A stretch of DNA of 55,921 nt from Candidatus Limivicinus sp. (lineage in GTDB: Bacteria; Bacillota; Clostridia; Oscillospirales; Oscillospiraceae). The stretch is from assembly GCA_045222695.1 (NCBI GenBank), contig JBGUZD010000128.1, positions 1 to 55,921 of the forward strand. The letters are read 5' to 3'. A program made the translations under genes and the position numbers. Under the pieces are notes generated by a model. That model saw only the letters and a list, made by a program, of their open reading frames with translations, was not told the origin of the DNA and did no database searches. Numbering within the stretch: position 1 is the stretch's first letter; the number at the start of each line of letters is the position of its first letter. Below are positions 1 to 55,921 of this stretch, one piece after another.

Positions 1-1208
1 GTGCCCATCGGGACCTCGATAAGGCCGGTGTTGACGACGTTGCCGGTCAGAGCAAAGGCCTTCGTGCCGGGGCTGCCCTCGGTGCCGACGGAGCGGAACC
101 AGGCGGCGCCCTTCTTGATGATGTCGGGGACGTTGGCAAAGGTCTCGACGTTGTTCAGGCAGGTGGGACGGCCGAAGAGGCCCTTGTCGACGCTGCGCGG
201 GGGTTTGGTGCGCGGCATGCCGCGGTTGCCCTCGATCGAGGCGGTCATGGCCGAGCCCTCGCCGCAGACGAAGGCGCCCGCGCCCTTGTTGATGTGCATG
301 TGGAAGCTCTTGCCGCTGCCGAGGATATCGTCGCCGATGATGCCGTACTCCTCGGCCTGGGCGATGGCGATCGACAGACGCGAGACGGCCAGCGGGTACT
401 CCGCGCGCACGTAGATGTAGCCCTCGGTCGAGCCGGTGGCCACGCCCGCGATGATCATGCCCTCAAGGATCTTGTGGGGGTCGCCCTCCATGCAGGAGCG
501 GTCCATGAAGGCGCCGGGGTCGCCCTCGTCGCCGTTGCAGACGATGTACTTGATCGGCTCCTCGGTGTGCGCGGCGACCTGCGCCCATTTCTTGCCGGTG
601 GGGAAGCCCGCGCCGCCGCGGCCGCGCAGACCGGAGTCGGTGACCTCGGCGATGACCTCTTCCCCGCTCATCTCGAACAGGGCCTTGGTCAGAGCCGTGT
701 AGCCGCCGATGGAGAAGTATTCCTCGATGCTCTCGGCGTCGATGTGGCCGCAGTGCTCGAGCACGCGGCGGGTCTGCTTCTTGTAGAAGGGGATGTCCTC
801 CTGGCGCTTGTAGAGCTGGCCGTTCTGGTGATAGCCCAGACGCTCGATGAACTCGCCGCCGAGGAGGGTCTTTTCCACGATCTCTTCCACGTCGCCGGCG
901 TGGACCTTGGTGTAGAGCCATCCCTCCGGCTCGATGCGGACCAGCGGGCCCATCTCGCAGAAGCCGTGGCAGCCGGATTTCTTGATGCCGGTGGCCTCGG
1001 TGCCGCAGCCCTCCGTGAGGGAGAGCTCATAGGCGGCGCCGTGCGCGGCCATCTGCTTTTTCAGCTCCTCGTAGACGGCCAGGTTGCCGCCGGCCGTGCA
1101 GCCGGTGCCGCAGCAGACGAGGACCTTGCGCTTCTCAAGGCTGCGCGCCTTGATATACTTTTCCTGCAGTACGCGGAATTCTTCGAGGTTTTTGATCTTT
1201 TCACGCAT
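1..1208 (-). CDS. NuoF/HydB-like NADH-binding flavoprotein subunit (51 kDa family) of a bifurcating hydrogenase/dehydrogenase complex; 3' end runs off the left window edge
   Basis: Absent from the supplied ORF track because there is no stop codon inside the window. Own reverse translation from the ATG at 1206-1208 gives MREKIKNLEEFRVLQEKYIKARS. It continues through RKVLVCCGTGCTA (thioredoxin-like 2Fe-2S N-domain) and VTDSGLRGRGGAGFPTGKKWAQVA (NADH/FMN site). At the window edge it reads AFALTGNVVNTGLIEVPMG. The start lies 3 nt after the stop of the NuoE-like gene. Confidence 0.85.
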   Translation of the reverse strand, partial: MREKIKNLEEFRVLQEKYIKARSLEKRKVLVCCGTGCTAGGNLAVYEELKKQMAAHGAAYELSLTEGCGTEATGIKKSGCHGFCEMGPLVRIEPEGWLYTKVHAGDVEEIVEKTLLGGEFIERLGYHQNGQLYKRQEDIPFYKKQTRRVLEHCGHIDAESIEEYFSIGGYTALTKALFEMSGEEVIAEVTDSGLRGRGGAGFPTGKKWAQVAAHTEEPIKYIVCNGDEGDPGAFMDRSCMEGDPHKILEGMIIAGVATGSTEGYIYVRAEYPLAVSRLSIAIAQAEEYGIIGDDILGSGKSFHMHINKGAGAFVCGEGSAMTASIEGNRGMPRTKPPRSVDKGLFGRPTCLNNVETFANVPDIIKKGAAWFRSVGTEGSPGTKAFALTGNVVNTGLIEVPMG

Positions 1209-1211
1209 GGT

Positions 1212-1685
1212 TCAGGCCTCCTCTCTGAGCTGCTCGACCAGGGCCCGGGCTTTCTCCGGCGTCATGGCCGCGTGGACCGTGTCGTTGACCATGACCACGG
1301 GGCTCAGGCCGCAGGCGCCCAGACACGAGACGATCTCCAAAGTGAACAGCCCGTCGTCGGAGGTGGGCTTGTGCTCGTTCGTCCCGGTCGCGTCGTAGAG
1401 AGCCTGCAGGATATTGCTGCTCTTGCGTACGTGGCACGCCGTCCCGCGGCATACCTTCATCACGTACTTGCCCTTGGCGTCCAGCGAGAAGTTCCCGTAG
1501 AAGGTCGCCACGCCGTAGAGCTTGGATTCGCTCATCCCGAGCTTTTTGGCGATGTATTCCAGGGCGTCCTGCGGAAGGTAGCGGTACTCCTCCTGCACAT
1601 CCTGCATGATGGCAATGATCTTCGCCTTGTCGCCGCCGTGTTTCTCCAATACGGAATCGATGAATTTGGGATCAACGGTTTCCAA
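1212..1685 (-). CDS. NuoE/HydC-like thioredoxin-fold [2Fe-2S] subunit (24 kDa family)
   Basis: 157-aa ORF with the Cys motifs VCRGTACHV and SCLGACGLSP typical of NuoE/HydC. It sits immediately upstream of the NuoF-like gene on the same strand. Confidence 0.9.
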   Translation of the reverse strand: METVDPKFIDSVLEKHGGDKAKIIAIMQDVQEEYRYLPQDALEYIAKKLGMSESKLYGVATFYGNFSLDAKGKYVMKVCRGTACHVRKSSNILQALYDATGTNEHKPTSDDGLFTLEIVSCLGACGLSPVVMVNDTVHAAMTPEKARALVEQLREEA

Positions 1686-1848
1686 AGTGATCGCATCCTT
1701 TCGTTGAGTAATCGAAGTGAGTGAAAAAAGGCTTTGTTAAATGAATAACACTCCTCTTATATACTAACTGAAATTAGAAATAAAGCAAGCTTTTTTACAC
1801 ATATTTTCTGATTTGTCTAAACTTTCTCCGCTTTGACAAAAAAGCGGC

Positions 1849-1876
1849 TTGACTTTTTGTAACAATCCGATAGAAT
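1849..1876 (+). promoter_or_regulatory. sigmaA-like promoter for the ACT-protein/ABC operon
   Basis: TTGACT (1849-1854), 16-nt spacer, TAGAAT (1871-1876), inside an AT-rich divergent intergenic region. Confidence 0.45.
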
Positions 1877-1995
1877 GAAAGATGCCCGAACCGTGAGCGG
1901 AGCTTGCGGCGAGGTCAAATAACTGTATGATCTGACGCCGAAATCTGGATTGAGGCGGAAGGCCGGGTACAGCGCAGGAGATCTGCGGTCGTTTT

Positions 1996-2024
1996 GCCAT
2001 GCCTTCCGGCATGGTTTCTTTTTT
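1996..2024 (+). terminator. intrinsic terminator inside the 5' leader (candidate attenuator/riboswitch expression platform)
   Basis: Stem GCCATGCC / GGCATGG with loop TTCC, followed by TTTCTTTTTT. It ends 17 nt before the ATG at 2042. The upstream GGAAGGC (about 1945-1955) can pair with the GCCTTCC of the 5' arm plus loop, giving an alternative antiterminator. Confidence 0.5.
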
Positions 2025-2041
2025 CGGCGGAAAGGAGCCGT

Positions 2042-2293
2042 ATGGAAAACCGCATCGCCGCCGTCTCCATCCTGGTGGAAGGCCCGGACTCCGTGGAGAC
2101 GCTCAACGCCATCCTGCACGACTACGCCCCCTACGTCCTCGGCCGTCTCGGCATCCCCTATCGGGAAAAAGGCCTGAGCGTGATCTGCCTTGTGCTGGAC
2201 GCGCCGATGGACGTCATCAACGCCCTGACCGGCAAGCTCGGCCGGCTGCCGGGCGTCAGCGCGAAGGCCGTCACGCCCCGCAGCGCGAAATAA
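2042..2293 (+). CDS. small ACT-like protein, TM1266-type (putative iron-only hydrogenase system regulator family)
   Basis: Begins MENRIAAVSILVEGPDSVETLNAILHDYAPYVLGRLGIPYREKGLSVICLVLDAP and is 83 aa long. An AAGGAG Shine-Dalgarno (SD) sequence lies 5 nt upstream of the ATG at 2042. The ORF-track start at 1994 lies inside the leader terminator. Confidence 0.7.
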   Translation: MENRIAAVSILVEGPDSVETLNAILHDYAPYVLGRLGIPYREKGLSVICLVLDAPMDVINALTGKLGRLPGVSAKAVTPRSAK

Positions 2294-2307
2294 AGGAGGA
2301 AAAAACC

Positions 2308-3390
2308 ATGAACAAACGCTTTGTACTTTCCGTTATCGCCCTGCTTCTGTGCGCATGCCTGCTCGCGGGCTGCGGAAGCACGGCCGCCCCCGCCGCCCCG
2401 GCGCAGGAGGATCCCGCGCCCGCCGCGGAGCCCGCGCCGGAGACCGAAGCCGTCCCCGAGACCGAAGCGGCCCCCGAGACCGAAGCCGCCCCGGAGATCG
2501 ACGCGTCGCTGCCGGTGCGCATTTACACGCTCAACGGCACCACGGGCTTCGGCATGGCCGGGCTCATCGCCGAAGCGGCCGAGGGCAGGGCCGCCCTCAA
2601 TTACAGCTTTTCCGTGGAGAGCGATCCCTCGGTCGTCACCGCCGCGCTGGTGAGCGGGGACTGCGACCTCGCCGCGCTGCCGACCAACGCCGCCTCGGCG
2701 CTCTACAACAAGACCGGCGGCAAGGTGCAGGTCCTCGCGCTCAACACGCGGGGCGTGCTCTATGTCCTGACGGACGGTTCCGTGCCGGTCGAAAGCCTGG
2801 AGGATCTCGCCGGGCAGACCGTCTACGCGCCCGCACAGAATCCCAGCTTCATCCTCGAGGCGCTGTGCAGGGCCAGAGGCGTGGATCTGACGATCGACAA
2901 CAGCTACGCCCAGCCGGCGGAGCTCAACGCCGCCGTCGCGGCGGGAGAGGTGGGCCTCGCCGTCCTTCCCGAGCCGATGGTCACCGTCGCCTGCGCGCAG
3001 AACAAGGCCCTGACGGCCGCGCTCGATCTCAGCGCCGAGTGGGACGCGGTCATGGAGCCGGGCAGCCTGGTGCAGGGCTGCGTCGCGGTGCGCCGTGAAT
3101 TCGCCGAGGCCCACGGCGCGGAGCTCGCCTGCTTCCTCGAGGAGTACGGCCGCTCCGTCGCGCTGCTCGAGGAGGACGCGCAGGCTGCCGCGCAGAAGAT
3201 CGAGCAGGCCGGGATCTTCGCCAACGCGGCCGTCGCCGCCAAGGCGATCCCGCGCTGCAATATCTGCTTCGTCACCGGAGAGGACATGCAGCGCCAGCTC
3301 TCGGTCTTCCTGCAGACCATGTTCGAGACCGCGCCGCAGTCGATCGGCGGCAGCGTCCCCGGAGACGATTTCTATTATATCGCACCATGA
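2308..3390 (+). CDS. ABC transporter substrate-binding lipoprotein, NMT1/THI5-like (nitrate/sulfonate/bicarbonate family)
   Basis: Signal peptide plus lipobox, MNKRFVLSVIALLLCACLLAGCGS, then a Pro/Glu/Thr linker and a periplasmic-binding fold. The true start is the ATG at 2308 after an AGGAGG SD; the ORF-track start at 1999 is an upstream extension. Confidence 0.85.
   Translation: MNKRFVLSVIALLLCACLLAGCGSTAAPAAPAQEDPAPAAEPAPETEAVPETEAAPETEAAPEIDASLPVRIYTLNGTTGFGMAGLIAEAAEGRAALNYSFSVESDPSVVTAALVSGDCDLAALPTNAASALYNKTGGKVQVLALNTRGVLYVLTDGSVPVESLEDLAGQTVYAPAQNPSFILEALCRARGVDLTIDNSYAQPAELNAAVAAGEVGLAVLPEPMVTVACAQNKALTAALDLSAEWDAVMEPGSLVQGCVAVRREFAEAHGAELACFLEEYGRSVALLEEDAQAAAQKIEQAGIFANAAVAAKAIPRCNICFVTGEDMQRQLSVFLQTMFETAPQSIGGSVPGDDFYYIAP
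2440..2493 (+). repeat. 3 x 18-nt tandem repeat encoding the (PETEAxP) linker of the binding protein
   Basis: The three units are gagaccgaagccgtcccc, gagaccgaagcggccccc and gagaccgaagccgccccg. They are in frame within the CDS. Confidence 0.85.
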
Positions 3391-4148
3391 GTGCGAAGCT
3401 GCGCAAAACGCTGCGGACGCTCGCCGTCGTGCTGTTCTGGCTGCTGGTCTGGCAGCTCGCGGCCGCGCTGGCGGGGCAGGAGCTGCTCCTGCCCTCGCCG
3501 CTGCGTGTCGCGCGCAAGCTCGCGCAGCTCGCCTGCGGCGTCGAGTTCTGGCTGACGCTCGCGCGGAGCATCCTGCGGGTGCTGGCGGGGATCCTCTCGG
3601 CGGTGCTGCTCGGGATCCTGCTGGCCCTGCTGACGCACAAAAGCGCGCTCCTGCGCGCCCTGCTCAGCCCGGTGATGACGCTGGTCAAGAGCACGCCCGT
3701 GGCCTCCTTCATCATCCTGGCGCTGGTCTGGCTGGGGCGCGACGTCGTGCCGCTGTTCATCGCGGCGCTGATGGTCCTGCCCGTCGTGTGGGCCAATGTC
3801 TCGGCCGGCCTGGAGGGGATCGATCCGCAGCTTCTGGAGCTGGCGCGGGTATACCGTCTGCCGCGCAGACGCGTCTTCCGCCGGATCACGCTGCCCTCGG
3901 TGCTGCCGCACCTGCGCGCGGCGCTGTGCTCCGCGCTGGGCCTGGGCTGGAAGGCCGGGATCGCCGCGGAGGTGCTGACCGTGCCCGTGCGCTCGATCGG
4001 CAAGCGGATCTACGAGGCCAAGATCTATCTTGAGACCACCGAGCTCTTCGCCTGGACCGCCGCCGTCGTGCTGCTGAGCCTGGCGATCGAAGGGCTGCTC
4101 CTGCGCCTGGTGAGACGGCTGGGGAAAGGGGGCGGCGCCCGTGCTTGA
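3387..4148 (+). CDS. ABC transporter permease (SsuC/TauC-type)
   Basis: Polytopic 253-aa ORF that overlaps the binding-protein stop by 4 nt (ATGA). It contains a region resembling the EAA loop, ELARVYRLPRRRVFRRITLP. Confidence 0.9.
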   Translation: MSAKLRKTLRTLAVVLFWLLVWQLAAALAGQELLLPSPLRVARKLAQLACGVEFWLTLARSILRVLAGILSAVLLGILLALLTHKSALLRALLSPVMTLVKSTPVASFIILALVWLGRDVVPLFIAALMVLPVVWANVSAGLEGIDPQLLELARVYRLPRRRVFRRITLPSVLPHLRAALCSALGLGWKAGIAAEVLTVPVRSIGKRIYEAKIYLETTELFAWTAAVVLLSLAIEGLLLRLVRRLGKGGGARA

Positions 4149-4728
4149 GTTGAAAGACGTATCCCTTCGGCTGGGGGACAAACAGGTGCTGCGCGGCTAC
4201 GATCTTTCCCTCGCCGACGGCGAGCGGATCGCGCTCATGGGCCCCTCGGGCTGCGGCAAGACGACGCTGCTGCGCGTGGCGCTGTCGCTGCAGAAGCCGG
4301 ACGCGGGCGAGGTGAGCTGCAGCTGGAACAGGATCGGCGCCGTCTTTCAGGAGCCGCGTCTGCTCGGCTGGTGCACGGCGGAGGAAAACGTCAACCTCGT
4401 TCTCTCCGACGGGCCCGAAACGGCCGCGGAGGCCGCGCTCTGGCTGGACAGGCTCGAGCTGGGCGAGGCGCGGGAGCTGTACCCCGCCGAGCTCTCCGGC
4501 GGCATGCAGCAGCGCCTTTCGATCGCGCGCGCGCTCGCCGTGCGCCCGGAGCTGCTCGTTCTGGACGAGCCCTTCAAGGCCATGGACGAGGCGCTCGCCG
4601 CTCGCGTCAGACAGACGGTGGCGCAGGCCCTTTCCGACAGCGCGCTCCTGCTCGTCACGCACAGCGAGGAGGAGGCGCGCGCCTTCGGCTGCCGGATCCT
4701 CCGTTACGAGGACGGCCGCTTCGTCTGA
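4141..4728 (+). CDS. ABC transporter ATP-binding protein (compact, 195 aa)
   Basis: Walker A GPSGCGKTT, signature LSGGMQQR, Walker B LLVLDEP and H-loop VTHS. It has a GTG start that overlaps the permease end. Confidence 0.9.
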   Translation: MLELKDVSLRLGDKQVLRGYDLSLADGERIALMGPSGCGKTTLLRVALSLQKPDAGEVSCSWNRIGAVFQEPRLLGWCTAEENVNLVLSDGPETAAEAALWLDRLELGEARELYPAELSGGMQQRLSIARALAVRPELLVLDEPFKAMDEALAARVRQTVAQALSDSALLLVTHSEEEARAFGCRILRYEDGRFV

Positions 4729-4746
4729 GATCCCGCGCCGCAAATC

Positions 4747-4795
4747 AAAAAGAGCTCTGAAAGCCAAAGCTTTTCGGAGCTCTTTTCATTTTCTT
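4747..4795 (+). terminator. rho-independent terminator of the ABC operon
   Basis: Imperfect stem AGAGCTCTGAAAGC / GCTTTTCGGAGCTCT followed by TTTCATTTTCTT. Confidence 0.7.
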
Positions 4796-4817
4796 CGCCC
4801 GCGGGGCGCGCGAAGCG

Positions 4818-4847
4818 TTGACGAAAACGGGCGGCGCGGCTTATAAT
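4818..4847 (+). promoter_or_regulatory. sigmaA-like promoter
   Basis: TTGACG (4818-4823), 18-nt spacer, TATAAT (4842-4847). Confidence 0.5.
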
Positions 4848-4872
4848 GTGCAAAAAACGGAGGCCTCCGCCC

Positions 4873-5178
4873 ATGAAGAAAAAGCTCATAAAAGCGGTCT
4901 GCATTTTGCTTGCGGTCCTGCTGATCGCGCTGCTCGTTATGCACGCCGCGTTCCGCAGGATCACGGTGACGTCCGGCAGACAGTTCGTCGACACCTGCCC
5001 GCGCCTGGCGCGGCCGGGACAGGAGGTCACGGTCACGACCGCCGTCGTGTCCGACGGCGAGATCTATGTCAACGGCGTGGACGGGAGATACGTGCGCCCC
5101 GGCGTCTTTGTCTTCACCATGCCGGAGGAGGACGTTGATCTCAGGGTGACTGTCATCGCCTTCCCGGACGGCGCCTGA
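4873..5178 (+). CDS. hypothetical membrane-anchored protein
   Basis: MKKKLIKAVCILLAVLLIALLV forms an N-terminal TM helix, followed by a beta-rich domain. A GGAGG SD lies 8 nt upstream of the ATG at 4873. Confidence 0.55.
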   Translation: MKKKLIKAVCILLAVLLIALLVMHAAFRRITVTSGRQFVDTCPRLARPGQEVTVTTAVVSDGEIYVNGVDGRYVRPGVFVFTMPEEDVDLRVTVIAFPDGA

Positions 5179-5210
5179 ACGCGGGAACATCGAGAGAAAA
5201 GGAGATCGAC

Positions 5211-6461
5211 ATGACGATAGACGAGAGGATTCAGAAAACGAACGTGAAGTCGCCGCCCGGCGGGCTTTACTGGCTGCTCATGCAGGTGACCAAGGTCCTC
5301 AACCGCCTGAGCAACACGCATTTTACATACCGCGCGCGGCCCGCGGAGGAAAAGGGCTCGATCGTGATGATCGCCAACCACGCCTCCCGCGTGGACTATC
5401 AGTTCACCGCGCCGGTCTGCTGGCCGAAGAAGCTCAATTACGTCGTGGGCTACAACGAATTCTTCCGCTTTCCCACCAGCCTGCTCCTGCCGGCGATGCA
5501 GGTGATCCCCAAAAAGAACTTTACGCCCGACGCGCACGCGCTGAGGCAGATCCTGCGCGTGATCGCCGCGGGCGGCAATATCTGCCTCATGCCCGAGGGG
5601 ATGAGCTCCATCACCGGCATGGCGCAGCCCGTCATCCCCGGCGGCGCGAAGCTGCTCAAAAAGCTGGGCGTGCCCGTGTACTATTCCAAGATCTCCGGCG
5701 CCTATCTGACCTATACCAAGCACTGCCTCGATCAGCGGAAGGGCCGCATCGAGGTGGTCGTGGACCGGATGTTCACTTCCGAGCAGCTGCGCGAGCTCTC
5801 CGTCGAGGAGATCGAGGACACGATGAACCGCCTGCTCGCCCACGACGACTACATGTGGAACCGGAAAGCGCATGTGCGCTTCGACGGCAAAGGCCAGATG
5901 GCGAAGAAGCTCGACACCCTGCTGTATCTGTGCCCGAAATGCGGCGCGCTCTACGAGATGGAATGCGAGGGCAACACGATGCGCTGCCGCCGCTGCGGCA
6001 ACACCGTGGAGATCGACGAGTATTATGACCTTCACCCCGCCGAGGGCAGCGTCTGCCCCGAGCTGGTGACGGACTGGACCATCATGGAGCGTCGGCGGGC
6101 CGCCGAAGAGGTACGCAGACCGGACTTCTGTCACGAGGGCCGCGTGAGCGTCGGCGTGCTGCCGGAGCACAAGGTCCTGACCGGAGACGCGACCTCTCTG
6201 ATCCGCGGCGAGGGCACGCTGCGCCTCGACTCCGGCGGCCTGCACTTTGACGGGACGCTCGAGGACAAGCCCTTCCGCTTTACGATCGCCAGCGCCCAGC
6301 TGCCCACCTACGGGATGTGTACGGACATCAGCCGCTTCTACACCTTCGTGGACGGCCGCTTCGTGGAGTTCTACCCCGAAAAGGGCGACGTGCTGCTCTG
6401 GGATCACCTGACGGAGGAGCTGCACCGCTTCCGGGGCGGCAAGTGGCAGGACACGCCCTAG
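5211..6461 (+). CDS. PlsC-family acyltransferase with C-terminal zinc-ribbon-containing domain
   Basis: HX4D motif NHASRVD and a PEG motif (MPEGMSS). Also CPKCGALYEMECEGNTMRCRRCGN, a 4-Cys ribbon. Confidence 0.8.
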   Translation: MTIDERIQKTNVKSPPGGLYWLLMQVTKVLNRLSNTHFTYRARPAEEKGSIVMIANHASRVDYQFTAPVCWPKKLNYVVGYNEFFRFPTSLLLPAMQVIPKKNFTPDAHALRQILRVIAAGGNICLMPEGMSSITGMAQPVIPGGAKLLKKLGVPVYYSKISGAYLTYTKHCLDQRKGRIEVVVDRMFTSEQLRELSVEEIEDTMNRLLAHDDYMWNRKAHVRFDGKGQMAKKLDTLLYLCPKCGALYEMECEGNTMRCRRCGNTVEIDEYYDLHPAEGSVCPELVTDWTIMERRRAAEEVRRPDFCHEGRVSVGVLPEHKVLTGDATSLIRGEGTLRLDSGGLHFDGTLEDKPFRFTIASAQLPTYGMCTDISRFYTFVDGRFVEFYPEKGDVLLWDHLTEELHRFRGGKWQDTP

Positions 6462-6556
6462 CGCCACCGCGAGGACTGAGGCCTCTTTCACTGCATGAAT
6501 AACCGGGAGCATGCGAATAAAACGGAAATAATTAGAAAAAAACCCCTCGAAAACGA

Positions 6557-6585
6557 TTGACTATTGGCTTTTGAGGGGGTACAAT
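6557..6585 (+). promoter_or_regulatory. sigmaA-like promoter for the amidohydrolase operon
   Basis: TTGACT (6557-6562), 17-nt spacer, TACAAT (6580-6585). This places the transcription start after the ORF-track start at 6571. Confidence 0.55.
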
Positions 6586-6621
6586 GTGCATAATTATTCT
6601 TTCCAATATCGGAGCGACGGA

Positions 6622-7932
6622 ATGAGATCCAAAGAAGAACTGAAGAAACTGGCCTGCGCGGCGATCGACGCGCGCAGAGACGATATCCTCGCCTTCGCCG
6701 ATTCCGTGGCCGCAGAGCCCGAGCTCGGCTTCAAGGAATACAAGACGGCGGAGAAGTTCGCCTCCCTGCTCAGGGGCCTCGGCCGTGAGCCGAGGACGGG
6801 CGTGGCCAACACCGGCGTCATCGACGTGTTCAAGGGCGCGAAGTCCGAGCTCCGCGTCGCCGTGATGGGCGAGCTGGACGCGATCCTCGTGGCGGATCAT
6901 CCGGACGCGGATCCCATGACCGGCGCGGTCCACGCCTGCGGGCACAACGCGCAGCTCTCGGCCGTCGCGGCGATCGCCTGCGCGCTGCACGACACGGGCC
7001 TGATGGACGAGCTCGACGGCGACGTCGTGCTCATGGGCGTCCCCGCCGAAGAGAACGTGGAGATCACCTACCGCAACAAGCTGCGGGAGGAGGGCAAGCT
7101 CTGGTTCCTCAGCGGCAAGCAGGAGTTCATCCGCCTCGGCGAGTTCGACGATATCGACATCAGCGTCATGCAGCACAGCGCGGTGGCGGCCCCCGGCTTC
7201 AGGGCCGGAGCTTCTTCCGTCTGCAACGGCTTCACCGTCAAGCTCATCAACTACAAGGGCAAGGCGGCGCACGCCGGCGCCGCTCCCTTCGAGGGCGTCA
7301 ACGCGCTCAACGCGGCGATGCTCGGCCTGATGGCGGTGCATGCCCAGCGCGAGACCTTCCGGGACGAGGATCACATCCGCGTCCATCCCATCATCACCAA
7401 GGGCGGCGACATCGTCAACATCGTGCCGGCGGACGTCAGGCTGGAGAGCTATGTGCGCGGCAGCAACACCGCGGCCATCCTCGAGGCCTCCGAAAAGGTC
7501 AACCGGGCCTTCCGCTCCGGGGCCGATGCGGTCGGCGCGGAGTGCGAGATCATCGAACTGCCCGGCTATCTGCCCGTCATCCAGTGCGAGGAGCTCAACG
7601 CCCTGATGTACCGCGAGCTCCAAAGCCTTGTCGGAGACGGCGTGCTGAACGACTGCCCGGGCTTCGGCGGCGGCTCGACGGATCTGGGCGACGTTTCGCA
7701 TCTGATGCCGGCCATCCAGTCCTTCTTCGCCGGCGTCGAGGGCGGACTGCATACAAAGGACTTCTGTCTCAAGGACAAGGATCTGGCGATCCTCACCGCG
7801 GCCAAGGCGATGCTCTGCCTCGTCATCGAGCTGCTTTACGACGGCGCGGAAGTCGGCAAAAAGATCAAAAAGGGATTCAAACCGGTCCTCACCAAGGAGC
7901 AATACCTCCGCGAGTGGGGAAGGTTGGAATAA
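6622..7932 (+). CDS. M20-family amidohydrolase/peptidase (M20D-like)
   Basis: MRSKEELKKLACAAIDARRDDILAFADSVAAEPELGFKEY, then GAVHACGHNAQ as the metal-binding region. The start at 6622 was chosen because the promoter lies at 6557-6585. Confidence 0.85.
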   Translation: MRSKEELKKLACAAIDARRDDILAFADSVAAEPELGFKEYKTAEKFASLLRGLGREPRTGVANTGVIDVFKGAKSELRVAVMGELDAILVADHPDADPMTGAVHACGHNAQLSAVAAIACALHDTGLMDELDGDVVLMGVPAEENVEITYRNKLREEGKLWFLSGKQEFIRLGEFDDIDISVMQHSAVAAPGFRAGASSVCNGFTVKLINYKGKAAHAGAAPFEGVNALNAAMLGLMAVHAQRETFRDEDHIRVHPIITKGGDIVNIVPADVRLESYVRGSNTAAILEASEKVNRAFRSGADAVGAECEIIELPGYLPVIQCEELNALMYRELQSLVGDGVLNDCPGFGGGSTDLGDVSHLMPAIQSFFAGVEGGLHTKDFCLKDKDLAILTAAKAMLCLVIELLYDGAEVGKKIKKGFKPVLTKEQYLREWGRLE

Positions 7933-7961
7933 AAACGGTTTTGAGAGAAAGGTAGGTAACA

Positions 7962-8828
7962 ATGAAGGATTTCAAGGAGAACTTCAATCTGAAGGACTGG
8001 AAAGTCCACGTCCTGTGCCTTGTGATCATGGTCGTCGCCGAGCTCATCGGCACGCAGAAGATCTCGATCAACGGCCCGGGCGGCAAGGGAATCGCGTTCT
8101 CGCTCCTGCCGATGCTGTTCGCGATCATCATCGGCATCATCCTCGGCGGTGCGAAGAAGATCTCGCGCGAGACCATGGAGACGGCCTCCCCGTATATCGG
8201 CATCAGCGTCATGTTCCTGGTCGTCAAGCTCAGCTGCTCCATCGGCCCGGCCTGGGGCTCGATCGTGGCGGCCGGCCCGGCGCTCATCCTGCAGGAGTTC
8301 GGCAACCTCGGCACGATCCTGCTGTCCATGCCGCTGGCGGTGCTCGTCTTCCGCATGGGCCGCGCCTCCATCGGCGCCGCGTTCTCGATCTCGCGTGAGC
8401 CGTCCATCGCCATCGTCGCCGAGAAATACGGCCTTGACGGTCCCGAGGGCTCGGGCGTCATGGGCGCGTATGTGACCGGCACGGTCATCGGCACGGTGTT
8501 CTACGGCATCCTCGCCTCGATCTTCGTCGGGGCCAAGCTCTTCCACCCCTATTCCCTGGCCATGGCGGCCGGCATGGGCTCGGCTTCCATGCTCACCGCG
8601 GCGCTGGCCCCGCTGGTCGAAGCCTATCCGGACATGGCGGAGGAGATCCAGGCCTTTGCCGCCACCTCCAATACGCTGACCAACGCCGACGGCCTGTACA
8701 TGAGCCTGCTGATCGGCCTGCCGCTTACGGAGTGGCTGTACAGAAAGTTCAGTAAGAACCATCCGCAGAAGGGCGTCAAGCCCGTCGAGGCGGCGGAAGA
8801 GATCGTTGTAGAGAAGGAGGATATCTAA
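7962..8828 (+). CDS. polytopic membrane protein, DUF3100-like (tentative)
   Basis: 288-aa hydrophobic ORF directly downstream of the M20 gene. The family call is from memory of the typical M20/DUF3100 pairing and has not been searched. Confidence 0.65.
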   Translation: MKDFKENFNLKDWKVHVLCLVIMVVAELIGTQKISINGPGGKGIAFSLLPMLFAIIIGIILGGAKKISRETMETASPYIGISVMFLVVKLSCSIGPAWGSIVAAGPALILQEFGNLGTILLSMPLAVLVFRMGRASIGAAFSISREPSIAIVAEKYGLDGPEGSGVMGAYVTGTVIGTVFYGILASIFVGAKLFHPYSLAMAAGMGSASMLTAALAPLVEAYPDMAEEIQAFAATSNTLTNADGLYMSLLIGLPLTEWLYRKFSKNHPQKGVKPVEAAEEIVVEKEDI

Positions 8829-8830
8829 CC

Positions 8831-9343
8831 ATGACGGAAAACAAGAAAGAGAGCATGGGCAAGCTCTGGGCGAGCAGGATCAAGGTCCTTCTCATCAGCG
8901 GCGTCCTGGCCTCCATTGCGAATATGATCTACGAGTGGCGTACCCACGCCGCGACGATCCACATGCCCTGGGAAGTGTTCCCCGCGCTGCTGTACATGTT
9001 CATCATCGTCGTCGTCAGCTGCGTGATCCATGACGTCATCGCCAAGCTCCTGCCGATCAAGGTCCCGGTCATCCTCTACGTCGCTCTGATCACCACGATC
9101 CTGAGCTTCCCCTTCGCGGGCTGGTTTGCCGAGACCATGAAGACCGAGTTCGCCAAGATCGGCCTGCTGCCGCTGTGCACGCCGATCCTCGCCTACGCCG
9201 GCATTTCCGCGGGCAAGGATCTCGACACCTTCAAAGAGCAGGGCGTCGCGATCGTCTGCACCGCCATCCTCGCCTTTATCGGCACCTATATCGGCTCGGC
9301 CATCATCGCCGAGATCGTGCTGCGCATGTCGCACGTGATCTGA
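8831..9343 (+). CDS. hypothetical membrane protein (4-5 TM)
   Basis: 170-aa hydrophobic ORF starting 2 nt after the previous stop. A strong terminator follows it. Confidence 0.65.
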   Translation: MTENKKESMGKLWASRIKVLLISGVLASIANMIYEWRTHAATIHMPWEVFPALLYMFIIVVVSCVIHDVIAKLLPIKVPVILYVALITTILSFPFAGWFAETMKTEFAKIGLLPLCTPILAYAGISAGKDLDTFKEQGVAIVCTAILAFIGTYIGSAIIAEIVLRMSHVI

Positions 9344-9370
9344 CCGCCGCAGCCCCGAAAAGCGTCACAG

Positions 9371-9414
9371 GTCCGGCCTGTCTTTCACAGGCCGGACAAT
9401 TTCTTTTTCTTTTC
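9371..9414 (+). terminator. rho-independent terminator
   Basis: GTCCGGCCTGT / ACAGGCCGGAC, an 11-bp stem with loop CTTTC, followed by TTTCTTTTTCTTTT. Confidence 0.85.
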
Positions 9415-9489
9415 GCGGGCTTTCCCCGAAACGCGGCATGTGGTACAATAAAAATACGAGTCGGAGAGACCTGAAAGGGGGACGAGCGT

Positions 9490-10725
9490 ATGGAAAGAAA
9501 GCTGCGCGCCGACGCCGAAGCGGCGGCTCTGGCCGCCATCGACGCCGTGCTGCCGGACAAGGCGGTGGAGCGCGCTCTGAAAGGAAAGCGGTTCCCGGGC
9601 CGCGTTTTCCCCGTCGCCGTCGGCAAGGCGGCCTGGCGTATGGCCGCGGCCGCGCTGCGGGCGCTGGAAGTCCCCGCCGCGGACGGCCTCGTCATCACCA
9701 AGTACGGCCACCTGGGTGAGGCGCTCCCGCCGCTGCGCTTCTTTGAGGCGGGGCATCCCGTGCCGGATGAGAACAGCGTCCGGGCGGCCGACGCGGCCCT
9801 CGCGCTGACAGAGGGACTGCGCGAGGACGACACCGTGCTCTTCCTGCTCTCCGGCGGCGGCAGCGCGCTGTTCGAAAAGCCGCTGATCCCGCTGGACGAG
9901 CTGCAGGATATCACCGGACAGCTCCTCGCCTGCGGCGCGGACATCGTCGAGATCAACACGATCCGCAAGCGCCTCTCCGCCGTGAAGGGCGGCCGCTTCG
10001 CCGCGCACTGCGCCCCCGCGCGGATCGAGGCGCTGATCCTCTCGGACGTGCTGGGCGACCCGCCGGACATGATCGCCTCCGGCCCGGTCAGCCCGGACAG
10101 CGCGAGCTGCGCCGACGCGCTGCGGATCGCGGAGCAATATCATCTGCATGTCAGCGAAGAGGCCCGCCGCTGCCTGCGGGTCGAGACGCCCAAGCAGCTC
10201 GACCGGGTCGGCGTGCAGATCATCGGCAGCGTCCGGGAGCTCTGCCGCGCCGCGGCGGAGGCCTGCCGCGGCATGGGCTACGAGCCGGTCCTGCTCAGCG
10301 ACCGCCTCGACTGCGAGGCGAGGGAGGCGGGACGTTATCTCGCCTCCGTCCTGCGCGCTCACGCGGGGGAGGGCAGAAAGCTGGCCTTCCTCGCCGGAGG
10401 CGAGACGGTGGTGCACCTCACGGGAGACGGGCTCGGCGGCCGCAACCAGGAGCTCGCGCTCGCGGCCTGCGAGGGGATCCGCGGTCTCCGGGGCGCTGCC
10501 GTGCTCAGCATCGGCTCCGACGGCACGGACGGCCCCACGGACGCGGCGGGCGGCTATGTGGACGCAGAGAGCTTCGACGCGCTTTGCGCCGCCGGTCTCG
10601 ATCTGAACGACGTCCTCCGGCGGAACGACTCCTACCACGCGCTCAAGGCCATCGGCGGCCTGATCGTCACCGGAGCGACGGGCACCAACGTCAACGACCT
10701 GTGCATCGCGCTGCTGGACGGATAA
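9490..10725 (+). CDS. glycerate 2-kinase / hydroxypyruvate reductase-type protein (DUF4147 + MOFRL)
   Basis: 411 aa. Recognisable regions are VGKAAWRMA near the N-terminus, LLSGGGSALFE, and GTDGTDGPTDAAG-like IGSDGTDGPTDAAGG near the C-terminus. Confidence 0.85.
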   Translation: MERKLRADAEAAALAAIDAVLPDKAVERALKGKRFPGRVFPVAVGKAAWRMAAAALRALEVPAADGLVITKYGHLGEALPPLRFFEAGHPVPDENSVRAADAALALTEGLREDDTVLFLLSGGGSALFEKPLIPLDELQDITGQLLACGADIVEINTIRKRLSAVKGGRFAAHCAPARIEALILSDVLGDPPDMIASGPVSPDSASCADALRIAEQYHLHVSEEARRCLRVETPKQLDRVGVQIIGSVRELCRAAAEACRGMGYEPVLLSDRLDCEAREAGRYLASVLRAHAGEGRKLAFLAGGETVVHLTGDGLGGRNQELALAACEGIRGLRGAAVLSIGSDGTDGPTDAAGGYVDAESFDALCAAGLDLNDVLRRNDSYHALKAIGGLIVTGATGTNVNDLCIALLDG

Positions 10726-10735
10726 GACGAAAAGC

Positions 10736-10767
10736 AAAACGGCCTCCCCCTGCGGGGAGGCCGTTTT
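10736..10767. terminator. bidirectional terminator between convergent genes
   Basis: AAAACGGCCTCCCC ctgc GGGGAGGCCGTTTT. Confidence 0.85.
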
Positions 10768-10779
10768 GCCGTATTCCGT

Positions 10780-11514
10780 TCAGATCCTGCGCCTGATCTC
10801 CTCGAGCGCGCCCTTCGCGTTTTTCAGATGCTCGGCGAGCGGCAGCTCGGAGCGCAGCGAAAAGAAGAAATGGACGCGCCGCTCGGCGGCGCGCTGCGCG
10901 CTTTGGATATGCGCCTTGAGCGCCTCGTAGCGCACGACGACCTGGTTTTCCTCGGCGAAGGCCTTCAGACGCGAGACCAGATGCGCCGAGTAGGCCACGT
11001 CCAGCGTGAACACGCCGAAAAACCAGCCGATCACGAAGGAAAAGGCCAGGTTGTGCGCCAGCCAGTCCAGCGCCTGCAGCACATGCGGATGCACGAGAAA
11101 GTAATAGACCGCGCCCAGCGCCGCCCAGAAAAAGGAGAACAGCGGGCAGATCAGCCCCTGCACGTTCCCGCGGCAGTCGCTGTAATCCCACAGACGCAGC
11201 TTCGCCCATTTCAAAAGCGCGAGTCCGGCAAGATACTCGATGGCCGTCATGCTCAGGGCCATGAGCAGGAAAAGCAGCAGCCTCCCGCCGACGGAGCTCC
11301 CTGCGTCCCAGCGCTCGCCCAGCGAGGCGAGCAGATACAGCACGCAGAGCCCGCAGCCGTAGATCGGCAGATAGGGCCCCGTGCAGAAGCCGGGATTGAT
11401 CCACTTATGCTCCGGGTTGGACGAGGAGAAGAATTTGCGGAAAAACAGCTCCAGCACCCAGCCGAATACCGAGCCGATGAAAAACAGATAGGCAAGCGTC
11501 AGAAAAACGCTCAT
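10780..11514 (-). CDS. membrane protein, DUF1113 / putative ABC-transporter type IV (CmpB-like)
   Basis: The N-terminus FFIGSVFGWVLELFFRKF is typical of the family. The ORF is polytopic and 244 aa long. Confidence 0.75.
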   Translation of the reverse strand: MSVFLTLAYLFFIGSVFGWVLELFFRKFFSSSNPEHKWINPGFCTGPYLPIYGCGLCVLYLLASLGERWDAGSSVGGRLLLFLLMALSMTAIEYLAGLALLKWAKLRLWDYSDCRGNVQGLICPLFSFFWAALGAVYYFLVHPHVLQALDWLAHNLAFSFVIGWFFGVFTLDVAYSAHLVSRLKAFAEENQVVVRYEALKAHIQSAQRAAERRVHFFFSLRSELPLAEHLKNAKGALEEIRRRI

Positions 11515-11541
11515 GGGACTACACTTCCTTCCTCAGGGGGT

Positions 11542-11572
11542 AAAAAAGGGGAGACCCGTTCCCGGTCTCCCC
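11542..11572 (-). terminator. rho-independent terminator of the resolvase-like gene
   Basis: On the minus strand, GGGGAGACC / GGTCTCCCC followed by TTTTTT. Confidence 0.8.
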
Positions 11573-11588
11573 GCGCAGAAAGCCTTTT

Positions 11589-12332
11589 TCAGCCTTCCTC
11601 CATCAGCTTTTTCAGCTCTTTAGCCTCGGCCTCGACGTCCTTCTTCATCTGACGGACGGTGTCGTGGTGCTCGACCTCGGCGCGGATGCGGTCGTGGCGC
11701 ATCTCGCGCTCCACGTCGTGGAGCTTCAGCTTTTCGTCGGCGGCCTCCTTGACCTCCTTGGCCTCGGCCCGGACCTGCTTTTTCAGCGCGTCGAGATCGC
11801 GGCGGCTCTGCTTGGCGGCCTCCTTGATCTCGTCTCTGATCTCGTGTTCGACCTTTTTATAGTCTTTCATTTTCTGTTCCTCCCGTTCTTTTATGCGGCG
11901 GTAAAAGGTGTTCGGCTTGAGATCCAGCCTGGCCATGGCGTCGCGCGCCGTGATCTGGCCGCTCTGCCAGAGCGCCACGACGGAATCGAACAGCCCCTCG
12001 TCGACGGCGATGGGCTTGCGTCCGCGGTAGCGGCCCTCCTCCTTCGCCCGTTCGACGCCCTCGCGCCGTCGCGGCGGCTTCGAGCCATCCAGCGCGCGCA
12101 GCGAGCGGCACAGAGCAAAGAAAAGCCTTCCGCCTTCATTGCGCGTATCGAGATCCTCGCCGAGGCTGATGAGCTCCGCGCCGCGCTTTTCCAGCTCCGC
12201 CGCGGCTTCAAAGAGCTCGCCGGCGTCGGCGGCGATCGCGGAAAAGGATCCGATCTGCACGCAGTCGCCCTCGCGGAGCGTGGGAAGCAGCTTTCTGTAT
12301 TCCTGCCTGTCTGCGACGGTATGGATCGCCAT
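11589..12332 (-). CDS. resolvase/invertase-like protein lacking the catalytic N-terminal segment, with HTH and a Lys/Glu-rich C-terminal helical extension
   Basis: MAIHTVADRQEYRKLLPTLREGDCVQIGSFSAIAADAGELFEAAAELEKRGAELISLGEDLDT aligns by eye with residues about 40-100 of serine recombinases. There is no YARVS(T) serine motif, and SAIAAD replaces DRLGR. An HTH is present (ITARDAMARLDLKPNTFYRRIK). An AGGAGG SD lies 8 nt before the ATG at 12332. Confidence 0.75.
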   Translation of the reverse strand: MAIHTVADRQEYRKLLPTLREGDCVQIGSFSAIAADAGELFEAAAELEKRGAELISLGEDLDTRNEGGRLFFALCRSLRALDGSKPPRRREGVERAKEEGRYRGRKPIAVDEGLFDSVVALWQSGQITARDAMARLDLKPNTFYRRIKEREEQKMKDYKKVEHEIRDEIKEAAKQSRRDLDALKKQVRAEAKEVKEAADEKLKLHDVEREMRHDRIRAEVEHHDTVRQMKKDVEAEAKELKKLMEEG

Positions 12333-12363
12333 GACACGCACCTCCTCTGTCGTTTACGAGCGC

Positions 12364-12421
12364 AGTATAGCACGGATCAAAAAGTGTGTCAATAGGAATT
12401 TTGTCATATTTGACACATTTC
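12364..12421 (-). promoter_or_regulatory. promoter of the resolvase-like gene overlapped by a palindromic operator
   Basis: On the minus strand: TTGACA (12392-12387), 17-nt spacer, TATACT (12369-12364). There is an inverted repeat AAAgTGTGTCAA (12381-12392) / TTGACACAtTTT (12410-12421), and the 8-bp cores are separated by 17 nt. Confidence 0.55.
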
Positions 12422-12462
12422 ATAAATTGTTCAAAATTTATTTGAAATACTCTTTTCGACAA

Positions 12463-12492
12463 ACAGCGCCCCGCGGAAACGCGGGGCGCTGT
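12463..12492 (-). terminator. GC-rich hairpin downstream of pfkA (weak U-tract)
   Basis: ACAGCGCCCCGC ggaaac GCGGGGCGCTGT, a 12-bp perfect stem. Only a short T-run follows it on the minus strand. Confidence 0.5.
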
Positions 12493-12506
12493 CGCAAAGA
12501 GCGTAT

Positions 12507-13508
12507 TCAGATGCCGAAGAGGTTGTGCTTGGTGCCGTACTGCATGATCTCCATGATGCGGTAGCGGTCCATCTGCAGGTGCTTCTTCATCGCGAGCGCC
12601 TCCTCGATGGGGATCTCGACGATGCCGCCCTCCTGCGTGGCGATGATGCTGTTGCCGCGGCCCTCGACGAAGGCGTTGACGGCGTAGTAGCCCATGCGCG
12701 TCGCGGTCTCGCGGTCGCGCGCGTTGGGCGAGCCGCCGCGCTGGATATGGCCCAGCACGGTCACGCGCGGGTCCATGCCCACGGCGTCGTGGATGCGCTT
12801 GCCGATCTCCACGGCGCTGCCCACGCCCTCGGCCACGACGATCATGAAGTGCGTGTTGCCGGCAAGGCGGGAGTCCTGGATGCGCTCCACCACGTCCTTC
12901 TGGAAGTCGATCGGGCGCTCCGGCACCAGCACGGTGGTCGCGCCGACGGCGATGCCGACGTAGAGCGCGAGGAAGCCGGCGTTGCGGCCCATGACCTCGA
13001 CGACCGAGCAGCGCTCATGCGACTGCATGGTGTCGCGCAGCTTGTCGATGCAGTCGATCGCGGTGTTGCAGGCCGTGTCGAAGCCGATCGTGTAGTTGGT
13101 GCAGCCCACGTCGTTGTCGATCGTGGCGGGCACGCCCACGACGGGGATGCCCAGCCGCGAGAGCTCCAGCGCGCCGCGGAAGGTGCCGTCGCCGCCGATG
13201 GCGACGACGCCGTCGAGCCCGAGCATCTTGCAGGTGGCCACGGCCTTGAGACGGCCCTTCTCGGTCATGAACTCCTCGCTGCGGGCGGTGTAGAGGATCG
13301 TGCCGCCGCGGGAGAGGATATGGCCGACGCTTTCACGGCTGAGCATGACGAAATCGCTGTTGATCAGGCCCTGCCAGCCGCGGCGGATTCCGACGCACTC
13401 GACGCCGTTGGCGATGGCGGTGCGCACGACGGCGCGGACGGCCGCATTCATGCCCGGCGCGTCGCCGCCGCTGGTCAGAACGCCGATGCGTTTGATCTTT
13501 TTATCCAT
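12507..13508 (-). CDS. pfkA: ATP-dependent 6-phosphofructokinase
   Basis: MDKKIKRIGVLTSGGDAPGMNAAVRAVV, then IGGDGTFRGA, PATIDNDV and MGRNAGFLAL. Confidence 0.95.
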   Translation of the reverse strand: MDKKIKRIGVLTSGGDAPGMNAAVRAVVRTAIANGVECVGIRRGWQGLINSDFVMLSRESVGHILSRGGTILYTARSEEFMTEKGRLKAVATCKMLGLDGVVAIGGDGTFRGALELSRLGIPVVGVPATIDNDVGCTNYTIGFDTACNTAIDCIDKLRDTMQSHERCSVVEVMGRNAGFLALYVGIAVGATTVLVPERPIDFQKDVVERIQDSRLAGNTHFMIVVAEGVGSAVEIGKRIHDAVGMDPRVTVLGHIQRGGSPNARDRETATRMGYYAVNAFVEGRGNSIIATQEGGIVEIPIEEALAMKKHLQMDRYRIMEIMQYGTKHNLFGI

Positions 13509-13590
13509 ATCAATACCCCCGGATCTGTCTTGGAATGGTCGATACAACTTCGGATGAACATATTTTAGCAGATGAATACGGGAAAATCAA

Positions 13591-13618
13591 TTTACAATCC
13601 CTCTTTTTATGATATAAT
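13591..13618 (+). promoter_or_regulatory. sigmaA-like promoter; implies a (near-)leaderless EamA transcript
   Basis: TTTACA (13591-13596), 16-nt spacer, TATAAT (13613-13618). The ATG at 13627 is only 8 nt past the -10 element, and there is no SD. Confidence 0.45.
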
Positions 13619-13626
13619 CGCAGTCA

Positions 13627-14547
13627 ATGAAAGAAAGGGGCGTGAGGAAGACGAAGGGGAAAAAAGCGGCGGTCCTGGTGATCGCATCGGCCATGCTGTG
13701 GGGAACCTACGGCTCGTTCCTTACGGCTATCACGGCGCGCGGCATGAGCGCGAACGTCGTCAATTTCCTGCGCTTCGCCTCCACCTCGCTGCCCATCCTG
13801 GCGTATCTGCTCGCAAAGGACAGAACTGCGCTGCGCGTGAAAAAGAAGGACCTGTGGCTCTTCGCGGCCAACGGTCTGGCGAGCATCCTGTTCTTCACCG
13901 CCTGCTACGCCGCGGCGATCCGCGAAACGAAGATCGCGACGGCGGCGGCGCTCCTCTACACCGCGCCGGCCATCGTGCTGCTGCTCTCGGCGCTGCTCTT
14001 TTCCGAAAAGCTCACGCCGCGCAAGATCGCCTGTGTGCTGCTCTCGGTCCTGGGCTGCGCGCTCGTCTCCGGCCTGGGCGGGGGCGGCGCGGCGCTGAAT
14101 CTCCGCGGCCTGCTGCTGGGCCTCGGCGCGGGCCTGGGCTATGCGCTCTATTCGATCTTCAGCCGCCTGATCCAACAGAGGGGCTACCCGACTTACACCA
14201 ACGTGTGCTGGACCTTTCTGATCGCGGCGGCGGCTTACCTCGCGATCGCGTTCGCAGACGGCACGGCCGCGCAGATCGTCCGCCTGCCCGGCGCGACGCT
14301 GCTTTCCGTCGTCTGCGGCCTCTTCACGGGCCTGCTGGCCTACCTGTTCTACACGGCCGGCCTGCGGGAGCTCGAGCCCTCGCGCGCCGCGCAGCTGGCC
14401 ACGATCGAGCCGGTGTTCGCCGCGCTGCTGGGCGTCGTGCTCTTCCGCCAGCGTCTTTCGCCGACGGAGATCCTGGGCGTCGCGCTGGTCGTCGCGGCCG
14501 TCGTGGGCATGAACCTGCGCCGGGCGGAAAAGACCGCGGAGGGCTGA
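13627..14547 (+). CDS. EamA/DMT-family transporter
   Basis: 306 aa with about ten hydrophobic segments and a duplicated EamA-type architecture. Confidence 0.85.
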   Translation: MKERGVRKTKGKKAAVLVIASAMLWGTYGSFLTAITARGMSANVVNFLRFASTSLPILAYLLAKDRTALRVKKKDLWLFAANGLASILFFTACYAAAIRETKIATAAALLYTAPAIVLLLSALLFSEKLTPRKIACVLLSVLGCALVSGLGGGGAALNLRGLLLGLGAGLGYALYSIFSRLIQQRGYPTYTNVCWTFLIAAAAYLAIAFADGTAAQIVRLPGATLLSVVCGLFTGLLAYLFYTAGLRELEPSRAAQLATIEPVFAALLGVVLFRQRLSPTEILGVALVVAAVVGMNLRRAEKTAEG

Positions 14548-14622
14548 TATCCCCTGCGGGGGCTTGCGCGTGAGCAAAGGAGCATGCTATACTGAAAAAA
14601 ACCTGATGCGGAGGAACTTCCC

Positions 14623-15162
14623 ATGTCTGCCAAACTGATCGTGATCTCCGGCCCGTCCGGCGCCGGCATCGGCGAGGTCATCACCGCCCTGTTCGCGCGC
14701 AGCGCCCGTCTCGTGCCCGTCGTCCCTGTGACGGCCCGCAAGATGAAGGAGGGCGAAAAGGACGGCGTCGGCTTCTACTTTTTCGAGCTCGAGGGCTGGG
14801 AGGCCATGAAGGCCTCGGGCGATCTGATCGAGACGACGGAGTTTGCCGGCAACGACTACGGCACTTCACGCAAGCTGGTGGAGGAGCAGCTCGCACAGGG
14901 CAAAAGCGTCCTGATGGAGCGCGAGCTCGACCGCGCCGCGCAGATCAAGCGGAACATGCCCGAGGCGCTGTGCGTCTATGTCGAGCCCTCCGAAAAGGTG
15001 CTCGAGGAGCGGCTGCGGGCGGTCTCCCGCAGTGAGCTGGAGCTGGGGCTCCGTCTGCAGACGGCGGAAAGGCTTCGCGCGTCCGCCGGCTTCTGCGATA
15101 GGCGCGTATGCAGCGACGATATCGCCGCCGCCGCGGCCGAGATCGAGAGCCTGCTCGACTGA
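14623..15162 (+). CDS. guanylate kinase-like protein with degenerate P-loop
   Basis: LIVISGPSGAGIGEV contains GAGIG where canonical Gmk has GAGKS/T. FAGNDYGTS is conserved. The LDIDxQGA region is replaced by MERELDRA. It has its own extended -10 (TGcTATACT, 14585-14593) and a GGAGG SD. Confidence 0.75.
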   Translation: MSAKLIVISGPSGAGIGEVITALFARSARLVPVVPVTARKMKEGEKDGVGFYFFELEGWEAMKASGDLIETTEFAGNDYGTSRKLVEEQLAQGKSVLMERELDRAAQIKRNMPEALCVYVEPSEKVLEERLRAVSRSELELGLRLQTAERLRASAGFCDRRVCSDDIAAAAAEIESLLD

Positions 15163-15170
15163 GAGAATAG

Positions 15171-15207
15171 AAAAAAGCTCGGAAGCTTTTGCTTCCGAGC
15201 TTTTTTT
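15171..15207. terminator. bidirectional terminator
   Basis: AAAAAAGCTCGGAAGC tttt GCTTCCGAGCTTTTTTT. Confidence 0.9.
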
Positions 15208-15213
15208 GATTGT

Positions 15214-15999
15214 TCAGAACTCTTTCTCGTAGGTGGCGATCACGGCGTTCATCACCGCGGCGCGGAAGGCGCTTTCCTCCAGTTTTCTTACGCCCTGGAT
15301 CGTGCTCCCGCCGGGGGAGCAGACGCGGTCCTTGAGCGCATCGGGGTGCTCGCCGGAGGCAAGCAGCGTGCGCGCCGTGCCCGCGAGCATCTGCGCGGCA
15401 AAGGCGATCGCCTCGCGCCGCGGCAGGCCGCAGGCCACCGCCCCGTCGGCGAGCGCTTCGATGAACATCGCGGCGAAGGCCGGGCCGCAGCCCGTGACGC
15501 CCGAGGCCGCGTCCATCAGATCCTCGTCGAGCTCCGCGACCATGCCGGAGGGGGCGAGCAGGCTTTTCACAAGCTCCTTTTCCTCCGCCGTGACCTTGCC
15601 CGAGGCGCACAGCAGCGTCACGCCCTCGCCGACGGCGACGGGGATGTTGGGCAGGATGCGCACGACGGGCAGGCCGCCGAGTAGCCCTTCCAGCTCCGCC
15701 ACGGTCCAGCCCGCGGCCATCGAGACCACGACGCAGCGCTCGCGCGCGGCGAGCACGTCCCGGATGCCCGCGGCCATTTCTTCAAGCCCCTGCGGCTTGA
15801 CGCCGAGGAAGAGCACGTCCGCCTGCGCCGCGGCGCCGCGGTTGTCCGTTATCTCCGCGCCCAGCTCTTCACAGAGCTTTTTTGCTTTTTCGGGGCTGCG
15901 GTTGGAAAGCAGCAGCCTCGTGCACAGCGGGCTCTTTGCGGCCGCGCGCGCCAGCGCGCCGCCCATGTTGCCGGTGCCGATAAAAGCGATGACAGCCAT
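15214..15999 (-). CDS. proC: pyrroline-5-carboxylate reductase
   Basis: MAVIAFIGTGNMGGALARA is the Rossmann motif. The C-terminal region VCSPGGSTIQG is also present. Confidence 0.9.
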   Translation of the reverse strand: MAVIAFIGTGNMGGALARAAAKSPLCTRLLLSNRSPEKAKKLCEELGAEITDNRGAAAQADVLFLGVKPQGLEEMAAGIRDVLAARERCVVVSMAAGWTVAELEGLLGGLPVVRILPNIPVAVGEGVTLLCASGKVTAEEKELVKSLLAPSGMVAELDEDLMDAASGVTGCGPAFAAMFIEALADGAVACGLPRREAIAFAAQMLAGTARTLLASGEHPDALKDRVCSPGGSTIQGVRKLEESAFRAAVMNAVIATYEKEF

Positions 16000-16039
16000 G
16001 CTGCAACAACTCCTTTTTTCTGCTTTGTTCCGATAAGGC

Positions 16040-17890
16040 TTATTCGATGACGTAGGGGACGGAAAAGACGTAGACGTTCCGATAGGTCTCCATCTTCCGC
16101 ATCAGGCGGTGCGTCGTGCTGTTGTGCAGGATCTTTTTGAAGGGAGAGGTCACCACGAGGCCGCCCATCATGACGATCAGTCTCTCGTCCTTGAGGGACT
16201 CGGCCTCCTGCTTGATATGCGCGAGCAGGATGTCGTTGGTATTGCGCAGCGTCGTGACGTCGTAACGGAACTCGCAGTCGACGCCCAGCGCCTCGATCTG
16301 TTCCCTGATCTTCAGCGCCTGTTCCTCCGTGCTGCAGACGCTGTAAAGCTCCATGGCCGGGAAGCCGCAGCTCAGCGCGCAGTTGAGGGTCTTGATGAAG
16401 GACTTGTTCAGACCCTGCACGGGGATGATGACGCGCGCGGTCTTTTCATGGTTGATCTCCGCAAGCGCGTTTTCCACAGAGGAGATGGTCAGGTCGGCGC
16501 TGACCTTTTCATAGTGGCGCTTGATGTTGAGCATGATCATGATGAACAGGAAGATCAGCAGCAGCGCGACCCATGCGCCGCGCATGAATTTCATGATCAC
16601 GATGATGATCAGCACCGAGCCGGTCAGCACGCTGCCGAAGCCGTTGATCGCGGCCTTTATCTTCCAGTGCGGCCCTTTCCGCTTGCGCCAGTGCGTGAGC
16701 ATGCCGAACTGGCTGAGGAAGAAGGAGATGAACACGCCGCTGGCATACAGGGGGAGCAGCAGATGCTGGCTGCCCCGGAAGATGAACACGAGCAGCGAGG
16801 CCATGGCGAAGAGGAACAGGATGCCGTTGGAGAAGTTCAGACGCGAGCCGCGGTTGACGAGCTGCTTCGGCAGATAGCCGTGGCTGGCGATCAGGCTCAT
16901 CAGGAGCGGCAGATCCGCGAAGGCGGTGTTCGCCGCGAGGGAGAGGATGACCACCGTCATGACCTGCGTGACATAGAACATCGCGCTGCCCTTGCCGAAA
17001 ACGGCTGCGGCCAGCAGGCTGACGGCCGTCGCGTCGTCGCTGGGCACGATCTTGTAGAGCGTGATCAGAAGGCTCACGCCGAAGAAGATGACGCACACAA
17101 AGCTCGCCATGGCGAGCAGGACCTTTTTGGCGTGCTTCGGCGCGGGCTCCTTGAAATTGGGAACGCCGTTGGAGACCGCTTCCACGCCCGTCAGCGCCGT
17201 GCAGCCCGAGGCGAAGGCCTTGAGGATGAGGATCACCATCGCGTCGGTCGCAAGCTCCGTCGAGTTGGCGGCCATGACCGCCTGCTCGGCGGGCGTAACC
17301 ATGCCGAGGCTGTACTTGATGATGCCGGTCGCGATCATCGAGAACATCGTCAGGATGAACAGATAGGTCGGCACGCCGAACATCACGGAGGAGTCGCGGA
17401 TGCCGCGCAGATTGCCCCAGGTCAGCAGGCAGATGATCGCAAAGGCCAGCAGCGCCTTATACGGCAGCATGGACGGAAAGGCCGAGGTGATGGCCGCGGC
17501 GCCCGCGCAGGAGCTGACCGCCACCGTCAGGATATAGTCCATGATCAGCGAGCCGCCCGCGATCAGGCCGATCTTTTCACCGAGGTTGTCCGAAGCCACG
17601 ATATACGCGCCGCCGCCCTCGGGATAGGCCTCGATGGTCTGCCGGTAGCAGAACACGAGGATGGCGAGCAGACAGATGATCGCCGCGACGATGGGCAGGA
17701 AGTAACGGAAGGACGCCATGGCGAGCACCGGGATCAAGACAAGCAGGATCTCCTCGCCCGCATAGCTGACGGAGGAGATCGCGTCGCTGGCAAAGATCGG
17801 GATGCCCCACAGGACGTTGAATTTTTCTTCGCTCAGCTCGGTGTCCTCCAGACGCCGTCCGAGGAAAAAGGTCAAAAGCTTTTCTTTCAA
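16040..17890 (-). CDS. APC-superfamily permease with C-terminal cytoplasmic domain
   Basis: About 12 TM segments followed by a soluble domain of about 150 aa. The TTG start at 17890 is preferred because a GGTGG SD lies 7 nt upstream; the ORF-track TTG at 17908 has no SD. It lies 40 nt upstream of proC with no terminator between them. Confidence 0.8.
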   Translation of the reverse strand: MKEKLLTFFLGRRLEDTELSEEKFNVLWGIPIFASDAISSVSYAGEEILLVLIPVLAMASFRYFLPIVAAIICLLAILVFCYRQTIEAYPEGGGAYIVASDNLGEKIGLIAGGSLIMDYILTVAVSSCAGAAAITSAFPSMLPYKALLAFAIICLLTWGNLRGIRDSSVMFGVPTYLFILTMFSMIATGIIKYSLGMVTPAEQAVMAANSTELATDAMVILILKAFASGCTALTGVEAVSNGVPNFKEPAPKHAKKVLLAMASFVCVIFFGVSLLITLYKIVPSDDATAVSLLAAAVFGKGSAMFYVTQVMTVVILSLAANTAFADLPLLMSLIASHGYLPKQLVNRGSRLNFSNGILFLFAMASLLVFIFRGSQHLLLPLYASGVFISFFLSQFGMLTHWRKRKGPHWKIKAAINGFGSVLTGSVLIIIVIMKFMRGAWVALLLIFLFIMIMLNIKRHYEKVSADLTISSVENALAEINHEKTARVIIPVQGLNKSFIKTLNCALSCGFPAMELYSVCSTEEQALKIREQIEALGVDCEFRYDVTTLRNTNDILLAHIKQEAESLKDERLIVMMGGLVVTSPFKKILHNSTTHRLMRKMETYRNVYVFSVPYVIE

Positions 17891-18128
17891 TGCAGTTCCA
17901 CCTTTCAAAACAGATCCGCGCCATGCCTCTTCAAACGGATCCGGGAAAAAGCCGTATTCTGTTATCGGAGCGGGAGCTCTCCCGGAGATCCCCCGTCCCG
18001 CAACGAGTCACACAACATAATATTTTATCAAATCGAAGGGCTTCTGTAAACAGTCTTTTTCCCGCCGCACGCTCTTCCCAAGCGGCGCCGCGGCGTGGTA
18101 TACTATAAAAAAGCAGCTTTCGGAAAGG

Positions 18129-19034
18129 ATGAAAACCATGTCCGCCGCTCTGCATCAGATCGTCGTCATCTTCATCGGTATCGCGGCCGGCTTTGCCTGC
18201 CGCCGCCTCGGCGTGCTTTCCGAGCAGGGGACGGGCACGCTGTCGAACCTTGTCGTCAAGCTGATCCTCCCGCTCTATCTCTTCGCGGCGATCCTGAACA
18301 CCTCCGTGGACGTCGCGGCGGGCGGCGTGCTGGGCGCGCTGCTGTGCTCGGCGCTTCTTTTCCTGTTCAGCGGCCTCGTCGCCTGGCTGTTCGTCGTTCT
18401 GACGCGCCCGAAGGTCTCCGATCGGGGCGTCTATCTTTTCGAGCTGATGTGCGGCAACGTCACCTATATCGGCATCCCGGTCTGCGCCGCGGTGCTCGGC
18501 CCCTCCGCCGCCTTTTACGCCTCGCTCCTGAACATCCCCTACAATCTCATCTGCTTTTCGCTGGGCGTTTTCCTCCTGGCGGGCAAGCTGCCCTGGAAGA
18601 AGATCTTCAACCCGGCCTTTCTCGCGGCCCTCGCCGCGGCGATCCTCTATATGCTGCGCGTTCCCGTGCCGAAGCTCCTGTTGGACGGCTGCGCCTTCAT
18701 CGGACAGGCGACCTCGCCCTGCGCGATGCTCATCATCGGCTCGGTGCTCGGCGGCGTGCCCTTGCGGAAGCTCTTCGACGAGTGGCGCGCGATCCCCTAT
18801 GTCGCGCTGCGCCTCGGGGGCATCGCGGCCCTGGTCATGCTGCTGCTGCGCCCCGTGAACGCCGAGCCCGTGCTCGAGGGCGTGCTGGTGCTGATGGCGG
18901 CCATGCCCGCGGCGACGAACTCCACGATGCTCTGCACGATCTACGGCGGCAACCGCGAGCTCTCGGCCAAGCTGATCTTCCTCTCCACGGCGCTCTCGGC
19001 GCTGACGATCCCGCTGTGGGCCGCCTGCTTCTGA
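18129..19034 (+). CDS. AEC-family (auxin efflux carrier-like) transporter
   Basis: 301-aa polytopic protein with a Mem_trans-like N- and C-terminal half organisation. Confidence 0.8.
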   Translation: MKTMSAALHQIVVIFIGIAAGFACRRLGVLSEQGTGTLSNLVVKLILPLYLFAAILNTSVDVAAGGVLGALLCSALLFLFSGLVAWLFVVLTRPKVSDRGVYLFELMCGNVTYIGIPVCAAVLGPSAAFYASLLNIPYNLICFSLGVFLLAGKLPWKKIFNPAFLAALAAAILYMLRVPVPKLLLDGCAFIGQATSPCAMLIIGSVLGGVPLRKLFDEWRAIPYVALRLGGIAALVMLLLRPVNAEPVLEGVLVLMAAMPAATNSTMLCTIYGGNRELSAKLIFLSTALSALTIPLWAACF

Positions 19035-19043
19035 CAAAAAAAG

Positions 19044-19083
19044 AAAAGCTCCCGAAAGAATTCACTTTCGGGAGCTTTTCTTT
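19044..19083. terminator. bidirectional terminator
   Basis: AAAAGCTCCCGAAAG aattca CTTTCGGGAGCTTTTCTTT. Confidence 0.9.
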
Positions 19084-19087
19084 GCCT

Positions 19088-20116
19088 TTACAGTTCGTCC
19101 TTGTGCTCGGCGTAGAACGCGCGGTAGTCCTTGAGCATATATTTCAAGAGATTCGGCGTGTCCAGGCCGTAGGGACAGCGCGAGGCGCATTGCCGGCAGC
19201 CGAGACAGTCCTCGATCCGATCCATCTTCGCCTGCCACTCGGGCGTGAAATACTGCTTCCACGGCGAGCGGCGCAGCAGTCTGTCCATGCGCGCGCAGTT
19301 GCGGATCTCGATGCCGACCGGGCAGGGCATGCAGTAACCGCAGCTGCGGCAAAAGCTGCCGGCGAGCTCCTGTCTGTCTTTTCGGATGACGGCGGCGAGC
19401 TCGTCGTCCATGTCCGGATCCTCCGCGGCCACGGCGAGCCATTCCTCCAGCTCCTCAAAGCGCTGGATACCCCAGATCGGCACGACGTTGTCATAGCCCT
19501 TCATAAAAGCGTGGCAGGCCCGCGCGTTCTGAAGCAGGCCGCCCGCGAGCCCTTTCATCGCAATGAAGCCCATCCCGGCGGCCCTGCACTTGTCGGCCAG
19601 GGCGAGATCGCGCTCGCTGGAGATATAGCTGAAGGGGAACTGCAGCGTCTCGAAAAGGCCCGAGGCGATGCAGTCCTCGGCCACGCCGACGCGGTGCGTC
19701 GTCACCCCGATATGGTCGATCCAGCCGCGGCTCTTTGCCTCCAGCGCGCCGGCGTACGCGCCGTCCGGCTCGTCGGGAGAGGGCATCTCCGGCACGTTGT
19801 GGAACTGGAAAAGGTCGATGTGGTCGGTGCGCAGCATCTTCAGGCTGTTCTCGATGTGCGCAAGCACGCCCGCGCGGTCGCGCGCCTGGCTCTTGGTCGA
19901 AAGCACGATCCCGCCGCGCACGTCCGCGAGCGCGAGACCGATCTTCTCCTCGCTGTCGGTGTAGGCGTTGGCCGTGTCGAAATAGCGGATGCCGCCCTCG
20001 TACGCGGCCCGGAGCAGCCGCACGGCGTAATCCTTTTCACAGCGCTGCAGCGGCAGACAGCCCATCGCGGTCTTGGTGACGGTAAGTCCGGTCGAGCCGA
20101 GCGGTATTTTTTTCAT
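19088..20116 (-). CDS. aldo/keto reductase with C-terminal 4Fe-4S ferredoxin-type domain
   Basis: MKKIPLGSTGLTVTKTAMG, then FDTANAYTDSEE, and the Cys clusters CRSCGYCMPCP and CLGCRQCASRCP. The start at 20116 follows a GAGGGG SD. Confidence 0.85.
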   Translation of the reverse strand: MKKIPLGSTGLTVTKTAMGCLPLQRCEKDYAVRLLRAAYEGGIRYFDTANAYTDSEEKIGLALADVRGGIVLSTKSQARDRAGVLAHIENSLKMLRTDHIDLFQFHNVPEMPSPDEPDGAYAGALEAKSRGWIDHIGVTTHRVGVAEDCIASGLFETLQFPFSYISSERDLALADKCRAAGMGFIAMKGLAGGLLQNARACHAFMKGYDNVVPIWGIQRFEELEEWLAVAAEDPDMDDELAAVIRKDRQELAGSFCRSCGYCMPCPVGIEIRNCARMDRLLRRSPWKQYFTPEWQAKMDRIEDCLGCRQCASRCPYGLDTPNLLKYMLKDYRAFYAEHKDEL

Positions 20117-20204
20117 GCGATAATCCCCTCTCTTTTTGTAATTATCTCTATTATTATACCAAAAGCCCGGAGGCCTGTAAAGCGATATGATCCGTTCCGC
20201 GGCG

Positions 20205-20233
20205 TTGACAATCCCTGGGAGAAGCTTTATAAT
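20205..20233 (+). promoter_or_regulatory. consensus sigmaA promoter for the 20.3-22.6 kb three-gene unit
   Basis: TTGACA (20205-20210), 17-nt spacer, TATAAT (20228-20233). Confidence 0.65.
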
Positions 20234-20304
20234 CATGAACATGAATAAGACGGGAGCCGCCGGAAATCTGTGTTCTGTATAATCTGTACAAGGGAGTGGG
20301 GACT

Positions 20305-20970
20305 GTGAGAGCGTTCCTTATCAGCATCTGCGACGTTGCGGTGTGGCCGATCACCTTGATCGAACTGGTGATCCTGCTTCTGGCTATGAAGGGAAGCGAT
20401 AAGGGAAAGAAGCCCCTCCATCTGTTCACCGCCCTCGTCGCCTTCGGGCTCTTTTATGACGCGCTGATCATCGCGCTCGGCTCGACGGATGGCAAGCTCT
20501 TTTGGTACCTCAGCCGCCTGAGATATGTGTTCCACGGCGCACTGATCCCGCTGCTGTTTCCGATCTGCGCCTACGCGCTGGACTTCAACAAAACCTGGAA
20601 GACGATCGTCTGGGTCTTCACCGGCGTTCTGATCGTGCTGGGCGTTGCCGGGGGCTTCGCCACGACTCTGGATACGAACTACTTCGCGGGTACCTTTCGC
20701 TACATTCCCAACGACGGCACACCCGCCTGGGCAACGGTCGTCAGCAATGTCCTGAGCTTCGGTACTGTCATCCCGCTGATCATCGCGGGGATCGTCGTCT
20801 GGATCCGCCAGAAGACCCCGGCGCTTTTCCTCGCGGGATTTCTGATGTTCGCCTTCTCCGCGCTCGGTCCCGCCACGTACAACTTCGACCTGATCTTCTT
20901 CATCAGCATGTTCGGAGAGGTGTGCATGGCGCTTTTCTTCCTCATCTACGCAAAGCAAAAAGAAAAATAA
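20305..20970 (+). CDS. hypothetical polytopic membrane protein
   Basis: About 7 hydrophobic segments. The GTG at 20305 lies 8 nt after an AAGGGAG SD, whereas the ORF-track GTG at 20296 overlaps the SD. No family was recognised. Confidence 0.6.
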   Translation: MRAFLISICDVAVWPITLIELVILLLAMKGSDKGKKPLHLFTALVAFGLFYDALIIALGSTDGKLFWYLSRLRYVFHGALIPLLFPICAYALDFNKTWKTIVWVFTGVLIVLGVAGGFATTLDTNYFAGTFRYIPNDGTPAWATVVSNVLSFGTVIPLIIAGIVVWIRQKTPALFLAGFLMFAFSALGPATYNFDLIFFISMFGEVCMALFFLIYAKQKEK

Positions 20971-20995
20971 CATATACGAAAGGACGTCCGACAAC

Positions 20996-21934
20996 ATGAG
21001 CAGCTTCAAAGACTTACGCATCGTCGACAACTTCTACCAGACCAGCTCCTACATCCCCATGCCTACCGTCATGCTCTCGACCCTGGCCGAGGACGGCAGC
21101 ACTTCCGTTGGCTCGTATTCCCTGTGCTTCCCGTACTACATCGCGGGCAAGGGCTACTACGCCATGATCCTGGAGGCGCGCAACTCCTCCAACACCGCGC
21201 AGCATCTGCTGGCGGGCAGAAAGCAGGTCGCCATCAACTTCATGCCCGAGGGCCGCGGCTATCACAAAAAGATCGTCGCGCAGGGCTGGCCCGGCGACAC
21301 CCCCGCCGAAAAGATGAAGAACTTCGGCTTTACGCTCGAGGACGGCCTGTGCATCGAGGCCGACCCCTCCACGCCGCGTCCGAAAGTGGTCGCCGAGGCC
21401 TATCAGGTCTTCGAGTGCACCTGGGTGAGCGAGCTGGAGAACGCCGATGAGGACATCGGCCGCAAGCTCGAGGACGGCTGCTATCCGCCCCCCTACAAAA
21501 ACTTCAACGGCATCACCAGCCAGTACGGCGCGCACTTTATCCTGCGCATCGACAAGGTGCTGATGAAGCCCAAGTTCTACGACAACATCATCAACGGCGT
21601 GAAGGGCAGGCTCTGGCCCAACGTGCTGATCTGCCACGGCTACCGCGACAGCAAGAACTTCTGGTTCGCCAAGACGCCGCGCCTCGTGCCCGAGCTGCTG
21701 CCGATCCGCAACGCCACGCTCTCCTCCGTCCGCTACGCGGCCGACCGCACCGATCCCGACGTCCACTTCACCGACGACGCGCTGGAGATGCTCCTCAACG
21801 TCCCGCGCATCTTCCTGCCGACGGTGCTCAAGGGCTGCGTGGCCTGGGCCAAGGAGCACGGCGTGACCGAGGTCACGGCCGAGGAGATGAAGATCATCAA
21901 CGACAAGCGCGCCAAGGAAAAGGGCAAGGGCTAA
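20996..21934 (+). CDS. flavin reductase-like (FMN-binding split-barrel) domain protein with C-terminal extension
   Basis: The N-terminal 200 aa resemble flavin-reductase-like proteins (PMPTVMLSTLAEDGSTSVGSYS through AHFILRIDKV). This is a weak by-eye call. Confidence 0.55.
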   Translation: MSSFKDLRIVDNFYQTSSYIPMPTVMLSTLAEDGSTSVGSYSLCFPYYIAGKGYYAMILEARNSSNTAQHLLAGRKQVAINFMPEGRGYHKKIVAQGWPGDTPAEKMKNFGFTLEDGLCIEADPSTPRPKVVAEAYQVFECTWVSELENADEDIGRKLEDGCYPPPYKNFNGITSQYGAHFILRIDKVLMKPKFYDNIINGVKGRLWPNVLICHGYRDSKNFWFAKTPRLVPELLPIRNATLSSVRYAADRTDPDVHFTDDALEMLLNVPRIFLPTVLKGCVAWAKEHGVTEVTAEEMKIINDKRAKEKGKG

Positions 21935-21946
21935 AAGGAGGCGCCT

Positions 21947-22555
21947 GTGGAAGGATACGTTTTTACCGTCCCGATGGCGCTGGCTGATTTCGTCCCGGTC
22001 ATCCTCTTCGGGATCAGCGCCGTGCTGCTGATACGCGATCTGAAAAACAAGATGACGAAGGGAAGCTTCGTCTGCTTGGTCTTCGGCGCCTGCGTGGGCT
22101 TTCTCGCGGGCTTTCTCAAGGCGCTCTACAAGCTGCTGATCGCCATGGGCATCGGCGCGTACGAGACGCTCAATACGGCCTTCCTTCCGCTGCAGTCCAC
22201 CGGGCTGCTGCTGACGGGCCTGGCGATCGTGCTGATGCTCGTGCTGCGGAAAAAGGCCGCGCTGATGGCCCCACTGACCGCGGGCTGCATCGGCATGATG
22301 GTCCTCGGCCTCGGCTGCATGTGCGCGGGCCTCGGGGTCGTGTCCGCGAAAATGAAAAAGAAGATCCTGATCCCCGTGTTCATTCTCTGCTTCTTCTGCT
22401 ACATGGGCATGGGCTATCTCGCCGCCAAAAAAGACGGCAGCGCCGCCTCCAACTGGATCGAGCAGGGCGTGAACACGCTCGGCCAGATCCTGCTGCTCCT
22501 CGGCGTGGGGACGCTGCACAAGGCGGGCCTGCGCGAATTCATGCTCTCCAGGTAA
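21947..22555 (+). CDS. hypothetical membrane protein (5-6 TM)
   Basis: GTG start 5 nt after an AAGGAGG SD and 12 nt after the previous stop. The product is hydrophobic throughout. Confidence 0.6.
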   Translation: MEGYVFTVPMALADFVPVILFGISAVLLIRDLKNKMTKGSFVCLVFGACVGFLAGFLKALYKLLIAMGIGAYETLNTAFLPLQSTGLLLTGLAIVLMLVLRKKAALMAPLTAGCIGMMVLGLGCMCAGLGVVSAKMKKKILIPVFILCFFCYMGMGYLAAKKDGSAASNWIEQGVNTLGQILLLLGVGTLHKAGLREFMLSR

Positions 22556-22566
22556 AAGCGTTTGAC

Positions 22567-22612
22567 AAAAAGAACGTCCGGTCTCCGTGAAGGAGATCGG
22601 ACGTTCTTTTTT
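22567..22612. terminator. bidirectional terminator
   Basis: AAAAAGAACGTCCGGTCTCC gtga AGGAGATCGGACGTTCTTTTTT, a 16-bp stem with one G-U pair. Confidence 0.9.
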
Positions 22613-22615
22613 GCT

Positions 22616-25600
22616 TCAGGAGACGGTACCGACAGTCTCCTTTTCTTCCGCGGCGACAGAAGCCGCTTCTTCATCGGGCTGCTCCGATTCGGCGTCCGCG
22701 GCTTCGGCCGCCGCGGCCTTTTCGGGCCTGCGTGCGCGCTTTAGCAGCACGGCTGACAGCAGGACGAGCAGCAGCACGAGCACGATCCCGCCGATCAGGC
22801 AGTAATTCGGATCGACGCTGCGCGCCAACACGCAGAAGCGGATCTCGGATCCCGTGGCGTCGAAGATCATATAGCTGCCGTCGACCGTGTATTCGCGCGT
22901 TTCCAGCCCGTCCTCGCCCTTGACGCACAGAATGGGCCTGCCGCTGAAAAAGGAGGTCTGCGGTATCTGGTAGTGGATCGAATACGACTCCAGATCGGCC
23001 ACACGGCTGGAGATCTCCACTTTCAGGGCCTCGCAGAGGACATAGTGCTCATAGGGAAGGATCCCCTCGCTCCAGTCGCTGACGCTGACGCTGGAGCCGG
23101 GCTCAAACATGCCCTCGATGATCACGGCAGGCAGGACCGAGCCCTCGCGGGTGTAATCCGCGGCAAGGCCGGTCAGACGGTCGAGATACACCGCGTCCAC
23201 GGTGACGGACGAGGTCAGATGCGTCAGATCCGTTGTCGGCCAGTAGCCGCTGTATCCGCGAATCTCCGGCACGGCGGGGATGTCTGCGGGATCGACGCCG
23301 CCGCCGTAGGGGACAGACAGTTCGCGGATCACAAGTCCGTCCGCGCGGAAGCTGACCTTCAGCGAACGGAAGCGCTCCGGCAGCCCTTCCATGGCGTAGA
23401 GTTCGCGGTAGCTCACAGGCGTTGCCGCCTGATCATAGCTGATGCCGTCCACGCCGCCGAGCGTGTCGCTGACGAAGCTGTTGTGATAAATGAAGAGGTC
23501 GTCGTCCTCGCTGTCCGCCCAGCCGCAGATCGCTCCGTTGCAGGCGATGGTCTCGTCAAGATCGACGATCGAACTGCACTCTACCACGCGCTTGCCCTGG
23601 CCTGCGATGCCGCCGACGTATTCGCTCCCGTCAACAAGGCACATCGCATAGCTGGACGTGACGATGGACTTGGACTGCCCGACGATGCCGCCGCAGTAGT
23701 TGCCGCCTGCCTTGACGTCGCCGTAGTTTTCTGACGAAGAGATCACGCCCAGCTCCGCAAGACCGCAGATGCCGCCGTCATAGTCCTTTTTGGCGGAGAT
23801 GAGGCCGGTATTGAGGCATTTACGCACGATGCAGCGCGCAAAGTAGGAGTCGGTCGAGATCTGGACCGAATCGGTTATATTGGCCGAGAGGATGCCTTCC
23901 AGGTCAAACTCGGCCTCCACGCCCATTGCTCCTGCGATGCCGCCGACGTCCGTGTCGCCGTTGATCTCACCGTTGTTGGTGCAGAACAGGACTTTGCCGT
24001 TCATGTCCGCGTCCGTATCCAGATCGGAAATGTCCTCCATGACGCGCAGCTGCAGATTGCCCGAGAGTGCGTTGGTAAACATCGTCAGGATATTGCTGTA
24101 GTGCGCGTTGACGCTCTGCATGTCTCCGGCGAGGCCGGAGAGCGTGCTGTGGATCGTTCGGCCCATATTGTTGAGCCCGGATGCGAGCGAAGCGAATTCC
24201 GCCCGCATACGGGCATTTTCCGCTTCCAGCGCGGCGAGCTCGGCCTCACGCTGAGCGTTCAGCAGATCGACCCTCGCAGCCAGATCGGACCCGCCCTGTA
24301 CGGCGAGGCCGCTGCCCACATCGATAAGCTGGTCTTTCTCGTCATCCGACAGGTTGCCGCTGACGGTATCGCTGATCGTATCGCTTCCGAGCGAGTCTGC
24401 CGCGCTTCCGATCGCGCTTCCGGCTCCGGAGGCTGCGTCGTTGAAATCCTCGCGGTGCGCCTGCTTTTCCCTCTCATCGGCTGCGCCGGACTGCTCGTCG
24501 ATCGCCTGCCCCACATAGTGGCTGCCGATATTCGAGCCGCTGTCGCGGACCTGCTGCGCGGAGGAGCCGAGCTGCGAGGAGTTCACGCTCATATCGTTCA
24601 TGGCCTTGTCCATCGCCACCTGAAGCGCACTGATCTCGTCGGCGAGGGAGGAGGAGTCGTCCAGGATCAGATAGGGTTCCATCTGACCGACGATACCGCC
24701 TACGTCCTTACGGCCGAGGACCGTGCCGTTGTTGGTGCAGTTCTGTATCTGGCCGGACTGCCGGCCCGCGATGCCGCCGATGTTGTAGCCGTAATGCTGA
24801 TAGCCCACGGTTCCGTCGTTCGCACAGCCGTCGATCAGACCCAGGCTGATCCCCGCGATGCCGCCGACGTCGGAGACGGTGTCCTCATCCTCGGCAGAGA
24901 CGAGATTGATGCCGACGATGTCATGGATATCCAGCGTCTCGATGTCGATCGTCCTGTCGCGGATCTCGGTATTGACCTCGGCGCTGCTGCTGCAGTGAAT
25001 GATCGTTCCGTCGCTGTATCCGGCGATACCGCCGGAGAAGTGTTTGCCGTTGACGCTGCCCGCCGCGCGGCAGTCGCTGATCACGCCCAGATTCTCGCCG
25101 ACGATGCCGCCGACGGAGACCAGGCCTTCCACCGTTCCGGTGAAGCTGCAGCCGGACAGACTGCCGCGGCTCGTGCCGACGATACCGCCCACGCTGCTGC
25201 GGCTGCCGTCGGGCATGACCGTGCCGGAGACATTCAGATCGAGGATGCGCCCTTCCTGCTCAAGATAGCGGAACAGCCCCTGATGAGAGCCGTTGGAGGC
25301 GCAGTAGAAGTTCTTGATCGTATGCCCGTTGCCGCAGAAGGTGCCGGAGAAAGAGGGAACGGGCATGACGGAGCGGCCTGCAAAGTCGATATCGGCCTCG
25401 AGCTGCACACTCAGCCCGATCGACCAGACGCTGCTGCGGCAGTTCCGCGAAAAGGCCTCAAATTCCTCGGCCGAGGTGATACGGATCGTCTTTCCCTCGT
25501 TTTTGCCGGCGGATCCGTCCACATAGCCGATGACGAGCTGCCCGCCCGCGTCGGCAGAGCTCTCCTCTGCGGCGGCCGCATCATCCTCCGTCCCGTCTGC

Positions 25601-25690
25601 GAAGACCGCGGCGGGGAAGAGAGAGAACAATACACAGAGTGCACAGAGCGCGGCAAGGAGAACGGAAAGAGAATGCTGTTTATTCTTCAT
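22616..25690 (-). CDS. large surface protein with two blocks of GLUG-motif repeats, central coiled coil, N-terminal signal peptide and C-terminal TM anchor
   Basis: Signal peptide MKNKQHSLSVLLAALCALCVLFSLFPAAVFA. Repeated VGGIVG/GGIAG units such as SVGGIVGTSRGSLSGCSFTG and FSGGIAGYSDGTIIHCSS. Heptad-like segment LNAQREAELAALEAENARMRAEFASL. C-terminal helix LIGGIVLVLLLVLLSAVLL followed by an acidic tail. Confidence 0.85.
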   Translation of the reverse strand: MKNKQHSLSVLLAALCALCVLFSLFPAAVFADGTEDDAAAAEESSADAGGQLVIGYVDGSAGKNEGKTIRITSAEEFEAFSRNCRSSVWSIGLSVQLEADIDFAGRSVMPVPSFSGTFCGNGHTIKNFYCASNGSHQGLFRYLEQEGRILDLNVSGTVMPDGSRSSVGGIVGTSRGSLSGCSFTGTVEGLVSVGGIVGENLGVISDCRAAGSVNGKHFSGGIAGYSDGTIIHCSSSAEVNTEIRDRTIDIETLDIHDIVGINLVSAEDEDTVSDVGGIAGISLGLIDGCANDGTVGYQHYGYNIGGIAGRQSGQIQNCTNNGTVLGRKDVGGIVGQMEPYLILDDSSSLADEISALQVAMDKAMNDMSVNSSQLGSSAQQVRDSGSNIGSHYVGQAIDEQSGAADEREKQAHREDFNDAASGAGSAIGSAADSLGSDTISDTVSGNLSDDEKDQLIDVGSGLAVQGGSDLAARVDLLNAQREAELAALEAENARMRAEFASLASGLNNMGRTIHSTLSGLAGDMQSVNAHYSNILTMFTNALSGNLQLRVMEDISDLDTDADMNGKVLFCTNNGEINGDTDVGGIAGAMGVEAEFDLEGILSANITDSVQISTDSYFARCIVRKCLNTGLISAKKDYDGGICGLAELGVISSSENYGDVKAGGNYCGGIVGQSKSIVTSSYAMCLVDGSEYVGGIAGQGKRVVECSSIVDLDETIACNGAICGWADSEDDDLFIYHNSFVSDTLGGVDGISYDQAATPVSYRELYAMEGLPERFRSLKVSFRADGLVIRELSVPYGGGVDPADIPAVPEIRGYSGYWPTTDLTHLTSSVTVDAVYLDRLTGLAADYTREGSVLPAVIIEGMFEPGSSVSVSDWSEGILPYEHYVLCEALKVEISSRVADLESYSIHYQIPQTSFFSGRPILCVKGEDGLETREYTVDGSYMIFDATGSEIRFCVLARSVDPNYCLIGGIVLVLLLVLLSAVLLKRARRPEKAAAAEAADAESEQPDEEAASVAAEEKETVGTVS

Positions 25691-28139
25691 GGCTCTGCGC
25701 CTCCTTTTCCCGCATGGGGATCTCCGCCGGGGCCTCGGTCTCCGTAAGCGTGTCGATCTCCATATGTGCGTTGATATCGCCGTTGAAGCGGCCGTGGATC
25801 TCCGCGTCTATGTAGCCGTTGACGTAGCCGCGGATGCGGCCGTCGAGATGGACGACGCCCGTGCGGCTGAAGATCGCCCCGCGGGGACTGGTAAAGCTGG
25901 TCTTGCTGATCAGCCTGTCGCCCAGCAGCAGGAGCTGCGGCAGGACGCAGGTGACAAGCAGCATTGAGATCAGGGTCCCCTTCCCGAGATACACGCCGAT
26001 GGCGGAGATCGTCTCATTGGACGCGACAAACGCGATGACGCCGCCGGCGGCGGCCATCATCGTGCCGGAAGTCACGATCGTCGGGAAAGCCTTATTCAGC
26101 GCGTCGGTAATGGCTTCCTTCGGCTCAAGGCGCCTGCGCGACTCCAGATAGCGATCGGAGATCACGATGGCGTAGTCGATATTGGCGCCCATCTGGATGG
26201 CGCTGATGATCAGATAGGTCAGGAAAAACAGATCCTTGTGAAGCAGATAGGGCGAGGAGAAGTTGATGAGGATGCTGCCCTGGATCACAAGGATCAGCAG
26301 CAGCGGCAGGCCGACCGAGTGGAAGGTGAAGATCAGGATCAGCGTGACGAAAACGATCTCCAGGATCGTAATGACGGTGTTGTCGTTTTCAAACGAGGCC
26401 TTCAGATCGCTGCAGCTCGTCGTGTCGCCTACGATAAAGCTCACATCGTAATAACGCGCCGCAATGCCGCGCAGGGCGCTGAGATACTCATAGCTCTCCG
26501 TGCCCTCGGAGGGAACGTCGGAATCGATGACGATGCGGCTCCAGTCGTCGCTGAGAAGCTGGAGCTTGCCGTCGTCGAGCTCCTCCTTCATCTCGTCGAT
26601 CCTGTCCTGCGTCTCCTCGTCCAGATCGAGCGTGACGTTGTCCTTGCTCTCAAGCAGATAGTCGAAGACGTCCAGCAGGGCGATGCGATAGCTGTCCATG
26701 CCGGTCACGGCCTTGCCGTATTCGTTGTGCTCCAGCGCGTAGCTGCCGTAGACGAGCTCGGCGATCTCGATGTCGAGATCCAGAAGCTCGGCAAACTGGC
26801 GCGGCGTCACTTCGTCGAGCAGCTTGTAATCGTCGATGGCGTCGATGTCGGACAGACCCGTGACGGAGATCGTGTGGCGCAGTTCCTTGATCTCTGCGAC
26901 GATCTCCTTTTCGCTCTCGTTGTCCCCCGCGGGGATGATCATGGCGAAGGTGTTCGGCGTGCCGAAGGTGGATTTGATCTTTTCCTTGGCAAGCTGGATC
27001 TTGTTTTTGCGGATCGACTCGACGCTGTACTGATCGTAAACGTAATTGGCGCGTTTCGAGCAGAAGAAGGCGCCGAGGAGCAGCAGGACGAACAGGAAGG
27101 GGATCACCTTGCGCGTTTTATAGGCAAATCTGCCCAGGAAGGGGATATCGGGCAGGAAGCGGCGGTGAGCGGTCCTCTCGATCAGACCCGAAAAGGCCAC
27201 CAGCAGTCCGGGCATCAGACAGAAGACGGTGAGCAGACTGATCATAACGGCCTTGATCAAAACAAAGCCCATGTCCGCTCCCAGCTTGTACTGCATAAAG
27301 GTCAGCGCGAGCAGACCGGAAATCGTCGTAAGGCTGCTTCCCGTGATCTCGGGGATGGCCTTGCTCAGCGCGTCGATGGCGGCCTCGCGCGGCTCCTTGC
27401 CGGAGGCGCGCTCCTCGGTGAAGCGGTGGCACAGGATGATGGCGTAATCGATCGCGAGCGCCAGCTGCAGCACCAGCGCGATGGAATCGGTGACGAAAGA
27501 GATCTCGCCCATGAGGAAGTTCGTACCCATGTTCAGAAGCGCCGCAGCCCCGAAGGTCAGGATCAGTACCGGGATCTCGCCGTAGGTGCGTGAGGTAACG
27601 AGCAGCACCAGAACGATGATCACAAAGGCGATGACGTCCACAATGACCATCTCGCTGTCGATGATCACCTTCAGCGGATTACCGACCTTGGTGTTGACAT
27701 AGAGGTCGTACACGCCGAGCCGTTCCTCGATCTCGTCGAGCGCGGCCTTGCTGGAGGGATCGTCGTTCGCACCCCGGAAAGTCACGTCAAAAAGACCGGA
27801 GAGCTTTTCGTAGTGCCCGTCGGCGTCCTCAAACTCTACCTTCTTGACGTTTTCCACGCTCTCAATCTCCGCGGCGATGCTCCTGGCCTGGTCGAGAGAG
27901 ATGTTGCGCACGACGATCTGCGCCGTGTCGTAGGTGACGAACTCCCGATCCATGATATCCAGGCCGAGACGCGTCTCGGTGTCGGCAGGAAGAAAATGCT
28001 CAAGACTGTCGTTCGTGACGACGAGCGTGCTGGTATATACGCTCAAAGCGGCGAGCGCGACGAAAATGATCATGATCAGCCTGCGCCGATCCACGATCCA
28101 GCGCGCGATCGCCGTCATCAGATGGCTTTTTTTGCCCAT
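25680..28139 (-). CDS. MMPL/RND-superfamily transporter (12 TM, two extracytoplasmic domains)
   Basis: 819 aa with two TM bundles, each following a soluble loop of about 170-250 aa. The C-terminal tail GVVHLDGRIRGYVNGYIDAEIHGRFNGDINAHMEI has a G-x-hydrophobic periodicity. Its stop overlaps the start of the GLUG gene by 11 nt. Confidence 0.85.
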   Translation of the reverse strand: MGKKSHLMTAIARWIVDRRRLIMIIFVALAALSVYTSTLVVTNDSLEHFLPADTETRLGLDIMDREFVTYDTAQIVVRNISLDQARSIAAEIESVENVKKVEFEDADGHYEKLSGLFDVTFRGANDDPSSKAALDEIEERLGVYDLYVNTKVGNPLKVIIDSEMVIVDVIAFVIIVLVLLVTSRTYGEIPVLILTFGAAALLNMGTNFLMGEISFVTDSIALVLQLALAIDYAIILCHRFTEERASGKEPREAAIDALSKAIPEITGSSLTTISGLLALTFMQYKLGADMGFVLIKAVMISLLTVFCLMPGLLVAFSGLIERTAHRRFLPDIPFLGRFAYKTRKVIPFLFVLLLLGAFFCSKRANYVYDQYSVESIRKNKIQLAKEKIKSTFGTPNTFAMIIPAGDNESEKEIVAEIKELRHTISVTGLSDIDAIDDYKLLDEVTPRQFAELLDLDIEIAELVYGSYALEHNEYGKAVTGMDSYRIALLDVFDYLLESKDNVTLDLDEETQDRIDEMKEELDDGKLQLLSDDWSRIVIDSDVPSEGTESYEYLSALRGIAARYYDVSFIVGDTTSCSDLKASFENDNTVITILEIVFVTLILIFTFHSVGLPLLLILVIQGSILINFSSPYLLHKDLFFLTYLIISAIQMGANIDYAIVISDRYLESRRRLEPKEAITDALNKAFPTIVTSGTMMAAAGGVIAFVASNETISAIGVYLGKGTLISMLLVTCVLPQLLLLGDRLISKTSFTSPRGAIFSRTGVVHLDGRIRGYVNGYIDAEIHGRFNGDINAHMEIDTLTETEAPAEIPMREKEAQSHEE

Positions 28140-28371
28140 ATATCAAGCGTCCTTTCAATAAGCGGACAAATCCCACAAAAAATTACAACCGAGGAGACAT
28201 TATAATACAGAAAAGAAGCTTTGCAAGAATTGATATAAATTTGGCAAATGCAGTCTGCCTGTTCAAAAAAGCGATTTTGATACAAATGACAGTTGTCCGG
28301 AAGCGGAACGGAGTGATATACTTAAAAACAAGAGCGAACACCGGAAAAAACGAATAAAAAGGAGGGTTTCC

Positions 28372-29817
28372 ATGGCCTCATACAACAAGCTCTCCCCGGC
28401 TGCGGCCGAGAAGCTGCGCGCCGTCGTCGGCGACGGCCGCTTCCAGTACGGCGACGCGGTACGGGAGGAGTATTCCCACGATGAGATGCCGATCTACGGG
28501 CGCTGCCTGCCCGAGGCGGTCTGCCTCGCCGAGAGCACCGAGGAGGTCTCCGCGATCCTGAAGATCTGCCACGAGGAGAACGTCCCCGTCACGGTGCGCG
28601 GCGCGGGCACGGGCCTTGTCGGCGGCTGCGTTCCGATCGCGGGCGGCATCGTTCTGAGCACGATGAAGATGAACAAGATCCTGTCCTATGATATGAACAA
28701 CCTCGTCGTGCACACCCAGCCGGGCGTCAGGCTCTGCGATCTCGCTGCCGACGCGCTTTCCCACGGTCTGATGTATCCGCCCGACCCGGGCGAAAAGACC
28801 GCCACGGTGGGCGGAAACGTCTCGACGAACGCCGGCGGCATGCGCGCCGTCAAGTACGGCGTGACGCGCGACTACGTCCTGGCGATGACCGTCGTGCTGC
28901 CGGACGGGCAGATCATGAAGCTGGGCAAGACCGTGTGCAAGACCAGCTCCGGCTACAGCCTGCTGCATCTGATGATCGGCTCGGAGGGCACGCTGGGCGT
29001 CATCACGGAGCTCACCCTGAAGCTCGTGCCCAAGCCGCGGATGGACGTGAGCCTGATCCTGCCCTTCTGCGACATCGCCACGGCGATCGCCTCGGTGCCG
29101 GCGATCAAGCTGGCCAACCTCGATCCGCAGTCGATCGAGTTCATGGAGCGCGACATCGTCGACTCCTCCGCGGCCTTCACCGGCAACGCCGTGTTCCCCA
29201 CGGTCGTGAACGGCAAAGAGGCCGGCGCCTATATCCTCGTGACGCTCATCGGCGACAGCGAGGCCGAGCTCACGGCCAAGATGGACCGTCTCGGCGAGGT
29301 CGCCGAGAAGACGGGAGCCTACGACACGCTGGTCGTGTGGACGGACGGGCTGAAAAAGGACGTCTGGGCCGCGCGCAGCGCCTTCCTCACGGTCATCGAG
29401 GCCGAGACGAAGCTGCTCGACGAGATGGACGTCGTCGTCCCCGTCGACCGCATCGCGGAATTCCTCGTCTACACCCACGACGAGGCCGAGCGCCAGGGCG
29501 TGTACGTGCGCTCCTTCGGCCACGCGGGCGACGGCAACCTGCACATCTACTGCTGCTCCAACGATCTGGAGGAGGACGAGTTCAAGCGCCGCGTGAAGCG
29601 GCTGATGGACGCCTGCTACGCCAAGTGCACCGAGTTCGAGGGCCAGGTCTCCGGCGAGCACTCGATCGGCCACGCGAAAAAGGCCTATCTGCGCGAGTCC
29701 GTGGGCGAAACGGCCTACGGCCTGATGGGCGCGATCAAGCAGGTCTTCGACCCGAAGGGGATCCTCAATCCCGGCAAGGTCTGCCACGACGCGGAAGGAG
29801 GTGCCGAGCATGCTTAA
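28372..29817 (+). CDS. FAD-binding oxidase, GlcD/LctD-like (D-lactate dehydrogenase candidate)
   Basis: FAD_binding_4-type motifs VTVRGAGTGLVGG and GGNVSTNAGGMRAVKYG. C-terminal region HAGDGNLH. Confidence 0.85.
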   Translation: MASYNKLSPAAAEKLRAVVGDGRFQYGDAVREEYSHDEMPIYGRCLPEAVCLAESTEEVSAILKICHEENVPVTVRGAGTGLVGGCVPIAGGIVLSTMKMNKILSYDMNNLVVHTQPGVRLCDLAADALSHGLMYPPDPGEKTATVGGNVSTNAGGMRAVKYGVTRDYVLAMTVVLPDGQIMKLGKTVCKTSSGYSLLHLMIGSEGTLGVITELTLKLVPKPRMDVSLILPFCDIATAIASVPAIKLANLDPQSIEFMERDIVDSSAAFTGNAVFPTVVNGKEAGAYILVTLIGDSEAELTAKMDRLGEVAEKTGAYDTLVVWTDGLKKDVWAARSAFLTVIEAETKLLDEMDVVVPVDRIAEFLVYTHDEAERQGVYVRSFGHAGDGNLHIYCCSNDLEEDEFKRRVKRLMDACYAKCTEFEGQVSGEHSIGHAKKAYLRESVGETAYGLMGAIKQVFDPKGILNPGKVCHDAEGGAEHA

Positions 29818-30604
29818 CATCCTCGTGTGCGTCAAGCAGGTGCCGGACGTCAACCTCGTCAAGATCGACCCGGTGACCGGCAGCCTGATCCGCGCGGGCG
29901 TGCCCGCGATCCTCAATCCGCTGGACGGCAACGCCCTGGAGGCCGCCGTCCGGACAAAAGAAAAATACGGCGGGACCGTGACCGTCATCACGATGGGGCC
30001 CGACCAGGCCGCCGAGGCCCTGCGCGAGTGTCTCGCCGCCGGAGCCGACAGGGCCGTGCTGCTGTCCGACCGCGCCTTCGCCAACGCCGACACGCTGGCG
30101 ACGAGTTACGTGATCGTCACGGCGGCGAAGCTGCTGGGCAAGTATGACCTCATCTTCTGCGGCAAGGAGTCCCTCGACGGCGCGACCGGCCAGATGGCCA
30201 GCCAGCTCGCCGAGCGCTTCGACGCCAGCCAGCTCAGCTCCGTCTGCACGGTGCTGGAGGTCGACGAAAAAGAAAGGACCGTCACCGCCGAGCGCGAGCT
30301 CACGGGCGGGATCGAGACCGCGCAGGCGCAGCTTCCCTGTCTGATGACCGTCGAGAAGACGAACTACCGTCCGCGCATCCCCAACCTCAAAAGCTGGAAG
30401 GCCTCGCGCACGGCGCCGATCGAGAAGTTCACGTCCGACACCATCCCCGGGCTCGACCGCGCGCAGATCGGCGACCCCGGCTCGCCGACGAAGGTGCCGC
30501 GCACCTATCCGCCCGAGAAGGGCCCCGGCGGCGAGATGATCCGCGAGGGCAGCGCGGCGAAGGACGCCGAAAAGCTCTTCGCGCTGATCGCGGACAAGCT
30601 GTGA
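29810..30604 (+). CDS. etfB: electron transfer flavoprotein beta subunit
   Basis: MLNILVCVKQVPD is the canonical N-terminus. An AAGGAGG SD lies 8 nt upstream. The ORF-track GTG at 29801 is inside the SD. Confidence 0.9.
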   Translation: MLNILVCVKQVPDVNLVKIDPVTGSLIRAGVPAILNPLDGNALEAAVRTKEKYGGTVTVITMGPDQAAEALRECLAAGADRAVLLSDRAFANADTLATSYVIVTAAKLLGKYDLIFCGKESLDGATGQMASQLAERFDASQLSSVCTVLEVDEKERTVTAERELTGGIETAQAQLPCLMTVEKTNYRPRIPNLKSWKASRTAPIEKFTSDTIPGLDRAQIGDPGSPTKVPRTYPPEKGPGGEMIREGSAAKDAEKLFALIADKL

Positions 30605-30617
30605 GGAGGTGAGCGGG

Positions 30618-31619
30618 ATGAACAAGAACGAATACAAGGACATGTGGGTCTATATCGAGCACCAGGGCGGCAAGGTCCTGCCCGTCTCGCTCGAGCTCTG
30701 CTGCGAGACGAGAAAGCTCTGCGACGCGGCGGGAGAAAAGCTCTGCGCCGTCGTCGTGGGCGAGCTGCACCGCAGCGAGCTGGAAAAGGTCATGGACTGC
30801 GGCGTGGAAAAGCTCATCCGCGTTTCCGGAACGGGCTACGAGCGCTTTTCCGTCGACGCCTATACCGAGCTGTTCACGAAGCTCTGCCGCAAGTACAAGC
30901 CCTCGGCGGTGCTCGTCGGCGGCACGATCGACGGGCGCGACTTCGCGCCGCGCTTTGCCTGCCGTCTGCCCACCGGCTGCACCTCCGACGCGACGCAGCT
31001 CGTCTATGATCCCAAGACCGGCGATATCGAATTCATCGAGCCCGCCGTCGGCGGCAAGATGATGGCCGTCATCACCGTGCCCTTCGTGCGTCCGCAGGTC
31101 GGCACGATCCGCCCGGGCACCTTCAAATACCTCCCGACCGGCGCGCGCCCCTGCGAACTGATCGAGGAGAAGATCGACTTCCCCGTGGAGAAGATCCGCA
31201 CGAAGGTCCTGGACTACCTGCCAGACGAAGAGGACGAGAGCCTGAACATCGCGGACGCGGAGTATATCGTCTGCGTCGGCAACGGTCTCAAGGGCGCGGA
31301 CGCGCTGGGACGCTACCGCGAGCTCGCCGAGCTGCTCGGCGGCAAGCTGGGCTGCACCCGCCCGGTCTTCGACCGCGGCGTGCTGCCCTACAAGCTGGTC
31401 ATCGGCCAGTCCGGCGTCGTCGTCAAGCCGAAGGTCTATATCGCCTTCGGCGTGTCCGGCGCGGTCAACCACGTCACCGGCATCACCGATTCGGACGTGA
31501 TCGTCGCCGTCAACCGCGACCCGGAGGCCGCGATCTTCGGCTACTGCAGCTACGGCATCGTCGGCGACATGGACGAGGTCTGCGACGCGATGATCGCACA
31601 GTTGAAGGGGAGAAAATAA
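30618..31619 (+). CDS. etfA: electron transfer flavoprotein alpha subunit (no N-terminal ferredoxin domain)
   Basis: MNKNEYKDMWVYIEHQGGKV at the N-terminus, and IAFGVSGAVNHVTG (the FAD motif GxSGAxQH-like) near the C-terminus. A GAGGAGG SD lies 8 nt before the ATG at 30618. Confidence 0.9.
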   Translation: MNKNEYKDMWVYIEHQGGKVLPVSLELCCETRKLCDAAGEKLCAVVVGELHRSELEKVMDCGVEKLIRVSGTGYERFSVDAYTELFTKLCRKYKPSAVLVGGTIDGRDFAPRFACRLPTGCTSDATQLVYDPKTGDIEFIEPAVGGKMMAVITVPFVRPQVGTIRPGTFKYLPTGARPCELIEEKIDFPVEKIRTKVLDYLPDEEDESLNIADAEYIVCVGNGLKGADALGRYRELAELLGGKLGCTRPVFDRGVLPYKLVIGQSGVVVKPKVYIAFGVSGAVNHVTGITDSDVIVAVNRDPEAAIFGYCSYGIVGDMDEVCDAMIAQLKGRK

Positions 31620-32873
31620 ATGATCCGCATCCCATACGGAAAGAGCTTTATCGAATACGACGAGGGAAAGGCCCCGGTGCTCACGTCCCGCATCGGCGAG
31701 CTCAAGGCCGCGGGCAGCGGCGTCGAGATCGTGCGCGCGGCGATGGCGAGCCCCATTGACAGCCCGCGGCTGTGCGAACTGGCAAAAGGCAAAAAGAACT
31801 GCGTCATCATCGTCTCCGACCATACCCGCCCGGTGCCGAGCCGCGATATCCTGCCGCCCATGCTCGAAGAGCTGCGCGCGGGCAGCCCGGATATCGACAT
31901 CACGCTGCTTGTCGCCACGGGCTTCCATCGCCCGACGAGCACGAAAGAGCTTGAGGACAAGCTCGGACGCGAGATCATGGAGAGCTGCCGCGTCGTCGTG
32001 CACGACTGCCGCGACGCCGCGTCCAACCTGCGCATCGGCACGCTGCCCTCCGGCGCGCCCTGCGTGGTCGACCGTCTGGCCGTCGAGACCGAGCTGCTCG
32101 TGGCCGAGGGCTTTATCGAGCCGCACTTCTTCGCCGGCTTCTCCGGCGGACGCAAGAGCGTGCTGCCCGGCGTGGCCGACCAGGTGACGGTGCTGGGCAA
32201 CCATTGCTCGCGTTTCATCGACAGCCCCTTCGCCCGCACGGGCGTCCTGGACGGCAACCCGATTCACGAGGACATGCTCGCCGCGGCGGAGATGGCAAAG
32301 CTCGCCTTCATCGTCAACGTCGTCATCGACGAGGAGAAGAAGACCGTCGCCGCCTTCGCCGGCAATTTCCGCACGGCGCACCGCCGCGGCTGCGACTACA
32401 TGCTCGACTACTTCAAGGTCGCGCCCGTGCCCTCCGAGATCGTCGTGACCTCCAACGGCGGCGCGCCGCTGGATCAGAACCTTTACCAGTGCGTCAAGAG
32501 CATGACGGCCGCGGAGGCGAGCTGCGTCGAGGGCGGCGTGATCGTGCTCTGCGCCGAATGCGCCGACGGCCACGGCGGCGAGGGCTTCTACCGCTCGCTG
32601 CGCGACTGCGAAAGCCCCGCCTCGCTCTACGCCGAGCAGATGGCCACGCCGCAGGATCGGACCGTGCCCGACCAGTGGGAGAGCCAGATCCTCGCGCGCA
32701 TCCTGATGCACCACACGGTGATCTTCGTCACGCGGCCGGAACTGAAGGACATGGTCGAGGAGATGAAGATGCGCTACGCTCCCGCGCTGCCCGACGCGCT
32801 GGACATGGCCCGCGCGATGGGAAAGAAGAGCCTCTGCTTCATCCCCAACGGGATCTCGGTGATCGTAAAGTAA
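31620..32873 (+). CDS. larA: nickel-pincer-dependent lactate racemase
   Basis: VSDHTRPVPS, ATGFHRP and EPHFFAGFSGGRKSVLPG match LarA catalytic and cofactor-binding motifs. The ATG directly abuts the etfA stop. Confidence 0.9.
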   Translation: MIRIPYGKSFIEYDEGKAPVLTSRIGELKAAGSGVEIVRAAMASPIDSPRLCELAKGKKNCVIIVSDHTRPVPSRDILPPMLEELRAGSPDIDITLLVATGFHRPTSTKELEDKLGREIMESCRVVVHDCRDAASNLRIGTLPSGAPCVVDRLAVETELLVAEGFIEPHFFAGFSGGRKSVLPGVADQVTVLGNHCSRFIDSPFARTGVLDGNPIHEDMLAAAEMAKLAFIVNVVIDEEKKTVAAFAGNFRTAHRRGCDYMLDYFKVAPVPSEIVVTSNGGAPLDQNLYQCVKSMTAAEASCVEGGVIVLCAECADGHGGEGFYRSLRDCESPASLYAEQMATPQDRTVPDQWESQILARILMHHTVIFVTRPELKDMVEEMKMRYAPALPDALDMARAMGKKSLCFIPNGISVIVK

Positions 32874-32880
32874 GCCGGCG

Positions 32881-32898
32881 GCAAAAAAAGAACGTCTC
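32881..32898. repeat. left half of a split bidirectional terminator / left inverted repeat of the DUF1963 insert
   Basis: GCAAAAAAAGAACGTCTC begins 8 nt after the larA stop. Its reverse complement recurs at 34032-34050. Confidence 0.8.
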
Positions 32899-32957
32899 GA
32901 AGGAGGCACTTCGTAAGGAAGTGCTTTGAGTTAGATCATTACCGGCTAAAAGGATAT

Positions 32958-32994
32958 GAAACAGGCGTGACCGAAACGGTCACGCCTGTTTTGT
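32958..32994. terminator. bidirectional terminator inside the low-GC insert (serves the DUF1963 gene)
   Basis: ACAGGCGTGACC gaaac GGTCACGCCTGT, flanked by an A-run and a T-run. Confidence 0.8.
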
Positions 32995-33107
32995 CGCTCT
33001 GCTCCGGATTTTTGGGTGCAAAATCCGATGCTCGTTATGATTGCGGACAAGGCGCCTTTTAACAAATTGTTATAATATCCTTTATCCGTATTAAGACTGG
33101 CACACAC

Positions 33108-33971
33108 TTAATAACACTGCAAAATCACCCAGGCCGCCTTAAAGTTCTTTGCCTCTAAGTCTTCGTCGGTAATCCAAACATACAGCCTGCCAGCGTCACC
33201 CCACATCATACCCAAATCTTCGTTACTATCCACTTGAAGCAGCAAGTTCCATCTGTTTGTGTTTTTATCTAATCCCCGGGCACGTCCTTCAATATACCCA
33301 CTGGGATCACCACAGTATAACTTTTGGGATACTAGTTCACACTCCAACTCCATACCGCCTTGAATATTGTTTGAGTGCCCCAGCAGCTTGTTGTCCGGTT
33401 CGGAAATGCCGTCCAGAATCTCAAAATACTTATCTACGTCGTCTTCCTTGAGCGGCAGCTTTTCACCAGCGGAGCTTTCCAAATCAGGGAAATCAATCGC
33501 ACACTCAAAGTGCATTACTGAAGGTGCAAACAAACTGCCTGCCTCTTCTAAATCATCTGGTGCATTGGCTTTCTTCAGATTGGACAGGTCTCCCTCATAA
33601 TAGTACAAGACTTTACCATCGGCATCATTCGGGTCAAATCCCCAGGGCATGTCCATGGAAGCATCATAAAAGAAATAGAGAATGCCATGGTCAGGCAGTT
33701 TATTCGCTTGATCATAAGGCGTGGTATCTGCAAAGTTAATTTGGCAAACGAACGATAGCGGAATATTTGTCATCTCTTGTCTGAACCACTCTATGCCGTC
33801 TGGCAAATCTGGCAAACCGCCCATTTTGGATGCCCCAAGAGGGATGTCTTCTTCATGCGCTGCGCTCAACTCGATGTGTATGGCATCTTTGACCGCAGCC
33901 TCAATTGACATGGTATATTCAGACAGTCCATGAGATTCCAATACATTTTTAACATCTTTGATCGTTTTCAT
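33108..33971 (-). CDS. DUF1963 (YwqG-like) family protein
   Basis: MKTIKDVKNVLESHGL at the N-terminus, then GASKMGGLPDLPDGIEW, LSFVCQINF and LLQVDSNEDLGMMWGDAGRLYVWI, which are typical of the family. An AAGGGAG SD lies 9 nt upstream of the start. GC is about 45 % against more than 60 % in the flanks. Confidence 0.8.
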   Translation of the reverse strand: MKTIKDVKNVLESHGLSEYTMSIEAAVKDAIHIELSAAHEEDIPLGASKMGGLPDLPDGIEWFRQEMTNIPLSFVCQINFADTTPYDQANKLPDHGILYFFYDASMDMPWGFDPNDADGKVLYYYEGDLSNLKKANAPDDLEEAGSLFAPSVMHFECAIDFPDLESSAGEKLPLKEDDVDKYFEILDGISEPDNKLLGHSNNIQGGMELECELVSQKLYCGDPSGYIEGRARGLDKNTNRWNLLLQVDSNEDLGMMWGDAGRLYVWITDEDLEAKNFKAAWVILQCY

Positions 33972-34031
33972 GTCAAATGTCTCCCTTTGAATTTGAACGA
34001 TAGTACTTCCTTGCGGAGGGTGCTTCGAAAA

Positions 34032-34050
34032 GAGACGTTCTTTTTTTTGC
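34032..34050. repeat. right half of the split terminator / right inverted repeat
   Basis: GAGACGTTCTTTTTTTTGC ends 14 nt after the CotH-1 stop (on the minus strand). It matches the reverse complement of 32881-32898 at 18 of 19 positions. Confidence 0.8.
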
Positions 34051-34063
34051 GTGTTTTTTCGGC

Positions 34064-36541
34064 TCAGCCCATCAGACCGCCGAAGTAGTAATTGATCTCC
34101 TCCTGCGAGAAGCGGGGGCTGGTATGGGCGATGAAGGAATCGATCATCTGGCGCGCGCGCCCGTTGCCCCATGTGACGTAATTGCACAGCCGATCGACCA
34201 GGAGATTCCAGTCGGACACGGCGTTGCCCTCGGACATGCCGGGGAACCAGCGGCGCATGTCGCGCGCGACCTCGGGAGCGAGCGTCGCACGGTAGCCCTC
34301 GATCATGGCCACGACGTTATCGTCGGCCATCGCGCCGCGGAAGGCGTCGGAGAGCTGCTGCGCCATGCGAAGCTGATAGCCGCGGTTGGCAAAGACCTTG
34401 CGCGCGAGGATGTTGAAATCGTAGTTGTTGCGCATGCCGTCGTTGACCGAACCGTAGAGCGGCACGTCGAAGAGGTCATGCGTGAACATGCCCAGATCGA
34501 GATCGGACAGGCCGAAATGCATCATTTCATCCTCGGAGGAATAGAAATAGCGCACGTTGGACGGGTTGCAGTCATAGTTGGCGCACCAGGCCTGAAGGAT
34601 CGTCCAGCCGATCAGGCTGTCCATCTCCAGGTGCTGGCTGACGTAATTGAAATTCTCCTCGTTGGTCAGATCGTTGTTGAGCGCGAACTCGCAGGCCTGG
34701 CCGGCCGGCGTGTTGCGGTCCCACAGACATTTCCAGCTGGAGACCGTGTCGACGTCATAGCCGAAGTGATTGGCGTAATGGGTGGCGGAAAAGGCCTCGC
34801 GGATCGCGTAAATGCCCCAGTACTGGCCGTCGATGTACAGGATGACGAACTTGTAGTCAAGACAGGGCAGCTTGGGGAAGCACTGCATCGCCATATCGTG
34901 GATCAGGATATCGCGCAGATAGGTCGACATCTGATCCTCGGCCGGGTGGCGCAGCAGCAGCGAGTCAAAATCGGTCACGCCGTTGCCGAACACGTCATAC
35001 TCAAGGTTGCCGTCGTAACGGGAGCGGAAGCAGAGCTTGATGCTCTTCTTGTTGGAGACTTCTTTGGAGACCGCTCCGTGCAGCTTCAGGCCGCAGGCGA
35101 TGGAAAAGCCGCTGCCGTCCAGATCAAAGAACTCCACGGCGCCGCCGAGCTCATTCGGATGGCCGGTGTCATAGTACACGCCGTCCTTGGCGAGAAATCT
35201 TACCGGATCGGCGATCACGCTCACAACGGGGAGCGTGTGGTGTTCGTTGATGATATAGCTCAGGTTGAGCGGGTCGCTCGCGATGCAGCCGGGTTCAAAG
35301 CTGACCGCGCGCAGCACGGAGGTCGAGCTGACGCTCAGCGGTCCGGTGTAGAGAGCGGAGCTCTCCGTCGGTACGGAGCCGTCCGTGGTGTAATGGATCT
35401 CGCCCTGGGCGCTGAGCACGACCTCGACGGATTCCACGTCGTTGAAGACGCCCTCGCTGCTCAGCAGCACGGGCTTTTCGGCGACGCGGAGCGCACCGCT
35501 TCCGTTGACGGCGCCGGGCGTGGGGGAGGAGATGTAGCAGAAAGCGTTCAGGTCTTCACCGCGGCCGTAGCTTCTGCCGTAGGGGATCCTCTCGAGCAGC
35601 ACGTAATCGCAGAGCGTCCCGTCCGCGCGGCTGAGATAGAGGTGTTCGCGCTGCGAGTCCAGCTTGAAGGGCGCGTATTCGCCGCCGTCCGAGGAGCCGT
35701 CGCAGTAGATCAGCACATAGCCGCCGCTCGGGAGCACCTGCTCGGGCAGGCGGTAGCTCAGACGGTCCTTGGCGCTGTCGGAGAGATAATACTCCGAGAG
35801 ATCGACGTCGCCGCCGCTGACATTCTTCAGCTCCACCCAGTCGCTGCCGACGCCCCTGGGGCTGTTGCCGAACTGCTTGTAAACCATGACCTCGTTGATC
35901 TGCAGGGGCGCTTCGCAGACGCGCGCCGCCTGGCACTGTTCAAAGCCCTCCAAGGTGTTGGCGAAGCCGGGCGTAGCCATCGCGGTGACGAAAACGCCGC
36001 CGTCTTCCGCGCGGCAGGCGCTGCGGTCGGCTTCGCAGACGGGGAGCTCGAATTCGTCGAGGATCAGGTTGCTGTCGGTGCGCAGCGCAAGGCTTTCGCC
36101 CTCTTTGGAGATCGAGAAGGACGCGTGAGCGGGCAGACCGCTGTCGTCGCAGAACACGACCATGTATCCGTCCGCGCCGAGCTCTCCGTCGCCCAGCTCA
36201 AAGCTGTCCGTCCCGCAGCAGAGGAACACGCCCCGGAGGGAGATCGTTTCGTTGCCGGCATTGTGCAGCTCCACCCAGTCGGGGAAATCGTTCCCACTGG
36301 CGAGAGTCGCCTTGTTGGAGGGCATGACCTCGCTGATCCGGAGCGGCAGATCGGCCGGAACCACATAGGGCGTCGGCTCAGGCGTGGGCTCCGGGGTCGG
36401 CGCGACAGTTTCGGACGCGCCCTGCGCGGAGGGCGCCGGGCCGCTCTCGCCGCTTCTGAAGCTGCAGGCGCTGAGCGGAAGCAGCATGGCAAAGAGCAGA
36501 AAAAGGGCGATCAGCTTACGGCAGACGGGTTTCAAGCGCAT
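34064..36541 (-). CDS. CotH-family kinase lipoprotein with two lamin-tail (LTD) domains and a chitobiase/hexosaminidase-C-like domain (CotH-1)
   Basis: Lipobox LLPLSAC and a TPEPTPEPTP linker. LTD signatures RISEVMPSN..DWVELHNAG and QINEVMVY..DWVELKNVSG. Also GEIHYTTDGSVPTESSALYTGPL, and a CotH core (KKSIKLCFRS, ILYIDGQYWGIYAIRE, SDLDLGMF). Confidence 0.85.
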   Translation of the reverse strand: MRLKPVCRKLIALFLLFAMLLPLSACSFRSGESGPAPSAQGASETVAPTPEPTPEPTPYVVPADLPLRISEVMPSNKATLASGNDFPDWVELHNAGNETISLRGVFLCCGTDSFELGDGELGADGYMVVFCDDSGLPAHASFSISKEGESLALRTDSNLILDEFELPVCEADRSACRAEDGGVFVTAMATPGFANTLEGFEQCQAARVCEAPLQINEVMVYKQFGNSPRGVGSDWVELKNVSGGDVDLSEYYLSDSAKDRLSYRLPEQVLPSGGYVLIYCDGSSDGGEYAPFKLDSQREHLYLSRADGTLCDYVLLERIPYGRSYGRGEDLNAFCYISSPTPGAVNGSGALRVAEKPVLLSSEGVFNDVESVEVVLSAQGEIHYTTDGSVPTESSALYTGPLSVSSTSVLRAVSFEPGCIASDPLNLSYIINEHHTLPVVSVIADPVRFLAKDGVYYDTGHPNELGGAVEFFDLDGSGFSIACGLKLHGAVSKEVSNKKSIKLCFRSRYDGNLEYDVFGNGVTDFDSLLLRHPAEDQMSTYLRDILIHDMAMQCFPKLPCLDYKFVILYIDGQYWGIYAIREAFSATHYANHFGYDVDTVSSWKCLWDRNTPAGQACEFALNNDLTNEENFNYVSQHLEMDSLIGWTILQAWCANYDCNPSNVRYFYSSEDEMMHFGLSDLDLGMFTHDLFDVPLYGSVNDGMRNNYDFNILARKVFANRGYQLRMAQQLSDAFRGAMADDNVVAMIEGYRATLAPEVARDMRRWFPGMSEGNAVSDWNLLVDRLCNYVTWGNGRARQMIDSFIAHTSPRFSQEEINYYFGGLMG

Positions 36542-36586
36542 CTATCTAAGCTCCTTTCAAAAAGGAAAGAGTCCTGTAGCTCATTC

Positions 36587-36615
36587 AGAATACCATAAGC
36601 CGCCCTTTTTCGCAA
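36587..36615 (-). promoter_or_regulatory. sigmaA-like promoter of CotH-1
   Basis: On the minus strand: TTGCGA, 17-nt spacer, TATTCT, with a TG at the extended -10 position (TGgTATTCT). Confidence 0.5.
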
Positions 36616-36719
36616 TCCTCAAATCGCCGCGGGAAAAACGACATTGCCACTTGATTTTTCACGCACATCCTGTAAAATACAAGGTGTCTTGATCCACTTT
36701 TAATCGGGAGGAACTGAAA

Positions 36720-37274
36720 ATGACTTATGAAATCGACATCGCCGGCCTGAAACGGGAGCTGCCCATCTGCAAGGTCACGGACGATCTTTACATCGGCGCC
36801 TTCGTCATGTTCGGCGACGTAGAGCTGACGGTCCACTGCGCCGAAGAGCTTCTCAAGCGCGCGCCGGAGTACGATTATCTCATCGCGCCCGAGGCCAAGG
36901 CCATCCCCCTGCTCTACGAGATGGCGCGCCAGAGCGGCGCGGAGAAATACTTCCTCGCCCGCAAGGTCGCCAAGGCCTATATGTCCGGCGTGTTCGAGGT
37001 GAACGTCAAGTCCATCACCACCGCCGCCGTGCAGCGTCTTATCATCGACACCGCCGACGCCGAGCAGATCCGCGGCAAGCGCATGCTGATCCTCGACGAC
37101 GTGATCTCCACCGGCGAGAGCCTGCGCGCGATGGAAGAGCTCGTCACCGCCGCGGGCGGAATCGTCGCGGGCCGCATGGCCGTTCTGGCCGAGGGCGACG
37201 CGATCGAGCGCGACGACATCATCGTCCTCGCTCCGCTGCCGCTGTTCAATGCCGACGGAAGCGTCAAAGCGTGA
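36720..37274 (+). CDS. phosphoribosyltransferase family protein (adenine/purine PRT-like)
   Basis: PRPP-binding motif MLILDDVISTGESL; 184 aa. Confidence 0.8.
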   Translation: MTYEIDIAGLKRELPICKVTDDLYIGAFVMFGDVELTVHCAEELLKRAPEYDYLIAPEAKAIPLLYEMARQSGAEKYFLARKVAKAYMSGVFEVNVKSITTAAVQRLIIDTADAEQIRGKRMLILDDVISTGESLRAMEELVTAAGGIVAGRMAVLAEGDAIERDDIIVLAPLPLFNADGSVKA

Positions 37275-37307
37275 GCTTTTCGATTTCAGGATACGGGTTT
37301 TTCGACC

Positions 37308-37341
37308 GAAACGCCCCCGGAAAGGATTCCGGGGGCGTTTC
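37308..37341 (+). terminator. hairpin terminator after the PRT gene
   Basis: GAAACGCCCCCGGA aaggat TCCGGGGGCGTTTC. Confidence 0.7.
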
Positions 37342-37419
37342 ATGTTAAGAAAATCTTAATGCTTTGCGTACTTGGAACTTAAAGACTTTTATCGTAAGAT
37401 AGGCGCGAGAGGTGAGGAG

Positions 37420-38115
37420 ATGTACAACATTCTGATCTGCGACGACGAGAGGGACATCGTCGCCGCCCTGAAGATCTATCTCGAGGCCGAGGGTTACACG
37501 ACCTTCGCCGCCCATGACGGGCGCGAGGCGCTGGACGTGCTGCGGCGCGAGAAGATCCACCTGGTGCTCATGGACGTGATGATGCCCGCGCTCGACGGCA
37601 TCGCCGCCACGGCGAAGCTGCGCGAGGAGAGCAACGTCCCCGTCATCCTGCTCACGGCCAAGAGCGAGGACACCGACAAGGTGCTCGGGCTCAACGTCGG
37701 GGCGGACGACTACGTCACGAAGCCCTTCAATCCGGTCGAGCTCTGCGCCCGCGTAAGATCCCAGCTGCGGCGCTATATGCAGCTCGGCGGCGGAAAGGCG
37801 GACGACGGGGCGCTCACGATCGGGCCGATCAGTCTTGACGAAAAGGCCAAGGAGGTCACACGCGACGGGGAGACGGTCTCCCTCACGCCGACGGAATACG
37901 AGATCCTGCGCTTTCTGATGCGCCACGCGGGCGAGGTCTTTCCGCCCAGGGAGCTCTATCGCCGCGTCTGGAACGGCGAGCCCTACGGCGCGGAGAACAC
38001 GGTTTCGGTCCATATCCGTCATATCCGCGAAAAACTGGAGGTCGACCCTGCCGAACCGCGTTGGATCAAAGCCGTGTGGGGCCGTGGTTATAAGTTCGAA
38101 AGGAGCGGGAAATGA
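37420..38115 (+). CDS. OmpR/PhoB-family response regulator
   Basis: MYNILICDDERDIV, LVLMDVMMPALDG, a winged-helix C-terminus, and WGRGYKF. Confidence 0.9.
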   Translation: MYNILICDDERDIVAALKIYLEAEGYTTFAAHDGREALDVLRREKIHLVLMDVMMPALDGIAATAKLREESNVPVILLTAKSEDTDKVLGLNVGADDYVTKPFNPVELCARVRSQLRRYMQLGGGKADDGALTIGPISLDEKAKEVTRDGETVSLTPTEYEILRFLMRHAGEVFPPRELYRRVWNGEPYGAENTVSVHIRHIREKLEVDPAEPRWIKAVWGRGYKFERSGK

Positions 38116-40184
38116 ACAAGCTCAAAGGCAGCCTGATCGCCAAAAGCATAGCGGCCATCCTCTTCTGCGCGCTGTGCCTGGGCTGCGCCGTCAGCGCGGC
38201 CGCCGCCGGGATGCTGTACTCGGCCGGCTTTTACGGCAAGGGCGCGGCCGCGGCGCGCGAACATCTGGCGCAGTCGCTCTGCGCGCTCGAGGCCGCAGGG
38301 ATCGCGGACCGCGTCTATCCGGTGAAATCGGAGGGGGAGAACAACGCGTTCCTTGCCAGCAGCGCCAACTATCGCTATGAGATCTTCGACTGCGACGGCG
38401 TGCTGCGCGCGACGAACTATGCCGGCGAGGAGACGATCGCCGTCGTCACGAGGCCGGGCTGGAACTATTTCCCTTACGACGCCTTTCCCGAGGGAACGTT
38501 CTGGGGCGAGGAGGCACAGACGGAAGAGGCGGCGCAGGACGCCTTGCCCATGGAGCCGCTGCCGACGGCTCTTCCGGATGGCGTCGAAGCCGTGGCCATA
38601 CCGACGCCGCCCGTTCCGGACCCGGAGCCCACGCCCACGCCGCGGGCCGTCACGACCCCGGGCGACATGTATGAGCCGCGCTATCGGCAGGTGAACTATA
38701 CGGTGACCTGTTATCTCCTGCGCGACATGACGCAGCGCGACAGCGCCGCCTTCCAGCTGGGCTGCTTCGACTTCGCCGCGGCCAACGATCAGCTTCTCAT
38801 CGGCGCGGCCGCCGCCTGTCTGCTGCTCGCGATCGCGGTCTTCATCTTCCTGCTGCGCGCGGCGGGGCACCGCCGGGACACGGACGAGATCAGGGCAAGC
38901 TTTATCGAAAAGATCCCCTTCGACCTCTTTACCGCGCTGATCTTCACGGCCGGCGCCTACATCCTGTATGCCTTCGTCGAGATCCTCGATCATCTCAACC
39001 GCCAGATCGGCTTCCGCCTGGCCGCCGCCGCGCTGCTGTTCGTGCTCGCCGTGCTGCTCGGTCTGCTGTGGTGCGTGAGTCTCGCCGTGCGCGTCAAGCA
39101 GAAGACGCTCGTCCGCGGCACGATCCTTTACAAGCTGCTGCAGCTGCTGTGGCGCGCGCTCAAGGCCCTATGGGGCTGGCTGAGGATGCTCCTCACCGGG
39201 CTTCCTCTGGTATGGCGCGGGCTGCTGATCCTCTGCGGAGCGGAGTTCATCGGCTTTGTGATCCTCGCGGCGAACAGCCGCAGGGCGGGCGCGACCGGCT
39301 TTCTGATCAATCTGTTCGTGTTCTTCCCGCTGGCTCTCTGGGGGCTGATCAGCGCCAAAGGGCTGCGCCGCGGCGCGCAGGAGATCGCAGGCGGCAATAC
39401 GGACTACACCGTTCCGACGAAGTATCTTCTCGGCGAGTTCAAAGCCCATGCCGAGGACCTCAACGCCATCCGCTCCGGCATCTCCCGCGCGGTCGAGGAG
39501 CGGCTGCGCAGCGAGCGCATGAAGACCGAGCTCATCACCAACGTCTCGCACGATATCAAAACGCCGCTGACCTCGATCGTCAGCTATGTAGACCTTCTGT
39601 CCAGGGAAGAGATCGACAATGAACAGGCAAAGGAATACATCGAGGTGCTGCAGCGGCAGAGCGCGCGGCTCAAGAAGCTGACGGACGACCTCGTCGAGGC
39701 CTCCAAGGCCTCTTCCGGCGCGCTGGGCGTGACGATCGAGGACTGCTCTCTGAGCGTGATGCTCGAGCAGACGGCGGGGGAATACGGCGAGAAGCTGGCG
39801 CAGAAAGAGCTCGAGCTCGTGCTCCGAAAGCCGGAAAAAGAAGTCATGGCGCGCGCCGACGCGCGGCACACCCAGCGCATCTTCGACAACCTCATGAGCA
39901 ACATCCTCAAATACGCCCTGCCCGGCACGCGGGTCTATCTGGAGCTGAAGGAGGACGAAAACGGCCCGGCCGTGATCTTCCGCAACACCTCGCGCAGCGA
40001 GATCGTGCAGAGCCCCGAGGAGCTGACCGAGCGCTTTGTGCGCGGCGACGCCTCGCGCTCGAGCGAGGGCAGCGGACTGGGCCTGTCCATCGCGCGCAGT
40101 CTCGCCGAGCTGCAGGGCGGCAGCCTTGCCGTCACGGTGGACGGGGACCTGTTCAAGGTCACGCTCGGCTTTGCGGCAAAATAA
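38112..40184 (+). CDS. sensor histidine kinase with large extracytoplasmic N-terminal domain
   Basis: ATGA overlap with the regulator gene. H-box SHDIKTPLTS and G-boxes GSGLGLSIARSL. The extracytoplasmic region of about 230 aa contains a Pro-rich stretch. Confidence 0.9.
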   Translation: MNKLKGSLIAKSIAAILFCALCLGCAVSAAAAGMLYSAGFYGKGAAAAREHLAQSLCALEAAGIADRVYPVKSEGENNAFLASSANYRYEIFDCDGVLRATNYAGEETIAVVTRPGWNYFPYDAFPEGTFWGEEAQTEEAAQDALPMEPLPTALPDGVEAVAIPTPPVPDPEPTPTPRAVTTPGDMYEPRYRQVNYTVTCYLLRDMTQRDSAAFQLGCFDFAAANDQLLIGAAAACLLLAIAVFIFLLRAAGHRRDTDEIRASFIEKIPFDLFTALIFTAGAYILYAFVEILDHLNRQIGFRLAAAALLFVLAVLLGLLWCVSLAVRVKQKTLVRGTILYKLLQLLWRALKALWGWLRMLLTGLPLVWRGLLILCGAEFIGFVILAANSRRAGATGFLINLFVFFPLALWGLISAKGLRRGAQEIAGGNTDYTVPTKYLLGEFKAHAEDLNAIRSGISRAVEERLRSERMKTELITNVSHDIKTPLTSIVSYVDLLSREEIDNEQAKEYIEVLQRQSARLKKLTDDLVEASKASSGALGVTIEDCSLSVMLEQTAGEYGEKLAQKELELVLRKPEKEVMARADARHTQRIFDNLMSNILKYALPGTRVYLELKEDENGPAVIFRNTSRSEIVQSPEELTERFVRGDASRSSEGSGLGLSIARSLAELQGGSLAVTVDGDLFKVTLGFAAK

Positions 40185-40190
40185 AGAACG

Positions 40191-40217
40191 ACCGGTCGGG
40201 ATCACATCCCGACCGGT
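40191..40217. repeat. palindromic element copy 1 (11-bp perfect stem)
   Basis: ACCGGTCGGGA tcaca TCCCGACCGGT, 7 nt after the kinase stop. Confidence 0.8.
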
Positions 40218-40378
40218 GAGATTGCAGAAAAAGCCTTGCGGCAAGCTTTTGACACGCAGGGGGAGAGCGAAGAGAGGGGGCGGAGAGCCCCCTTTCTTCG
40301 TTCAATCACAGCAAAACGGGAACTGTTTTGAAGTTCCCGTTTTGCCCGTCAAGCTGTCGGCACTTTGTCGACAGCTTG

Positions 40379-40417
40379 ACCGGTCGGGATCATCACATCC
40401 CGACCGGCTGTTTTTTT
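40379..40417. repeat. palindromic element copy 2 plus T-run
   Basis: ACCGGTCGGGAT catcac ATCCCGACCGG, then cTGTTTTTTT. It is identical to copy 1 apart from a 3-nt loop insertion and the last base. Confidence 0.8.
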
Positions 40418-40426
40418 AGCCTTTCG

Positions 40427-40828
40427 TTATACCTTTTCGATCGATACGATATCGCCGAGAGGGATCTTTTTCCCGTCCTCGAGCAGAAGCAGCGAGGCCT
40501 GTTCGTCGATCTTCTTCACGCGGCCGCGGAGCGTCTCGTAGCGCCCGCCGGCCTTTTTTTCGTCCGGCACGAAATACCGCAGCTCCGCCTCCGGGCGCGT
40601 TTCGATCTCCGCGGCGAGCGCGCGCAGCGCCCCGTCCAGCGCCTCGAGCGCGTCGCGGTCAAGCTCGGCGCGCGTCTCGGTCAGACGGGCGCTCTCGGCC
40701 ACGATCTCCTCATAGCCGGTCAGCGCGGCGAAGGAGGAGAACTGCGCGGCGCGCTCGGCGCGCGGCATGGGCGGATGCGTCTTTGAGACGGGGTGGGGAA
40801 GGGAGATGATGTCGTCGTATTTGCCCAT
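40427..40828 (-). CDS. YolD-like protein
   Basis: PRAERAAQFSSFAALTGYEE is the YolD signature. It lies 9 nt downstream of a Y-family polymerase gene, the usual pairing. Confidence 0.8.
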   Translation of the reverse strand: MGKYDDIISLPHPVSKTHPPMPRAERAAQFSSFAALTGYEEIVAESARLTETRAELDRDALEALDGALRALAAEIETRPEAELRYFVPDEKKAGGRYETLRGRVKKIDEQASLLLLEDGKKIPLGDIVSIEKV

Positions 40829-40837
40829 GCCTGCCTC

Positions 40838-42367
40838 CTACGCCTTGTGCCCGCCGATCTGGCGGTTGCGCTCCATCGCCGTCGCGCCCTTTTCCAGGTT
40901 GGTGCCCTTCAAAATGGCGTTCTTGCCGTATTTCTTCTTGATGTCCAGCATTACCTGCTGGCGCTTGCGCTCGCTCATGCGGGCTTCCTTTTCCGCTTCG
41001 CTTTCTTCCCCCGCGCCATCCATCTCGCCAAAGAGGTCGAACTGTTTTTCACTCTCGCGGCCGAGAAAGCTCTCGTCCTCCAGCTCGCAGGCGGCGACGG
41101 TGACGCGCCGCACGCTCAGCGCCGGATCGACGATACGGTCATAGAGCGCGAGCATCGCCTCCGTGATCTGCTTCGACGAGGAGCCGTAGCGATCCAGCCG
41201 CGCGGAGCCGTGCACGGATCTCGGCACGCGGCGGCCGTAGCGGTCGCTCTCCGCGTCGGCGGCGTACTCCCGCGCGAGCGCCTTGTCGGCGAGACAGACG
41301 CGGTCGTAACCGATATACAGCTCTACGAGGTCCGTCACCAGGGCCTTGTCGACGAGCTCGAGCGCCAGCTGCTCGCTCATCTCGCGCACGATCAGCCGCG
41401 CCTTTTCAAAACCGTAGGGCGTCATCAGCACCTGGCCGGAGCTGATGCTGCGCGAGGCGGGACGGTAGGCCTTGATGTCGGAGATCAGACAGCTCTCGAA
41501 GCCCCAGGCGTGGTCGATGAGCAGCTCGGCGTTGACGCCGAAGAGGCGGTAGAGCAGCTCCTCGTCATGGCCGGAGCCCGCCTTGCCGATCGAGCAGCGC
41601 GCCACGTCGCCCATCGTGTAGAGCCCGTTGTCCTCCAGCTTTTTGGCGATGCCGCGGCCCACGCGCCAGAAGTCCGTCAGCGGGCGGTGATCCCACAGCG
41701 CGCGGCGGTAGCCCATCTCGTCGAGCTCGGCGATGCGCACGCCGTCGGCGTCCGGCTTCATGCGCTTGGCCATCACGTCCATCGCGATCTTCGCCAGGTA
41801 CAGGTTCGTCCCGATCCCGACCGTGGCTGTGATGCCCGTGGTCTCGAGCACGTCGCGCACGATGAGCATCGCAAAGTCCCGCGCCGTGACGCCGCGCGTG
41901 CGGATATAGTCCGTCGCGTCGAGAAAGATCTCGTCGATGGAGTAAACGTGGATATCCTCCGGCGCGGCATATTTGAGATAGATCTTATAGATGCGCGTGC
42001 TGTACTCCATGTAATAGGCCATGCGCGGGGGCGCCACGATATAGTCCAGCGCGAGCGAGGGGTCGCTCTCCAGCTCGCTCGCAAAGTGCGAGCTGCCGGA
42101 GAAGCTCCGCCCGGGAGCGCGGCTGCGGCGCCGGGCGTTGATCTCTTCCGCGCGCTGCACGACCTCGAACAGCCGCGCGCGTCCCGGGATGCCGTAGGCC
42201 TTCAGCGAGGGCGACACGGCCAGACAGATCGTCTTGTCGGTGCGCGCGGGATCCGCCACGACCAGGTGCGCGTCCAGCGGGTCCAGACCGCGCTCGCGGC
42301 ACTCGACCGAGGCGTAAAAGCTTTTGAGATCGATCGCGATATAGCTCCGTTCTTCCGTCGTCCTCAC
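40838..42367 (-). CDS. Y-family (translesion) DNA polymerase
   Basis: YIAIDLKSFYASVECRERGLDP is the catalytic Asp motif. Also SIDEIFLD; 509 aa. Confidence 0.9.
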   Translation of the reverse strand: MRTTEERSYIAIDLKSFYASVECRERGLDPLDAHLVVADPARTDKTICLAVSPSLKAYGIPGRARLFEVVQRAEEINARRRSRAPGRSFSGSSHFASELESDPSLALDYIVAPPRMAYYMEYSTRIYKIYLKYAAPEDIHVYSIDEIFLDATDYIRTRGVTARDFAMLIVRDVLETTGITATVGIGTNLYLAKIAMDVMAKRMKPDADGVRIAELDEMGYRRALWDHRPLTDFWRVGRGIAKKLEDNGLYTMGDVARCSIGKAGSGHDEELLYRLFGVNAELLIDHAWGFESCLISDIKAYRPASRSISSGQVLMTPYGFEKARLIVREMSEQLALELVDKALVTDLVELYIGYDRVCLADKALAREYAADAESDRYGRRVPRSVHGSARLDRYGSSSKQITEAMLALYDRIVDPALSVRRVTVAACELEDESFLGRESEKQFDLFGEMDGAGEESEAEKEARMSERKRQQVMLDIKKKYGKNAILKGTNLEKGATAMERNRQIGGHKA

Positions 42368-42672
42368 CTCCTTTTTCTGTGTTTATCTTACCAGTATGCC
42401 CGGAACAATGCAAGCGATGCGAGGCGCCGCACAGGCCGGAAAACGGTACAGAAAAGATCAGAACCGGGCAGCTTGCGCTGCCCGGCCCCGATCTTGTATA
42501 AGTGAGAGGAAAAAAGGAGAAAAATGAAAAAGATTCTTTTGGACTTTACATCTATAAGATAACAGCAAGTTGTTTCACAAATAAGAGAAATTGTATTTCG
42601 TAATTGTAAAATACACAAAAAATGTTCGCGGAAGGCCGCTTTCCCCGCGCGCCGCCGGGGCGGGGCGGAAAC

Positions 42673-42701
42673 TTGACACCTCAAGGCGAAAATGCTAAAC
42701 T
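42673..42701 (+). promoter_or_regulatory. sigmaA-like promoter of the CotH-2 operon
   Basis: TTGACA (42673-42678), 17-nt spacer, TAAACT (42696-42701). Confidence 0.5.
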
Positions 42702-42754
42702 AACATGAATGATTACGGCCTTTTTCAATGCTTTCTTCAAAGGAGAACAATAGC

Positions 42755-45217
42755 GTGTTTGAACTGCCAGTCCGTCATAAAAAAACAAGGGCGATCACGG
42801 CCTGCCTGCTGCTGTGCGCCATGCTGCTCACAGCCTGCAGCATGCCCGCGGTATCGCCCGCGGAGGAGAACAAGCCGCCTGAGGAGACGGCCGCCCCGCC
42901 CGAGCCCACGCCCGAACCGACGCCGGAGCCCACGCCGGAGCCCACGCCGGAGCCCTTCCGCACCGAGATCGTGCTCAGCGAGCTTCAGGCCGCGAACAAG
43001 GCCGCGTTCCCGGACGCCGACGGCGACTTCGTGGACTGGATCGAGCTGTACAACCCCGGCGCCGAGCCGGGCGACATCACCGGATGCTGGCTCTCGGACG
43101 ACGAGAGCGAGCTCTGCAAGTGGCAGATCCCCTCGCTGACGGTCGAAAGCGGCGCCTACGCGGTGATCTTCTGCTCGAAGAAGGACCGCACGGAGGGCGA
43201 GCTCCACACGAACTTCAAGCTCTCCGGCGACGGCGACGCGCTTTTCTTCTCCTCGCCCGAAGGCGAGCTGCTGTGGAAGCAGAGCTACGAGAACTGCGGG
43301 GCGGACTGCTCGCTGTGCTTCGAGACGGAGACCGTGCGCTCCACGCGCTATCCCACGCCGGGATGGCCCAACACGCCGGAGGGCTATGAGGCCTTCATCG
43401 CCGCAAACGACCTTCACGGCGCGCTCGTGGTCAACGAGGCCGTCACCTACAACGACGACAGCCTTCTGCACGCCGGCGGCTATTACGACTGGGTCGAGCT
43501 GAAAAACGTTTCCGGCGAGACGATCGCGCTCAGCGATTATTACGTCAGCGACGACGCGGACGATCGTCTCAAATTCCGGCTGCCCAACGTCACGCTCGCC
43601 CCGGGGGAGATCTATACCATCTTCTGCGGAGACCCGATCCTGGAGACCGGGGCCTGCCACACGCCCTTCAAGCTCGACGGCAAGGGCGAGGGCTTCTATA
43701 TCCGCCGCGCGGACGGGACGCTCTCGGACTACATCAGCCTCTACGGCGTTCCGCTCAACCACAGCAAGGGCCGGCTGGACGGGAAAAGCGGCTTTTTCCT
43801 CTTCCCGAAACGGACGCCCGACGCTGCCAACTCCGGCGGCGCGCGCTATATCACCGAGAGGCCCGTCAGCGTAACGCCTCCCGGCATATACAACGACCGG
43901 ACCTCCCTCGAGGTCGAGCTCTCCGCCGAGGGCACGATCTACTATACGATCGACGGCTCCGAGCCGACGACCAGGTCCTCCGTCTACACCGGCCCGCTCG
44001 GGCTGAGCCGCACGGCGCAGATCCGCGCGATCGCCGTCGCGGACGGCAAGCTCACGAGCGAGATCGCCACCTATACCTATCTGCTCGGAGAGAACCACAC
44101 GCTCCCGGTCGTCTGCGTCACGCTCGACCCGCAGAAGCTCTACATACTCTACAACAACAACGGCAACATGGAGTACGACTCTCACACCGAGTACTACGGC
44201 CCGGACGGGAGCTTTGCCTCCGACTGCATGATCACGCTCCACGGCGCGGCCTCACGGAGCGCGTGGGACAAGAAGAGCTTCAAGGTCGTCTTCCGCGACC
44301 GCTACGGCGGAGACATCAACTTTGACCTCTTCGGCCAGGGCATCACGGAGTTCCACTCGCTGAATCTGCGCGGCGGCGATTCCGTCGGCATGCTCACCTT
44401 CCGCGAGCCTCTCGCTTCCGAGGCCGCCGAGCGCGTGGCCGTGACGGATCCCTTTACGCTGGATTCGCGCTTCTGCATCCTGTACGTGAACGGAGAGTAC
44501 TGGGGCATCTACACGCTGCGCGAGGCGTATTCGAGAAAATACGTCGCGAGCCACACGGGCTCGGACGAGGATCTGGCAAGGATCAGCCGCGCGCCCGTCA
44601 AGTACAAGTACCACCCGGATCTGTACGAGCTGTTCATGTTCGCCACGGGCAATGACATGACCAATCCGGACAATTACAACTACGTCGCCGACAGGCTGGA
44701 TCTGGTCAGCTTCGCCCAGTGGATCTGTCTGGAGACTTACTTCAACAACTACGACCCGACCGGCAATATCCGCTACTGCGTCGGCAATCAGCCGGACGGG
44801 AAATGGCGCACGATGTTCTTCGATCTCGACCAGGCCATGATGAACCAGGACGCGTCGATCTATGAGGCGCTCGGCCTGGGCCACAAGCCCTCGCAGGTCG
44901 GCAACATGCTCTGCAACCTGCTGAAAAACGCGGATTTCCGCCGGATCTTCCTGGAGACCGCGTCGGGGCTGTATCAGAACGGGCTTCGCCATGAGCTGCT
45001 CGTCGAGATCTTCGACCGCATGGTCAATGAGCTCGAACCGGAGATGGACCGCAATCTCAGACGCTGGGGCGAAAGCAAGGTCGCGTACGAGAACAACGTC
45101 TCGTGGCAGCGCGATCTGTTCGGACAGCGCCGGGACGACGGATTCAAACGATTTGTCCAGGCATATGCCGAGGTGGACGACGCGACGATGGCGGAGCTGT
45201 TCCCGCCGAGAGGATGA
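42755..45217 (+). CDS. CotH-family kinase lipoprotein with two LTD domains and chitobiase-C-like domain (CotH-2)
   Basis: The GTG at 42755 lies 9 nt after an AAAGGAG SD. Lipobox MLLTAC and a (PEPT)n linker. LSELQAAN..DWIELYNPG and VNEAVTY..DWVELKNVSG. GTIYYTIDGSEPTTRSSVYTGPL. CotH core (KKSFKVVFRD, ILYVNGEYWGIYTLRE, FDLDQAMM). The architecture is the same as CotH-1. Confidence 0.85.
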   Translation: MFELPVRHKKTRAITACLLLCAMLLTACSMPAVSPAEENKPPEETAAPPEPTPEPTPEPTPEPTPEPFRTEIVLSELQAANKAAFPDADGDFVDWIELYNPGAEPGDITGCWLSDDESELCKWQIPSLTVESGAYAVIFCSKKDRTEGELHTNFKLSGDGDALFFSSPEGELLWKQSYENCGADCSLCFETETVRSTRYPTPGWPNTPEGYEAFIAANDLHGALVVNEAVTYNDDSLLHAGGYYDWVELKNVSGETIALSDYYVSDDADDRLKFRLPNVTLAPGEIYTIFCGDPILETGACHTPFKLDGKGEGFYIRRADGTLSDYISLYGVPLNHSKGRLDGKSGFFLFPKRTPDAANSGGARYITERPVSVTPPGIYNDRTSLEVELSAEGTIYYTIDGSEPTTRSSVYTGPLGLSRTAQIRAIAVADGKLTSEIATYTYLLGENHTLPVVCVTLDPQKLYILYNNNGNMEYDSHTEYYGPDGSFASDCMITLHGAASRSAWDKKSFKVVFRDRYGGDINFDLFGQGITEFHSLNLRGGDSVGMLTFREPLASEAAERVAVTDPFTLDSRFCILYVNGEYWGIYTLREAYSRKYVASHTGSDEDLARISRAPVKYKYHPDLYELFMFATGNDMTNPDNYNYVADRLDLVSFAQWICLETYFNNYDPTGNIRYCVGNQPDGKWRTMFFDLDQAMMNQDASIYEALGLGHKPSQVGNMLCNLLKNADFRRIFLETASGLYQNGLRHELLVEIFDRMVNELEPEMDRNLRRWGESKVAYENNVSWQRDLFGQRRDDGFKRFVQAYAEVDDATMAELFPPRG

Positions 45218-45223
45218 GACGGA

Positions 45224-46318
45224 ATGGACGAAAAAAAACATAAAGCCGTACATACAAAAAAGAAAAAGCACATGAGCGTCGGCAAGATGATCGTGCTGGA
45301 TCTGCTCGCCATCGCCGCGGGTCTGCTCATCTTCGCGCTGTTCCACCATGTGCTGCCGCATTACGGCATCCTCCGCGTCGACGAGGGCGAGCCCGTCGTG
45401 CTCACGACGCTCGCGCCGCAGCCCACGCCCGCCCCCGCGCCGACCGAGACGCCGGAGGAGACGTCCCCTGAGGAAACGCCTCCCGAGGAGACGCCGGAGC
45501 CCGTGCGCGTCTATTCCGGCAGATGGGGCGAGAAGTTCGCCGACAAGTTCACCGACGGCGAGGTCATCCGGACCGAAAACAGCTATCAGAGCGAGAACAT
45601 CAACGTCAGCTACGAGCGCTTTGAGGAAAACGGAGTCATCTATTTTGTGGCGGACGTCTATGTCAGCGATCTGGGCTATCTGCGCTCCGGCTTCGGAAAC
45701 GGCAAGTACAACGGCGGCTTCCAGATGGTCGACGAGATCGCCCGGCAGGAGGACGCGGTCGCCGCGATCTCCGGCGATCACTACGCCGGACGCTATGAGG
45801 GCATCGTCGTGCGCAACGGCGTGCTCTACCGCGAGACCCGCTTCCAGGACGTGTGCGTGCTGCTCTCCGACGGCACGATGGTCACGATGACCAACGCGGA
45901 GCTGGACATGGACGATCTCAAGGCCGCCGAGCCCTATCAGGTCTGGTGCTTCGGCCCCGAGCTCCTCGACGACGAGGGCCATGCGCTGACGAAATTCAAC
46001 AGCATCGTCCTGCGGAACAATCCCCGCGCGGCCATCGGCTATTATGAGCCGGGACACTATGCTTTCGTCGAGGTCGAGGGGAGCAGGACCGGGTACTGGT
46101 CCGGCTCGCGCGGCATGAGCATGGACGAGCTCGCGGCCCTGTTCGAATCGCTCGGCTGCAAGAGCGCCTATAACCTGGACGGCGGCAGCAGCGTCGGCTT
46201 CGCCTGGATGGGCGAGCGCGTCAGCTTCAACTACAACCGCAGCATCCCCGACATCATCTACGTCGCGGACTTTCTGCCCGAGACGGGCGAGGCTGCCGGG
46301 CAGACGGGGGAGGGCTGA
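45224..46318 (+). CDS. membrane-anchored phosphodiester glycosidase family protein (NAGPA/DUF2233-like) 1
   Basis: N-terminal TM helix MIVLDLLAIAAGLLIFALF and a Pro/Thr/Glu linker. The core includes AAISGDHYA, PRAAIGY and AYNLDGGSS. Confidence 0.8.
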   Translation: MDEKKHKAVHTKKKKHMSVGKMIVLDLLAIAAGLLIFALFHHVLPHYGILRVDEGEPVVLTTLAPQPTPAPAPTETPEETSPEETPPEETPEPVRVYSGRWGEKFADKFTDGEVIRTENSYQSENINVSYERFEENGVIYFVADVYVSDLGYLRSGFGNGKYNGGFQMVDEIARQEDAVAAISGDHYAGRYEGIVVRNGVLYRETRFQDVCVLLSDGTMVTMTNAELDMDDLKAAEPYQVWCFGPELLDDEGHALTKFNSIVLRNNPRAAIGYYEPGHYAFVEVEGSRTGYWSGSRGMSMDELAALFESLGCKSAYNLDGGSSVGFAWMGERVSFNYNRSIPDIIYVADFLPETGEAAGQTGEG

Positions 46319-46321
46319 GAC

Positions 46322-46513
46322 ATGTTCAAAAGACTGCTGCCCCATCTCTGCCTTGACGCCGCAGTGATCTTCCTCGTCCTGTTTGTGCTCGACCGCGTCA
46401 ACGAGGCGATGCATTTTCTCTCGCGCGACATTTTCAAGATCCCCCTGGCGGTCTTCCTTGTTCTGGTGATCGTCGAGTCGGTGATCCTGATCATTTACCA
46501 AAGGAAGGAATGA
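46322..46513 (+). CDS. small two-TM membrane protein (63 aa)
   Basis: Two hydrophobic helices. It starts 3 nt after the previous stop, and its own stop overlaps the next start by 4 nt. Confidence 0.5.
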   Translation: MFKRLLPHLCLDAAVIFLVLFVLDRVNEAMHFLSRDIFKIPLAVFLVLVIVESVILIIYQRKE

Positions 46514-47946
46514 GGGCCGTGACTTTCAAAAGAGCCTCGCTGCTTGCGATCGCGCTGCTCCTCGCGCTGCTGCTCACGCTGCCGCTCGTCGGCTGCGGCA
46601 CAACGGCCCGGACGGACGAGAAGGAAGCGGAGCTCCCCGAGGAGCAGAGCGCTCCCCCCGTCGAAGAGGAGATCTTTGACTACCGGCTCGGCTCGCTCAC
46701 GCTCACGCCGGAAACGGAGAGCGTCGATCTGGACGAGGCGGGCGCTTCGATCGAGGATCTGATGCACTTCGTCAATCATCTTGACAAGCTTCGGGAGATC
46801 TCTCTGGGCGTGCCCGATGCGACGCTCGCACAGCTGCGCGCGGTCGAGGCGGCTTTTCCGCAGGCCGTCGTCAGCTGGAAGGCGAAGGTGCTGGACGGGG
46901 AGGTCGACTGCCGCGCCGAGAGCGTGGCTCTGGGGACCGCCTCCGACGAGGACGTGCCGCAGATCATCTCCGCGCTCGCCCTGCTGCCGGAGGTCAAAAC
47001 GCTGGAGCTCGCGCCGGAAGACGGCGTGACGGGCCTGTCCTTCGACAGCCTTGCCGCGCTCGCGGCCGCCGTGCCGGAGGCGGAGCTGAACTGCCGCTTT
47101 GAACTCTTCGGCCAGACGGCCGACTGGACGACCGAAAAGCTGAAATACAAAAAGGCCGCCGTCGGCGACGAGGGCGTCGATCTGTTCCGCGCCGCGCTGC
47201 CCTATCTGCGCGCGCTGGATCTGCTGCGCCTCGAGGACTGCGGCATCACCGACTACGACAAGATGGACGCGCTGCGCGCCGACTTTCCCGAAAAGCGCAT
47301 CGTCTGGAGCATCCCCATCGCGGGCTACACCTTCATGACGGACACGACGCTCATCAACGACGGCGATACGCACATTCTGAACGATCAGAACGTCGAGCTG
47401 TTCCGTTATTTGCACGACGTGCTGTACCTGGACATCGGCCATAATCACACGCTGACGAACATCGAGTTTGCACGCAATTTCCCCAAGCTGCAGGTCGTGA
47501 TCCTGACGCTGACGAATATCGCCGATATTTCTCCGCTGGAAAACTGCCCCGATCTCGAGTTCATCGAATGCCATTCCTGCCAGATCGGCGATCTGAGCCC
47601 CCTCGCGGACAAGGAGAAGCTCGAATACCTCAACATCGCGAACCTGCCGAACCTCCGGGATCTCTCGCCCCTGTACGGACTGCGGCAGCTCAAGATCGTC
47701 CGCATCTGCGGCTCGACCTTCACGCACCTCACCTTGGCCGACGTCGAAGCGCTCGAGGCCGCGCTGCCGGACACCTTCGTAAGCCATTACGGCGGAGACC
47801 CGAACAACTCCGGCGGCTGGCGCTATAACAATTATGTCAGCCCGGACGACTATACCGAACGTTACACGCTGCTCCGCGAGCAGATGCGCTACGATCTCAA
47901 CTGGCAGCTGAGACTGTCCAATTCACCGTCGGGAGAGGAAGACTGA
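46510..47946 (+). CDS. leucine-rich-repeat lipoprotein
   Basis: Lipobox LPLVGC. About 22-residue LRRs in the C-terminal half (LTNIADISPLENCPDLEFIECHSCQIGDLSPLADKEKLEYLNIANLPNLRDLSPL). Confidence 0.8.
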   Translation: MRAVTFKRASLLAIALLLALLLTLPLVGCGTTARTDEKEAELPEEQSAPPVEEEIFDYRLGSLTLTPETESVDLDEAGASIEDLMHFVNHLDKLREISLGVPDATLAQLRAVEAAFPQAVVSWKAKVLDGEVDCRAESVALGTASDEDVPQIISALALLPEVKTLELAPEDGVTGLSFDSLAALAAAVPEAELNCRFELFGQTADWTTEKLKYKKAAVGDEGVDLFRAALPYLRALDLLRLEDCGITDYDKMDALRADFPEKRIVWSIPIAGYTFMTDTTLINDGDTHILNDQNVELFRYLHDVLYLDIGHNHTLTNIEFARNFPKLQVVILTLTNIADISPLENCPDLEFIECHSCQIGDLSPLADKEKLEYLNIANLPNLRDLSPLYGLRQLKIVRICGSTFTHLTLADVEALEAALPDTFVSHYGGDPNNSGGWRYNNYVSPDDYTERYTLLREQMRYDLNWQLRLSNSPSGEED

Positions 47947-47952
47947 TCTTTC

Positions 47953-49005
47953 ATGGACGAGACTGTTAAGAAAAGACCCAAAAAGAAAAAACACGTATTC
48001 GGCAGATTCATGGCCTTTCTGGGCCTGACGCTGCTGTGCGTGATCCTCACGCTCGTCGGCGTGGTGTGGGTGGCGCTCAAGGGGCCCTCGCCCACGATGA
48101 CGGGCGCCGTGTGCAACTCCCTGCGCGAGACCAGCGCGCTGCGCTGGATCCCCGAACTGTTCCTCTCGGAGGAGGAGCTCGACAGCTATCTTCTCAAGAG
48201 CACCGAGGATCTGGAGACCGAGCAGGTCAACACCTCGCTGATCCATATCGCCGAGGCGCGGCAGAGCGAGACCAGCGGCCCGGAGACGCCCTATCTCGAG
48301 CTGGTGGACATCACCTATGGCACCTGCCGCGGCAAGCTTTTGATCATCCGCGAGCCGAAGAGCGTCATCCTCGGCACCTCGGGACGCTTCGGCGTCGATC
48401 CGGGGCTGCAGCTCACGGACATGGTGGCGAAGTACAACGGCCTTGCCGGCACGAACGCCGGCGGCTTCGTGGACAACAACGGCCTGGGCAACGGCGGCAC
48501 GCCGACGGGCATGGTCATTGCCGACGGGCAGATCCTGTACGGCGACGCCTACACGAGCTATAACGTCATCGGCCTTGACAAGGACGGATTGCTGCAGGTC
48601 GGCAGGATGACCGGCGGCGAAGCGCTCGAAAAGGGCATGAAATGGGGCGTGAGCTTCGTCACGCACGACGGCATCGCCTCAACGCTCGTCCTCAACGGCG
48701 AGGTGCAGACGCAGAACATCGGCCCCGGCGTCAACCCGCGCACGGCCATCGGCCAGCGCGAGGACGGCGCGCTGCTGCTGCTCGTGCTCGACGGCAGAAG
48801 CAGCAAGACCCTGGGCGCGACGCTCGGAAACGTCGTGGACATCATGCTGCAGTACGGCGCGGTCAACGTCGGCAACCTCGACGGCGGCTCGTCCTCCGTC
48901 ATGGTCTACGATGGAGAGATCATCAACAACTGCGCCTCCGTCACCGGGCCGCGCGGCATCCCCACGGGCTTCATCGTGCTCAGAGAGGAGGATCTCAATG
49001 GCTGA
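47953..49005 (+). CDS. membrane-anchored phosphodiester glycosidase family protein (NAGPA/DUF2233-like) 2
   Basis: N-terminal TM helix FMAFLGLTLLCVILTLVGVVWV. The core includes AGTNAGGF, PRTAIGQ and VGNLDGGSSS. Confidence 0.8.
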   Translation: MDETVKKRPKKKKHVFGRFMAFLGLTLLCVILTLVGVVWVALKGPSPTMTGAVCNSLRETSALRWIPELFLSEEELDSYLLKSTEDLETEQVNTSLIHIAEARQSETSGPETPYLELVDITYGTCRGKLLIIREPKSVILGTSGRFGVDPGLQLTDMVAKYNGLAGTNAGGFVDNNGLGNGGTPTGMVIADGQILYGDAYTSYNVIGLDKDGLLQVGRMTGGEALEKGMKWGVSFVTHDGIASTLVLNGEVQTQNIGPGVNPRTAIGQREDGALLLLVLDGRSSKTLGATLGNVVDIMLQYGAVNVGNLDGGSSSVMVYDGEIINNCASVTGPRGIPTGFIVLREEDLNG

Positions 49006-50392
49006 CAAGAGATCGAAAAGCAGCGGCTGGGGACTGTTCCTCCTGTTCTGGACGATGCTGCTGCTGATGCTGGGCTTTCTCGTGTGTGTGGCCTTTTACA
49101 AGTACACCGCCGTCTATGAGGAGACCCGCCCCGAGCGGACCATGGACGCGCTGATGGCCGAGATGAGCGAGGAGGACTGGCGCGAGACGCTCGCGGCCAG
49201 CGCCGGCGGCGTCAGCGAGTATGAGGACGCGCGCGCGCTCTTTGACGACTACTTCGACAGCACGATCAAGGGCAAACCGATCAGCTACCGCCGCGATCTC
49301 TCGCGCAGCGACGAGACGCAGACCGTCTTCGCGCTTTACGCGCTCTCCGCGCGGATCGGCGAGGTCAGGCTGCTCCCGCGTCAGACCGACGAGCGCTTCA
49401 GCTTCGGCCGCAGCCAATGGGAAGTCGACAGCATCACCTCCAAGACGCTCTCGGACAGCCTGCAGGCGCTCACCGTGCAGATCGAAGCTCCGGACGGCGT
49501 GACGCCTTACCTCAACGGCAAGGCCGTGGGGCAGGAAAAGATCGTCGATCCGGCGGTCGCGCTCACACAGCTCAGCGAGCTTGAGCGGCGCTTTGACGCG
49601 CCCGGCCCGCGCATGGTGCGCTACGAGATCGGCCCGCTCTACGGCCAGATCGCGGTGAGCGATCCCGACGGCAACGAGATCGCCCCCGTGGGCGAGCCGG
49701 AGGACGGCGTGCTGCGCTATGTGATCATGCCCACGAAGACCTATTCCTTCCGCGTGGAAGCGCCGGAGGGCGTCACGGTCAGCGTGTGCGGCGCCGCGCT
49801 CGGCGAAGAGCAGGTCCGCAGCTCGGAGCAGAACATGTTCCGCGGGCTTGAGAGCTATCTCCCGCAGGGCGGCTACAAGACCCTGCTCTATGAGGTCGAC
49901 GGCCTCTACATCGAGCCGGTGATCCGCGCCTCCTGCAACGGCGTCGAGCTCACGCCCGTGGTCGGAGGAGACGGAAGGCTCATTTACTTCTACCCCGACG
50001 ACGCGGACATCTCCATCGCGATGCACCAGGCGGCCGAGGGCTTTTTCTCGGACTACCTGTTCTACACCTCCAACAAGTACAACGGCGTCGCGCTCAAGAA
50101 CGTGCGGGACCGCATCCTGCCGGGCACCGAGCTGGACAGCTATTTTGCCAACTCCTACGACGCGATGATCTGGGCCTCGTCCACGGAGATGGACCAGAAG
50201 GAGCTGCGCTTTGAGAATTTCCACCGCGTGGGCGACAACTGCTTCACCTGCACGATCCTCTACAAGGCGGATTTCACGGCGACCCTGTGGTTCGGAACGG
50301 ACTCCTACGCCCGAGAAGACGGCTACAAGATGGTCTTCATCCGCGGCGAGGAAGGCCAATGGCTGGCCGCGACGATGTCGGCCTTTGAATGA
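48998..50392 (+). CDS. hypothetical membrane-anchored extracytoplasmic protein (464 aa)
   Basis: The ATG at 48998 overlaps the previous gene by 8 nt. TM helix LFLLFWTMLLLMLGFLVCVAF. No family was recognised; the last 110 aa or so may have an NTF2-like fold, which is a guess. Confidence 0.7.
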   Translation: MADKRSKSSGWGLFLLFWTMLLLMLGFLVCVAFYKYTAVYEETRPERTMDALMAEMSEEDWRETLAASAGGVSEYEDARALFDDYFDSTIKGKPISYRRDLSRSDETQTVFALYALSARIGEVRLLPRQTDERFSFGRSQWEVDSITSKTLSDSLQALTVQIEAPDGVTPYLNGKAVGQEKIVDPAVALTQLSELERRFDAPGPRMVRYEIGPLYGQIAVSDPDGNEIAPVGEPEDGVLRYVIMPTKTYSFRVEAPEGVTVSVCGAALGEEQVRSSEQNMFRGLESYLPQGGYKTLLYEVDGLYIEPVIRASCNGVELTPVVGGDGRLIYFYPDDADISIAMHQAAEGFFSDYLFYTSNKYNGVALKNVRDRILPGTELDSYFANSYDAMIWASSTEMDQKELRFENFHRVGDNCFTCTILYKADFTATLWFGTDSYAREDGYKMVFIRGEEGQWLAATMSAFE

Positions 50393-50402
50393 GAAACACA
50401 TC

Positions 50403-50446
50403 AAAACGCTCCCCGATGTCTTTGCATCGGGGAGCGTTTTGTTTTT
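50403..50446. terminator. bidirectional terminator
   Basis: AAAACGCTCCCCGATG tctttg CATCGGGGAGCGTTTTGTTTTT. Confidence 0.9.
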
Positions 50447-50456
50447 GTATGAGATT

Positions 50457-51830
50457 TTACTTTTCTTCCACGAGCCTCTCGCCGATGCGGTAGACGTCGC
50501 CCGCGCCGACGGTCAGGATGATGTCGCCGGGCTGGGCCAGCGAACGCAGCGCGTTCTCCAGGTCCTCAAAGGAGGCGTAGAAGTTGGCGCCGGGGATGCG
50601 TTCGGCCAGGTCGGCCGAGGAGATGCCGATCGTGTTTTTCTCGCGCGCGGCGAAGATCTCGGCCAGCAGCACGACGTCCGGGCGGCGCAGCTGCGCGACG
50701 AAGTCGTCAAAGAGCGCGGCGGTGCGGCTGTAGGTGTGGGGCTGGAAGACGACGACGGTGCGCTTGTAGCCCAGCGTCTCGACCATGTCGAGCAGGGCGC
50801 GCAGCTCGCCGGGGTGGTGGGCATAGTCGTCATAGACGTCCGCGCCGTTGAACTTGCCCTTGAACTCAAAGCGCCTTCCCGCGCCGTTGAAGCCGGCCAG
50901 GCCGTACTTGACCGCCGTGGGCCGGATGCCCAGGCAGATCGAGGCGGCGGTGGCGGCCAGTGCGTTCTTGATATTGTGCTCGCCCGGGACGTGCAGCGTC
51001 ACGTCGGTGTACTTCCGGCCGTTGTAGATGATGTCGAAGCGGCTGTTCTCGCCGAGGTAGGAGATGTTCTCGGCGTGCACGTCGGCCCAGGGGCTCAGAC
51101 CGAAGGTCATGATGTGGCGGTCGACGCCCTTCACGGCGTCCATGGCGTTGACGTCGTCAAAGTTGACGACGATCGAGCCGTCCACCGGCACGCGCTCGGC
51201 GAAGGCGCGGAAGGAGGCCTTGATGTCCTCGATATCCTTGAAGAAGTCCAGGTGGTCGGCCTCGATGTTGAGGATCACGGCGATCGTCGGGTGGAAGGAG
51301 AGAAAAGAGTTGTAGTACTCGCAAGCCTCCATGATGATCGTGTTGCCGTGGCCGACGCGGTGGCCGGAGTGCAGCAGCGGCAGCGTCCCGCCGATCATGA
51401 CGGTGGGATCGCGGTCGGCCGCCATGTTGATATGCGTGCACATCGAGGTCGTAGTGGTCTTGCCGTGGGTGCCGGCAATGCACAGCGCGTTCCGATAATC
51501 CTTGGAGATCGCGCCCCAGGCCTGCGTCCGCTCAAAGACCGGGATGCCGCGCGCGTGCGCTTCGACGATCTCGGGGTTGTCGTCGTGGGCGGCGGCGGTG
51601 CGCACGAGGAACTCCACGTCGTCGGCGATGTTTTTCGCCCGATGCCCGATATGGACCGTGAAGCCGTGCTCACGCAGCTCTTCGACGTTGCGGCCGTCGT
51701 TCATGTCCGAGCCCGTGACGGTGATGCCCATCCCCTTGAGGACCTCCGCGAGGGAGGACATGGACACGCCGCCGATGCCGACCAGATGGCCCTTGCGGCC
51801 GGGAGAGAGGAAATTGTCAAATTCGATCAT
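50457..51830 (-). CDS. murC: UDP-N-acetylmuramate--L-alanine ligase
   Basis: HLVGIGGVSMSSLAEVL, GTHGKTTTTSM and a Mur ligase C-terminal domain. Confidence 0.95.
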   Translation of the reverse strand: MIEFDNFLSPGRKGHLVGIGGVSMSSLAEVLKGMGITVTGSDMNDGRNVEELREHGFTVHIGHRAKNIADDVEFLVRTAAAHDDNPEIVEAHARGIPVFERTQAWGAISKDYRNALCIAGTHGKTTTTSMCTHINMAADRDPTVMIGGTLPLLHSGHRVGHGNTIIMEACEYYNSFLSFHPTIAVILNIEADHLDFFKDIEDIKASFRAFAERVPVDGSIVVNFDDVNAMDAVKGVDRHIMTFGLSPWADVHAENISYLGENSRFDIIYNGRKYTDVTLHVPGEHNIKNALAATAASICLGIRPTAVKYGLAGFNGAGRRFEFKGKFNGADVYDDYAHHPGELRALLDMVETLGYKRTVVVFQPHTYSRTAALFDDFVAQLRRPDVVLLAEIFAAREKNTIGISSADLAERIPGANFYASFEDLENALRSLAQPGDIILTVGAGDVYRIGERLVEEK

Positions 51831-52003
51831 GGTATCAGCGCTCCGAAAAAGAGTATTGATGTTGGTCAGGCGAAATGATAAAATGAATACAGATATAGTG
51901 GGCGCCGGAACTCCGGGCCCGCATATCCTGTGGTATCCAATACATCATTATAATACCGCCCCCGGTATTATGCAAGTGTTATCGAAGGGAAACGAGATCG
52001 TCC

Positions 52004-53203
52004 ATGTCCAAGGTCACACCGCCCAAATACGTCAAACAGGTGCTCGTCACGCTTCAGTCGCGCGGCTATCTCGCCTATCTCGTCGGAGGCTGCGTGCGGG
52101 ATATGATCCTCGGCGTCCACCCGCAGGACTGGGATATCTGCACCAGCGCCCTGCCGGAGCAGGTGCGGGAGCTTTTCCCGCGCACGCTCACGGTCGGCAT
52201 CCGGCACGGCACGGTCACGGTGTTGATCAACTCCCACGCCGTCGAGGTCACGACCTTCCGCAGCGACGGCAGCTACGCCGACCACCGCCATCCCGAGGCC
52301 GTCAGCTTCGTCGGCGACCTGACCTCGGATCTGGCGCGGCGGGATTTTACGATGAACGCGATCGCCCTGCCGCCGGACGGCCTTGTGGTCGATCCCTTCG
52401 GAGGCATCGAGGATATCCGCAAGGGCGTTATCCGCTGCGTGGGCGAGCCGGCGCGACGCTTTGAAGAGGACGCGCTGCGCATGTTCCGCGCGTTGCGCTT
52501 CTCCGCGCGCCTCGGCTTCGGGGTAGAGGAGGAGACGCTCTCCGCGATCTACGACAAAGCGCCGCTCGCCGCGGCGCTCTCGCCGGAGCGCGTGCGCGAC
52601 GAGGTCGAAAAAATGCTGCTGACGAACCGTCCGCAGATCCTGCTGACGGTGATCGAGGCGGGACTGCTCGACCGCTATCTGCTCCCGCGCCGGGAGGACG
52701 ACCCGGTCTCGGAGCTGATCCGTCTCACGGCGCTGCCGAAGAAGGCGCTGCCGCGCTGGGCGGGCCTTTGCGCCGTGCTCGAGCGGCACGGCCTGATCCG
52801 CTCGGCGCGCGATTTTCTGAGCGCGCTGCGTCTCGACGGACGCACGCAGCGCTGCTGCTCCGACTGCTGCGATCTGCTGCGCACCGAGCCGCCGAAGACG
52901 ACGAAGGAGTGGAAACAGCTCCTCAACCGCTACGGCGTGGACACGGCGACCTGCGCCGCCCAGTGCAGCGACGCGCTGCAGAGCCGCCGCTGCTGCGAAG
53001 CCCTGCGCGCCGTCCTCAAAAGCGGCGAATGCTTCTCCGTACGGCATCTCGCCGTCACCGGAGACGATCTGGTGGAGCTTGGCCTGCGCGGGAAGGAGCT
53101 CGGCGAGATGCTGAACTTCCTGCTCGAATATGTGATGGACTATCCCGAAAACAACCGCCGCGAGCTGCTGCTGCAGCTGGTGCGCGGCACGGAGGAGAAC
53201 TGA
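52004..53203 (+). CDS. cca: CCA-adding tRNA nucleotidyltransferase / poly(A) polymerase family protein
   Basis: YLVGGCVRDMILG, DWDICT and RRDFTMNA. Confidence 0.85.
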   Translation: MSKVTPPKYVKQVLVTLQSRGYLAYLVGGCVRDMILGVHPQDWDICTSALPEQVRELFPRTLTVGIRHGTVTVLINSHAVEVTTFRSDGSYADHRHPEAVSFVGDLTSDLARRDFTMNAIALPPDGLVVDPFGGIEDIRKGVIRCVGEPARRFEEDALRMFRALRFSARLGFGVEEETLSAIYDKAPLAAALSPERVRDEVEKMLLTNRPQILLTVIEAGLLDRYLLPRREDDPVSELIRLTALPKKALPRWAGLCAVLERHGLIRSARDFLSALRLDGRTQRCCSDCCDLLRTEPPKTTKEWKQLLNRYGVDTATCAAQCSDALQSRRCCEALRAVLKSGECFSVRHLAVTGDDLVELGLRGKELGEMLNFLLEYVMDYPENNRRELLLQLVRGTEEN

Positions 53204-53204
53204 C

Positions 53205-53777
53205 GTGAGCGAAGAAATGAAAAAGCTGGAGGCGCGCTGCGCGCTCTGCGGGAACTGCCCCCTCGGCGCGACGCGGACAAAGCTCGTCTTCGGCGTGGGT
53301 AAGGCGCCGAGCGAGCTGATGCTCATCGGCGAGGGCCCCGGCGAGCAGGAAGACCTGCAGGGCGAGCCCTTCGTCGGCCCGGCCGGCAAGCTGCTCGATG
53401 ACATGCTGGAGATGATCGGTCTGGACCGGACGCGCATCTACATCGCCAACACCGTCAAATGCCGCCCGCCGATGAACCGGGACCCGGCCCAGGAGGAGAT
53501 GGACGCCTGCCGCCCCTGGCTCGAAGAGCAGATCCGGCTCGTGCGCCCGAAGATCATCGTCTGCCTGGGGCGCATCGCCGCGGGCGAGCTGATCAAAAAG
53601 GACTTCCGCATCACGCGCGAGCACGGCCAGTGGTTTGACGTCAACGGGATCAGAACGATGGCGATCTACCACCCCTCGGCCCTGCTGCGCGACGTATCCA
53701 AGCGGCCCGAGACCTTTGCGGACCTGCGCGAGCTGCGCCGCGTCCTGCGCCGGGACACCACACTCTACGAAGAATAA
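53205..53777 (+). CDS. uracil-DNA glycosylase, family 4
   Basis: CALCGNC is the Fe-S cysteine motif. Also GEGPGEQEDLQGEPFVGPAGKLL and HPSALLR. Confidence 0.9.
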   Translation: MSEEMKKLEARCALCGNCPLGATRTKLVFGVGKAPSELMLIGEGPGEQEDLQGEPFVGPAGKLLDDMLEMIGLDRTRIYIANTVKCRPPMNRDPAQEEMDACRPWLEEQIRLVRPKIIVCLGRIAAGELIKKDFRITREHGQWFDVNGIRTMAIYHPSALLRDVSKRPETFADLRELRRVLRRDTTLYEE

Positions 53778-53786
53778 GGAAACTCC

Positions 53787-54692
53787 ATGATAGAATTCAA
53801 GACCGTCACGCTCTGTGACAAAGACTGGGTCGACGAGATCGTCCGCGCCGAGGGAAGCCGGAGCGCGGACTACAACTTCGGCAACATTTATATCTGGGAC
53901 AGCCGTTACCGCCAGCTTATCGCCCGCGCGGGGGATCGGATGCTCACGAAGCTCCGCTATGAGGGCAAGCCGACCTTCGTTTTCCCGATCGGCACGGGGC
54001 CGCTGCGCCCCGCGATCGAGGCCCTGCGTGAATTCGCGGCTGCGAAGGGCTATTCGCCCTTCTGCCTGCGCGGCATCACCGAGGAGCACCGCACCCTTTT
54101 GGAAAGCGAATATCCCGGCTGCTTTTCCTTCACGGAGGACGTCGACAACGCCGACTACATCTATGAAGCGGAAAAGCTCGCGACCTACGCGGGAAAGGCC
54201 CTGCACGGCAAGAAAAACCACTGCAACCGCTTCGAGGCGGAGAACGACTGGCGCTTCGTTCCGCTCACGCGCGAGCTGATCCCGGGCTGCCTCGACATGC
54301 TGGACGTCTGGACGGAGGAGAACGCCGAGAGGCTGTTCCGAAGCATCGTCTACGAGCACACGGCCATCGTGCGCGCCTTCGCGGCCTTTGAAAAGCTCAG
54401 TCTCGAGGGCGGCGTGCTCTATGCCGGCGGCAGGATCGTGGGCTTCACGCTCGGCGAGATGATCAGCGAGGACACCTTCGACGTCCATTTCGAAAAAGCC
54501 GAGGGCAGCCTCAACGGCGCCTACCCGATGACCTGCCGGGAGCTCACGCGCATGCTGATGGCGAAGTACCCGAAGCTGCGCTGGATCAACCGCGAGGACG
54601 ACATGGGCATCGAGACGCTGCGCCGCTCGAAGGAGAGCTACAAGCCCGCGTATCTGCTGAAGAAATATACCGCGAGGTGGATCGGAGCATGA
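53787..54692 (+). CDS. DUF2156 protein (stand-alone homologue of the MprF/LPG-synthase C-terminal, GNAT-fold domain)
   Basis: GKALHGKKNHCNRF and the overall length and pattern are typical of DUF2156. No membrane domain is present. Confidence 0.75.
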   Translation: MIEFKTVTLCDKDWVDEIVRAEGSRSADYNFGNIYIWDSRYRQLIARAGDRMLTKLRYEGKPTFVFPIGTGPLRPAIEALREFAAAKGYSPFCLRGITEEHRTLLESEYPGCFSFTEDVDNADYIYEAEKLATYAGKALHGKKNHCNRFEAENDWRFVPLTRELIPGCLDMLDVWTEENAERLFRSIVYEHTAIVRAFAAFEKLSLEGGVLYAGGRIVGFTLGEMISEDTFDVHFEKAEGSLNGAYPMTCRELTRMLMAKYPKLRWINREDDMGIETLRRSKESYKPAYLLKKYTARWIGA

Positions 54693-55492
54693 AGGTCCGT
54701 CACTACCGAAAAGACGATATCCCCGCCATGCGCGCGCTGTGGCGGCGCGTGTTCGACGAGCGCGAGAGCTTCCTCGACGCCTTCTTCACGCTGCTGCCGG
54801 ATATAGGCGGCGCGGCCGTCGCCGAGGACGATTCCGGCGCGCTCTGCGGCGCGGCTTACGCGCTGACGGGCTACGAGCTGCTTGCTGGAGGGGAGAGCCC
54901 CCACGTCGGCTATGTCTACGCCGTAGCCGTAGACGAGCGCGAACGCGGCCGCGGCCTCGGCGCGGAGCTGACGAAAAAGGCCGCCGCGATCTGCCGCGAG
55001 CGCGAGGCCGTCATCGTCGCGACCCTGCCCGCGGAGGAAAGCCTGTATCGCTGGTATGAAAACCGCATCGGCACGACGCATGTCCTGCGGCGCGAAAGAA
55101 AGACCGCAGCGGCGCAAAAAACGGTTGACATAATGAAACTGACTGGGACGGAATACATGCTCTGGCGCGAGAACATGCTGCGCGGGAAGCCCCACATCCA
55201 TCTGTCCCATCCGATGCTGGAGGCGCAGCGCGCCCTGTGCGAGGCATACGACGGCGCTCTCTGCGCTTCGAGCGACGGCATTTTCGCCGCCTACCGCGAG
55301 GGCGATCGGCTCATTGTCCCGGAAGTACTTTGCGCGCAAGGCTTTCCGGAGGAGACCGCCGCATCGGCCGCGGCGTATTTCGGCTGCCGCGAGGCCGTCT
55401 TTTTCGTCCCTGCGGAGCAGGGCGGCGAGGCCTATGTCGCCTCCGACACGGCGCTGCCTCCCGCTACGGTCTGGAATCTCACGATGGACTGA
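54689..55492 (+). CDS. GNAT-family N-acetyltransferase
   Basis: ATGA overlap with the DUF2156 stop. VAVDERERGRGLGAELTK is the acetyl-CoA motif A (R/Q-x-x-G-x-G/A). Confidence 0.8.
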   Translation: MKVRHYRKDDIPAMRALWRRVFDERESFLDAFFTLLPDIGGAAVAEDDSGALCGAAYALTGYELLAGGESPHVGYVYAVAVDERERGRGLGAELTKKAAAICREREAVIVATLPAEESLYRWYENRIGTTHVLRRERKTAAAQKTVDIMKLTGTEYMLWRENMLRGKPHIHLSHPMLEAQRALCEAYDGALCASSDGIFAAYREGDRLIVPEVLCAQGFPEETAASAAAYFGCREAVFFVPAEQGGEAYVASDTALPPATVWNLTMD

Positions 55493-55612
55493 AAATGATT
55501 TTACATTCTTGAAACAATTTTCATCTTGTTTACGTAACATATTTTACATAAGATAGAAGCACCATCAGAGATGCCTCATCTTTTTCATTTTGTCCTCATC
55601 CATATAACAAAA

Positions 55613-55647
55613 GGGAGCAGCCAAGCTGCTCCCTTTTGTTTTTGTTT
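55613..55647. terminator. bidirectional terminator
   Basis: GGGAGCAGC caa GCTGCTCCC followed by TTTTGTTTTTGTTT, with ACAAAA on the 5' side. Confidence 0.85.
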
Positions 55648-55658
55648 ATGAGATCGCT

Positions 55659-55871
55659 TCAGTTGTTTTCGTCCTCGCCGCTCTCATCCTCGAGTTTGGC
55701 GAGCTTCTTTTTATATTCCCGCGCCGTGAGACTCAGCAGCAGGAAGCAGGCGGCAAAGACCGCGGCAAAGCAGATCACAAAGCTGGCGACAGCTTAAAAC
55801 TCCCCGTCTTTAGGCGCGCTCACATAGGGAGACCACAGGTTTTGAGCGGCACTTTTCCGCCCATGCTTCAT
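55659..55871 (-). pseudogene. 70-codon frame for a single-TM, acidic-tailed mini-protein interrupted by an in-frame TAA (55794-55796); alternatively an orphan 3' gene fragment
   Basis: Own translation: MKHGRKSAAQNLWSPYVSAPKDGEF*AVASFVICFAAVFAACFLLLSLTAREYKKKLAKLEDESGEDENN*. It is below the ORF-track length cut-off. No convincing SD precedes either the ATG or the internal GTG. Confidence 0.3.
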
Positions 55872-55873
55872 AG

Positions 55874-55910
55874 AAAAAACCGGAAATACATCAAGTATTC
55901 CCGGTTTTTT
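55874..55910. terminator. bidirectional terminator-like hairpin at the right window edge
   Basis: AAAAAACCGGAAATAC atcaa GTATTCCCGGTTTTTT, a 10-bp stem with one mismatch. Confidence 0.65.
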
Positions 55911-55921
55911 CTATTTTGCCT

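Follow-up and report, generated by a model that had tools for sequence, protein, structure and literature searches.

What function, if any, unites six adjacent genes whose products are an LTD-CotH kinase lipoprotein, two NAGPA-type glycosidases, an LRR lipoprotein and two further membrane proteins, all located outside the cytoplasm? We examined this question for a locus of a Clostridia bacterium of rumen or gut, contained in a 55,921-nt stretch of DNA that was analyzed as a whole (the window); all known carriers of the operon are uncultured.

Operon layout and membrane anchoring

In the preliminary description, six same-strand genes were bounded by a sigma-A-type promoter on one side and a strong terminator on the other, and the same six plus-strand ORFs (g1 to g6, the ORF of g1 spanning 42728-45217 and the others the coordinates given below) were found again, with junctions of +6, +3, -4, +6 and -8 nt in order from g1 to g6. 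The features are as follows.

42673-42701, plus strand: sigma-A-type promoter, TTGACA, 17-nt spacer and TG-extended TAAACT (consensus scan, 10/12 matches)
42755-45217, plus strand: g1, LTD-LTD-(CHB_HEX_C/Fn3_assoc)-CotH kinase lipoprotein by Pfam (ORF opens at ATG 42728)
44744-44839, plus strand: predicted CotH catalytic core of g1, NNYDPTGNIRY (D676) and FFDLDQAM (D699, D701)
45224-46318, plus strand: g2, TM-anchored NAGPA-type phosphodiester glycosidase (Pfam NAGPA, 2.5e-22; one TM segment)
46322-46513, plus strand: g3, 63-aa microprotein (two TM segments) that partners the g2-type NAGPA
46510-47946, plus strand: g4, internalin-type LRR lipoprotein (Pfam LRR_4, 6.4e-11; NCBIfam internalin-like, with matches to NCBIfam internalin models far below the full-length cutoffs)
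47953-49005, plus strand: g5, TM-anchored NAGPA-type glycosidase, membrane-proximal (Pfam NAGPA, 1.1e-31)
48998-50392, plus strand: g6, TcaA-like single-pass membrane protein (AF2 model, pLDDT 87.8)
50402-50441, plus strand: intrinsic terminator, 18-bp stem with 10 GC pairs followed by TTTTTGT

Translational coupling had been claimed for the whole unit; overlaps of the kind seen at the -4 and -8 junctions classically indicate it, whereas the +3 and +6 gaps indicate operon-like packing only. The genes g5 and g6, which are adjacent in 34/35 species-level genomes, are predicted to be translationally coupled, their 8-nt overlap (GGAGG-N7-ATGnnTGA) being present in 32/44 loci. As a lone consensus match, the promoter is not above chance, with 3 sites in the region versus 1.8 expected; we consider it real because its -35 and -10 elements are kept at the same spacing upstream of the g1 orthologue in 26/26 loci checked (TTGACA-17-TAAACT/TATAAT/TATATT), the -10 element being TATAAT or TATATT in distant clades. 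At the other end, the terminator is common to the operon and a convergent murC-like gene. The start of g1 had been set at ATG 42728, which gives 829 aa and lacks a Shine-Dalgarno sequence; the true start probably is GTG 42755, with AAAGGAG located 8 nt upstream, giving 820 aa. Residue numbers of g1 used here are nonetheless counted from ATG 42728.

Topology and lipobox analysis assigned all six products as lipoproteins or TM-anchored proteins, as first proposed. By the criterion of [LVI][ASTVI][GAS]C after a positively charged n-region and a hydrophobic h-region, lipoboxes are present in g1 (LTAC within 42824-42838, LLTAC, with a Cys at least 90% conserved) and g4 (LVGC within 46582-46596, PLVGC), while g2, g5 and g6 each carry a single N-terminal TM segment and g3 carries two. 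The carrier is an Oscillospiraceae bacterium of Gram-positive type, and the products are anchored on the outside of its cytoplasmic membrane. Low-complexity linkers of 25-40 aa are found in g1, g2 and g4, with none in g5 and g6; Pro/Thr/Glu linkers are encoded at 42845-42955 in g1 and at 45413-45502 in g2, and residues 27-64 of g1 have a pLDDT below 50 in the AF2 model. When the six products were searched against Pfam and NCBIfam, no domain of a cytoplasmic enzyme, glycosyltransferase, flippase or regulator was detected, in agreement with the initial reading of the unit, and the domain calls made at that stage (LTD twice, CHB_HEX_C, CotH, NAGPA twice and LRR) all lie above gathering scores.

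Predicted enzymes and their membrane partners

The Pfam E values of g1 were 1.1e-32 for CotH, 2e-21 for the lamin-tail domain LTD (two copies) and 1.7e-17 for CHB_HEX_C_1, a beta domain of hexosaminidase type, and the match to PF08757 scored 114.3 bits (cutoff, 23.8), covering model positions 2-318 of 322. The AF2 model of g1 (pLDDT 86.4) matched B. cereus CotH (5jda/5jd9) in Foldseek with an E value of 1e-12 and a TM score of 0.73. An alignment of the CotH domain for its catalytic residues had been called for, and when the CotH alignment was compared with the sequence of 5jd9 by hhalign, D676 fell on B. subtilis D228, the catalytic Asp, and D699 on D251, the metal-binding Asp, with a probability of 13.6% and an E value of 0.0021, the probability being low because the template is a single sequence. 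The spacing of 23 residues between D676 and D699 is identical to that between D228 and D251, and D676, N680, D699 and D701 are invariant in CotH homologues (sets of 14 and 24), so that the catalytic and metal-binding Asp residues are kept. The catalytic role of D228 and D251 has been reported, and the characterized CotH enzymes are Ser/Thr protein kinases (PMC7821199). From its sequence, the CotH domain of g1 has intact catalytic residues and is a predicted kinase.

Both putative glycosidases scored well above the PF09992 cutoff of 25 bits (80.3 bits for g2 and 110.7 bits for g5), and the PDB sequence matches of the NAGPA-type gene products were NAGPA and DUF2233 structures. Each contains the active-site loop NLDGGSS, at 46172-46192 in g2 and at 48874-48894 in g5. 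In g5 this loop is invariant in 42/42 homologues, and the active-site stretch hardly varies, even in loci whose g6 identity is down to 32-40%; g2 orthologues carry DGG[R/Q/A/S]S with a conserved Arg, the fourth residue being R/Q/A/S/N/G overall. The DGGGS loop of human NAGPA (residues 286-290) has been reported to be strictly invariant, and G289A inactivates the human enzyme. Because both paralogs keep the D, G, G and S of this loop but replace the equivalent of G289, their chemistry or leaving group may differ from GlcNAc-1-phosphodiester cleavage. A conserved Arg, the candidate counterpart of the phosphate-binding R316 of human NAGPA, follows the loop by 20-24 residues, within PRxIP in g5 and Y-x-R in g2; in the bacterial homologue 6ozd, an Arg lines up with that of g5.

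The 63-aa product of g3 had been described as an unknown two-TM peptide, but it belongs to a wider family partnering NAGPA genes: its relatives form 100 clusters in 1.84 billion representatives, and three distant homologues, on three contigs, are each encoded immediately downstream of a g2-type NAGPA gene. Its identity in the most distant modules is 66-73%, about that of g5 and higher than that of the other four products, with the conserved pattern LPHxCxD...DRxNxAM..LxRDxFKxP. The 464-aa g6, likewise left as an unknown, is not featureless but TcaA-like by its modeled fold, which comprises one TM helix (residues 9-42), beta-sandwich domains and a C-terminal NTF2-like domain, with the body extracellular. 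No Pfam match was obtained for g6 itself; PF22819 (TcaA_5th) was matched by 5/23 members of its family, with a best E value of 3.6e-6. In S. aureus, TcaA acts in wall teichoic acid ligation or retention (PMC10328498). A phmmer search of PDB sequences with g4 returned internalin A (E value of 1e-17) and Roco LRR, with E values ranging from 1e-17 to 1e-19.

Conservation and possible functions of the operon

The gene order of the operon recurs in about 35 loci of uncultured Oscillospiraceae and relatives. Among 35 species-level genomes, 11 contain complete modules and one a module cut at a contig end, and the flanks differ; in metagenomes, g2-g3-(g2')-g4-g5-g6 came next in 20/20 loci with a g1-type CotH gene on a contig continuing downstream. 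The neighborhood check proposed earlier for the CotH, PF09992 and LRR genes thus revealed an order strongly co-conserved across different flanks. The g5-g6 pair occurs without the rest of the operon in 22/35 species-level genomes, usually with its own sigma-A-like promoter match (TTGCAA/TTGAAA-17-TATAAT), and is the older component of a composite operon. The g2-g3 pair of NAGPA and microprotein is also found outside the six-gene module. Of the self-contained module first envisaged, the co-conserved order stands, but not an indivisible unit; it consists of two conserved NAGPA pairs plus CotH and LRR lipoproteins. LTD-CotH lipoproteins of the g1 architecture commonly stand alone elsewhere, and CotH may therefore serve a general purpose independent of the NAGPA enzymes.

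The operon is flanked by housekeeping genes (murC, pol IV and CCA-adding enzyme). Among 123 flanking ORFs of 37 loci, no LCP, TagO, Stealth or Wzx/Wzy gene was found, and polyprenyl-phosphate-linked genes were sporadic (2 loci with GtrA/GT2 and 1 with BacA); next to NAGPA pairs, GtrA/GT2, PAP2 and BacA genes were seen in a small number of independent settings. In 7 genomes, g5-g6 has MacB/HlyD exporter genes upstream. One relative encodes SpoIIR and a SleB-like enzyme near g5-g6, and the clade therefore includes spore formers.

The LTDs of bacteria, which typically occur as fusions with surface phosphoesterases, have been predicted to bind polyanionic polymers (bioRxiv 10.1101/2024.03.27.587046). 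Our preferred reading, which we hold to be quite possible while a little short of probable, is that the operon serves, in vegetative growth, to edit a glycopolymer that contains phosphate and belongs to the cell's own envelope, with CotH putatively writing phosphate and the NAGPA enzymes erasing phosphodiesters. Candidate substrates would be a teichoic-acid-like or secondary wall polymer, the unit that links it to murein or lipid, or a phosphoglycosylated protein of the cell surface. In sugar-1-phosphate linkages, the NAGPA enzymes would break the C1-O glycosidic bond and leave a phosphomonoester, g5 acting at the membrane surface and g2, on its flexible linker, further out in the wall. The acceptor to which CotH would transfer phosphate may be a sugar or Ser/Thr. 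The LTD, CHB_HEX_C, LRR and TcaA-like parts may bind and position the polymer, and g3 may organize or regulate g2 in the membrane. This reading is favored further by the TcaA-like character of g6 and by the GtrA/GT2, PAP2, BacA and MacB/HlyD genes near NAGPA pairs. It is weakened by the replaced fourth loop residue of both NAGPA paralogs, by the stand-alone LTD-CotH lipoproteins, and by the finding of no LCP, TagO, Stealth or Wzx/Wzy gene among the 123 flanking ORFs. In addition, no known route would supply a phosphate donor beyond the membrane, and an extracellular kinase of a monoderm has no established ATP supply.

The internalin-type LRR of g4 would also fit a module directed outward, acting on foreign material such as phosphoglycans or teichoic acids from other microbes of the rumen, fungal phosphomannan, or host or dietary glycans, with the LRR and LTD parts as adhesins and with adhesion, competition, or phosphate or sugar scavenging as its purpose. 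We consider this fairly unlikely. The six products are anchored to the producer's own membrane by a lipid or TM segments, with short linkers or, in g5 and g6, none, no transporter or catabolic gene is linked in the operon and the 123 flanking ORFs, and a kinase has no obvious place in scavenging. The g2 fourth loop residue does diversify, as it might for a changing target, but the g5 active site is nearly invariant and does not suggest an arms race. Cthe_0239, an extracellular protein of the C. thermocellum cellulosome, also has the domain architecture LTD-LTD-Fn3-CotH (PMC6083626), and NAGPA domains have been noted in proteins predicted to act in conflict between bacteria (bioRxiv 10.1101/2025.01.14.632903); both are in line with an outward-directed role.

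An action on proteins, in which CotH would phosphorylate Ser/Thr of surface proteins (for example the Pro/Thr/Glu linkers or the LRR protein) and NAGPA would strip sugar-1-phosphate caps, is in our estimate unlikely. It would agree with the Ser/Thr protein kinase activity of the characterized CotH enzymes, with the T/S-x-E-rich linkers of g1 and g2, and with the action of human NAGPA on glycoprotein-borne diesters (PMC13474241); however, the operon encodes no Ser-rich-repeat substrate candidate comparable to CotB/CotG, the LTD, CHB_HEX_C and TcaA-like parts suggest that a polymer or carbohydrate is bound, and the problem of ATP is the same as for editing of the cell's own envelope.

A bolder idea, which we regard as decidedly improbable, is that pairs of NAGPA and partner are missing envelope "de-ligases" of Gram-positive bacteria that, together with CotH, would provide a reversible surface phosphate code. 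NAGPA would cut the sugar-1-phosphate bond by which secondary polymers, capsule or wall teichoic acid are joined to MurNAc-6-phosphate or to their undecaprenyl-pyrophosphate carrier, so that polymers would be released or recycled in opposition to LCP ligases, and TcaA-like g6 and g3 would be membrane regulators of the NAGPA enzymes. In the six-gene form, that polymer would also be marked or phosphorylated anew by the exported CotH, which would draw on an unconventional phosphate donor.

Each piece of the operon is also found alone elsewhere (g5-g6, g2-g3 and LTD-CotH), as would be the case if independent envelope proteins had merely come to share a transcript in one lineage. A shared neighborhood of this kind, with no shared function, is very doubtful, given that the order g1-g2-g3-(g2')-g4-g5-g6 persists at protein identities as low as 38-48% and in altered flanks, that, as counted above, no g1-orthogroup gene lacked the others on a contig that continued, and that g5-g6 has lost its own promoter, a 6-nt junction replacing it. 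Least probable of all is the spore-surface alternative that had been raised earlier, in which the proteins would be exposed to the intermembrane space or at the spore surface and would contribute to maturation of cortex, coat or exosporium: Bacillus CotH is a kinase of the spore coat, spore formers are part of the clade and the LTD phosphoesterase ShfP works in the forespore intermembrane space (bioRxiv 10.1101/2024.03.27.587046), but this option is disfavored because the conserved promoter (TTGACA-17-TAAACT/TATAAT) is of the sigma-A type with no CATA-type -10 element, as is usually the match of the stand-alone g5-g6 pair, and because lipoprotein/TM anchoring of all products at the outer face of the membrane is incompatible with coat assembly in the mother-cell cytoplasm; the flanks, moreover, are housekeeping genes.

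Comparison with known systems

An operon combining an extracellular CotH kinase, paired NAGPA enzymes and an LRR protein is, to our knowledge, an undescribed combination. That no function was known for it had been stated at the outset, and a search of our literature library agrees, having returned no paper that treats CotH and a phosphodiester glycosidase together.

Like Bacillus CotH (PF08757; 5JD9/5JDA), g1 has the same fold with catalytic and metal-binding Asp residues; unlike it, g1 is an exported lipoprotein with two LTDs and CHB_HEX_C fused, is expressed from a sigma-A-type promoter, and is not linked to Ser-rich coat proteins of the CotB or CotG type. The g2 and g5 products share their domain with the eukaryotic uncovering enzyme NAGPA and bacterial DUF2233 proteins (PF09992; 6PKU, 3OHG and 6OZD), with the loop D, G, G and S kept, and are membrane-tethered like human NAGPA. 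They differ in the fourth loop residue, which is Ser in g5 and variable in g2 instead of the Gly reported as invariant, and in that each has a dedicated membrane partner (g3 and g6, respectively). Two-step mannose-6-phosphate tagging requires a GlcNAc-1-P transferase and an uncovering enzyme; here the transferase partner is missing, as no Stealth/GNPT-type GlcNAc-1-phosphotransferase was found in the operon or the 123 flanking ORFs.

S. aureus TcaA, a teicoplanin-resistance-associated protein (family models PF22813, PF22820 and PF22819), resembles g6 in being single-pass with its bulk outside the cell and a C-terminal NTF2-like domain, but it has an N-terminal cytoplasmic zinc ribbon (PMC10328498), whereas g6 has none, with about 8 residues before its TM helix; the coupling of g6 to a NAGPA gene has not been reported for tcaA. 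Listeria internalins use an LPXTG, GW or other wall anchor, none of which is present in g4, which has the lipobox LVGC instead.

Outside the spore, C. thermocellum Cthe_0239 (LTD, LTD, Fn3, CotH) has an extracellular LTD-LTD-beta-CotH architecture identical to that of g1 (PMC6083626), although the cellulosomal CotH proteins of this species (Cthe_0239, CseP) are anchored by dockerin rather than lipid and have no reported NAGPA or LRR partners. The group of cotH, polyphosphate polymerase, DUF4956 and DUF4832 genes in Gram-positive pel operons likewise places a non-spore CotH at an extracellular-polymer locus (PMC7112168); that group lacks NAGPA, while the present operon lacks VTC/polyP polymerase, DUF4956 and pel genes. 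Finally, B. subtilis ShfP and other surface LTD phosphoesterases, for which a teichoic-acid-like substrate is predicted (bioRxiv 10.1101/2024.03.27.587046) and in whose LTD radiation NAGPA fusions were noted, resemble g1 in joining an LTD to an enzyme of phosphate chemistry at the cell surface; ShfP is a single protein with a calcineurin-like phosphoesterase, whereas the present system employs a predicted kinase within an operon.

Organization of the operon and topology of its products

The operon comprises six open reading frames (ORFs), g1 to g6, flanked by a promoter-like site and a terminator at the following positions in the window.

Features of the operon
42673-42701: promoter-like site from a consensus scan, TG-extended and sigma-70-like (TTGACA-17-TAAACT)
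42728-45217 (likely start 42755), + strand: g1, ORF for a CotH lipoprotein with two LTD domains and a CHB_HEX_C domain
45224-46318, + strand: g2, ORF for a NAGPA-type glycosidase
46322-46513, + strand: g3, ORF for a 63-aa microprotein
46510-47946, + strand: g4, ORF for an LRR lipoprotein
47953-49005, + strand: g5, ORF for a second NAGPA-type glycosidase
48998-50392, + strand: g6, ORF for a TcaA-like single-pass protein
50402-50441: terminator with an 18-bp stem

The junctions from g1 to g6 measure +6, +3, -4, +6 and -8 nt, and Shine-Dalgarno-like motifs are present for all six genes. Because the motif of g1, AAAGGAG, precedes GTG 42755 and not ATG 42728, the g1 protein is probably 820 aa long. 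Taken alone, the promoter match carries little weight, since the scan returned 3 sites against 1.8 expected; the TTGACA-17-TAAACT element was found with identical spacing upstream of the first gene in 26 of 26 orthologous loci examined, with TATAAT or TATATT as the -10 hexamer at greater evolutionary distance. tRNA and Rfam scans of the whole window gave no matches, which argues against a riboswitch or leader RNA. Neither repeats nor a shift in composition was seen that would mark g1-g4 as a possible independent mobile cassette, G+C being about 62% throughout without local change. On the opposite strand, antisense ORFs of 430-749 aa (42737-50404, -) span nearly the entire operon; they gave no family matches where tested and confuse a simple longest-ORF gene caller, and given the 62% G+C we regard them as artefacts.

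Pfam supported every domain assignment in the preliminary description: two LTD copies (2e-21), CHB_HEX_C_1/Fn3_assoc (1.7e-17) and CotH (1.1e-32) in g1, NAGPA in g2 (2.5e-22) and g5 (1.1e-31), and LRR_4 in g4 (6.4e-11). No Pfam match was obtained for g3 or g6, and NCBIfam added just weak internalin-like matches for g4, an LRR protein of the internalin type (phmmer, 1e-17 to internalin A and 1e-19 to a Roco LRR). Hydropathy and lipobox analysis placed lipoboxes in g1 (LTAC) and g4 (LVGC), one N-terminal transmembrane segment each in g2, g5 and g6, and two such segments in g3. Together with the domain searches, these features bear out the earlier proposal that all products are extracytoplasmic and that the unit encodes no cytoplasmic enzyme, glycosyltransferase, flippase or regulator. 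In databases the products carry generic names, i.e., "CotH kinase family protein", "lamin tail domain-containing protein", "phosphodiester glycosidase family protein", "exopolysaccharide biosynthesis protein" and "hypothetical protein"; the fourth presumably corresponds to COG4632/EpsL, named for a gene of the Lactococcus lactis eps cluster.

Conservation of the gene order and of two enzyme-partner pairs

A scan from the g6 side, with one genome per species, yielded 35 loci, all from uncultured Oscillospiraceae, Ruminococcaceae, Lachnospiraceae and other Clostridia of rumen and gut, the source of all carriers of the module (the full g1-g6 order). g5 adjoins g6 in 34 of these loci, and the complete order was found in 11 (L006, L007, L009-L013, L015, L024, L035 and L039), with one further module, L008, cut by a contig end; three ENA contigs (L001, L005 and L087) also carry it. 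When metagenomes were scanned from the g1 side, 22 g1-type loci of 45-92% identity were recovered, and wherever the contig continued downstream (20 of 20) g1 was followed by g2 and then by g3-g4-g5-g6 as far as the contig reached, so that the gene-neighbourhood check suggested in the preliminary description came out in favour of co-conservation. The flanks vary by clade, close relatives having pol IV upstream and murC downstream, and other clades differing. A seven-gene variant, with an extra NAGPA copy (g2') right after g3, was seen in L007, L009, L013, L024, L043, L046, L047 and L087 (e.g., L087:5097-7435).

Identity to the window in the most distant full modules was highest for g3 (66-73%) and g5 (63-70%), followed by g2 (51-57%), g4 (45-55%), g1 (45-48%) and g6 (37-41%). 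The g3 microprotein has the conserved pattern LPHxCxD...DRxNxAM..LxRDxFKxP, and when 1.84 billion representatives were searched in full with HMMER, 100 clusters of relatives were returned, in which P7, H8, D24 and N27 are near-invariant. Three distant homologues, 33-39% identical, each lie immediately 3' of a g2-type NAGPA gene, with junctions of a 4-nt overlap, +14 nt and +5 nt, on short contigs from which CotH is absent. Based on these three loci, g2-g3 is a second conserved pairing of a predicted enzyme with a membrane partner. A fourth member, encoded at L089:76-489 on a 562-nt contig and annotated as a fusion, is a 137-aa product (P0442) that joins a g3-like two-TM N terminus to a NAGPA C-terminal fragment (YNLDGGQTS); besides a genuine fusion, a frameshift or an artefact of assembly may account for it.

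The g6 partner of g5 has 81 homologues, all metagenomic or from uncultured Oscillospiraceae and related assembled genomes. Pfam TcaA_5th, the NTF2-like domain of TcaA, was matched by 5 of 23 aligned family members (best 3.6e-6), and the AF2 model of g6 (pLDDT 87.8) shows one TM helix, a mixed domain, two beta-sandwich domains and a C-terminal NTF2-like domain, with fold matches to NTF2-like proteins. Staphylococcus aureus TcaA is likewise a single-pass protein with its bulk extracellular, and has been implicated in ligating or retaining wall teichoic acid (PMC10328498). Since g6 lacks the zinc finger of TcaA, we describe it from sequence and model as TcaA-like and not as a proven member of that family. 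The g5-g6 junction, GGAGG-N7-ATGnnTGA with an 8-nt overlap, recurs in 32 of 44 loci, the other 12 lying between -20 and +4 nt. In genomes with the g5-g6 pair only, g5 usually has its own sigma-A-like promoter match 40-70 nt upstream; within the module this is replaced by the 6-nt junction with g4.

Predicted active sites of the NAGPA and CotH proteins

Sequence matches to vertebrate NAGPA and bacterial DUF2233 structures were obtained for g5, with weaker matches for g2. In human NAGPA, which cleaves the C1-O bond of a sugar-1-phosphate diester, a 2026 structure paper reports that the loop 286-DGGGS-290 is strictly invariant, that D286, G288, G289 and S290 are each essential, and that R316 binds phosphate (PMC13474241). 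The loop reads NLDGGSS in 42 of 42 g5 homologues, and in g2 it consists of DGG, then R, Q, A or S, then S; both have a conserved Arg downstream, and the G289 equivalent is never Gly inside the module. Judged by the DGG...S residues and this Arg, the predicted catalytic core is retained in both paralogs, with the G289 equivalent replaced. Among genomes whose g6 identity is just 32-40%, the active-site stretch of g5 hardly varies, which suggests that g5 is an active enzyme whose substrate is fixed; the variable fourth loop position of g2 suggests a diversified or relaxed subsite.

PDB sequence searches with g1, with its kinase domain alone and with a 14-sequence profile did not reach a CotH structure. 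The sequence of 5jd9 (Bacillus cereus CotH) was recovered by probing with a Bacillus subtilis CotH sequence (E 2e-147) and was aligned by hhalign to a 14-member alignment of both CotH proteins of the window plus 12 orthologues (E 0.0021, 219 columns). In answer to the earlier call for a comparison with B. subtilis CotH, this placed D676 (in NNYDPTGNIRY) and D699 (in FFDLDQAM) of g1 opposite D228 and D251, with identical 23-residue spacing; both B. subtilis residues have a catalytic role (PMC7821199). D676, D699, K515, K516, N680 and D701 are invariant in the 14 sequences and in 24 database homologues. The AF2 model of g1 (pLDDT 86.4) comprises a signal/lipobox helix, a disordered linker (27-64), two lamin-type Ig domains, a beta domain and the kinase domain, and its best PDB matches were 5jda and 5jd9 (E 1e-12, TM 0.73). 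By its invariant catalytic residues and this model match, g1 qualifies as a true member of the CotH enzyme family, and probably an active one.

The second CotH protein of the window, CotH-1 (34064-36541, -), is an LTD-LTD-CHB_HEX_C-CotH lipoprotein with lipobox LSAC, 35% identical to g1 and with the same invariant catalytic residues. It lies between a 252-aa ORF without Pfam match upstream (36585-37343, -) and a DUF1963 gene downstream (33108-34187, -), both of which also adjoin its orthologue in L074. None of 19 CotH-1-type metagenomic loci has NAGPA, LRR or g6 neighbours, and an abundant LTD-CotH group of 931-934 aa, 46% identical to g1, stands alone between clpB and a ribosomal operon. These loci show that the LTD-CotH architecture is in itself generic.

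Genomic neighbourhood and possible function

The neighbouring genes are varied. When 123 flanking ORFs taken from 37 loci were surveyed with Pfam, a Mur ligase occurred in 8 loci, HlyD in 7, MacB/FtsX in 4, Pol IV in 4, GT2 with GtrA in 2 and BacA in 1. None of the 123 was an LCP, TagO, Stealth or Wzx/Wzy protein, and on this survey the idea of a teichoic-acid or capsule locus was rejected. A few scattered neighbours suggest a link to polyprenyl phosphate: PAP2 and GT2-GtrA follow the g5-g6 pair in L003/L004, GT2-GtrA precedes it in L040, BacA occurs in L005, and a GtrA-domain gene precedes a g2-g3 pair in L090.

Several neighbours were considered separately. About 2.5 kb separate the operon from an upstream OmpR-type response regulator and histidine kinase (37372-40184, +); their synteny with it is confined to close relatives (L045, L046, L054 and L087), other module loci lack them, and they were rejected as members. 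In seven species-level genomes (L017, L023, L025, L026, L031, L034 and L038), an HlyD-ABC ATPase-MacB/FtsX permease-HlyD cluster (e.g., L034:2952-8634) lies upstream of g5-g6; as some 100-200 nt lie in between (in L034, about 195 nt) and the pair mostly has its own promoter-like site, we treat the cluster as a neighbour, not as a member. In the pair-only relative L085, genes for a 496-aa LRR protein, for SpoIIR and for a SleB-like enzyme (PG_binding_1 + Hydrolase_2) lie no more than a few kb from g5-g6 (896-3047 and 9660-10331), indicating that the clade includes spore formers. Elsewhere in the window, genes for CCA-adding/poly(A) polymerase-family, UDG-family, stand-alone LPG_synthase_C (MprF C-terminal-like) and GNAT proteins (52004-55492, +) are conserved downstream of murC in the close relatives L001 and L087. 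A 1024-aa GLUG-motif protein gene overlaps the end of an 819-aa MMPL-family transporter gene (22616-28139, -), and the two may be a further cell-surface or export pair; FAD-linked oxidase, electron-transfer flavoprotein alpha subunit and LarA lactate racemase genes in a row (28372-32873, +) look like a lactate-utilisation cluster.

Altogether, the comparisons show a conserved operon with a sigma-A-type promoter and predicted membrane-tethered extracytoplasmic products, built from two NAGPA/partner pairs, a CotH lipoprotein predicted to be catalytically intact and an LRR lipoprotein. We infer, at somewhat less than an even chance, that its products act on a glycopolymer with phosphate groups in the producing cell's own envelope. 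Five points suggest this: each product is tethered to the membrane of the cell that makes it, through linkers of 25-40 aa in g1, g2 and g4 and none in g5 and g6; NAGPA enzymes act on sugar-1-phosphate diesters; in bacteria, LTDs typically occur as fusions with surface phosphoesterases, their predicted role being to bind polyanionic polymers (bioRxiv 10.1101/2024.03.27.587046); CHB_HEX_C is typical of hexosaminidases; and TcaA is tied to wall teichoic acid. The missing biosynthetic neighbours, the altered NAGPA loop and the question of what would donate phosphate to an exported kinase weaken this reading.

An outward-directed function is unlikely for products all tethered to the cell that makes them, and a protein-directed one, set beside the polymer or carbohydrate links of the LTD, CHB_HEX_C and TcaA-like parts, is somewhat less likely again. 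Co-location without shared function, with a generic CotH architecture on one side and the strictly kept gene order on the other, is improbable, and a sporulation function, in a clade that includes spore formers, is more improbable still. It is doubtful that the NAGPA pairs detach wall polymers from phosphodiester anchors; were the NAGPA enzymes to cleave linkage units, this would bear on how wall polymers are detached or recycled in Gram-positive cells.

To our knowledge, no function has been assigned to either of two widespread families, the bacterial NAGPA/DUF2233 proteins and the exported, non-spore CotH kinases, and the operon ties the two into one strictly conserved, putatively co-transcribed unit. 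Each NAGPA enzyme has a dedicated membrane partner, TcaA-like or a very conserved 63-aa microprotein, which yields concrete, testable hypotheses; the obligate TcaA-like/NAGPA pairing suggests which chemistry TcaA may control in wall-teichoic-acid retention, and a predicted catalytically intact kinase outside a monoderm membrane raises the question of its phosphate donor.

Within the paper library searched, no full text contained both CotH and a phosphodiester glycosidase, and nothing relevant was returned on EpsL/COG4632, on CotH with polyphosphate/VTC or on CotH with Fam20 as secreted proteins. The closest known systems each share part of the unit. CotH occurs without NAGPA in the Bacillus CotH/CotB/CotG coat module, in a cellulosomal LTD-LTD-Fn3-CotH protein of Clostridium thermocellum (PMC6083626) and in the cotH-polyP polymerase accessory group of Gram-positive pel loci (PMC7112168), whereas eukaryotic NAGPA acts without CotH; S. 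aureus TcaA and the LTD phosphoesterase ShfP (bioRxiv 10.1101/2024.03.27.587046) resemble other components of the operon, which differs from both in combining CotH with NAGPA.
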